A model generated the notes under the pieces. It made no database searches, had not been told where the DNA came from, and worked only from the letters and a program-made list of their open reading frames with translations. Source: Fidelibacterota bacterium (GTDB lineage Bacteria; Fidelibacterota; Marinisomatia; Marinisomatales; TCS55). From it: a stretch of 39,805 nucleotides of DNA. Position 1 is the first letter of the stretch, and every line of letters starts with the position of its first letter. The position numbers were made by a program, and so were the translations under genes. Below, piece by piece: positions 1 through 39,805 of this stretch. The stretch lies in NCBI GenBank assembly GCA_046861385.1, contig JBHHTW010000017.1, positions 1-39,805 of the forward strand. Direction: 5' to 3'.

Positions 1-94
1 TGGCGGAGAGGGAGAGATTCGAACTCTCGAACCAGATTATCTCCGGTTACCCACTTAGCAGGCGGGCGCCTTCAGCCAGCTCGGCCACCTCTCC
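1..94 (-). tRNA. tRNA-Ser (anticodon GCT), long variable arm, encoded CCA
   Basis: The reverse complement reads GGAGAGG...CCCGC-CT-GCT-AA-GTGGG...GTTCGAATC...CCTCTCCGCCA. Acceptor stem, anticodon loop, long variable arm, T loop and CCA end are all present. Confidence 0.97.
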
Positions 95-123
95 AAGTAT
101 TTTTTTATTGTTTTACGGCGGAG

Positions 124-152
124 AAATTAGCCATCTGATTAAGCACGTACAA
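124..152 (-). promoter_or_regulatory. sigma70-type promoter for tRNA-Ser
   Basis: Minus strand TTGTAC-N17-TAATTT, followed by a GC-rich discriminator-like CTCCGCCG about 25 nt upstream of the tRNA 5' end. Confidence 0.6.
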
Positions 153-1233
153 ACTGTTTCCCGCTCAATTGTATCACAACTCCTTTTAACTCCATTCCTA
201 ATAGTAATTGAAGTGTCTTTGTCAATGGGACGCCTGATTTGGACACAATATCATCAATATGTAATGGTTGATGATTGAGAAAGTTAAATAACACTCTTTC
301 GTTATCCGTCAATTGAAGGTTAATTTTTTCTTGCACGGATTTCCGTGGTTTGAACAATTTAGGTTGAATACTCTGAATAACCTGTTTACCACGTTCTACT
401 GGAAATGCTCCATGTCGAATCAAACGAATCGTTCCCTTGCTTTGCGGGTCAGTAACTCTTCCGGGTACAGCAAATACATCCCTATTTTGATCCACAGCAT
501 TTAATGCTGTTAAGATAGCGCCGCTTCGGTGGCCGGCTTCAATAACAACGGTTGCATGAGACAGTCCACTAATAATTCGATTGCGTTGCGGAAAATTACC
601 TGCATCCGGTTTGGTTCCAAATCTGAATTCGGAAATCACGGTTCCTTTTTGGCATATATCGTGAAATAGTTTTCTATTTTCAGCAGGATAAATCACATCA
701 ATTCCGCTCCCAAGGACTGCAATAGTTCTGGCGTTATTTTTTACAGTTTCTTTATGAGAAATTGTATCAATCCCTCGGGCAAGACCGCTGACAACAGTAA
801 TACCGGCAGAATTCAAGTCCTTTGTAATAGACTGGGTCATCGTTTTGCCATAGGGTGTATATTTTCTTGTACCCACTACTGCCACTGAATCTTCTTCACT
901 TATTAAGGGTTGACCTTTGGTAAACAAAATTGCAGGTGGATCATAAATCTTTTTTAGCATGACAGGATATTCTTTATCCCATATAGTGATAATAGATACG
1001 TTTGATTTTTCGGCTTTTTCAAGTTCTTTTTCACCAAATGCGAAGTCATTATAATTCAATATTGATTCAGCCAGAGCGATATCGATACCGGACTTTAGAC
1101 ACAATTCTTTTTTTGAAACGCTGAAGACAGCATCGCCATTTTTAAAATGGGCTATAATGTTTCGGACCCGGTGGGAACCAAGTTTCGGTACATTTAATAA
1201 ATTTAGTATTTGGACGAGATCAGTCTTTTTCAT
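139..1233 (-). CDS. dprA: DNA-processing protein DprA (Smf)
   Basis: Motifs YP..LK.IYDPP, AVVGTR, VSGLARGID, FPQRNRIISGLS and VFAVPG, plus a C-terminal winged-helix-like segment. Confidence 0.96.
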   Translation of the reverse strand: MKKTDLVQILNLLNVPKLGSHRVRNIIAHFKNGDAVFSVSKKELCLKSGIDIALAESILNYNDFAFGEKELEKAEKSNVSIITIWDKEYPVMLKKIYDPPAILFTKGQPLISEEDSVAVVGTRKYTPYGKTMTQSITKDLNSAGITVVSGLARGIDTISHKETVKNNARTIAVLGSGIDVIYPAENRKLFHDICQKGTVISEFRFGTKPDAGNFPQRNRIISGLSHATVVIEAGHRSGAILTALNAVDQNRDVFAVPGRVTDPQSKGTIRLIRHGAFPVERGKQVIQSIQPKLFKPRKSVQEKINLQLTDNERVLFNFLNHQPLHIDDIVSKSGVPLTKTLQLLLGMELKGVVIQLSGKQFVRA

Positions 1234-2194
1234 GCAATAATTTAGTTAACCGGGATATCAATTCTTTGATACCACTATTCGTAACAGATGAAATATCAAT
1301 AATACCAGTCATATTTAGCCAATATGTGTCTGTATTTTCATTTTTTAAGTCCATTTTGGACCTGACAATTAAACACGGCTTTTTCTCTAAATCAGGATTA
1401 TATTTTTTGATTTCTGATGATAAGGTGTCGAAAACAGATTGCGGATTAACTTCCGTGCAATCTATTAAATACAGTAAAACTTTTGTTCGTTCTACATGTT
1501 TTAAAAATTGATGTCCTAATCCTTTTCCTTTAGCTGCACCTTCTATCAGACCGGGAATGTCAGCCATCACAAATGATTGGAAATCACCATATTTAACAAT
1601 ACCAAGATTGGGTTCGAGTGTCGTAAATGGATAATCTGCTATTTTTGGACGAGCTGAGGATACTACGGATAATAAAGTAGATTTTCCTGCATTTGGAAGT
1701 CCGACCAATCCGACATCAGCAAGAATCTTTAATTCAATTGAAAATGTTTCCGATTCACCTTCAATGCCCGGTTGGGCATAACGAGGTGTTTGATGAATAG
1801 CAGATTTAAATTGTGCGTTCCCTTTTCCTCCTTTTCCACCAGCTAATGCAATAAATACTTCGTTATCATTTACAAGATCAGCCACTACTTCTCCGCTATG
1901 TTCAATTTTTATGACAGTTCCCAATGGGACCTTTATTATCGAGTTTTCTCCATTTTTTCCTGTCTTTTGATTAGAAGATCCTGATTGGCCATTTTGGGCT
2001 TTATATATTCTTTTATATCGTATATCCTGAAGCGTGTGAAGTTGTTTGTCAGCTTGGAATATGATATCACCGCCTTTACCACCATCACCACCGTCGGGTC
2101 CTCCTTTGGGTACATATTTTTCTCTGCGAAATGTTATCGCTCCGGCACCACCTTTCCCCGATGTGCATTTTAAAACTGTATAATCAATAAACAT
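1220..2194 (-). CDS. obgE: GTPase ObgE/CgtA (short form)
   Basis: Gly-rich Obg fold FRREKYVPKGGPDGGDGG, G1 GLPNAGKST, YPFTT and DIPGLIEGA. Confidence 0.97.
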   Translation of the reverse strand: MFIDYTVLKCTSGKGGAGAITFRREKYVPKGGPDGGDGGKGGDIIFQADKQLHTLQDIRYKRIYKAQNGQSGSSNQKTGKNGENSIIKVPLGTVIKIEHSGEVVADLVNDNEVFIALAGGKGGKGNAQFKSAIHQTPRYAQPGIEGESETFSIELKILADVGLVGLPNAGKSTLLSVVSSARPKIADYPFTTLEPNLGIVKYGDFQSFVMADIPGLIEGAAKGKGLGHQFLKHVERTKVLLYLIDCTEVNPQSVFDTLSSEIKKYNPDLEKKPCLIVRSKMDLKNENTDTYWLNMTGIIDISSVTNSGIKELISRLTKLLHEKD

Positions 2195-2378
2195 TATATT
2201 TTAGGGGGCCGGTGTAAAACGGTTGCTTTCGTAAAAAAACGATTAACATTGGTTTAATGAAGACGAGAAATGTAATTAACAGAATCCGTATTAATAAATA
2301 TTCCAATGAAATGCATTCTATAATTAACCTTTTTAATTTGTGCAATAGACTTTGCATATTACTCATATAATTTAAAAC

Positions 2379-2409
2379 AAAAAAAAGTGCGCAAACAGCG
2401 CACCTTTTT
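2379..2409 (-). terminator. Rho-independent terminator after icd (possibly bidirectional)
   Basis: Stem gtgcgc-aaaca-gcgcac at 2387-2403. An A8 run at 2379-2386 gives a U-tract on the minus strand, and there is a T5 run on the other side. Confidence 0.85.
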
Positions 2410-2429
2410 GTAATTTATTTAATTCTGGT

Positions 2430-3671
2430 CTACAAATTACCAATCACAGCTTCTGCAAAACCTGATGTTGATAATTTACTCGCACCTTTCATTTGTCTTT
2501 CAAGATCATAGGTGACTTTTTTCTGCTTAATGGTTCTGCCAATGGCTTTTGTAATCAAATTACCCGCTTCCTGCCATCCCATATGTTCCAACATCATTAC
2601 ACCAGAAAGAATAAGAGAGCCGGGGTTAACCTTGTTTTGGTTAGCATATTTGGGTGCAGTTCCATGAGTGGCTTCAAATAAAGCAATATGATCAGACATG
2701 TTAGCTCCCGGAGCTAGACCTAGACCACCTACTTGCGCTGCACAAGCATCGGATAAATAGTCGCCATTTAAATTTGTTGTGGCTAGAACGTCGTATTCAT
2801 CAGGTCTCAAAAGTACTTGCTGAAACATTGCATCTGCAATCCGGTCTTTGATAACTATTTTATCTGTAGCCATTCCCTCAAGTTTTTCCCAATAATCCTT
2901 TTCAGTAATAACAAGATCAGAAAATTCATCTTTCGCTAATTCATAGCACCAGTCCCGAAAGCTCCCTTCGGTAAATTTCATAATATTTCCTTTATGAACG
3001 ATGGTAACACTTTTCCTATGATGACCGATAGCATACTCAACTGATTTTCTGAACAACCGTTTAGAACCAAAGGGACTAATAGGCTTAATACCTATCCCTG
3101 AAAACTCCCTAATTTCTTTATTAAATTCCTCACGTATTATTTTTATTAATTTATTTGCATTATCTGATCCGCTTTCCCATTCAATCCCGGAGTAAACATC
3201 TTCTGTATTTTCTCTGAAAATGATTACATTAAGTTTAGCCGGATGTGTAACCGGGCTGGGAACACCTTCGAAGTATTGAATCGGGCGTACACATGTAAAA
3301 AGATCTAACTGTTGCCGTAAAGCGACGTTTAAACTTCGAATCCCACCGCCAATTGGGGTCGTTAATGGACCTTTTATCGCGACAAAATATTTTTCAATCG
3401 CTTCAGGTGTCTCTTCCGGCAGCCATTTACCGAAATCATTATATGATTTTTCACCGGCATATATTTCCATCCAATGTATTTTCCGTTTTCCATTATACGC
3501 TTTATCAATTGCGGCATTAAAAATCATTTCTGATGCTCTCCAGATATCCGGACCGATTCCGTCCCCTTCGATATATGGAATAATTGGATTATCCGGAACG
3601 ATTAGCTGGTGGTTAACAAGTCGAATCTTTTCCCCCTTATTTGGGACAGTATAATGTGTTTTATCTGACAT
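2430..3671 (-). CDS. icd: NADP-dependent isocitrate dehydrogenase (E. coli type)
   Basis: [49 protein letters not shown] and [12 protein letters not shown]. Confidence 0.97.
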
Positions 3672-3673
3672 CT

Positions 3674-3925
3674 TTATGGGTCTTTCTTTTCTATTTTGTT
3701 TGGTTCTTTTTTGGGTTTTGATTGTTCTTTGGGTACAGACTTTTTGTTCTTGTAATCGGTTAAATAATAGCCGCTGCCCTTAAATATTAAACCGGTTCCT
3801 CCGCTGACAACTCTTCGAACTTGACCGTGGCAGGACGGACACTCTTCCACTGACGGATCAGACATTGATTGAAAAATTTCAAAAATATGTCCGCAATCTT
3901 TGCAGATGTAATCGTATGTTGGCAT
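3674..3925 (-). CDS. FmdB-family zinc-ribbon protein
   Basis: [13 protein letters not shown]...CPSC...[11 protein letters not shown], followed by a Lys-rich tail. Confidence 0.92.
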
Positions 3926-3969
3926 TTACCTTCTTATAGACTGAAAATTGGGTGGAAATATACTGAAAT

Positions 3970-4452
3970 TCAGTTATTCAATTTTCGATGTAATTGATCT
4001 AAAACATATGGAGGAACATAGTCTTTAACATCCCCGTTTAGTTTAACTATATTTTTTAATACCGACGAGTTTAAGTGAATATATTTTTCATCCGGCATCA
4101 TAAAAATGGTTGTGATTTCCGGGGCCATATGATAATTCATCATCGCCATTTGAAACTCATATTCAAAATCACTGACGTGACGCAGTCCTCTTACAATGGC
4201 TAATGCGGATGATTTATTCGCATAATCAACCAATAATTCCCCAGTGGTTTCCACTTTAATATTAGGTAATTGTTGAGTTGATTCTAGAATCATGTCCATT
4301 CTTTCATCAACAGAGAAGAGAGGGTTTTTATCAGGATTGGATGCCACTACTATGATCAATTCATCAAATAATTTTGATGCTCGCTCTGCGATATCTAAAT
4401 GACCATTTGTTATGGGGTCAAAGGTTCCAGGATAAATTATTTTTCGCATCAT
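3970..4452 (-). CDS. coaD: pantetheine-phosphate adenylyltransferase
   Basis: YPGTFDPITNGHLDI, IVRGLR..SDFEYE. The start is probably an ATG overlapping the rsmD stop (4452 or 4449). Confidence 0.96.
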   Translation of the reverse strand: MMRKIIYPGTFDPITNGHLDIAERASKLFDELIIVVASNPDKNPLFSVDERMDMILESTQQLPNIKVETTGELLVDYANKSSALAIVRGLRHVSDFEYEFQMAMMNYHMAPEITTIFMMPDEKYIHLNSSVLKNIVKLNGDVKDYVPPYVLDQLHRKLNN

Positions 4453-4952
4453 GCCCAAATGTTTAACTGAGTATCCCCATAAATTCTTACTCTTGCACCG
4501 CTTGGCAAAGGAGCTCCTTTTTCTGATTCAAGTATAAAACGACCATTTTTATTTATATGTTCCAACGATAATTTAACTAGTTTTGATAACTCGTCGCTAC
4601 GATAAGGTGGATCAGCAAATATGATGTCAAACTCCCCGCAAGTTGCTAAATATGAAAGAGCAGAATTATTAATTACCGTAAACATTTCATCATTAAAATA
4701 TTGAATATTTTCGTGCAAAAGCCTTATAAATTTTAATTGTGTTTCGACAAATATAACTTGCGATGCTCCCCTGCTTGCTGCTTCAAAACCAATAATACCT
4801 GTCCCTGCATAAAGATCTAAAAATGTTACACCATCCAAAGGTCCCAATATATCAAATAAACTTTTACGAATTTTGGATTGTGTGGGTCGATAGGACTTGG
4901 TCTGTATCGTTTTAATCGATCGGCCTTTGCATGAGCCCGCCAAAATGCGCAT
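4449..4952 (-). CDS. rsmD: 16S rRNA m2G966 methyltransferase RsmD-like
   Basis: MRILAG..KGR, RPT, LDLYAGTG, EAASRGA and FADPPY; conserved rsmD-coaD synteny. Confidence 0.9.
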   Translation of the reverse strand: MRILAGSCKGRSIKTIQTKSYRPTQSKIRKSLFDILGPLDGVTFLDLYAGTGIIGFEAASRGASQVIFVETQLKFIRLLHENIQYFNDEMFTVINNSALSYLATCGEFDIIFADPPYRSDELSKLVKLSLEHINKNGRFILESEKGAPLPSGARVRIYGDTQLNIWA

Positions 4953-6673
4953 TATTTGAGCTTCCGCTCAAATACGGAAATATAAAACACCGTTTGTGAT
5001 TCACCAGTTGTTGGTTGGGTTTTAATGACTACTTTTCGTAATAATACATTCTCATTCTGATGCTTAATTATCTCAAATATTGCTTTTCTATTTTGTTCCC
5101 CCTTTATTTTTACAATAAATGGAGTTTGAATAAAATGCCCTTTATCGATTGGAGCTAAATGTTCAACCACTCCGTCTAAATTGCTTAGAGCATCTTCAAA
5201 AGTCTGTATTGTGGTATATTCACCGGTAATTGTAGCATTTATTTCGTTTAATCGGTAATTGTAATGATGCACAAAGCCACCACAGCAATCTATCTCACTA
5301 TGTGAATAATTCAGAACTGATCCGATATCTGATAAATCCACTTCAATTTTCTCACCGTTTACGATTTCCAATTGCAAATCTACATTACTCAGGGATATGA
5401 AGGAAACTTGAACCGATTTATATTTTGAATAAATGTTATCAACAGCATTAATCATTGTGCTGGATTGATTCATTAGGGTCACTAAGGGTTTGGGATAGTT
5501 TGGATCATGTCGAACTTTGTCTGAATGAATCTTTTTGTTAGGAGAAACTGTCTTGGAAAATGGGGATAGGATTTTATCACTATTTTTTAAATAAATAGAC
5601 GAAAGCAACGCTAGGAACATTATGATTACAGTTAAAAAACTGACCATTTTATTCGAATCAATACTCATTTTTGTTTTTGACTTTACTTTTGATTTTTTCG
5701 CCGGAATTTTTTCGACTTTTTTAATCGTTTCAGAAATTTCATCAGAATTCTTCTTTTTTAAATCCTTCGTTTTACTTTTTACAATTCCTTCAGGCTCAAA
5801 GAAATTTATTTTTGACCGACTGAATAACTTATCACTTAACATGGTTTGAATTGCCAATAAATGATAAGAATAAAAATCGAATGATTCTCCAGTCTCATTA
5901 ATTGCAGTATGAAACGGTGAAATATGCTTTCCGTCAAAACCTGACCAATGATCCAACCGTGTTTTTGATAATGTATCAATAAAATAAATGGTATTTAATT
6001 TTCTTTTCGACGTTTTCGGATTTAACATTATTAGATTGGAAATCTCATCTTTAAAATCAAAAGCGTTTGAAATGTTTATTGCACCTTTGATAAATCGAAT
6101 TGAACTCATTAATAACTGTTTATGATTTACAATCACAAGATTATACGTGCTTCCATTATCTGAACACACTCCAAAAGACCTGTTTGCTGAACCGCTAAAT
6201 GTCAATGATTCCGTCCCAAACCAAATCGGAGAGGCGCCAAACTCATTTAGGGATAGTTTTATTGACGAAATATAAATATTTGGAACTTGTAGAACATGTA
6301 TTTTATGATTCTGTATTTGTTCAGCAAAAGTATGATAATCGGCGGAAGTATCACCAAACCTCTGGGTTTTTTGCCATTGAATAAAGTCCCAGCTGTCATC
6401 CATATTAGTATGAGGATCCACTTCTGTGAAATCATGATGAACCCAATGGTCAGGAATGGTAATAAACACTTCATGACCATCCAAAGCGACCTCATTTCTT
6501 ATGGACGTTAATGCCTGATCAAAAAGACTTTTAAATAATACTTGGTCTTTCCGTTCTTGGTCAAGGTCTCCTGAAATAGGAATTTGGGAAATTTGTGTTA
6601 ATATAGATTGATCGGCTGTATGAGACCATACAGTACATAATAAATGAGAGCGACTAAAAGAAAGATAAATCAC
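4952..6673 (-). CDS. bitopic membrane protein, putative degenerate PilM/PilN (GspL-like) fusion
   Basis: About 290-aa N-terminal domain reminiscent of actin-like PilM, KINFFEP (INLLP-like), a Lys-rich linker, one TM helix (MVSFLTVIIMFLALLSSIYL) and a periplasmic C-domain. It lies next to a pilin-like gene and comEA. The CDS is clear; the family call is tentative. Confidence 0.45.
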   Translation of the reverse strand: MIYLSFSRSHLLCTVWSHTADQSILTQISQIPISGDLDQERKDQVLFKSLFDQALTSIRNEVALDGHEVFITIPDHWVHHDFTEVDPHTNMDDSWDFIQWQKTQRFGDTSADYHTFAEQIQNHKIHVLQVPNIYISSIKLSLNEFGASPIWFGTESLTFSGSANRSFGVCSDNGSTYNLVIVNHKQLLMSSIRFIKGAINISNAFDFKDEISNLIMLNPKTSKRKLNTIYFIDTLSKTRLDHWSGFDGKHISPFHTAINETGESFDFYSYHLLAIQTMLSDKLFSRSKINFFEPEGIVKSKTKDLKKKNSDEISETIKKVEKIPAKKSKVKSKTKMSIDSNKMVSFLTVIIMFLALLSSIYLKNSDKILSPFSKTVSPNKKIHSDKVRHDPNYPKPLVTLMNQSSTMINAVDNIYSKYKSVQVSFISLSNVDLQLEIVNGEKIEVDLSDIGSVLNYSHSEIDCCGGFVHHYNYRLNEINATITGEYTTIQTFEDALSNLDGVVEHLAPIDKGHFIQTPFIVKIKGEQNRKAIFEIIKHQNENVLLRKVVIKTQPTTGESQTVFYISVFERKLK

Positions 6674-6682
6674 AGAGAGACG

Positions 6683-7438
6683 CTAGTCCCAACTGCGGAT
6701 ACCGTCGCTTATATAACCATGGTTTTGGGCTTTAAACGAAAAAATCAAATAACGACGTTCTTTATATACATCAGTGATCGGACTAGCCACGCGAACACTA
6801 TTATTATCCTCTGAAATAGTAATTTGATAGAGATCCTTGGTTAGGGGACAATTCAACATGAATTGTGATGGCTGGTAAGAATCATAATAGTTTATTAATT
6901 CAGTCCTCAGTTTTATTTCGGTCCCTACTTGAGCGACAAAATTTGCGTTTCCTTCAAATTCCTTCAATTTATTATGTGGTATAAATATCGTATCGTTCCT
7001 TCCCAATTCTTCTGAAAAGAGTACAATAGTATGCGTCGTATCAATGATAGTATCTCTTCGTGTTCTGGCATATCCAAAGGTGGTATCAAACTCAACATCA
7101 AACCCTTTTGGAATATTAACAGAAATCGTTTTTCCATCTAAGGTGAGTGTTTTTTCACCTAAATAGGTAGAATCAGCATGTAAAGAGTCTCGAATTGCAT
7201 TGATGAGATCCATTGCCCATTCGCCCTCACTATTGAATGAGTCGGTAAGTGTGTTATAAAACATTTCGGCATCATAAACATTTTGAATATTAAATCTACT
7301 TTCCTCTTCGATATTTGATTCTTCAACCCAAATTGCTTTGGGAACATATATTGTTATGATCATAAAAATCAAAGATAAGACAATAAATAATTCCAAATAA
7401 TCGGATTTTCTCTGTCGCTTTTTAATTTTATTATCCAT
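6683..7438 (-). CDS. type IV pilin/pseudopilin-like protein with degenerate cleavage site
   Basis: Basic leader, then LELFIVLSLIFMIITIYVP with Glu and Pro 17 residues apart (pilin E5/P22 spacing), followed by an amphipathic helix. Confidence 0.55.
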   Translation of the reverse strand: MDNKIKKRQRKSDYLELFIVLSLIFMIITIYVPKAIWVEESNIEEESRFNIQNVYDAEMFYNTLTDSFNSEGEWAMDLINAIRDSLHADSTYLGEKTLTLDGKTISVNIPKGFDVEFDTTFGYARTRRDTIIDTTHTIVLFSEELGRNDTIFIPHNKLKEFEGNANFVAQVGTEIKLRTELINYYDSYQPSQFMLNCPLTKDLYQITISEDNNSVRVASPITDVYKERRYLIFSFKAQNHGYISDGIRSWD

Positions 7439-7871
7439 TTTTACCTATCGTAATAAAGGGTTTTATTTTATCAAGTGTTTTGGAACCGATTCCTTTAATC
7501 TTTAATAAATCATCAACTGATTTAAAAGGTCCATAGTCGGTTCTAAACCGTATAATTCTCTCAGCTGTAACAGGACCAACTTTGGGTAAAGTTAATAATT
7601 CTGTTTTATTTGCTGTATTTATATCCAAGGATTTTACAGATTTTTCATCCTCAATGTCATCCGTTTTTGTTAATGGTTTTTTATTTATCATTGAATCGGA
7701 GTTTACTATGTTTTTTGTCGAACGCTTGAATGATTCGGTTTCTTCTTCAATTTGCTGCGAAAAATCTTGAGAAAAATATGTATTTCTTACGATTCCAATT
7801 ATTAATCCTACAGCAAGTGATAAAGTCAAAAATTTCATAATCATTTTTTCCTGACTCGTCAGAAGAGTCAT
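7431..7871 (-). CDS. comEA: ComEA-family DNA-binding protein (helix-hairpin-helix)
   Basis: N-terminal TM helix, then DINTA...LLTLPKVGPVTAERII...GPFKSVDDLLKIKGIG. Confidence 0.9.
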   Translation of the reverse strand: MTLLTSQEKMIMKFLTLSLAVGLIIGIVRNTYFSQDFSQQIEEETESFKRSTKNIVNSDSMINKKPLTKTDDIEDEKSVKSLDINTANKTELLTLPKVGPVTAERIIRFRTDYGPFKSVDDLLKIKGIGSKTLDKIKPFITIGKNG

Positions 7872-8995
7872 TATAACACTATTTTCTTAAAAGGATTCTT
7901 AATTTTGTCTTCATTATCTGCCATTTCTTTCAATAGTGATTTTTGTTTTCGATTAAGTCCTTTTGGCGTTTCAATTTGAATTTTAATGAGTTGATCTCCA
8001 CGAGAATTACTTCTTAATCTGGGGAATCCTTTATTCCTCATTCGGAGGATTTGTCCCGATTGGATACCCGCCGGTATTTTCAATTTTACTTTACCTCCTT
8101 CAATTGTGGGGACCCGCATTTCTCCTCCTAAAGCTGCTAGACTGAAAGGAATCAAGGCTTCCAGAAAAATGTGTTCACCATCCCGAGTAAAGTAAGGATG
8201 ATCTTCTACTTCAAAGAAAACAACGAGGTCTCCAGCAGGATATCCTGCCTCCCCTTTATTCCCTTGATTATTTAGGCGCATATAATTACCTGATTCAACA
8301 CCTGCAGGAATTTTCACTTTGACCGAAACAGTTTTTCGAACTAAACCACTGTGACAGTCTTTGCATGGTTTGGTAACTACCTTTCCTGATCCCTTGCAAA
8401 TGGGACATTCTCTTTCAACAACAGATTGAAAAATGAAAGATTGAGACATTTGCCTCACTCGCCCCGCTCCCCCGCATTGTTGACACGTTGTTGCGGTAGT
8501 TCCATAGGCGGCACCACTTCCGTTACATGTGTTACAATGCTCCAAACGTTTGATTTTTATTGTTTTTTCAATGCCTGTGACGATTTCTTTATAGGTTAAG
8601 GTAACGGTTGCCCGAAGATCTTTCCCCTTTCGACCAGAAGGTCTTTCCCGACGTCCTCCTCCAAAAATGCTTCCGAAAACATCATCACCAAAAATATCTC
8701 CAAATTGACTGAAAATATCATCCATTGACATATGATGAAATCCACCACTTTGAAATCCTTGTGATTGATCTCCCATTCCAACACCCGCGTGGCCAAATTG
8801 ATCGTAACGCTGACGTTTTTTATCATCACTTAACACACTATACGCCTCAGCCGATTCCTTAAAAATGGTTTCTGATGTTTTATCATCTGGATTCTTATCC
8901 GGATGATGTTTTAAGGCTACCTTACGATAGGCTTTTTTTATTTCATCCTTGGTTGCATTTTTATCCACTCCCAATATTTCATATAAATCTTTCAT
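7871..8995 (-). CDS. dnaJ: chaperone DnaJ
   Basis: J domain with HPD, G/F-rich region, four CxxC(xGxG) repeats and the C-terminal domain. Confidence 0.97.
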
Positions 8996-9519
8996 GATGC
9001 ATTCACAACTACTTTTGCATGACGAATAATTCGATCTTTATATTTAAATCCTTTTTCAAATATTTCTATAATTTCGTTTTCCTTCCGTCCCTTTTCTTCA
9101 CGAACCATTAATGCTTCATGCAATTCTGAATCCAAAATATCCCCAATTTCGCCAAATGATGTTATCTGATATTCATCAAACAACTTGCGAATTTTAAGTA
9201 ATATTAATTCAATTCCTTTTTGAATGGATTCACCGGCATCCTTTTGCTCAGGATGTTCCAACGCAGCTTTCATTCGATTTAAATCATCTGTAACTGATAG
9301 AATATGTTTTAATACATCTTCACCTTCGTAACGAATTAGACGGATAATTTCTTTTTCCTTTCGTTTTCGAAAATTATTGAACTCAGCTTTCAAACGAATA
9401 TGTTTATCCTCCATCTCACTTAATTGAAGTGTGAGTTCTTCTATATTTCTTTCCAATTGCTGTTCTTTTGTTTTTTTAATATTTTTTGATTTTGCTTTGG
9501 TTTTGGTTTTAGCAGACAC
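8992..9519 (-). CDS. grpE: nucleotide exchange factor GrpE
   Basis: [18 protein letters not shown] and KGF....[10 protein letters not shown]. Confidence 0.95.
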
Positions 9520-10537
9520 GACTCATGATCTCCGAAAAATGATTTAATAATCCAGTAATTTTAGCATATGGAATGCGCGTTGGACCCATTATGCCTATTT
9601 GTCCTTGAAAGGATGATCCTCCAAACACATTGGTTACGATGGTGTAGTCCTTATAAAGATCATCGGGATTTTCCTCACCTATTAATAAATAATCACTCTT
9701 TTTATTTAGAAATGTATTAAAATATTGGTTAATGTTCTCATTATCAGCAGCGATCAGAATTTTTTGTAGATTTTCAACATGCTGATTTTCAGGTTGATCC
9801 AATAAATTCATGGTTGAAGAGGTATAGACTGACTGATTTTCAGGAATAGAAAAATGTTCTTTTGGATTTGTGAGTAAAATTTGAATGATCTCATGTTGAG
9901 AGTAAGGTGAATCTTTCATTCTAATCTGAATAGAATCTTGAATTTCTTTAAGTGTCAACCCTAATAATTTTTCCTTTAAAAGAGCTGTAACCTTAATTAA
10001 TTCACTTGCTTTAACTGACAGATGCAGATCGAGAACGATCGAACGAACGACACCAGATTTCATCCCCAGTATTACCATTACTCTATCCGTTGAAAGAGAC
10101 ACCAATTCAATTTCGTTTAAAATGCTTCGATCGAATTGAATGATCATAGAAATACCAAAGAGGTGGCTGATTTTTGACAGCATCGCCGCTGTCGTTTGCA
10201 ATAATTCAGATAAATTAGTAGAAATGGATGCCAATTCTTGTTCTATATATTCATAAGAAACCAGACCTGCATCTTTTTGTTCCATTAAATGATCAACATA
10301 AAAACGATAACCAAGATCAGTTGGGACACGTCCGGATGATGTATGGGTGTGCATAAGCAATTGTTTCTGTTCAAGACTAGCCATTGTATTTCTTAACGTC
10401 GCAGGACTGCATTTAAAGGAATGATTGGTCTTTAAGAAATTAGATCCGATCGGTACATTGGTCAGAATATAATCTTCTATTACCGCCTTAAGGACATGTT
10501 GTTCTCTCGAGGAGATTTTATTTAATAGTTGGTTCAT
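9509..10537 (-). CDS. hrcA: heat-inducible transcription repressor HrcA
   Basis: SPATLRNTM, HTSSGRVPTDLGYRFYVD and IGIMGPTRIPY. Confidence 0.96.
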   Translation of the reverse strand: MNQLLNKISSREQHVLKAVIEDYILTNVPIGSNFLKTNHSFKCSPATLRNTMASLEQKQLLMHTHTSSGRVPTDLGYRFYVDHLMEQKDAGLVSYEYIEQELASISTNLSELLQTTAAMLSKISHLFGISMIIQFDRSILNEIELVSLSTDRVMVILGMKSGVVRSIVLDLHLSVKASELIKVTALLKEKLLGLTLKEIQDSIQIRMKDSPYSQHEIIQILLTNPKEHFSIPENQSVYTSSTMNLLDQPENQHVENLQKILIAADNENINQYFNTFLNKKSDYLLIGEENPDDLYKDYTIVTNVFGGSSFQGQIGIMGPTRIPYAKITGLLNHFSEIMSRVC

Positions 10538-10548
10538 AAGGAATCTGA

Positions 10549-10578
10549 AATTTATAAAAATAAGCTAACTGTGAACAA
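10549..10578 (-). promoter_or_regulatory. putative promoter of hrcA-grpE-dnaJ
   Basis: Minus strand TTGTTC-N18-TAAATT, 11 nt upstream of the hrcA ATG. Confidence 0.4.
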
Positions 10579-10598
10579 GATACATTTCCCTCGAATTA

Positions 10599-11465
10599 TC
10601 ACTTCATGAATCTGGAAATTGCCCGGCTGCTTCCGAAGAGGCTAATAACAACCGCAATAAGAAATAACCAGCCAAGAAAATACCATTGAACTTGGATTGT
10701 AAAGGTGGTGAACCGTCCTAATACTTCATTGGTTCCATAGACAACACTATATAAAAACCCTCCGGCCAAACTGGCTCCGATAATGCTTTGAAAAACACCT
10801 TCTAGAATAAATGGCATGCGAATAAACGAATTGGTTGCGCCGATCATTTTCAATGCCTGAATTAGATCTTTTTTTGAATAAATAGTCAATTTAATTGTAT
10901 TTGAAATAATAAAAACTGTTACAAGTACTATGGCAAAAGCTACCAAAGACAAACCCAACAGACTTTGCTCATAAAATTTTTCCATTCTATTGATCAATCT
11001 TCCCTGATGGTTTACGTTATCAATTCCTTTCATTGATTCTATTCTCTTTATAATCGGCTCGATATGCAGATATCCGTCTTTTTTACGGGTAAGGTTAACC
11101 ACACAACTTGCAGGTAAAGGATTATAATCCAATAATTCCATAATTTCCTCACCAAATTGAGATTTGTAGATCTCTAATGCACGATCCTTTGTTATCAATG
11201 TGGTTGAATATACACTTGGAATATTTTTTATTTCTTTTACTATTTGCTTTGCTTCCTTGTCCGTAATCGTATCATCGAAAAACACTTCAATTTTATATTT
11301 CGTTCTCATGTATTCAATCAGCTTATGGGAGTGTTGCTCGGTTATAAATAAAACACCAACTGTCGTGAGGGCCAAAAATATAGAAAAAACAGCCGTAAAT
11401 ACCGTCATTTTATGTCGCCACAAATTCTTAAATCCTTCACCGAGTAAAAATAAAAACTGTTCCAT
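10599..11465 (-). CDS. ftsX: cell division permease FtsX
   Basis: EGFKNLWRH, NPLPAS, ISNTIKLTI, MIGAT..FIRMPFILEG and four TM helices. The start is likely MEQFL at 11465, just after the ftsE stop. Confidence 0.92.
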   Translation of the reverse strand: MEQFLFLLGEGFKNLWRHKMTVFTAVFSIFLALTTVGVLFITEQHSHKLIEYMRTKYKIEVFFDDTITDKEAKQIVKEIKNIPSVYSTTLITKDRALEIYKSQFGEEIMELLDYNPLPASCVVNLTRKKDGYLHIEPIIKRIESMKGIDNVNHQGRLINRMEKFYEQSLLGLSLVAFAIVLVTVFIISNTIKLTIYSKKDLIQALKMIGATNSFIRMPFILEGVFQSIIGASLAGGFLYSVVYGTNEVLGRFTTFTIQVQWYFLGWLFLIAVVISLFGSSRAISRFMK

Positions 11466-11466
11466 A

Positions 11467-12117
11467 TTAGTTACGCAGTTTTCCGTCATGAATTTCAATG
11501 ATTGGATGATTTCGGCTTTTTATCAAGCTGTAATTGTGTGAAGCCATAAATACTGTCGTTCCTTCAGAGTTTACATCTTCAAGAAGTTTTACAAGGTCAA
11601 ATGACGTAACCGGATCAAGGTTACCTGTGGGTTCATCGGCTAGTATAATATCTGGATTCTTAATCAAAGCCCTGGCAAGACATGCCCTCTGTTGCTCGCC
11701 GCCGGATAATTCATCAGGAAAATGGTTTTCCTTTCCATCAAGTCCCACATCCTTAATTGTGTCAATGACTAAGTCACCGATGTCACTTTTAGGGTATCCA
11801 ATCACATGTAAAGGTAAAGCCACATTTTCAAATAAATTCCTGTCTGAAAGTAATCGATAATTTTGTGAAATCATACCGATTGATCTCCGAAGTTTAGGAA
11901 TCTTTCGTTTTTTAATTGTCTTGGAGGAAAATTTACCAACAGTGACAATACCGCTGTCGGGAAAAATATTCATGTATATTAACCTGAGTAATGTTGTTTT
12001 TCCTGAACCTGTGGGGCCAATTAAAAATAAAAATTCGCCTTCATCGATCGTGAGGTTAATATTTGAAAGGCCAAATCCTTTTTTATAGGAATAGGAAACA
12101 TTTTCTAATTTTATCAT
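11467..12117 (-). CDS. ftsE: cell division ATP-binding protein FtsE
   Basis: GPTGSGKT, LSGGEQQR and LADEPTGNLDP; directly upstream of ftsX. Confidence 0.92.
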   Translation of the reverse strand: MIKLENVSYSYKKGFGLSNINLTIDEGEFLFLIGPTGSGKTTLLRLIYMNIFPDSGIVTVGKFSSKTIKKRKIPKLRRSIGMISQNYRLLSDRNLFENVALPLHVIGYPKSDIGDLVIDTIKDVGLDGKENHFPDELSGGEQQRACLARALIKNPDIILADEPTGNLDPVTSFDLVKLLEDVNSEGTTVFMASHNYSLIKSRNHPIIEIHDGKLRN

Positions 12118-12123
12118 AAGCTA

Positions 12124-12151
12124 AATCTAATGTTGTTTATCCGCACTGCAA
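12124..12151 (-). promoter_or_regulatory. putative (leaderless) promoter of ftsEX
   Basis: TTGCAG-N16-TAGATT, with the ATG only 6 nt downstream and no Shine-Dalgarno. Confidence 0.5.
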
Positions 12152-12161
12152 ATGATCGCAT

Positions 12162-13082
12162 TTAATTGAATAATAAAAATACGAATAAAATATAGCCGGC
12201 AAGCAAAATACCTGATGAGGATTTGGCAATCGGTTGTTTCATTAAAGCGACCGGGAATAATATAGCACCAAATGCAATCATAAATGGAATTTCTAAGTAC
12301 ATAATTTCCTGAGGCGTTTTAAGAGGATGAACCCAGCTCACAATCCCAATAACCGATAGAATATTAAATAAATTAGATCCGATAATGTTACCAACTGATA
12401 TCCCACTTTCTTTATGAAAAGCAGCAACAATTGACGTTGCCAGTTCCGGTAAAGATGTGCCGAAAGCTACAACAGACATACCAATTGCTATTTTGCTGAC
12501 ACCTAATATTTCAGCGATTGAAATAGCTCCTTCAACGAATAAATTTGAACCTAAAAACAATAATATGGCGCCTATTAATAGAAACAATAAATTTTTAGTA
12601 ATAGGATCATCGCCCCTATTCATTTTTTCAACTCGGTGATGAGGATGAGCAATACAATACCATGTGTAACTAATGATACCTAAGAACAACAATACACCTT
12701 CCGATCGATCTATTAACCCATCAGAGCAGAAATATGTAAATAATAATGCTGAAAATATATAAATAATTAGATCAGATCGAATTCGTGAAAATGTGATTGT
12801 AATTGGAAATATTAGAGAACTCAGTCCCAAAACAAGACCAATATTAGCAATATTTGATCCGATAACATTCCCTACTGCGATTGTAGAGGAATCTTTAATA
12901 GCAGCAGTTAAGCTGACTACCAATTCAGGAAGAGATGTCCCGAAAGCTACAATTGTTAAGCCAATGACTAAAGGTGAAAGACCTATCTGAGAGGCCAAAC
13001 GACTCCCACCTTTAACAATCCATTCTGCTCCGAAGTATAGAAGCAGACCACCTAGTATTAAAAATGCCAGGCTGCCAATCAT
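12162..13082 (-). CDS. calcium/sodium antiporter (CaCA, YrbG family)
   Basis: Two alpha repeats AFGTSLPEL...GN(V/I)IGSN and about 10 TM helices. Confidence 0.93.
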   Translation of the reverse strand: MIGSLAFLILGGLLLYFGAEWIVKGGSRLASQIGLSPLVIGLTIVAFGTSLPELVVSLTAAIKDSSTIAVGNVIGSNIANIGLVLGLSSLIFPITITFSRIRSDLIIYIFSALLFTYFCSDGLIDRSEGVLLFLGIISYTWYCIAHPHHRVEKMNRGDDPITKNLLFLLIGAILLFLGSNLFVEGAISIAEILGVSKIAIGMSVVAFGTSLPELATSIVAAFHKESGISVGNIIGSNLFNILSVIGIVSWVHPLKTPQEIMYLEIPFMIAFGAILFPVALMKQPIAKSSSGILLAGYILFVFLLFN

Positions 13083-13663
13083 TTCGAAAATAATTTATGA
13101 GCGTTGATATATTCCCAAACAGGCTGTGTTACCATGTAGCGAATTGTTTTATTTTCTTCCCACCGTTTTCGAATGGTTGATGAAGCAATTTCGAAACGAG
13201 GAATATTAGCAAATTGAACTTTTTTTAATACCCAAATCGGGACATCACTTGGACGAAATCCCGGTCGTATAGCTACTAATAATTTGCATTCGTTTAAAAT
13301 TTCTCTCGGTCGATCCCAAGTACTAAAATCCATGAGTGAGTCACTGCCAATCAGAAAATATAACTCATCTTTTGTTAATTTTTCCTCCTCTTTAAATGCT
13401 TTTATTGTATCAAGTGTATATGAGATACCTCTACGTTTTAATTCGATTTCCGATATGTCAAATTTTGGGTTTCCGACTATGGCCATTTTTAACATGGATA
13501 ATCGGTGTTCAACCGGTGAGAAATTATTCTTAAAAGGGGGATGGTAGGTAAGAACAAATATTATTTTTTCAAAGTTCTCGGCTTCTGCTACTGTTTGAGC
13601 AACCAGTAGATGACCGATATGAGGCGGATCAAACGTCCCTCCAAAAAGACATACTTTCTTCAT
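13079..13663 (-). CDS. nadD: nicotinate-nucleotide adenylyltransferase
   Basis: FGGTFDPPHIGH, SYTLDT, FLIGSDS and IASSTIR. Confidence 0.95.
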   Translation of the reverse strand: MKKVCLFGGTFDPPHIGHLLVAQTVAEAENFEKIIFVLTYHPPFKNNFSPVEHRLSMLKMAIVGNPKFDISEIELKRRGISYTLDTIKAFKEEEKLTKDELYFLIGSDSLMDFSTWDRPREILNECKLLVAIRPGFRPSDVPIWVLKKVQFANIPRFEIASSTIRKRWEENKTIRYMVTQPVWEYINAHKLFSK

Positions 13664-13669
13664 AATGAA

Positions 13670-14410
13670 TTATTGGTTTCCATTTAGTAGTTTATTTACT
13701 CTACTCAGTTGATCATCTTCGGTGATTTTACTCTTATTATCAAAATAATACTCATTTGCTTTATCCAAATCTCCCATTTCAGAATAGCATTTTATAATCT
13801 GTACATGGGCGTCACCGACAAAATCGGTATCATAGTATTTGGATAATAGATCCTGATAAGCAAGGATAGCTGATTCATATTCATCCATTTTAATATATAA
13901 TCGACCAGTTTCGTATAATTTTTTTGCAAGTTTATCTCGTAATTTACTAATAGTGCTAATGGCTTCATTAGCATATTCTGAATCTGGATAATCATCTAAA
14001 AATTCCTGAAGTTTACTTAAGGCATTATCAGTGGATATCTGTTCATGATAATACTTTGGGGATTGATTAACGTAACATTGACATACTCTCCATCGAGCTT
14101 TCTGCACAAACTCACTAAATCCCATCCTTCTAATTAACCGATCGTATTCAGCTATAGCCAATATATATTCTTTATTTAAAAAATAAGACTCTCCTAAATA
14201 AAATTGTGCATCGTCTCCCAAATCAGTGTGCAGGCCTTGTATTGCAAGGTTATTAAACTCTTCCTGGGCGCGCAGATATCGTTTCTTTTCAAGAGATATC
14301 ATTGCTTTGTCAAACAACACCTGTAAGTCAACATCTTCTTGTGGCTTCGATGATGAACATGCAGTAATTAATAAAATGATTGCTACTATTATGATGATTT
14401 GCTTTTTCAT
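13670..14410 (-). CDS. bamD: outer membrane protein assembly lipoprotein BamD
   Basis: Lipobox LITA-C, TPR helices and QEFLDDYPDSEYA...LRDKLAKK.Y..GRLY. The start is likely MKKQ at 14410. Confidence 0.88.
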   Translation of the reverse strand: MKKQIIIIVAIILLITACSSSKPQEDVDLQVLFDKAMISLEKKRYLRAQEEFNNLAIQGLHTDLGDDAQFYLGESYFLNKEYILAIAEYDRLIRRMGFSEFVQKARWRVCQCYVNQSPKYYHEQISTDNALSKLQEFLDDYPDSEYANEAISTISKLRDKLAKKLYETGRLYIKMDEYESAILAYQDLLSKYYDTDFVGDAHVQIIKCYSEMGDLDKANEYYFDNKSKITEDDQLSRVNKLLNGNQ

Positions 14411-14418
14411 TATTCCTT

Positions 14419-15342
14419 TTACCATTTATAAGAAACTGATATTCCACCGATCCCATATTTAGTTTTCGGATCAAAGTATAATCCAACATCAGTTTTTGAT
14501 TGTTGTGCTTTCTTTCTTGCCTGCCGTTGATTGGTTAATACAGCCTCTAACCCGCTAATAATATGATTAAACATAACAGCTGTGACAGCATAATTGGCCA
14601 TTTTTAAAAATTGATTGCTCTTCGCCCGTTTATTGATATAATCATTTTTATTAGGTGTTTTAAGAATTATTTCTATTGTATCCTCCACTGTCTTTTCCTC
14701 TGCATACCAGTCTTCAATGTCATCCCACCCCCCAACGAACTGATCATATTTTCCAATATTCTCATAGAAATGCTGATCTTTGCTCAAATCAATATTATCT
14801 GAATAAATCCATTCAGGATGAGTTACTAAAGAATCTGAAGACACAAATTCACCAAAATCATCGGCGAGTATGCCGGATAGGTGCAGCGTCAGCTTGTGGG
14901 TACCATTTATTTTGAAATCAGGATATTCTGAAACGCTAATAACTGGAATAAGGAGTGTGTTTTCAACCCATCCCTTTAATGTCCAATGGATATCCCCAAA
15001 TTTCTCATATTGATTTCTAATATCCTCCGCTTGCTTGTTCCACTGAACCCAACCGGCGATTGAAGCAATTTCAATACCTGCAAAAAGGGCGGGTTTCCAG
15101 AGTGGATCCCCATTTTTATATTGTCCCAATCCGGGAAAAATGAGTGAATATAACAATGGTTTTGCAGGATAATTAACAAATGAGGTTGTGTCAATTTCCG
15201 ATTTACCTAACGTATCGAACATGGCGTTATAGTTAAAATGTGCATTGAAACCATATGATGGCTGAAAACGATCATCTAATAAAGAGAGTTCGTCGGCAGT
15301 TACATACACGCTGAAAACTAAAAGTATTAATATTCTAATCAT
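14419..15342 (-). CDS. exported DUF5683-like protein with C-terminal beta hairpin
   Basis: Signal peptide, P.KPLLYSLIFPGLGQYKNG motif, QHFYENIGKYDQFVGGWDD and the C-terminus GISVSYKW. Confidence 0.6.
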   Translation of the reverse strand: MIRILILLVFSVYVTADELSLLDDRFQPSYGFNAHFNYNAMFDTLGKSEIDTTSFVNYPAKPLLYSLIFPGLGQYKNGDPLWKPALFAGIEIASIAGWVQWNKQAEDIRNQYEKFGDIHWTLKGWVENTLLIPVISVSEYPDFKINGTHKLTLHLSGILADDFGEFVSSDSLVTHPEWIYSDNIDLSKDQHFYENIGKYDQFVGGWDDIEDWYAEEKTVEDTIEIILKTPNKNDYINKRAKSNQFLKMANYAVTAVMFNHIISGLEAVLTNQRQARKKAQQSKTDVGLYFDPKTKYGIGGISVSYKW

Positions 15343-15344
15343 GG

Positions 15345-18302
15345 TTAAAATCCGAATAAGAGTTTGAAATAAAACCTGTTCTCATTTCCATAGGAATATG
15401 TTTTATCGTTTATTGTTTTATCAAATTTGTTAAGTCCCTGGTGCATTTCAAGCTCTATTGCAGTCGGGAAGTTATAAAAAGAGAAGCCATTAAACCTCCA
15501 TTGAATTCCAACGGAATTTTTTAATTCTGAAGTATTGAATTTACCATTCCAGGAATTCCCATTTTGATATACAAAGCCAATAATATTATTCTGCAGGATA
15601 AACCAACCAATTTGGATGTGTTTTTGAGTAAACAATGGAATACGAAATATCATTTCATTAATGAGTTGTCGAGTTCCGTCAATGCTGTAAAAAGGATACC
15701 CTTTCATACCAATCATACCACCGCCAAAGAAATTGAAAAATGGGTCAACATCATTGTTGGAAAGCCATCCGAGCTGTGTTCCGAAGGACAAGGTCCATCG
15801 ATTGGTATGAGGAATGGATATATGATAATTCCCATCAATATTGATTCGCCATGTGTTGTTTTCTTCAAATTCCTCAGTGAGAGTTCCAGCTTTAGACAAA
15901 TTTAATCCAGTAATAAAATCATTTTTTTCGTACATCGCAGATAAATGCACTTCATACCCTCTTGAAGGATTTATATTGCTGTCTGCAAGTCTTTTTACAT
16001 TATTCAAGTCCCATTTCAGTCCGCTAACCCATCCACGATAATAATCATAAGCAACTCCCGCGGTCAAGTGTTCAAGTGGGATTGTTTCCTTTACGAATGC
16101 CCGATAAACCTGCCAGGTAGAGATGAGTTCGATTTGGGTCATTCCGAATAAGGGAAATCGCATTCCCGCATTAAATTGGGTCAACCTGAATTTCAGATTA
16201 TCATCAAGTTCGTAGGATGAATAAAAATTAGATTGCTGAATATTCCGGGTTAAGTAAAATACTTCTGCAAAGAGTGTTGGATAAAATCGTTTGAATTCAA
16301 AAATAAAGAATAGGTCTACATCCAATACTTTATTTACTGAAGCCCCTCCAAACACATTCAAACGATCTAACACTTCTGACGAGTAGAAATATAATCCGGG
16401 TTTTATTGTCTCATAATCGACCATGACCCTGGGTAAAATGAACATAGTCGTAAAATCATCTGTATAGGTCTTCGAAGCAGTAGTGTTTTCACTATTCATC
16501 ACTTTAGACAAGTTTTCATTTTTTAGAAAATACAATGGTGAATAGCCAACGGTCTGTTCATCGATTGTACTGATAGAATCAATGACAGCAATCTTATAAA
16601 CACCATTATCAAAAAGTGAGTACGTTATGTTCCCCTGATCATTTATGTCCGCCATAAAAGCACCACCAGTTACATTAGTAATATAAGATTGCTCTTGGTT
16701 CATTTTATCAATCATGAAAAGGTTAAAAATACCGGATCGGTCTTCAGAATAAATTAATATATTATTTTTAAATACAGCATCCCGTTCGTCCCACAGAGGA
16801 CTAGATAATATTTCACCCATAGAGGAGTCTCTCAGAGAGAGGTAATATGTATCTCGATAATGATGTTGAGTACGATTAAAAATTAACCTTTCGTTTTTAT
16901 TATCATAGTTTAAACTATTCAATATGGATTTATCTTTATAGGCGGTTAATTTCTGAATAGTATTCTTTTCCAAATTCAGCCTGAAAATATTTTGCCCACC
17001 GTCATATGTGGATAAGAATGCAATAGAACTATCTTTTTCGATAAATACAGGATTATATGCTCTTTGGTTTTTTGTTATTCGGGTTTCTTTTTTCTCATCC
17101 AAATCATACATATAGATATCGAAATAACGGGAACCGTATTTATTAGGTATAGTCGGTTTCTTTGTATAATAGATTAAATTCTTTGTCGGGTGCCAACACG
17201 GTGCTGAGATTACTCCGTTTTCAACCTTTTCCGATTTTTTAGTATCCGTATTATATATAAATAAATCCGTTTGTCCAAAATAATCATTTTCCCTGTTTGA
17301 TATATAAGCAATTCTTTTTCCATCGGGCGACCATTTTGGATGTAAGTTGGATGAACCTCCATCTTCAATTATGTGTCCACTTATTTTATTCTTTTGAATA
17401 TTTTCTGTCAAAAGATTATATCGTGTTTCTAACATTTTCTTAAAATCACCATATAGATCATTCCCACTAATCCCAATTGCCCTTTTAATAGCGTCATTAA
17501 TTGAGAATTCGAAGGGATTTGAGAGTTCCACCATAATTTTTTTTAGAGATTCTGAACCGTATTTTCCGGCAATGTAACGGCACAAAGCAAATCCGGAATT
17601 ATATGTTGATTCATTTCCAATACCCTTTTTACCAAACGTGTTCATTTCGGTAAAAGAAAGCAGTTGATTATTCAAGGTTCTGTCCCGGAGAATCATGTCT
17701 CGGTGGGTATCCCAGTTATCCCAATCTGCTCCTTCGTACATATATTGAGCCGACCCTTCAGCCAACCAAGGTGGAACAGTCGTTCCCGGAAGCGGATAAC
17801 TCACAATAGAATTGGGGAAACCGTAAAGGACATCTTCCCTCTTTTCATCCTCATAACCCATCCACTGAAAATAGGCTCCGGGGAATTTTATACTTGCTTT
17901 CATGGCTTTTTGCAAGGAAACAATATGAGTAAATTCATGGGTAATTACATTTTGGAGCCAACGATGACTTCCCCTCAACTCAAATTCTAGAGGAGATGCC
18001 CAAATAATAATTTTATTGTCATAGTAATACGCTGCTCCATTTGAGAAATCATCTACATCGGTAAAAATTAGATCCGTTTTGGTCGAAGGTTCATAATCAT
18101 ATAGTCCTGTCACATGAGGATAAATCTGTTCCGCAATAAAAGCGCCTTCTCGTGCCGTACCTTCAGTGCCTTTATAAAAGTGGATCTGAAAATGGTCAGT
18201 TTCAAAAGTACGCCAGTCGAGCTCAGGATGATTATACTGAAATTGGCCAAATAAATTCGATATGAGCACTAAATAGACACTCATATAATAGAATCGAGTC
18301 AT
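15345..18302 (-). CDS. Omp85-family protein: gluzincin peptidase + TolB/PD40 beta-propeller + C-terminal beta-barrel
   Basis: Signal peptide; HEFTH plus PPWLAEG; P.WSPDGKRIAYISN repeats; FFGGG..GMKGY (VRGF/Y lid-like); terminal RFYFKLLFGF beta-signal. Confidence 0.75.
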   Translation of the reverse strand: MTRFYYMSVYLVLISNLFGQFQYNHPELDWRTFETDHFQIHFYKGTEGTAREGAFIAEQIYPHVTGLYDYEPSTKTDLIFTDVDDFSNGAAYYYDNKIIIWASPLEFELRGSHRWLQNVITHEFTHIVSLQKAMKASIKFPGAYFQWMGYEDEKREDVLYGFPNSIVSYPLPGTTVPPWLAEGSAQYMYEGADWDNWDTHRDMILRDRTLNNQLLSFTEMNTFGKKGIGNESTYNSGFALCRYIAGKYGSESLKKIMVELSNPFEFSINDAIKRAIGISGNDLYGDFKKMLETRYNLLTENIQKNKISGHIIEDGGSSNLHPKWSPDGKRIAYISNRENDYFGQTDLFIYNTDTKKSEKVENGVISAPCWHPTKNLIYYTKKPTIPNKYGSRYFDIYMYDLDEKKETRITKNQRAYNPVFIEKDSSIAFLSTYDGGQNIFRLNLEKNTIQKLTAYKDKSILNSLNYDNKNERLIFNRTQHHYRDTYYLSLRDSSMGEILSSPLWDERDAVFKNNILIYSEDRSGIFNLFMIDKMNQEQSYITNVTGGAFMADINDQGNITYSLFDNGVYKIAVIDSISTIDEQTVGYSPLYFLKNENLSKVMNSENTTASKTYTDDFTTMFILPRVMVDYETIKPGLYFYSSEVLDRLNVFGGASVNKVLDVDLFFIFEFKRFYPTLFAEVFYLTRNIQQSNFYSSYELDDNLKFRLTQFNAGMRFPLFGMTQIELISTWQVYRAFVKETIPLEHLTAGVAYDYYRGWVSGLKWDLNNVKRLADSNINPSRGYEVHLSAMYEKNDFITGLNLSKAGTLTEEFEENNTWRINIDGNYHISIPHTNRWTLSFGTQLGWLSNNDVDPFFNFFGGGMIGMKGYPFYSIDGTRQLINEMIFRIPLFTQKHIQIGWFILQNNIIGFVYQNGNSWNGKFNTSELKNSVGIQWRFNGFSFYNFPTAIELEMHQGLNKFDKTINDKTYSYGNENRFYFKLLFGF

Positions 18303-18305
18303 AAT

Positions 18306-21026
18306 CTATTTGATAATCCCGATTTTTAGGATTTTCGAATCAGACTCGCTGCCTTTGGTTGCTTTTACGTTCGCAAAATAAACACCGGACTCAATGCCAT
18401 CAATATTCCAAGTTGTTTCGTTAATTGATCCTTTTACAATGGTCGACATTTCAATTTTTTTTACAAAATTTCCTGCAAAATCGTAAATCATGATTTCCAC
18501 CTTTTCCGCTGATTCTACTGCAATACGTAATTTGACACTCCCATCATAAGCTGGATTGGGATAAGCGTACGTTTTATTTTTATTAAATAAGGACTCGTCT
18601 GGAATTCGTTTTGGAATATTCAAATGCAACGTACGTGTATTGCCAAAATCATGATGAGTAGACGTCCATTCATTGCCATAACTCTCGCTTGTTTCATCAA
18701 AAAGCCAAATGGCTGATGCAGTCACGATAGCGTTTCTACCATCATATTCACTCAAACATACAAGTTTACCATAATCAGTTAGTCGATATTCTATTTCACC
18801 CTTCCAGTTGATGATTACGATTTCATTATCCATATTTTGAACAACGATTTCTGGATGACCATCACCATATAAATTTTTTATTAATGCTGTTTGACTGTAT
18901 GGGAAATATTCTATAGGAAATCCTGTGGCAGTTATATCGAATCTTTTACCATATCTACATTCAAGTTTCCCAGTAGAATCAATAAATATTCTCTCACCAA
19001 TCCCATCTAAATCCATATCGGCAACTGACATAAACGAGCTAGTTTCAGCAGTCGTCATTCCGTCAGCATATTCAAAATAGGCTGATCTTTCAAAAAATAT
19101 TAAGGAAGGACCAAATAAAAATTTTGTGGAAAATAAATGGGTGTTATCTACAAACAATACTTTATTATCATAGATAACTGTGTCTTTCACAAGAGAAAAT
19201 GTTTGTTCACCCGTGTTCCATTTGAAAAAAGAAATTTTCGTAGAATCATCCAGAAGTTCATTAATGACTAATCGATCATTGGCATTTTCCAATATTTCAA
19301 TTGAAAAATCATAAACATCATTATTAGTAGAATAAAAGTATTGTTTATTCGTGACATCATTCTCAGCTACAACCCACAAACTATCTTTCCCGCCAACAAT
19401 TTCCATTATTCCATCATTATTAAAATCATGGATCAATCCTATATGTAAAGATGCATCAGGAAATCCATCAGCCAGCATCGCATTCGTGACGGAGAAGGAC
19501 ATCGTGTCACCGGGTAGACCGATATTACTAATATTCAAATATGTAGTTGCACCATCGTTACTTTTTGTATTGGGGTATGTAAATGGACCAAATTCTATCG
19601 GTTTACCTTTAAAATCCGGATAAAGACTTTCGTATTCGGGGTTGCCCTGGAACCACATATCACCAAAATAGCCGCCTGAAGGGTCTGCGAAGAGGAAAAT
19701 GTTTGGATAACCAATATCTTGCGCCCCATCGGCTTCTTCCAGGTCTATTCCGCGATTTTCACGGTTTCCATTTACTGAATATGAAGAAAGTCCTGAATTA
19801 ATGCGATTTTCATCGATATGCCAAATTAAAAGACCGGATGCAGGCAATCCCAAATCGTAAGACGGAATTGATGTAACGACACCATTTTCATCTATGTCTT
19901 CTCCACTTAAAACAGTATCGAATAATACTTCTACCAATGGAGGATATCGATCTCTTCCATTTTGTTCATACATTATATACCGAGAAGAATCAATAGATAC
20001 GCCTGTACGAAACCAGTTTGTTCGATTTTCGACTAAATAATATTCGTTGTCGTTAATATCAATCTGTACAATATTGTTTTCAGAACGGCTGGGTAAATTA
20101 ACATTTGATCCCGGTTTTACCATAACGGGTTCATCCCATCCTGCATAAGTTCTTGTCCATGCATTAGGCGGTGAAGGAATCAAACCGCGGCCGTTATTCG
20201 ATCCCTGGTCCATTAGACCAAATACTCCAATCCCACTTTGTCCAGATTCAGTATCCCATAATGGTGGAAGTCCGATTGCAAAACCGACCATAAGGGCGAA
20301 TGTCCCAGTTAAACCAAACTGATACTCACATGGAGTTTCGGAATCAGCAAACATTTGCTCTGCAATATCATAAAGAAGATGATTTTGTGTTTCGGGAATA
20401 ATAATTCCGTGTGAAACTGAGGAATTACCAATAGTTACGGACCCTCCATGAAAATTTGACAACATATCCTTATCAATATATGTAGATGGTATATCTTCCG
20501 GGGTCGGATCCAGAAACGGTAACGAAAAATCCTGACCGATTCCAGCATGTACAATGATCACTAAATCATCTTCAGAAAATTCCATTCCATCCACAGAATA
20601 TGCTTTCTCAATCGCTTCGACAAATAATTCAGTAATACGATTTTCGTGAAGCTCATCTTCTCCATAAGGATGGTAGTAATTCATCGTGTTGTCTAACAAA
20701 TAACTTCCCTCATTATCAGACGGGTAGATAACTGAATTCTCTATATCCAATCCAAATGTATTATAAGATACCGAACGGAAATAATTATCCAATGCTTTTA
20801 GTTGTGATTGAAAATATGATTGATCATGCGGCGCAGGGTCTATGGTATAAGTAGCGCAGGTATCGAACTCTGGCAAGTAGAGGAAATGACCATTTCCGGT
20901 AGTGCCGTCAACATTATCTTCAATAAAGGATACTCTGATTACTTTTAGTGTTATATCTCCAGTAATATCAGCTGATAGTGATGACCATATCATCAATATG
21001 ATGATGATTGAAAATCCATATTTCAT
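18306..21026 (-). CDS. M6 (InhA)-like protease homologue lacking zinc ligands, with FG-GAP-like repeats and T9SS-type C-terminal domain
   Basis: Signal peptide; IIVHAG, GLPxLWD, GLMDQG, YYLVENR, GLLIWHIDE and LEEADG; DxxxDG repeats; CTD YAYPNP...IYDFAG..V...SGVYF...KIGIIK. Confidence 0.75.
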   Translation of the reverse strand: MKYGFSIIIILMIWSSLSADITGDITLKVIRVSFIEDNVDGTTGNGHFLYLPEFDTCATYTIDPAPHDQSYFQSQLKALDNYFRSVSYNTFGLDIENSVIYPSDNEGSYLLDNTMNYYHPYGEDELHENRITELFVEAIEKAYSVDGMEFSEDDLVIIVHAGIGQDFSLPFLDPTPEDIPSTYIDKDMLSNFHGGSVTIGNSSVSHGIIIPETQNHLLYDIAEQMFADSETPCEYQFGLTGTFALMVGFAIGLPPLWDTESGQSGIGVFGLMDQGSNNGRGLIPSPPNAWTRTYAGWDEPVMVKPGSNVNLPSRSENNIVQIDINDNEYYLVENRTNWFRTGVSIDSSRYIMYEQNGRDRYPPLVEVLFDTVLSGEDIDENGVVTSIPSYDLGLPASGLLIWHIDENRINSGLSSYSVNGNRENRGIDLEEADGAQDIGYPNIFLFADPSGGYFGDMWFQGNPEYESLYPDFKGKPIEFGPFTYPNTKSNDGATTYLNISNIGLPGDTMSFSVTNAMLADGFPDASLHIGLIHDFNNDGIMEIVGGKDSLWVVAENDVTNKQYFYSTNNDVYDFSIEILENANDRLVINELLDDSTKISFFKWNTGEQTFSLVKDTVIYDNKVLFVDNTHLFSTKFLFGPSLIFFERSAYFEYADGMTTAETSSFMSVADMDLDGIGERIFIDSTGKLECRYGKRFDITATGFPIEYFPYSQTALIKNLYGDGHPEIVVQNMDNEIVIINWKGEIEYRLTDYGKLVCLSEYDGRNAIVTASAIWLFDETSESYGNEWTSTHHDFGNTRTLHLNIPKRIPDESLFNKNKTYAYPNPAYDGSVKLRIAVESAEKVEIMIYDFAGNFVKKIEMSTIVKGSINETTWNIDGIESGVYFANVKATKGSESDSKILKIGIIK

Positions 21027-21062
21027 ATATGTAATTTAGGATATTTAAGAATCAGAAACTTT

Positions 21063-22442
21063 TTAGAATTCCATATTCAGGGAAAACCGCATCGTATTTG
21101 ATAAAGGATGCTTTGGATTTCCTGATGTATACCCAAAATCAAATCCATAATTGGAAAAACGTAATCCAACACCAAAAGTAGGATTCATAATTTTTCCTGT
21201 CTTATCATAGAGATATCCTGCCCGAAGTGCAAAATATTGCCCATACCAGTATTCGACGCCAATATTATGGATAAGCTTATCAAGTTCATTCATAATGGAC
21301 CGTTGCTTTGCGCTCCCGACTTCTTTTTGACCGTATTCATTATATGAACCCCATCCGGATGAACCTGGATTACCTTCAGTGGGTATTATTTCACCTTCGT
21401 CAGTTTCAATTTTACCATTCCCGTAACCGGGACGATCAGGATCGCCATAAGTATCGTTCCAATCATATCCGCCAATAATATGATCATAATCATCATTTGA
21501 ACCATTCATGTCCATATCGCCGCCCAGTAACCAATCATCGATCCATGAAGTAAATATTCCAATATAAATTGGATCAGAATGCGCAGATTCTTGTTGACCA
21601 TCTTTATTGTAACTGGCATTTTTATCTGATTTATGACCGAATTCGTCAAAACCTCCAACATATCCATCTCCATCCCAATCCATATCAGGGTATGCCGCCA
21701 CAAGTAATTTATCTACGTCATAAACTAAGTTTATTTTATTATATTGTGAATTTACGATTGCAAAATTCAATCCGAGAGTAAAATTGGTCGGTTGCGGATC
21801 TGCCTGAGCAGGATCAATAAAAGATACCTTTGGCCCAATATTCGTCATCGTCATACCCATAGTTAACCTTGGAGTTAAGAATTCCTTATGCAAATATCCA
21901 ATATCAAAACCAAAATCTGTTGAAGTGCCCTTCCCCTTTTCTCCTCCGGCACCAAATTCGGTTAAATGTTGGTATGATATTTTTGCATTAATCCCTAGAG
22001 AAGATTTTGGTGTTAACAATGAACTATACGATAGTGATAATGCCATCATATAGCTGGTAAAAGTTCCCAGATAATCATCTGGTGTTTCACCCATTCTGAT
22101 TTGTTCACCAAGATTGAGATAAATAAGATGCCCCCCAACTGTACCCAAATAAGGGATATGTTTTCTATAGGCAAAAAATTCATAATACATATCGTTGGCA
22201 AGATTCGGTAACCAATTTACATGCATTAGCGCCATTTCTGAGCCTTTGAGGAATGCAAGTCCGGCAGGATTCCAAAATGTGGCATACGCATCGTCTGCGA
22301 CAGCGACCTGGGCCTCTCCCATTCCACCTGCACGCGCACCCGGGGAAATAAGCAGAAAAATAGCCCCAGCCTCACTTTGTGAGTAAATTGGTTTTGAAAG
22401 GATTAAAAAGGCCATGGCCACGACCATGAAAAATCGTTTCAT
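21063..22442 (-). CDS. porV: PorV/PorQ-family outer membrane barrel with acidic insertions
   Basis: FLLISPGARAGGMGE..VA.ADDA.A.FWNPA.LAF, HVNWLP.L..DMYY, NIGPK.S and the C-terminal PLSNTMRFSL. SD AGGAG at 22452-22456. Confidence 0.82.
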   Translation of the reverse strand: MKRFFMVVAMAFLILSKPIYSQSEAGAIFLLISPGARAGGMGEAQVAVADDAYATFWNPAGLAFLKGSEMALMHVNWLPNLANDMYYEFFAYRKHIPYLGTVGGHLIYLNLGEQIRMGETPDDYLGTFTSYMMALSLSYSSLLTPKSSLGINAKISYQHLTEFGAGGEKGKGTSTDFGFDIGYLHKEFLTPRLTMGMTMTNIGPKVSFIDPAQADPQPTNFTLGLNFAIVNSQYNKINLVYDVDKLLVAAYPDMDWDGDGYVGGFDEFGHKSDKNASYNKDGQQESAHSDPIYIGIFTSWIDDWLLGGDMDMNGSNDDYDHIIGGYDWNDTYGDPDRPGYGNGKIETDEGEIIPTEGNPGSSGWGSYNEYGQKEVGSAKQRSIMNELDKLIHNIGVEYWYGQYFALRAGYLYDKTGKIMNPTFGVGLRFSNYGFDFGYTSGNPKHPLSNTMRFSLNMEF

Positions 22443-22538
22443 TTTTATAAACTCCTATGTTCGACAGATAATTCTGTCTTGTTATTATCAATACGTAATA
22501 ACGATTTTGCTTCGATAGAGCTCCTTTTGATGACGGCG

Positions 22539-22567
22539 AATATATTCAGTGTCTTGCCTATAATCAA
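22539..22567 (-). promoter_or_regulatory. sigma70-type promoter of the porV operon
   Basis: TTGATT-N17-TATATT on the minus strand, about 95 nt upstream of the ATG. Confidence 0.6.
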
Positions 22568-22579
22568 GAAATGAATATC

Positions 22580-22601
22580 AAATGTGATAGTTCCCACATT
22601 T
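22580..22601. promoter_or_regulatory. CRP/FNR-family-like palindromic site
   Basis: AAATGTGATAGTTCCCACATTT matches the CRP consensus AAATGTGATCTAGATCACATTT at 16 of 22 positions. Confidence 0.45.
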
Positions 22602-24408
22602 AATACAATAATCCTAAGGAAATGATGGGAATGTATGTGATTAATAATACAACAATAAATCGTACAACAAAAAACGGGAGTGTTGCTTTATAAATTGTTG
22701 GCATATCCCTATCGAATCGATATGCTGATAAAAATAAATTTAATCCGACCGGTGGTGTTAAAAATCCCAACTCAAGATTCGCAATGAATATAATTGCAAG
22801 ATGAACCGGGTCAACGCCAAAATGTATCCCTAGAGGCATAATAAGTGGAACAATGATAATAATTGCTGAAAAAATATCCATAAGACACCCGACGGCGAGT
22901 AAAAGAATATTTAACATCAATAGAAAAACATATTTCGAAGTTATGGCAGTTTTCACCCACCCCAATAATAGAATAGGAATTTGGGCATCCACCAAATAAC
23001 TGGTTAATCCCATTGCAACACCAAGAATAATGAGTACTCCGCCAATTAACGTCGCACAATCCAACACGATTTTTGGAAAGTCATTTATTTTTAAATCTTT
23101 GAAAATGAAAACTTCAACAATAAATGTATAAAACACAATGAGGGCTGCAGTCTCCACTAATGTTGTGAAACCACTGAAAATACCGATTAAAACAATAATG
23201 GGGATTAATATTTCCCATTTCGCTTGCCATAAAGCATTTAATATTTCCGGAGCAGAAAATCTTTCGACTAATTTTTTTACTTTTCGTTCCTGATAAATAG
23301 ACCACCCACCAACGGCAAAGATCAATATTAACCCCGGAATTAAACCAGCCAGAAAAATATCTTTTATTGAAACACCTGCAGTCACACCAAAGATAATCGC
23401 TGGTAAGCTCGGAGGAAATAGTAAACCCAATGAACCAGATACTGTAATCAATCCCAGCGAGAATAGATCATTGTAACCTTCTTTTCGAAGTAGCGGGTAA
23501 AGTAAACCTCCCAGGGCCAGGATTGTAACTCCGGATCCACCGGTTAGAGCAGTAAAAAATCCACATAACAACACAATAACAATGGGTGTCCCGCCAGGGA
23601 TCCAGCCAAAAAGATAACGAAATACATTCACTATTCGTGTGGACGCCTTACTCTCAGCGAGTATATAACCAGCGAGAGTAAATAGTGGGATTGTTGGAAG
23701 TGAAGGAGAAACAACAATCCTATAGGTCTCAGCAGAAATTGCAGAAATAGGTGTATAATTAATCCAAAATAAGAGTCCGGCGACTCCTCCAAGACCAATA
23801 AAAATTGGAGCTCCATAATATAATGAAACCAGAATTGCAAAAATACCGACGATGAGTATAAAAAGATTATCGTTAAATGCATCCGATAATGCAATAAACA
23901 TCCAGAGGATAGTAATCATGAGCATAATACTTCGTAGAATTCTATCGGAAAAACTACTATTAAATATCTGAATAGCCATTAATCCAAACCCCAATGGCAT
24001 GATGCTCATTACAAACCATCGTGGAATATTTGGAGCGATATTATATGGGAATTGAAATTCAATTTGTAATAATTGAAAACTTCCCCACATGAGCATAATA
24101 ATCACTATAAATGAAACATTTTTTGCGATCCATCGTCCAATATGGAACTCTTCATCCGGCCGGAATAGAGGCGTTGTGGTCAGAGCGAGTAATCTATTTT
24201 GACGAGTTGCCAATACTGCTCCAACAAATCCGATCCAAAGGGTCAAATGTTGTACCAATACAGGAGAGGCCGGCACACCTGATCCACCGAATAACCTGGA
24301 GACAGTTTCAAAAAATGGAATAATAGCCAGTAAAATAAAAACAGTTAAAGCCAGAATGTCTTCACCCCACTTTAGACCTAATCTCCTGGAATGTTTAATT
24401 TGAGTCAT
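22600..24408 (-). CDS. fused TRAP transporter permease DctQM
   Basis: N-terminal DctQ-like 4-TM part (QHLTLWIGFVGA) and a DctM part (TIPLF.LAG, LFPPSLP, ELGFLTPPVGLNLF). Confidence 0.92.
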   Translation of the reverse strand: MTQIKHSRRLGLKWGEDILALTVFILLAIIPFFETVSRLFGGSGVPASPVLVQHLTLWIGFVGAVLATRQNRLLALTTTPLFRPDEEFHIGRWIAKNVSFIVIIMLMWGSFQLLQIEFQFPYNIAPNIPRWFVMSIMPLGFGLMAIQIFNSSFSDRILRSIMLMITILWMFIALSDAFNDNLFILIVGIFAILVSLYYGAPIFIGLGGVAGLLFWINYTPISAISAETYRIVVSPSLPTIPLFTLAGYILAESKASTRIVNVFRYLFGWIPGGTPIVIVLLCGFFTALTGGSGVTILALGGLLYPLLRKEGYNDLFSLGLITVSGSLGLLFPPSLPAIIFGVTAGVSIKDIFLAGLIPGLILIFAVGGWSIYQERKVKKLVERFSAPEILNALWQAKWEILIPIIVLIGIFSGFTTLVETAALIVFYTFIVEVFIFKDLKINDFPKIVLDCATLIGGVLIILGVAMGLTSYLVDAQIPILLLGWVKTAITSKYVFLLMLNILLLAVGCLMDIFSAIIIIVPLIMPLGIHFGVDPVHLAIIFIANLELGFLTPPVGLNLFLSAYRFDRDMPTIYKATLPFFVVRFIVVLLITYIPIISLGLLY

Positions 24409-25421
24409 TCTTTTATAGATTGTGTTGCTGCATCCAATGAGTCTTTTTCATTCATATACTGAATGACTGAATCAAATAGATCTTCACTAATATAGCTTCC
24501 ACGCAGTTCACCGTACCAAGAATCTATATATTTTTTCCATGCTTCTTTTTCTTCCGATGTTGGTACATGGACCGTTAATCCATATTCTTTCATTATTTTG
24601 ATAGCTTCTTCGTCCTGATGCCTGCTGTTTGCTTGATGCTGTAACCCAATATCATGAGCAATTGCTCTCATTTTTTGTTGATGTTCTATTGGTATTCGAT
24701 TCCATATTCTAGAATCGATGATAACCCCTGCTGTTAAAAGGCCCCAGTTGATATCAAGCATATAATTTGTCATGCTAAACCATTGTTGCGATAAAGCGTA
24801 TAAGGGTGTAGTTGCTATGGCATCTATCAACCCTGTCTGGAGTCCTGATAACACATCGATAGAAGCCAGTGGAACCGATTGAAAACCAGCACTTTCCCAT
24901 AAGTTCTGTGTACGATAATCACCAGCCCAAGTAAATATTTTCTTATCCTTAAGATCATCGAGATACACGATTGGTTTTGTTGTGAACCATTTTGCCCAGC
25001 CGACATCTGCCCATAATAGAACTTCAAACCCATTTTCCCGCATACCGTCTTCTAATTGCTTGGACATTTTTTTTCTGAGCCAATCGACATCATCATAATC
25101 ATCAAAAATCAATGGCAATACAAAACCAGTGATATCCGGATTCACTTCTGATAAACCCTCTGACGAAATAGCCGCTGCATGAATCTGGCCAATCCTCATC
25201 TTTCGAATCATGTCCCGCTCATCGCCGACAACGCCACCGGGATAGACACGTAAGACTACTTGACCATCAGTCGCTTTATTCCATCGTTGTCCCATTTCTA
25301 CCAGTATTCCATGCCAATCTGTACCCTCAGGTGCCAAGGTTGCTAATTTAATAATCGTTTTTTTTGCGCTTATCTGGCTTATAAGTAAACCACAAAAAAT
25401 GATTCGTAAGAATAACTTCAT
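24405..25421 (-). CDS. dctP: TRAP substrate-binding protein DctP (TatP-T type)
   Basis: IKLATLAPEGT.W, YPGGVVGDE..MIRKMRIGQ and LSGLQTGLIDA. The start is likely MKLFL at 25421. Confidence 0.92.
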   Translation of the reverse strand: MKLFLRIIFCGLLISQISAKKTIIKLATLAPEGTDWHGILVEMGQRWNKATDGQVVLRVYPGGVVGDERDMIRKMRIGQIHAAAISSEGLSEVNPDITGFVLPLIFDDYDDVDWLRKKMSKQLEDGMRENGFEVLLWADVGWAKWFTTKPIVYLDDLKDKKIFTWAGDYRTQNLWESAGFQSVPLASIDVLSGLQTGLIDAIATTPLYALSQQWFSMTNYMLDINWGLLTAGVIIDSRIWNRIPIEHQQKMRAIAHDIGLQHQANSRHQDEEAIKIMKEYGLTVHVPTSEEKEAWKKYIDSWYGELRGSYISEDLFDSVIQYMNEKDSLDAATQSIKE

Positions 25422-25422
25422 A

Positions 25423-26271
25423 TTAATAAAATAATTCATCCTTTCTAGAAAGTAGCCATTTTGCTCGCTTTTTCGCAATAATATTTCCTAATTCCAAATT
25501 TTCAATATCTGTAGGTTGTTGTGTTATAACATTGTTTAATAATTTTTCGAATTCTTCCGACTTTTGTTGACTGACAAGAACATTTTCTGCAAAGGAAACG
25601 TGAGCGCTCAAATCTTGTCTATGTGACAGGTTATTCACTTTTTCATAATGTTTTACAGCTTCTGCCTCGTTGTTGTCCTTCAAATCTGTTCGGACCATCG
25701 AATAAGAAATCAAAGCGGCATGAATTGCACCATAATTCCATGTACTATCGACAGCTAAGGCAGATTCTAATAAATAACCAATCTTTGGTAATTGAATCAC
25801 CCATTCCGGCTTACCTCGACTGGAACCAATGGCGCCACCTAAAGCGGCTGCCCACCAATATAAATATGGAATATCTTTCTCAGTAAATTGGTAGATATGA
25901 TCTGGAGGGATCGTAAGGTCAGGATAACGAATTCTTAATGCTGTTTCTCCATTAGTAATTGCAGTTTGAAAACTTTTCAGTGCGACTTGATATAGATTTT
26001 TTCCAGGATTGAAATCTGTTTCAATGAGTCTATCCGCTTCTTCAACTATAAATGCGAATGTATACTGAGTACGTAATTGGCACGCAGCTAAAAGCAAGTC
26101 CGGATTATGGTTATCTTGATTTAGTTTTCTTTCAGTACGTTGAATCTTTTTGTAAAATATTTCTTTTGTCAGTTGGGGATAGTGATTTAAATAGTAAGAA
26201 GTTGAACAAGAGGATATCACTATCATACTGATAGATAAAATGATCGATCGAATTTGAGTATTAGTCAGCAT
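25423..26271 (-). CDS. TRAP-associated TPR lipoprotein TatT
   Basis: Lipobox ISS-C, QYTFAF, LYWWAAA.G and N.IAKKRAKWLLSRKDELF; directly upstream of dctP. Confidence 0.82.
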   Translation of the reverse strand: MLTNTQIRSIILSISMIVISSCSTSYYLNHYPQLTKEIFYKKIQRTERKLNQDNHNPDLLLAACQLRTQYTFAFIVEEADRLIETDFNPGKNLYQVALKSFQTAITNGETALRIRYPDLTIPPDHIYQFTEKDIPYLYWWAAALGGAIGSSRGKPEWVIQLPKIGYLLESALAVDSTWNYGAIHAALISYSMVRTDLKDNNEAEAVKHYEKVNNLSHRQDLSAHVSFAENVLVSQQKSEEFEKLLNNVITQQPTDIENLELGNIIAKKRAKWLLSRKDELFY

Positions 26272-26309
26272 TTATTGAGAAAGAGAACTTAGTCAAAAAA
26301 CGAATAATT

Positions 26310-27608
26310 CTAATTGACAAGATCACTATAGAGAGGAAATGATTTACATAATTCATTCACAGATTTCTTGACAGATTGAATGATTGATGTATCGTCAATA
26401 TTACTGATGATTTGATCAATCATGTTACAAATCAAAGTCATTTCATCCTCTTTCATACCCCGCGTTGTAATTGCCGGTGTACCAATTCGCATACCGCTGG
26501 TAATAAAAGGACTTCTTTCATCAAAGGGTATCATGTTTTTATTAACAGTTATTCCAGCTTTTTCCAAGGCTTTCTCTGCAGACTTTCCGGTAACTCCCTT
26601 GTTAGTTAAATCAATTAAGATCACATGGGTATCCGTGCCGCCTGAAATGAGATGATAATCTTTCTTAAGTAATTCTTCAGATAATTGCTTTGCATTCAAC
26701 ACAACTTGCTTCGAATACAGTTTGAATTCAGGTTTCAGTGCTTCGCCAAAGGCAACTGCTTTTGCAGCAATAATATGCATTAACGGACCTCCTTGAATAC
26801 CTGGCATTACCATTGAGTCGATCAATTCGGATGTGTTTTTAACACGACCCGATTTAGGAGCAACAATTCCAAAAGGGTTTTGTCCATCACGACCCATCAA
26901 AATCATACCACCACGGGGTCCTCGCAGTGTTTTGTGGGTGGTAGTCGTTACGACATCACAGTAGGGCATAGGAGATGGATGAAGCCCCGAGGCGACCAAT
27001 CCTGCCGGATGGGCTATATCTGCCATCAGAAACGCTCCAACTTCATCTGCGATATTCTTAAAATCTTCAAATTCAATAAACCTGGGATAGGCACTACCTC
27101 CACAAATAATCAATCTTGGTTTATACTCTTTGGCAATCTTCAGAAGATCATTAATATTTACACGTCCGGTTTCACGATCAACCCGGTAAGAGACACTATT
27201 AAATAATTTTCCGGAAAAATTGACTGCACTTCCGTGGGTGAGGTGACCACCATGGGCTAAATCCAATCCCATTATGGTTTCACCTGGTTTTACAAATGTT
27301 AGCAACGCAGCCATATTTGCCTGAGAACCTGAATGGGGCTGAACATTTGCATATTTGGCATCGAACAGCTCCTTAGCCCTATTCCGCGCAAGGTCTTCTG
27401 CTTTGTCTACATGCTCACAGCCTCCGTAATATCGTTTTCCGGGATAACCTTCAGCGTACTTATTCGTCATTACACCACCGGCCATTTCCAGAACAGGATA
27501 GCTTACGAAATTTTCAGACGCAATGAGTTCGAGAGTGGAAAATTCACGCTCAATTTCTTTATTAAGAATATCGAATAGATAAGGATCTGCATCTCTTAAA
27601 AAAGACAT
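26310..27608 (-). CDS. glyA: serine hydroxymethyltransferase
   Basis: [33 protein letters not shown] and [14 protein letters not shown]. Confidence 0.98.
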
Positions 27609-27630
27609 TAACAGTTACTCTTTTAGAGAA

Positions 27631-28896
27631 TTACCATTTAGGATTTTTTTGCAGCTTCTCTTGAATCCAGCTATAGCATTCCCCCCTCGGAATTACATAA
27701 CCTTGGTTTTTTATATCATCATCCAACATAAACCACTGAGCCCGGGTGAAAAGCACTTCATTTTCTAATAACCAAGTCCGGGAGCTTTTATAGCTTTGGC
27801 TATTTAATTCTTCAGCTTTATTGAAATTGTTAAATGCTAATGATGCTACCACTCTATCATCAAGGGAAATTGCCGGAGTTCTACAATCCTGGAATGATTT
27901 ATAATATACGTTTCCTTTCCTGCCATAAGAATCACCATTCATTTTATCCATTGAAATGACTTTATCGGCCCATCGGAGCGCTTTTGCGTAGTTTTGTCCT
28001 GCAGTATTAATATCACATATTTTTAATGCAACTTGAATATCACGTGGATTAAGCTTGAACAATTCCTCATAAGCATTCGAAGCATCATCTAATTCATCTG
28101 CTGCATAATATGCCTGACCTAATTTCCGATAGGCCAGTTTACTCGAATTATCCATTTTGAGAACTTTTTTCAATATTTCAACTGCTTCCTGTGGTTCATC
28201 ATTCAACAATAATCTATCGGCTAAATCGGTTCCAAAGGAAACATTATCAGAATTGGTTCTAAAACGTTCACGATACACATCCAGAGGATCCTTCCCAGTT
28301 AGTTCGTATACAATCGCAATGTCACTTTGCGCTTTTTCATTAGCTGGATCGATTTTTAGTATCCCTTCCAAAATATCGATTTGGTCATCATATAATTCTT
28401 GTTTACCATAAAGTTCTGCTAGATCCATTTTTACTTGTATATTTTCTGGAATCAATTCTGATAAACGATTTAAAGTTGTGATTTGTAAATCTGATTTATT
28501 TTGTATTGAGTAGGCATAAGACAACCGTTTGAGTAATTCAACATTATTTGGTAAAAGCTGCAGCCCTTTGACTAACACAAATTCAGAACTATCAAATTGC
28601 CCCAAATATTCATAAGCAATGGCATAATATTGGTACACTTCAACCGGATCGTCACGATCACAGCCTAAATCAACTAATTCACGATACACTCGAATGGTTG
28701 AAGCCCAATCCCTATTTTTATAATATTCAGCAGCGCTACTCATTAATCGCGGGCAACGAACATCACGCAATGAATCCAGATATGCATCGTAGGCGGCATC
28801 CTCGCTCACACCATTTTCTTCCGGAGGCACACACATGGAAAAAAATATTGATATAACGCCAATACTAATTATTTTTGAAAGTTGAAATTCCTTCAT
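27631..28896 (-). CDS. tetratricopeptide-repeat protein, probable lipoprotein
   Basis: Start MKEFQ at 28896 (AAGGA upstream), hydrophobic stretch ending FFSM-C, and many TPR-like helix pairs. Confidence 0.8.
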   Translation of the reverse strand: MKEFQLSKIISIGVISIFFSMCVPPEENGVSEDAAYDAYLDSLRDVRCPRLMSSAAEYYKNRDWASTIRVYRELVDLGCDRDDPVEVYQYYAIAYEYLGQFDSSEFVLVKGLQLLPNNVELLKRLSYAYSIQNKSDLQITTLNRLSELIPENIQVKMDLAELYGKQELYDDQIDILEGILKIDPANEKAQSDIAIVYELTGKDPLDVYRERFRTNSDNVSFGTDLADRLLLNDEPQEAVEILKKVLKMDNSSKLAYRKLGQAYYAADELDDASNAYEELFKLNPRDIQVALKICDINTAGQNYAKALRWADKVISMDKMNGDSYGRKGNVYYKSFQDCRTPAISLDDRVVASLAFNNFNKAEELNSQSYKSSRTWLLENEVLFTRAQWFMLDDDIKNQGYVIPRGECYSWIQEKLQKNPKW

Positions 28897-28906
28897 GTAT
28901 TTATCC

Positions 28907-30178
28907 TTATTTAGGGCGACGTTTAACGAACCAAAGATCGCCAATTTGAACGCCGAATGTTATTTGTTGAATTATTTCGTCTGATTTTACATCACCTGAT
29001 CTTAATCCATATTTATAGGCAAAATCTAATTGATTTTTTGCCCGTCCAAATTTAATACCAAACCCGACAGTTAAGCCAAATTCATTCACACTGGATGTAT
29101 TATTATATAAGTTATCGTGTCGAAAATATACACCACTCCTGTATTGAATTTTTTGAGATAATTTAAACGCATCATCTGATGAAAATTTTGCGAAACTTAT
29201 AGAGTATTGATTTGATTGATCAATATATAATGATTTCAATGAAAATAATTCATCTGATTTATTTCCATTATCTTTCCAGTGATAAAATTCTGCCATAATA
29301 TGGGATTTATTATTTTTTAATTTGAAATCCAGACCCGCTCCAAATTCGAATGGATTATAAATATTTTTAAAAATTGAGGATTCAGCATTTGGTACGCTAG
29401 ATGGATTTGGACTATCACTTGGTGGACTTGTATCAAAATATCCATTTTTATTTACATCTTCAAAAGGTTGAAATGAAAGGTGGTTCGCACGCAGAGATTT
29501 GATGGCACCCGATATCATTAAATAAATATTTGCCGGGATTTGTCCTTTATTGAAGCGATTTGAGGTCAGAAATAGTCTGTAAAGGGAGCCATCATATATG
29601 TGCCTCTGATAATAATGATAATCACGATCATTAATTCTTAATTTTGTGTCTTTTCTATAGGAACCGAAAAGGATATCTAATTCAATCGCTGCTCCTTCAT
29701 TAGCTGTTATTGGGAAACGTATAGCTGTATATAATGAAGAAACACCACCCGATCCATCTACAAAATGTTGTGTATTTAATGTATCACCATTAACAATAAA
29801 TTCGTCAGAAGATGAACCAATTAATGAAAGTTTGTGGCTAAATAAGGGTCTTACACCAAATCCCCAGGCATAATTGCTCCCAATTGAAACCGCAAATTGG
29901 AGGCTGTTAAAGTCAGTATGTCCATTTGTACCCAGATTACTTGATACTTCATTCCCAGAGATATTTCCAGCTAAATAAGCGAATTTTAAATGGTTCCATG
30001 TGACAGGATTCGATAAGGAAACATTTTCAGTAAACGAAGGAATAATACCGCGGCTACTCATAGATAAAGCTGATGCACTATGAGTAAATGACCTCTCACC
30101 TAATCCGTACCCACTATGAATGGATTGACCCAGCATAAAAGTTATCGTCAGGATTGCGAATAGTTTAGGGCGATACAT
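28907..30178 (-). CDS. FadL-like outer membrane beta-barrel (BamG-like)
   Basis: Signal peptide, then S..SGYGLG...M...G...NP (FadL-type N-terminus), alternating beta strands and the C-terminal GDLWFVKRR motif. Confidence 0.65.
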   Translation of the reverse strand: MYRPKLFAILTITFMLGQSIHSGYGLGERSFTHSASALSMSSRGIIPSFTENVSLSNPVTWNHLKFAYLAGNISGNEVSSNLGTNGHTDFNSLQFAVSIGSNYAWGFGVRPLFSHKLSLIGSSSDEFIVNGDTLNTQHFVDGSGGVSSLYTAIRFPITANEGAAIELDILFGSYRKDTKLRINDRDYHYYQRHIYDGSLYRLFLTSNRFNKGQIPANIYLMISGAIKSLRANHLSFQPFEDVNKNGYFDTSPPSDSPNPSSVPNAESSIFKNIYNPFEFGAGLDFKLKNNKSHIMAEFYHWKDNGNKSDELFSLKSLYIDQSNQYSISFAKFSSDDAFKLSQKIQYRSGVYFRHDNLYNNTSSVNEFGLTVGFGIKFGRAKNQLDFAYKYGLRSGDVKSDEIIQQITFGVQIGDLWFVKRRPK

Positions 30179-31430
30179 ATTGAATAAATAATTTTGGATA
30201 AAGAAGAGAATCTGCGTTTGAATAAAGGTGTACGGTCGAATGAATACTATTATTGACGCTTGAATACAATTTTATTCCCAGATTATCTATGTGATTAAAA
30301 TAATGATCCTGTAAAAATCGTTTTATGTTAAATACCACCTGATTATCAGAGACAGTACCACTAACGGTTAAATAGCTAAATGTATCAAAGAGATCCTCAT
30401 CAAAATATGTAAAGTTGGTAAGCTCAACAGTATCCTGAAGTGGAATGGCATATAATGTAAAAGAAGAAATAGTTGTATCCGGTACAATGTGAAATATGAG
30501 TTCAGCTTTATCAAATGTTGTTTGGTTTGGCAAAGCCAAAGTATCGAGAAAATTTAAAGAAATAAGGCTGCGCAACCCCTTTCCCCTGCTAATGGAAATA
30601 AATGAAGAGTCTTCATCAAGAATATCAGGTGGAACTAAAATACTTAAATCGCTGATAACTTTAAATGATCTTTGCAATGTATCAATTTGAGTATCCTGGG
30701 ATGTATCCGCAGAATCAGCATAAGTGAATTGTTTAAAATAAACATCAAGCTTTGGGGTCGTATTTTCCAAGGATGAATATTCACGGCTATAAACAGAATG
30801 CAAATTACCATCGTCATTATCCAAGGTGAGCATAACAGTATAATTAAGTGATGAATCCATAAAAGTAGAATCAAGCATATCGGATACGTTGAAACGCGCT
30901 CTAAAGACAGAATTTGCAACAGAATCAACCATGAATTCAGACTCTTCCTCAAGTGCAGATGCTTCATATTGTCCCAACGCAATTTCGGTTTCGGTGAAAT
31001 TTAAATAATGTGATTTAGATTCACTAAAGACGGAATCTCCTTGATCCGGGAATGAAAAGAGAGAAAATGAGATTGGATTAATTAATGTATCGGTTGTTAA
31101 ATATACAGTGAAAAATGCACTGTCAATTAAGATATTGGAATCTAATAACGATGCGTACGACAATTGTACAGATTCGGAGGATACAAATGAAGTTTTCAAC
31201 AAAATAGCCTTATATTCAAATTCTCCATCTACACCTAAAGATAGTCGTGTTTTACTACCGATTGAAGGTGGGATTTGATATGTTTCTCCCTCAATATCAT
31301 ATAAATGCAACGTATCTAATTCTAGATTTTCATTACTCAAATCAGCATGCAAGGGTTCTTCCATACAACCATTAATTGATATGAGGAACGTTCCTGTGAC
31401 CAAGACAGATGTTAGATACAATAGTTTCAT
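30165..31430 (-). CDS. acidic beta-rich lipoprotein, DUF4270/BamH-like
   Basis: Lipobox ING-C-MEE. Two internally similar halves (IDSAFFTV...YSRE....PKLDVYF and FDKAELIF...YS.....PKLFIQY). Position downstream of a half-GlgA gene. Confidence 0.55.
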   Translation of the reverse strand: MKLLYLTSVLVTGTFLISINGCMEEPLHADLSNENLELDTLHLYDIEGETYQIPPSIGSKTRLSLGVDGEFEYKAILLKTSFVSSESVQLSYASLLDSNILIDSAFFTVYLTTDTLINPISFSLFSFPDQGDSVFSESKSHYLNFTETEIALGQYEASALEEESEFMVDSVANSVFRARFNVSDMLDSTFMDSSLNYTVMLTLDNDDGNLHSVYSREYSSLENTTPKLDVYFKQFTYADSADTSQDTQIDTLQRSFKVISDLSILVPPDILDEDSSFISISRGKGLRSLISLNFLDTLALPNQTTFDKAELIFHIVPDTTISSFTLYAIPLQDTVELTNFTYFDEDLFDTFSYLTVSGTVSDNQVVFNIKRFLQDHYFNHIDNLGIKLYSSVNNSIHSTVHLYSNADSLLYPKLFIQYVSP

Positions 31431-31453
31431 GGAATTAGGGTATATACGAAAAA

Positions 31454-32281
31454 CTAACCGTTAAGTTTCTCAAGGATATTGTCGAGGTCATCTGCTACAG
31501 GTTGATAATCGATGACGTCTCCTTCAGGAACTTTAACAGTCTGAACTTTTTTCTTAACGGCATTTATTGCTGGAAGTGATAATAATTTTTCAGTCAAATG
31601 ATTAGATGGTGATTCTAAAGCAATAATCATGTCTGCATTTTCTGCGGCAGCTTCATAAGCGTTAACAGCACCGTTTTTCATGATAGATGGTATTTTAAGT
31701 CCAACTTTTTCAAATGAAGATTGTGAAAATGAATTGTATTCATCATCCATTTCATGAACCAATAAAACTGTTTTTATTTTAGCGTAAAAATCATCTCTTT
31801 GATATAGTTCTTTATATAATGCAGGGACAAACGAAGATTGCCAACCATTGCATAGAAAAATATCCGGTTTCCAGAATAAATGAGGTAATGTTGCCAACGT
31901 TGCCTTGCAGAAAATTGAGTATCGTTCATCGTTATCTGCTAAAATACGACCATTCTTAGATTTATATACCAGATTGGTTAAGGGTTTGAACCATTTTGTA
32001 TCTTCAAGAAAATAGACTTGAACCCTCGTTTTTGGAATGAAGGCACTTTTTGCAGATAAAATCATTTCATCTCCATCATATTCAAAAGGTATCTCCCGGA
32101 GACGAATCACTTCCCGCAAAATATATTTTCGTTCACTCACGTAACCATATTTGGGGATGATTGTCCTAATATCATGTCCTTTTCCCTGAAGAATGAGCGG
32201 GACTCTCGTGGAGAAAGGAGCCAAACTTGATGTATTTGCAAACGGAATGATTTCGGTGGTCATATAAAAGATTTTACTCAT
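31454..32281 (-). CDS. glycogen/starch synthase N-terminal (GT5) domain-only protein
   Basis: KIFYMTTEIIPF, GHDIRTIIPKYG, VQVYFL, DNDERY..F and WKPDI..CNGWQS; only 275 aa, with no C-terminal Rossmann domain. Confidence 0.85.
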   Translation of the reverse strand: MSKIFYMTTEIIPFANTSSLAPFSTRVPLILQGKGHDIRTIIPKYGYVSERKYILREVIRLREIPFEYDGDEMILSAKSAFIPKTRVQVYFLEDTKWFKPLTNLVYKSKNGRILADNDERYSIFCKATLATLPHLFWKPDIFLCNGWQSSFVPALYKELYQRDDFYAKIKTVLLVHEMDDEYNSFSQSSFEKVGLKIPSIMKNGAVNAYEAAAENADMIIALESPSNHLTEKLLSLPAINAVKKKVQTVKVPEGDVIDYQPVADDLDNILEKLNG

Positions 32282-32296
32282 AAAACTGAACTTTTC

Positions 32297-33103
32297 TTAT
32301 TCGATGGTTAATTGTTTAAGTGTTTTTTCTGCACGGTCATAAAATTCACTGCCGGGAAAATAATCAACAAGTCTTTGAAATTCCTCTTTTGCTTTTTCCA
32401 AATTCCCCATACTTTGATACGCCAAACCTAGTTTTAATTGGGCATCATCATCTTTGTCAGTACCTGAAAACGTAAATACTTTTTCGAATTCGACGATTGC
32501 ACGCTTATAATTTTTTTGTGAATAGTAGCATTCTGCCAACCAATATTGACTATTATCCGCTAAATCGTTTTGTGGGTCACTTATGACTAATTTTGAAAAA
32601 CCTGAAATCGCTCGGGTGTAATCACTATTTTGGTAATTACTCAAACTCTCAATATATATTCTTTTATATTCAGCCGGATTGATTCTGGAACTGGGCGATG
32701 CTGGTGTCTGGTCTTTTCTAATATTATATAGTTCCGTAAAACTATTCGCGAGAGTCACAATTTTATTTTCAATCATCACGAGTTGAGCCAATACTTCAAA
32801 ATTTGTACTATCAGAATAGGCAGCTTTATCTTCTAATAACCGAATTTTATTTTGAATTGTATTAATTCGATTAATAATCATTATAGCAACAGAATCCGTT
32901 TGCTTTTTTGATGCCACAGTTGCTTTCAACGTCGATTGAATTTCTGGTAAAAGGATATTTAACTTTGTTTCCAACTCATCAATTCGAACACGCTGATTTT
33001 CAATTTTGGTATTAATAATTTTGGTTTGTTTCTCACTTTGAGAAAATAGTAATACCGGTATAGATATCAGCAGGATAAATGTATGTGAGATTTTCTTAAT
33101 CAT
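32297..33103 (-). CDS. cpoB: CpoB/YbgF-like periplasmic coiled-coil + TPR protein
   Basis: Signal peptide, coiled coil, then LADNSQYWLAECYY...DAQLKLG...LVDYFPGS. Confidence 0.8.
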   Translation of the reverse strand: MIKKISHTFILLISIPVLLFSQSEKQTKIINTKIENQRVRIDELETKLNILLPEIQSTLKATVASKKQTDSVAIMIINRINTIQNKIRLLEDKAAYSDSTNFEVLAQLVMIENKIVTLANSFTELYNIRKDQTPASPSSRINPAEYKRIYIESLSNYQNSDYTRAISGFSKLVISDPQNDLADNSQYWLAECYYSQKNYKRAIVEFEKVFTFSGTDKDDDAQLKLGLAYQSMGNLEKAKEEFQRLVDYFPGSEFYDRAEKTLKQLTIE

Positions 33104-33175
33104 ATATTTTTGCCGTTTTTCTTTAAAAAGAAGGATGGGAATTTATCAAGACTTCATCAAGTATCATCGTAATTT

Positions 33176-34408
33176 TTAATATTCTTTGGGATCGATACTT
33201 AAATTCATTATCAATCCAATCATAATAAAACTTGAAAGCAAAAATGATCCTCCGTATGACACAAACGGTAATGGAAGACCCTTTACTGGAATCATACCAA
33301 CCGTCATAGCAAAATTTACAAAAACATGGGCCGTAAAAATTGATGCAATGCCAACAATTGTTAAACTGGAAAACCGGTCATCGATGTTATAAGCCAAACG
33401 AATGGTTTTAAGAATGAACAAAGTAAATATAGTTATGAGAATGAATATGGCTATAAAACCAAATTCCTCTCCTATCACCGATACAATAAAATCTGATTCT
33501 TGCACCGGTAAAAATTTAAGATGAGTTTGCGTCCCCTGCCCCCAACCTTTCCCAAACAAACCTCCTGCTCCAATGGCCGTTTTGCTTTGAATAATTTGAT
33601 ATGCAGCCCCCAGCGGATCAAGTTCCGGATTAAATAGTGTCAGGATTCTTTTTTGCTGATAATCCTTTAACGTTCCCCATAATACGGGTGATAATAACCC
33701 TAAAAAGACGTTAGAAAAGAATGTGGAAATGCCGAATAATATTGTTGGTTGAGCTCTATAAATAATTATCATCATAGACACTGCCCAGATAGTAAATGAC
33801 AACCAATGAAATGCAGTTAAAATACTAATTAAGGGGGCTAAAAAAAGGAAAAGATGAAACGGGCGAGACCCTGCCCAATATAGCATTGGTAATACGGGAA
33901 CCATAATAATAATAGCTGTTCCCAGATCGGGTTGATTAAGAATGATGAATGCCGGTAATAATGCGATCAAGACTGGAAAAATATTTGCAGAAAAGTATGT
34001 CATTTGCAAATTATGATCTGACAAGTATCGGGCTAAAGCGATGACAACAATCCACTTTGCGAATTCAGAAGGTTGAAAGCCCACAGGAAGACCTAAATCG
34101 ATCCAACGATACGTATGAGCAATTTCTCTTCCGAAATATGGAATCAATATAAAAATCATAATAATACCAAATAAACTGTAAATATAACGATGGATAGTAT
34201 GACGAGGTATCATGAACGCTATTAATAACCCCATTATTGCTGGAATTATAAATATAAGCTGTTTATAAAACGATTGATGAATAAAGGGCAATGATTGACC
34301 AGATTCAATACTTTTAAGCGTCATTAAACCAATTGCGAAAAGAATTAATGCCAGAATAAAAAGGGTAAAATTTGACGACCTGAATTTCAGCAGTATTAAT
34401 TTAATCAT
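33176..34408 (-). CDS. rodA: rod shape-determining SEDS glycosyltransferase RodA
   Basis: RWIDLG, QPSEFAK, QPDLGT, YQIIQSKTAIG.GG, DFI.SVIGEEFG and PLPFVSYGGS. Confidence 0.96.
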   Translation of the reverse strand: MIKLILLKFRSSNFTLFILALILFAIGLMTLKSIESGQSLPFIHQSFYKQLIFIIPAIMGLLIAFMIPRHTIHRYIYSLFGIIMIFILIPYFGREIAHTYRWIDLGLPVGFQPSEFAKWIVVIALARYLSDHNLQMTYFSANIFPVLIALLPAFIILNQPDLGTAIIIMVPVLPMLYWAGSRPFHLFLFLAPLISILTAFHWLSFTIWAVSMMIIIYRAQPTILFGISTFFSNVFLGLLSPVLWGTLKDYQQKRILTLFNPELDPLGAAYQIIQSKTAIGAGGLFGKGWGQGTQTHLKFLPVQESDFIVSVIGEEFGFIAIFILITIFTLFILKTIRLAYNIDDRFSSLTIVGIASIFTAHVFVNFAMTVGMIPVKGLPLPFVSYGGSFLLSSFIMIGLIMNLSIDPKEY

Positions 34409-36180
34409 TGTGAAAATGCGAGTCTAATTGATTCATTTGAAGAAAACAATAGCTCAAAAACAGATCTAGCAATCGGTGCGGCTGTTTCGCCACCATGTCC
34501 ACCCTGTTCAACCAGAATCACAACCGAAGCAATGTCGTTCTGATTTTTTGCATACCCGATATACCATGCATGATCGTCACCATGTGGATTTTGTGCAGTA
34601 CCTGTTTTTCCAGCCACAATTACTCCCGGGATTTTTGGATTTGACCGCTTACCAGTTCCTCGTGGTGAATTGATTACCTTTTGCATATAGAAGTCAATTT
34701 TATCCCATGTATTTTTTGAAAATGTTGATATTTCAACTTTCTTCGATTTACGATTCTTTAGCATATGAAGTCCACGCGTATGCCCTTTTGTCGCTAGTAA
34801 ATTTATATACTGGAGCATTTGGATAGGCGTCGCTACTAATTCTCCCTGCCCCAATGAAATATTTAACAAATGCCCTTTTGACCATCCCCAGCGTCCATAG
34901 TGTTTCGTTAGAAATGAAGATGTTGGTACGATACCTCTTGCTTCAGAGTACAAATCAATTCCTGTTTTACTCCCAAAACCAAATAATCGACACGACTCTG
35001 CCCATTCATCAATGGATAATCGCTGCACAACGTCGTAAAAATAAATATTGCATGATTGCGCTATGGCTTCCTCGAGATTAACAGGCCCGTGACCGTCTTC
35101 TTTCCAGCAGCGAAAATCACGATTACCTAAAGTGTATACTCCTTTACAATCAACTGTTTCTGAAAAGTTGACTTTCCTTTTTTCTAAAAGACTCATGACT
35201 GTAATCATTTTCAATGTGGAACCGGGCGGATATAAACCATGCGTAATACGGTTTAATAACGGTTTTTCAGGATCACTGATAATTTTTTTCCATTTATCAA
35301 CGGAAGTTTTTCCTGTGAATAAATTAGCCGGGTAATCTGGCTTACTAACAAATGCTAATATTTCTCCCGTTCTTGGATTCGATACCAAAGCGATACCCTT
35401 ATGACCCTCCAATTTCTCTTCTAACATTTCTTGTAAGGGTAACATAATGGATGTTAATAAATTATTCCCCGGAACTGGGTATTGAGCCTCTCTGTCAGTT
35501 GATATTCCAATTTCACGACCAAATGCATCTACCTCTATAAAATATACACCCTTTTTTCCACGTAAATTATTCTCGTATACTTTCTCTAATCCTCTCCAGC
35601 CAACTAAGTCACCAAACACATATTGATCTGGATCCGGTAATTCATTTATAAGAGCATGATCAACCTCTTTCACATAACCGAGCAAATGTGATGCATTGAT
35701 TTTATTTGAATAAGTTCTTTCAGGAAATTGTGTATAGTTTATTCCTGCCAAGTCTGTTTTATGTTCTTCTATCCGACTTAGTTGATCAAACGTGAGATCT
35801 TTTGCAATTCTTGATGGTAAAAATTTTCCCCGATAGTATTTCTTATAATTTGTTTTTAAAACAACCGTATCAATACCTGTACATTCACTGACTATTTTAA
35901 AAATTTGGCTTTCATCACCCATTTCTCCTGGGATACCGGTTAAGACATATGTTGGATAATTATCGACGATGATAGTTCCGTTTCTATCAGTAATTAATCC
36001 TCGAGGAGCATTTAATGAAATGGCTCGAATCCGGTTCACATCAGCTTTCATTGAATATTTTTCATATGAGTATACCTGGATGTTAAAAAACCTCGTAAGG
36101 AGAGACATCATTAATAGAATGACGATGCTGCTTGAGACAATCATTCGTCTCTTGGGTATTTTATTAGCCGCTTTCAGCAC
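34405..36180 (-). CDS. mrdA: penicillin-binding protein 2
   Basis: N-terminal TM, APRGLITDRNG, STLK (SxxK), SCN and KTGT. Confidence 0.96.
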   Translation of the reverse strand: MLKAANKIPKRRMIVSSSIVILLMMSLLTRFFNIQVYSYEKYSMKADVNRIRAISLNAPRGLITDRNGTIIVDNYPTYVLTGIPGEMGDESQIFKIVSECTGIDTVVLKTNYKKYYRGKFLPSRIAKDLTFDQLSRIEEHKTDLAGINYTQFPERTYSNKINASHLLGYVKEVDHALINELPDPDQYVFGDLVGWRGLEKVYENNLRGKKGVYFIEVDAFGREIGISTDREAQYPVPGNNLLTSIMLPLQEMLEEKLEGHKGIALVSNPRTGEILAFVSKPDYPANLFTGKTSVDKWKKIISDPEKPLLNRITHGLYPPGSTLKMITVMSLLEKRKVNFSETVDCKGVYTLGNRDFRCWKEDGHGPVNLEEAIAQSCNIYFYDVVQRLSIDEWAESCRLFGFGSKTGIDLYSEARGIVPTSSFLTKHYGRWGWSKGHLLNISLGQGELVATPIQMLQYINLLATKGHTRGLHMLKNRKSKKVEISTFSKNTWDKIDFYMQKVINSPRGTGKRSNPKIPGVIVAGKTGTAQNPHGDDHAWYIGYAKNQNDIASVVILVEQGGHGGETAAPIARSVFELLFSSNESIRLAFSQ

Positions 36181-36655
36181 GATATAGTAAACTAAACGGA
36201 ATGATTAATTGAAGGACAAGGATAAAACCCATCGTGTATCCGGTCGTGAAAAACCATGTTTGAATAAACATTAATTTGTCAGTCTCGTATAAATATTGAT
36301 ATCGAATATAGCAATATGTTAAAAAATGAAATGCCATAATTCCAATCCATGATAAATGATAATACAATGGAATTAACCGGTTGTATTGATCCTTTAATAA
36401 ACCGGATATATAACCGATGATTGAATAGGATAATGAAGAAAGTCCAAAATAAGAACCAACAGCCGAAAGATCTGTTAATAACCCAAGCAGAAAACCAGCT
36501 ATAACGCCATAAAACCGTCCGTATTTGATTGCGATATACAGGACGAATATTGACATGAAATCAGGACGTATCATATTAATTGACATCATTTCAGCTAAAT
36601 AAAACTGAATGATGAATACAATAAATAAAATCGTAATGAATTTACTCCACTTCAT
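36164..36655 (-). CDS. mreD: rod shape-determining protein MreD
   Basis: Hydrophobic protein with IRPDF and GFLLGLLTDL, located between mreC and mrdA. Confidence 0.9.
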   Translation of the reverse strand: MKWSKFITILFIVFIIQFYLAEMMSINMIRPDFMSIFVLYIAIKYGRFYGVIAGFLLGLLTDLSAVGSYFGLSSLSYSIIGYISGLLKDQYNRLIPLYYHLSWIGIMAFHFLTYCYIRYQYLYETDKLMFIQTWFFTTGYTMGFILVLQLIIPFSLLYRAESG

Positions 36656-37442
36656 TATTTTGCCCTGTAATGATAAATAGATTTATTAATGAACCCAGTT
36701 GCACCGGGTATCGAACAGACACAATTTTTTGAAAACTACCGATTTCATTCCGGATACCGATTACTTCACCGACAGGAAGATTTTTGGGGAAAATATCACT
36801 AAATCCCGATGTAATGACTTGATCCCCAATCTTTACTTCTGAATTTTTTTGAATTTCTCTAATTTCACATAAATCACCATACACCCATCTTAAAATACCC
36901 CTGGCGCCTGACGGCATGACCTGCACACTTAAGCGAAAATTTACATCGTTCAATATTTGAACGACTGAGCTTTGATTTCCAACAACAATAGTCTTTCCAA
37001 CCACTCCCTTCGGTGTAATTACGGACATATTTTTTTTAATACCATGCTGATTCCCGACATCGATTGTCAAAGTGTTCATATTGGATGTGATCCCTTTATT
37101 AATCACTTTGGCAGGAAGTAATTGCAACTGGCTCTCCCGTTTATAATTCAGCATTTCGCGCAACCGTTGATTTTCAATTGCCAGATTTCGCATAGATTCA
37201 AGTTGTAGAGAATAAATAACATTTTCTTCCCTGATTAGAGCGGCTTCTTCATCAACAACAGCCATTGCCCTGAGCCATGACACCGGTTTGTAGATGGATG
37301 TTAATAAATCATTTGCTTTACCGCGAAATATGGCAACATCTGTGGAATCATTGGATAATATTAATGAAAAAGATATGACGATAGCGAAGAGAAATACAAG
37401 GTGATCGCGCTGACGTATTAAAGAAAGGTAAAACTTCCTCAT
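36642..37442 (-). CDS. mreC: rod shape-determining protein MreC
   Basis: TM plus coiled coil (ENQRLREML), then GDQVITSG...FPKNLPVG. Confidence 0.95.
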   Translation of the reverse strand: MRKFYLSLIRQRDHLVFLFAIVISFSLILSNDSTDVAIFRGKANDLLTSIYKPVSWLRAMAVVDEEAALIREENVIYSLQLESMRNLAIENQRLREMLNYKRESQLQLLPAKVINKGITSNMNTLTIDVGNQHGIKKNMSVITPKGVVGKTIVVGNQSSVVQILNDVNFRLSVQVMPSGARGILRWVYGDLCEIREIQKNSEVKIGDQVITSGFSDIFPKNLPVGEVIGIRNEIGSFQKIVSVRYPVQLGSLINLFIITGQNNEVE

Positions 37443-37524
37443 GTCGATTTAAGGGTCGTTATTTTGATCGGTTGGGTGGATGAAATAAGAGACAATCAGA
37501 CATTCCAACATTTACCAAATCATA

Positions 37525-38553
37525 TCAGATTAGGACCGGTCTGTATTTACGGATATTTTCCAGCACCTTACCTGTTCCTTTCACCACTGAAATCAAAGGT
37601 TCCTCTGCAGTATTTACAGGTACATTTGTACGCTCACGAATAATCTGGTCCATCCCTTTTAGTAAACTGCCGCCTCCTGTCATTATAATTCCTCTGTCCA
37701 ATATATCAGCCGCTAATTCTGGTGGGGTTCTTTCCAAAGCTCGTTTGACCGCTTCCACGATACTATTGACCGGATCTTTTAGTGCTTGTCGTATTTCATC
37801 GGATGACACCTCGATTGTCTTTGGAATACCGCTGACCATGTCACGTCCTTTGACCGAGATGGTTTCTGTTGTCATTCGCATTGCTGAACCAACAGAAATT
37901 TTTATCGCCTCACCTGTTGCAAGACCAATATCTAATTTATGTTCGTTTCGAAACCACATGACCACATGTTCGTCCATTTCATCGCCGGCAATTCGAATTG
38001 TTTCTTTCGTCACAACGCCATTTAAAGCAATGACGGCTATTTCAGTCGTGCCTCCACCAATATCAACAATAATATTTCCTATGGGCTGACCAATGTCAAG
38101 ACCAATACCAATCGCGGCAGCTACCGGCTCTTCAATTAAATATACTTCTCGAGCGTTCGCCCGTTCCCCTGAGTCTTTTACTGCCCGCCGTTCGACTTCT
38201 GTAACCCCTGAAGGAACACAGATCACCATTCTTGGCCGCGCCAAACGATTGATATTTATTTTTCGAATGAAACCCTGAAGCATGCCGTCTGTCATATCAA
38301 AATCAGCGATAACACCATCTTGAAGTGGTCGTATAGTTTCAAGCTCTCGATGGGTTCTCCCAAGCATTGCTTTTGCTTCATTTCCGACTGCGACTATTTT
38401 ACCGTCATGCACTGATCTCGCAATAATTGACGGTTCGTTAATCATAACCCCTTTACCATTCACCCATAAAAGTGTATTTGCGGTACCAAGATCGATAGCA
38501 ATATCGCCTGATACCCAGGAAAAGGAATTTAATAAAGTGGATAAAAATGCCAT
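37525..38553 (-). CDS. mreB: rod shape-determining protein MreB
   Basis: IAIDLGTANT, IRPLQDGVIADF, VDIGGGTTE and LTGGG-like MTGGGSLL. Confidence 0.98.
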   Translation of the reverse strand: MAFLSTLLNSFSWVSGDIAIDLGTANTLLWVNGKGVMINEPSIIARSVHDGKIVAVGNEAKAMLGRTHRELETIRPLQDGVIADFDMTDGMLQGFIRKININRLARPRMVICVPSGVTEVERRAVKDSGERANAREVYLIEEPVAAAIGIGLDIGQPIGNIIVDIGGGTTEIAVIALNGVVTKETIRIAGDEMDEHVVMWFRNEHKLDIGLATGEAIKISVGSAMRMTTETISVKGRDMVSGIPKTIEVSSDEIRQALKDPVNSIVEAVKRALERTPPELAADILDRGIIMTGGGSLLKGMDQIIRERTNVPVNTAEEPLISVVKGTGKVLENIRKYRPVLI

Positions 38554-38735
38554 TTCTTATTTCTCGGATTATTTTTTGTTTCTTAAAGAAGTTGTAAAGT
38601 TAACTCAATTCAATGCTATTTTCCTTATGAATTAACTCATTTTAAAGGTTAAAATGATGCGTAGTTACTACGTAGATGCCTTAATCTGTATCGCTGCTAA
38701 AGAAGAATAAACATCGTATTAGTTAAAGCTTTGGT

Positions 38736-39800
38736 TTAATCGATTTCGACTCTGCTTTGATCTCCAAGTATAAAACGATGTGTGGTCGGTTTAGATTTAG
38801 ACCTTAATAATTGTACATCGCTGCCTAATAGTGACGCTTCTATCCTTCTGGAAATGTCCTGAATGCTGCAATCGTCCATCAGAATTGAATACTCAATCTC
38901 GCTATTTTCTATATTACATCCATTTCCTATCGCTGTGTACGGTCCAACATAGGCACCATGGATCCTCACATTATCTCCAATAATAACAGGACCTCGGATA
39001 TTTGAATCAATAATTTCAGAATTTTTTCCAATGATAACTCTTCCGGAAACATTTGAAAATGAATCAATATTCCCCAACCGATTATCTTTAATATTATCGA
39101 GTACGAGTCGATTGGCTTCCAAAAGATCCGACGGTTTACCCGTATCTTTCCACCACCCGGTTATCTCTGAATATGTCACAGAATATCCCTTTTCCAATAA
39201 ATATTGGTGGGCATCCGATATTTCCAATTCTCCCCGTTCTGATGGCTTAATATTATTCACAGCTTCAAAGATGTGGCTATCATAAACATAAATGCCGGTA
39301 ACGGCTAAATTACTTTTTGGCTTTGCTGGTTTTTCCTCAATACCAATAATATTTCCATCTTTTACATCGGCCACACCAAATCTATTTGGATCAGGAACTT
39401 TGCTCAATACAAGATGGCAATTAGAGCCGTTCGATTGAAATTTATCTACAAAATTGGTAATACCTCCTACAAGAATATTATCTCCCAAATAAAACACAAA
39501 TGGATCGCTTCCAATGAATGGTTCAGCTATTTTTACAACATGTCCCAAACCTAAAGGTGCCGACTGCTCTATATAAGTTATATTTAAACCATAATCATTT
39601 CCATTGCCAAATGCGTTTTCAATTGAAGTATCGTTTTCATTAATAATAACACCCACTTCATCAATCCCTGCACCATGAGCGTATTCCAAAGCATACTCCA
39701 GCATCAGTTTGTTTGCAATGGGTATGAGGTGTTTATTTTGTGTATGTGTTATGGGCCGCAACCTTGTCCCATGACCCCCGGCTGTAATCAGTGCCTTCAT
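38736..39800 (-). CDS. glucose-1-phosphate thymidylyltransferase, long form with C-terminal left-handed beta-helix
   Basis: AGGHGTRLRPIT...KHL.PIANK, YLGDN, EEKP, PSERGELEISDA, GWWKDTG and hexapeptide repeats. Confidence 0.93.
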   Translation of the reverse strand: MKALITAGGHGTRLRPITHTQNKHLIPIANKLMLEYALEYAHGAGIDEVGVIINENDTSIENAFGNGNDYGLNITYIEQSAPLGLGHVVKIAEPFIGSDPFVFYLGDNILVGGITNFVDKFQSNGSNCHLVLSKVPDPNRFGVADVKDGNIIGIEEKPAKPKSNLAVTGIYVYDSHIFEAVNNIKPSERGELEISDAHQYLLEKGYSVTYSEITGWWKDTGKPSDLLEANRLVLDNIKDNRLGNIDSFSNVSGRVIIGKNSEIIDSNIRGPVIIGDNVRIHGAYVGPYTAIGNGCNIENSEIEYSILMDDCSIQDISRRIEASLLGSDVQLLRSKSKPTTHRFILGDQSRVEID

Positions 39801-39805
39801 CTTAT

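Follow-up and report, generated by a model that had tools for sequence, protein, structure and literature searches.

BamG and BamH are published subunits of the BAM complex in Bacteroidota (PMC12611786, PMC12578637). They are encoded by Fjoh_1412 and Fjoh_0823 in F. johnsoniae (PDB 9N2D), by BT_4367 and BT_4306 in B. thetaiotaomicron (PDB 9HIS, 9HIV and 9HJ3) and by PG_0448 and PG_1835 in P. gingivalis (PDB 9HJM). BT_4307, a 'potential glycogen synthase', adjoins the BamH gene BT_4306, and PG0448 (BamG) adjoins PG0449, a 441-aa TPR protein reported to be essential and extracytoplasmic. A search for published tags next to bamH in these three species found only BT_4307 and BT_4305. The original prediction for the locus described here had named both the two subunits and these Bacteroidota neighbourhoods, and the publications and tags support it.

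Of seven further FCB phyla, six are also reported to conserve BamG and BamH, and in all six non-Bacteroidota FCB phyla with both genes the bamG and bamH tags are consecutive (Liu et al., Supplementary Table 1). These adjacent pairs are found in Ignavibacterium (IALB_1455 / 1454), Salinibacter (SRU_0789 / 0790), Fibrobacter (FSU_1156 / 1157), Gemmatimonas (GAU_1453 / 1452), Caldithrix (Cabys_4206 / 4207) and Gracilimonas. Bacteroidota additionally carry operonic BamG2-BamH2 pairs (BT_1785 / BT_1786; Fjoh_1686 / Fjoh_1685), which in published work are non-essential and not detectably expressed.

We analyzed a window of 39,805 nt from the Marinimicrobia (Fidelibacterota / Marinisomatota), in which four adjacent genes encode a short GlgA-like protein, a lipoprotein, an outer-membrane barrel and a TPR lipoprotein (Table 1). 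Very probably, the lipoprotein (421 aa) and the barrel (423 aa) represent the BamH and BamG of this phylum, extra core subunits of an FCB-type BAM. This assignment would extend the Bacteroidota-type BAM to the Marinimicrobia / SAR406, an abundant ocean phylum absent from Supplementary Table 1 of Liu et al.

Table 1. Features of the cassette and related genes in the window.
Feature	Coordinates	Strand	Length	Sequence features
TPR lipoprotein	28944..27631 from TTG; 28899..27631 from ATG	-	437 aa (TTG); 422 aa (ATG)	TPR_14 E 3.4e-17; conserved Cys then V-P-P
BamG-family 14-strand FadL-fold outer-membrane barrel	30178..28907	-	423 aa	ends WFVKRRPK
BamH-like surface lipoprotein	31430..30165	-	421 aa	signal peptide ends INGC; lipobox Cys22 then M-E-E
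Short GlgA-like protein	32281..31454	-	275 aa	GT5 N-domain only; PF08323 E 2.7e-39, profile 1-215 of 239
CpoB/YbgF-like TPR protein	32297..33103	-	268 aa	NCBIfam TIGR02795 tol_pal_ybgF E 2.6e-21
BamD (YfiO family)	13670..14425	-		PF13525 E 1.4e-21, profile 4-198 of 203
PorV	21063..22442			Pfam PorV E 3.9e-28

Four coupled genes within a longer array

The four genes are tightly coupled, with gaps of 23 nt or less and one overlap, in agreement with the original prediction. The short GlgA and BamH-like genes are separated by 23 nt, the BamH-like and BamG genes overlap by 14 nt, and the TPR gene either follows BamG after 7 nt (ATG start) or overlaps it by 38 nt (TTG start). The proposal that they form a single four-gene operon did not hold, since only 15 nt separate the short GlgA gene from the CpoB/YbgF-like gene on its upstream side, 22 nt separate the cassette from glyA downstream, and the array is both longer and conserved. 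All 35 listed ORFs of at least 150 aa in the window are carried on the minus strand, and a scan for consensus promoters and terminators gave a site count not above that of shuffled sequence. Rather than standing as an operon of its own, the cassette is one stretch of an extended array of genes on the same strand (mreBCD-mrdA-rodA-cpoB-like ... glyA). The CpoB/YbgF-like protein scores 76.4 bits with TIGR02795, under the cut-off of 90.1; in 33 of 40 loci a homologue of it is encoded immediately upstream of short GlgA.

The order short GlgA, BamH-like lipoprotein, BamG, TPR lipoprotein is conserved in relatives, as predicted, and was kept in all 40 loci fetched across the phylum. In 104 of 116 genomes a short GlgA gene is found upstream of, and co-oriented with, BamG. 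Scanning genome contigs with the short-GlgA alignment returned 529 relatives; the 80 loci kept from these are all labelled Marinimicrobia, Neomarinimicrobiota, Fidelibacterota or 'uncultured bacterium'. The array also conserves rpiB, glyA and nrdR downstream and mreD, mrdA and rodA upstream, none of which is BAM-related, and synteny within the phylum is therefore weak evidence for function. Chances are about even that only bamH and bamG belong together, and that the other two genes of the cassette are frozen neighbours in a housekeeping array with no role in the assembly of outer-membrane proteins. The conservation of these unrelated genes favors such a reading. However, in one family (f18) the upstream context has switched to a PHP-domain gene and short GlgA is still found beside the BamH-like gene.

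The barrel and its partner lipoprotein

Residues 18-421 of the barrel align with positions 6-397 of the 397 in the NCBIfam BamG model NF053685 (E 2.4e-27), with a score of 96 bits that is far under the equivalog cut-off of 250 and marks a distant homologue, not an NCBI-defined equivalog. A phmmer search of the PDB with the single barrel had 9n2d_B ('Bam G') as its sole match. A profile of 39 orthologues matched BamG chains end to end, at E values of 1e-60 (9hiv_F), 2e-51 (9n2d_B) and 1.2e-45 (9hjm_F); the identities of 9HIV, 9N2D and 9HJM as BAM-complex entries are confirmed by the data-availability sections of the papers. The homology to Bacteroidota BamG spans the full length of the protein and includes an N-terminal segment, which in the sequence alignment matches that of 9n2d_B and is conserved across orthologues, and the WF-x-K tail, with WF found within the last 12 residues in 38 of 40 orthologues. 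The barrel gene is single-copy in the genome and present in 119 of the 121 genomes of the phylum. A metagenome-contig search with a single Bacteroidota-type BamG found no relatives. Judged by its sequence, the 423-aa barrel is a BamG homologue.

The barrel belongs to the FadL fold family, and its profile weakly matches TodX, CymD and TbuX (E 2e-07 to 2e-05), as would be expected if barrel and lipoprotein took up hydrophobic compounds as a FadL/TodX-type unit and did not form a BAM module. We consider this very improbable. The BamG chains match over the full length and about 40 orders of magnitude better than TodX, which aligns over part of its length at 2e-07; E. coli FadL is absent among the profile matches at E ≤ 1, and no Pfam Toluene_X match was found at E ≤ 1. 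The BamG-like N-terminal segment and tail, the single-copy and nearly universal occurrence of the gene, and the BamH fold predicted for the partner lipoprotein also argue against uptake. A true FadL transporter, the identity that would have counted against the original prediction, was rejected.

PorV likewise has a FadL fold, and the genome has a type IX secretion system (SprA, to which the window adds PorV and a protein with a CTD). The pair could on these grounds be taken for a PorV-like secretion shuttle with its cargo or accessory lipoprotein, a reading that we find scarcely credible. A separate PorV gene lies elsewhere in the window (Table 1), the barrel has no Pfam PorV match, and the 39-orthologue profile reaches PorV at E 0.01 over ∼70 residues. 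PorV identity was rejected for the barrel.

To the lipoprotein we applied structure prediction. Its AF2 model (pLDDT 87.6, pTM 0.80) has 9n2d_C, 9his_G and 9hjm_G as the top three Foldseek matches, with E values of 9.3e-15 to 3.7e-10. The same chains lead the VIA-align results, with Z scores of 17.8 (9n2d_C), 17.1 (9hjm_G) and 15.2 (9his_G) over 340-362 aligned residues, the matches spanning residues 17-421 of the model. The fourth VIA-align match was 8wab (Z 14.9), a chondroitin-sulfate CBM fold, which is the fold given for BamH by Liu et al. The predicted structure shares with Bacteroidota BamH a two-domain beta-sandwich (CBM-like) fold, and the acidic stretch after the Cys is common to both. 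A script found a lipobox Cys in 39 of 40 lipoproteins, and of the 39 orthologues scored, 36 carry D/E within +2 to +4; the Cys and M-E-E of the window's own protein were read by eye. The protein is ∼100 residues shorter than the BamH chains of F. johnsoniae and B. thetaiotaomicron (517 and 520) and near that of P. gingivalis (439-462).

By sequence, the lipoprotein could not be tied to DUF4270, the family of Bt4306 (BamH) and the name under which 9hjm_G is entered ('DUF4270 domain-containing protein'). Pfam DUF4270 (PF14092) had no match at E ≤ 1 in the 421-aa protein or in the genome, and none at E ≤ 0.1 among 51 family members. Any DUF4270 match was confined to one of the 121 genomes of the phylum, at a different locus. 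Aligning the family with one DUF4270 protein by hhalign gave E 0.056, which is no link, and the family profile matched only spurious beta-propeller designs in the PDB. Of the DUF4270/BamH-like lipoprotein that had been predicted, the BamH fold stands and membership in DUF4270 by sequence does not. The family gene lies directly upstream of the BamG gene in 53 of the 55 genomes with a family match, and where the family profile missed, the gene at that position was homologous by hhalign (probability 96.5–99.5%). The modeled lipoprotein has the BamH fold, with predicted fold and gene position pointing to its identity as BamH. The locus indicates that a BamH can drift too far for the DUF4270 model to detect it without losing either its fold or its location next to bamG, and surveys by sequence will therefore undercount it.

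The short GlgA-like protein and the TPR lipoprotein

The short GlgA is clearly homologous to the N-terminal Rossmann-like domain of GlgA (CAZy GT5; PF08323), but is without the entire C-terminal domain and the KxGGL motif. It matches only the first ∼220 of the ∼480-490 positions of the NCBIfam starch/glycogen synthase models. The KxGGL motif has a role in ADP-glucose binding. The three full-length paralogues aligned from the phylum all carry it as PF(S/A)KVGGLGDV, while the K and GG are missing in 16 of 16 aligned short GlgA proteins, which end ∼210 residues earlier than the paralogues. Short GlgA was found in 119 of the 121 genomes of the phylum, and its Protein Atlas clusters contain Fidelibacterota only. 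On these features we class it as a cytoplasmic, catalytically dead pseudoenzyme. It has no signal peptide and is therefore not a physical subunit of the outer-membrane complex, which removes the half-GlgA as a BAM partner in that sense. The gene is probably co-transcribed with bamH; a part in regulation or as a scaffold is speculative. Its cytoplasmic location fits a frozen neighbour, whereas its conservation does not: no other protein of the cassette is as well conserved, and an alignment of 16 short GlgA sequences has 23 invariant columns.

The TPR lipoprotein has some nine TPR repeats, capped at the C terminus by a small segment that contains a Cys, and its AF2 model (pLDDT 92.2) is an all-helical superhelix. 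Fold and profile searches of the PDB returned generic TPR superhelices only. At all 40 loci the gene comes after BamG. Each of the 40 proteins has a Cys following its signal peptide, and none has D/E at +2 to +4. The lipoprotein most likely faces the periplasm. It was rejected as a BamD/YfiO protein, since its TIGR03302 score is 15.5 bits (E 0.0093) and the cut-off 81.4. BamD itself, BAM's canonical TPR lipoprotein, has its own gene elsewhere in the window (Table 1). A complex prediction for BamG with the TPR lipoprotein scored 0.00 against a mark of 0.32, which gives no answer and is neutral on binding. From its gene position, the TPR lipoprotein is a candidate for a loose accessory of BamG/BAM.

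PG0449 of P. gingivalis offers a possible parallel: it too is encoded directly beside bamG, is of similar length, TPR-rich and extracytoplasmic, and is listed with generic HemY/BepA-type TPR matches of the kind that the TPR lipoprotein also has. The two differ at the N terminus, where processing by signal peptidase I leaves PG_0449 with a Gln and the protein described here has a lipobox Cys. In favor of frozen neighbours, neither of the two flanking proteins appears in purified BAM complexes in the published descriptions consulted. Against it, Bacteroidota in which bamH and bamG lie apart still show BT_4307 / BT_4306 and PG0449 / PG0448, and PG_0449 is among the proteins reported as essential.

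Gene order in the FCB group and a model for the complex

In contrast to F. johnsoniae, B. thetaiotaomicron and P. gingivalis, where bamG and bamH are apart, the two genes are adjacent here. Two loci had been thought to be merged at this site. That direction is probably wrong, since the published tags are consecutive in six non-Bacteroidota FCB phyla; the ancestor of the FCB group probably had the contiguous order, which was later broken up in Bacteroidia and Flavobacteriia. The cross-phylum neighbourhood comparisons rest on published locus tags, and a literature search for tags next to bamG/bamH in Salinibacter, Ignavibacterium and Fibrobacter found none. Adjacent lipoprotein and barrel genes are also a feature of the BamG2-BamH2 pairs, and BamH2, reported to be ∼100 residues shorter than BamH, is similar in size to the 421-aa lipoprotein. 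Unlike BamG2-BamH2, the pair described here is not a spare copy, since it is the sole pair in the genome.

The dead GlgA stays by bamH and the TPR gene by bamG throughout the Marinimicrobia. Published tags show the GlgA-like/bamH adjacency and the TPR/bamG adjacency in at least one species of Bacteroidota each, with the core pair split there. It is possible, though in our view unlikely, that all four genes descend as one cassette from the FCB ancestor and together specify the extra half of BAM. The TPR protein, as the counterpart of PG_0449, would then be a loosely bound periplasmic accessory of BamG, and the dead GlgA would be required for proper bamH expression or couple envelope growth to carbon status. 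Under such a scheme each half would have kept its flanking gene after the split in Bacteroidia and Flavobacteriia because the flanking proteins are functionally tied to it.

The complexes solved for F. johnsoniae, B. thetaiotaomicron and P. gingivalis suggest, by analogy, a mechanism for the core pair. BamG would pack on the back of BamA, and the extracellular strands of this barrel would grip the BamH-like protein by its lipidated N terminus. The latter would form a canopy arching across the BamA seam, and may aid the folding of outer-membrane proteins with large external parts. BamA is present in the genome, and BamD lies inside the window. The genome also encodes clients of this kind, a SusC-type barrel (one SusC above cut-off) and SprA.

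BamG barrel and BamH-like lipoprotein

A BamG/BamH-type module in this genome is well supported. The 423-aa barrel has no Pfam match at E ≤ 1, and the NCBIfam model NF053685 ('BamG') aligns with its residues 18–421 over positions 6–397 of 397 (E 2.4e-27), at 96 bits, which is below the 250-bit equivalog cut-off. By phmmer, its sole PDB match is 9n2d_B ('Bam G'), in an alignment that takes in both the N-terminal segment and the D-x-W-F-V-K tail at the C-terminus. A family profile built from 39 orthologues of the phylum and searched against the PDB matched, end to end, the BamG chains of the BAM complexes of B. thetaiotaomicron (BtBAM, 9hiv_F; E 1e-60), F. johnsoniae (BAMFj, 9n2d_B; E 2e-51) and P. 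gingivalis (PgBAM, 9hjm_F; E 1.2e-45), whose codes agree with the available data-availability sections (PMC12611786, PMC12578637). A grouping with true FadL transporters, which would have counted against the original prediction, is not seen: TodX reached 2e-07 and CymD/TbuX about 1e-05, each over partial length, and PorV 0.01. The same ranking was obtained with one Bacteroidota-type row added. The barrel is single-copy in the genome (next-best match, E 0.0067), and in 38 of 40 BamG orthologues the last 12 residues include WF, followed by 2–5 basic residues. Judged by these alignments, the 423-aa protein is a BamG homologue. Directly downstream of a separate PorV gene (PF19572, E 3.9e-28) come genes for a 906-aa protein that bears a T9SS C-terminal sorting domain and for a 985-aa PD40/peptidase-MA-like protein, in that order.

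The 421-aa lipoprotein had been described as DUF4270/BamH-like, and only the second half of that description was borne out. DUF4270 searches gave no match for this protein or elsewhere in the genome, and none at E ≤ 0.1 among 51 aligned members of its family (73 representative clusters at E ≤ 1e-3). A PDB search with the family profile found no BamH, and hhalign against a genuine DUF4270 protein from the phylum gave E 0.056. The AlphaFold2 model (51-row alignment; pLDDT 87.6, pTM 0.80) had as its best three Foldseek matches the BAM chains 9n2d_C (E 9.3e-15), 9his_G and 9hjm_G. VIA-align to these chains covered residues 17–421 of the model, with Z 17.8 for 9n2d_C (rmsd 7.0 Å, 361 residues aligned), 17.1 for 9hjm_G (6.6 Å, 340 residues) and 15.2 for 9his_G (6.9 Å, 362 residues); the next match was a chondroitin-sulfate-binding CBM (8wab, Z 14.9). 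The PDB names 9hjm_G a 'DUF4270 domain-containing protein', the available text of the Silale preprint assigns Bt4306 (BamH) to DUF4270, and 9n2d_C is taken to be BamH from its PDB entry, chain size and fold. The modelled structure thus points to a BamH fold in a protein that is not DUF4270 by sequence. In some families of the phylum (loci L012, L013, L014, L015, L034 and L042) the BamH-like protein is 731–975 aa, about twice the usual size, and only its ends match the family profile, which points to a large insertion or a domain duplication.

Short GlgA and TPR lipoprotein

Matches of the short GlgA to the GT5 and GlgA models are confined to their first ~220 positions. Three full-length GlgA paralogues encoded by other genomes of the phylum contain PF(S/A)KVGGLGDV, whereas all 16 aligned short forms lack the Lys and the Gly-Gly of this motif and end ~210 residues earlier. 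No signal peptide was found in the short GlgA. It is nevertheless better conserved than any other cassette protein: 16 sequences share 23 invariant columns, and there are motifs like ERKYILREVIRL. Rather than a glycogen synthase, it is a conserved pseudoenzyme of the cytoplasm.

The AF2 model of the TPR protein (pLDDT 92.2) shows about nine repeats wound into a superhelix, with a small cap at the C-terminus, and its PDB matches are generic (consensus TPRs, OGT). BamD was rejected as its identity, with TIGR03302 at E 0.0093 and the actual BamD encoded elsewhere in the window. The first few bases of BamD lie within the gene for a 307-aa protein that matches DUF5683 weakly (E 1.3e-06); the two may be co-expressed.

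Acidic residues soon after the lipobox Cys are typical of the Bacteroidota surface-export signal of lipoproteins. A script found the Cys in 39 of 40 BamH-like proteins, 36 of these 39 with D/E at +2..+4; it missed the protein of the window itself, which reads C-M-E-E. All 40 TPR proteins have a Cys after the signal peptide, mostly followed by x-P-P, and none has D/E at +2..+4. Such a difference is consistent with a BamH-like protein exposed at the surface and a TPR lipoprotein that faces the periplasm. Both the inactive GlgA and the TPR lipoprotein are candidate BAM partners, a testable lead.

Gene layout and conservation within the phylum

The four genes had been proposed as a single operon. 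They are real and coupled, separated by 23 nt (GlgA/BamH-like), a 14-nt overlap (BamH-like/BamG) and 7 nt (BamG/TPR). The last gap assumes the ATG at 28899, which gives a 422-aa TPR protein beginning with a signal peptide; the TTG start gives a 38-nt overlap. However, the packing runs on at both ends: on the upstream side a CpoB/YbgF-like gene is 15 nt away, with rodA 72 nt above it, glyA begins 22 nt downstream, and all 35 listed window ORFs of at least 150 aa lie on the minus strand. The cassette is thus part of a long run of co-directional genes and does not form a delimited operon. In a consensus promoter/terminator scan, sites were no more frequent than in shuffled sequence. The array, mreB-mreC-mreD-mrdA-rodA-cpoB-like-glgA(short)-bamH-like-bamG-TPR-(rpiB)-glyA-(nrdR), is almost phylum-wide in the fetched loci (L003–L042); the window's own copy lacks rpiB and nrdR and has TRAP-transporter genes after glyA.

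Positions of the cassette genes and other features in the window
Feature	Positions	Strand	Source
Short GlgA ORF, 275 aa	32281..31454	-	ORF listing
BamH-like lipoprotein ORF, 421 aa	31430..30165	-	ORF listing
BamG-type barrel ORF, 423 aa	30178..28907	-	ORF listing
TPR protein ORF, 437 aa from TTG	28944..27631	-	ORF listing
Array, mreB to glyA	26310-39800		
PorV gene	21063-22442	-	
PorV, 906-aa and 985-aa genes	18306-22442	-	
307-aa DUF5683-like protein	14419-15342	-	
BamD	13670-14425		
Two adjoining ORFs, 573 and 251 aa, without a Pfam family at E ≤ 1e-5	4952-7438	-	

The window's assembly (2.43 Mb, 104 contigs, 97.85% complete) was one of 121 genomes sampled from the phylum; homologues of the proteins are labelled Candidatus Marinimicrobia, Neomarinimicrobiota or Fidelibacterota. 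The BamG model matched 119 of the 121 (one over the cut-off), short GlgA 119, the 421-aa family profile 55 and DUF4270 one. In 53 of the 55 genomes, by listed coordinates, the 421-aa family gene lies directly upstream of BamG; in the other two it sits on another contig. Of 116 genomes, 104 have short GlgA upstream of BamG and on its strand (spacing 1.2–1.6 kb in 97, 2.2–3.0 kb in 7), and in the remaining 12 the two are on different contigs or have no listed partner.

The four-gene order, whose loss in relatives would have counted against the original prediction, was present in all 40 loci counted (39 of 40 fetched, omitting the DUF4270 locus L031, plus the window). Where the profile missed the gene between short GlgA and BamG, hhalign still found it homologous to the 421-aa family (probability 96.5–99.5%). 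A CpoB-like gene is directly upstream of short GlgA in 33 of 40 loci; in family f18 (two loci fetched, L020 and L041) a PHP-domain gene replaces it while short GlgA stays with the cassette. Most loci also retain mreD-mrdA-rodA upstream and rpiB-glyA-nrdR downstream. Because such genes unrelated to BAM are likewise kept, function should be read from the cassette's synteny with caution.

Comparison with other FCB phyla

BamG and BamH belong to the essential core subunits in F. johnsoniae, their conservation is reported for six of seven other FCB phyla, and the available part of Supplementary Table 1 of Liu et al. has no Marinimicrobia among its entries (PMC12611786). That table gives consecutive BamG/BamH locus tags for Gracilimonas, Ignavibacterium, Salinibacter, Fibrobacter, Gemmatimonas, Caldithrix and Chitinophaga, and separated tags for F. 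johnsoniae, B. thetaiotaomicron and P. gingivalis, among others; in B. thetaiotaomicron, a putative operon encodes BamH2 and BamG2 (PMC12611786, PMC12578637). Adjacency outside Bacteroidia is, in these portions, already implicit in print. The idea that two loci were merged here therefore probably has the direction wrong, as consecutive tags across non-Bacteroidia lineages make a contiguous bamH-bamG order more likely ancestral.

The Bacteroidota neighbours named in the original prediction agree with published locus tags, as far as the accessible text goes. BT_4307, a potential glycogen synthase (PMC10797578), adjoins BamH BT_4306, and BT_4305 is a predicted GH57 (PMC13634575). Liu et al. drove bamH (Fjoh_0823) from the fjoh_0824 promoter (PMC12611786), which is consistent with an operon behind Fjoh_0824. 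In P. gingivalis the gene after PG0448 (BamG) is PG0449, which encodes a TPR protein of 441 aa (PMC1887533, Table 2); this protein is described as extracytoplasmic by the Q-rule and as essential by transposon mutagenesis (PMC10653852). As described, PG0449 resembles the cassette TPR protein in its position beside bamG and its TPR content.

The genome also encodes BamA (452 bits, over the cut-off), one SusC/RagA over the cut-off and SprA, which fits the correlation of BamGH with complex outer-membrane proteins in the available text of Liu et al. (PMC12611786).

A second module, L031 (G085:C29:130191-142595; genes 7496-8560, 6212-7492 and 4986-6215, minus strand), occurs in one genome of the phylum and encodes a 354-aa Kelch beta-propeller protein, a bona fide DUF4270 protein (E 6.6e-29) and a BamG of 314.7 bits, over the NCBI cut-off. 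It could reflect horizontal transfer or a mis-binned contig. Its propeller and a nearby cyclophilin gene recall the propeller (BamI) and PPIase subunits of Bacteroides BAM.
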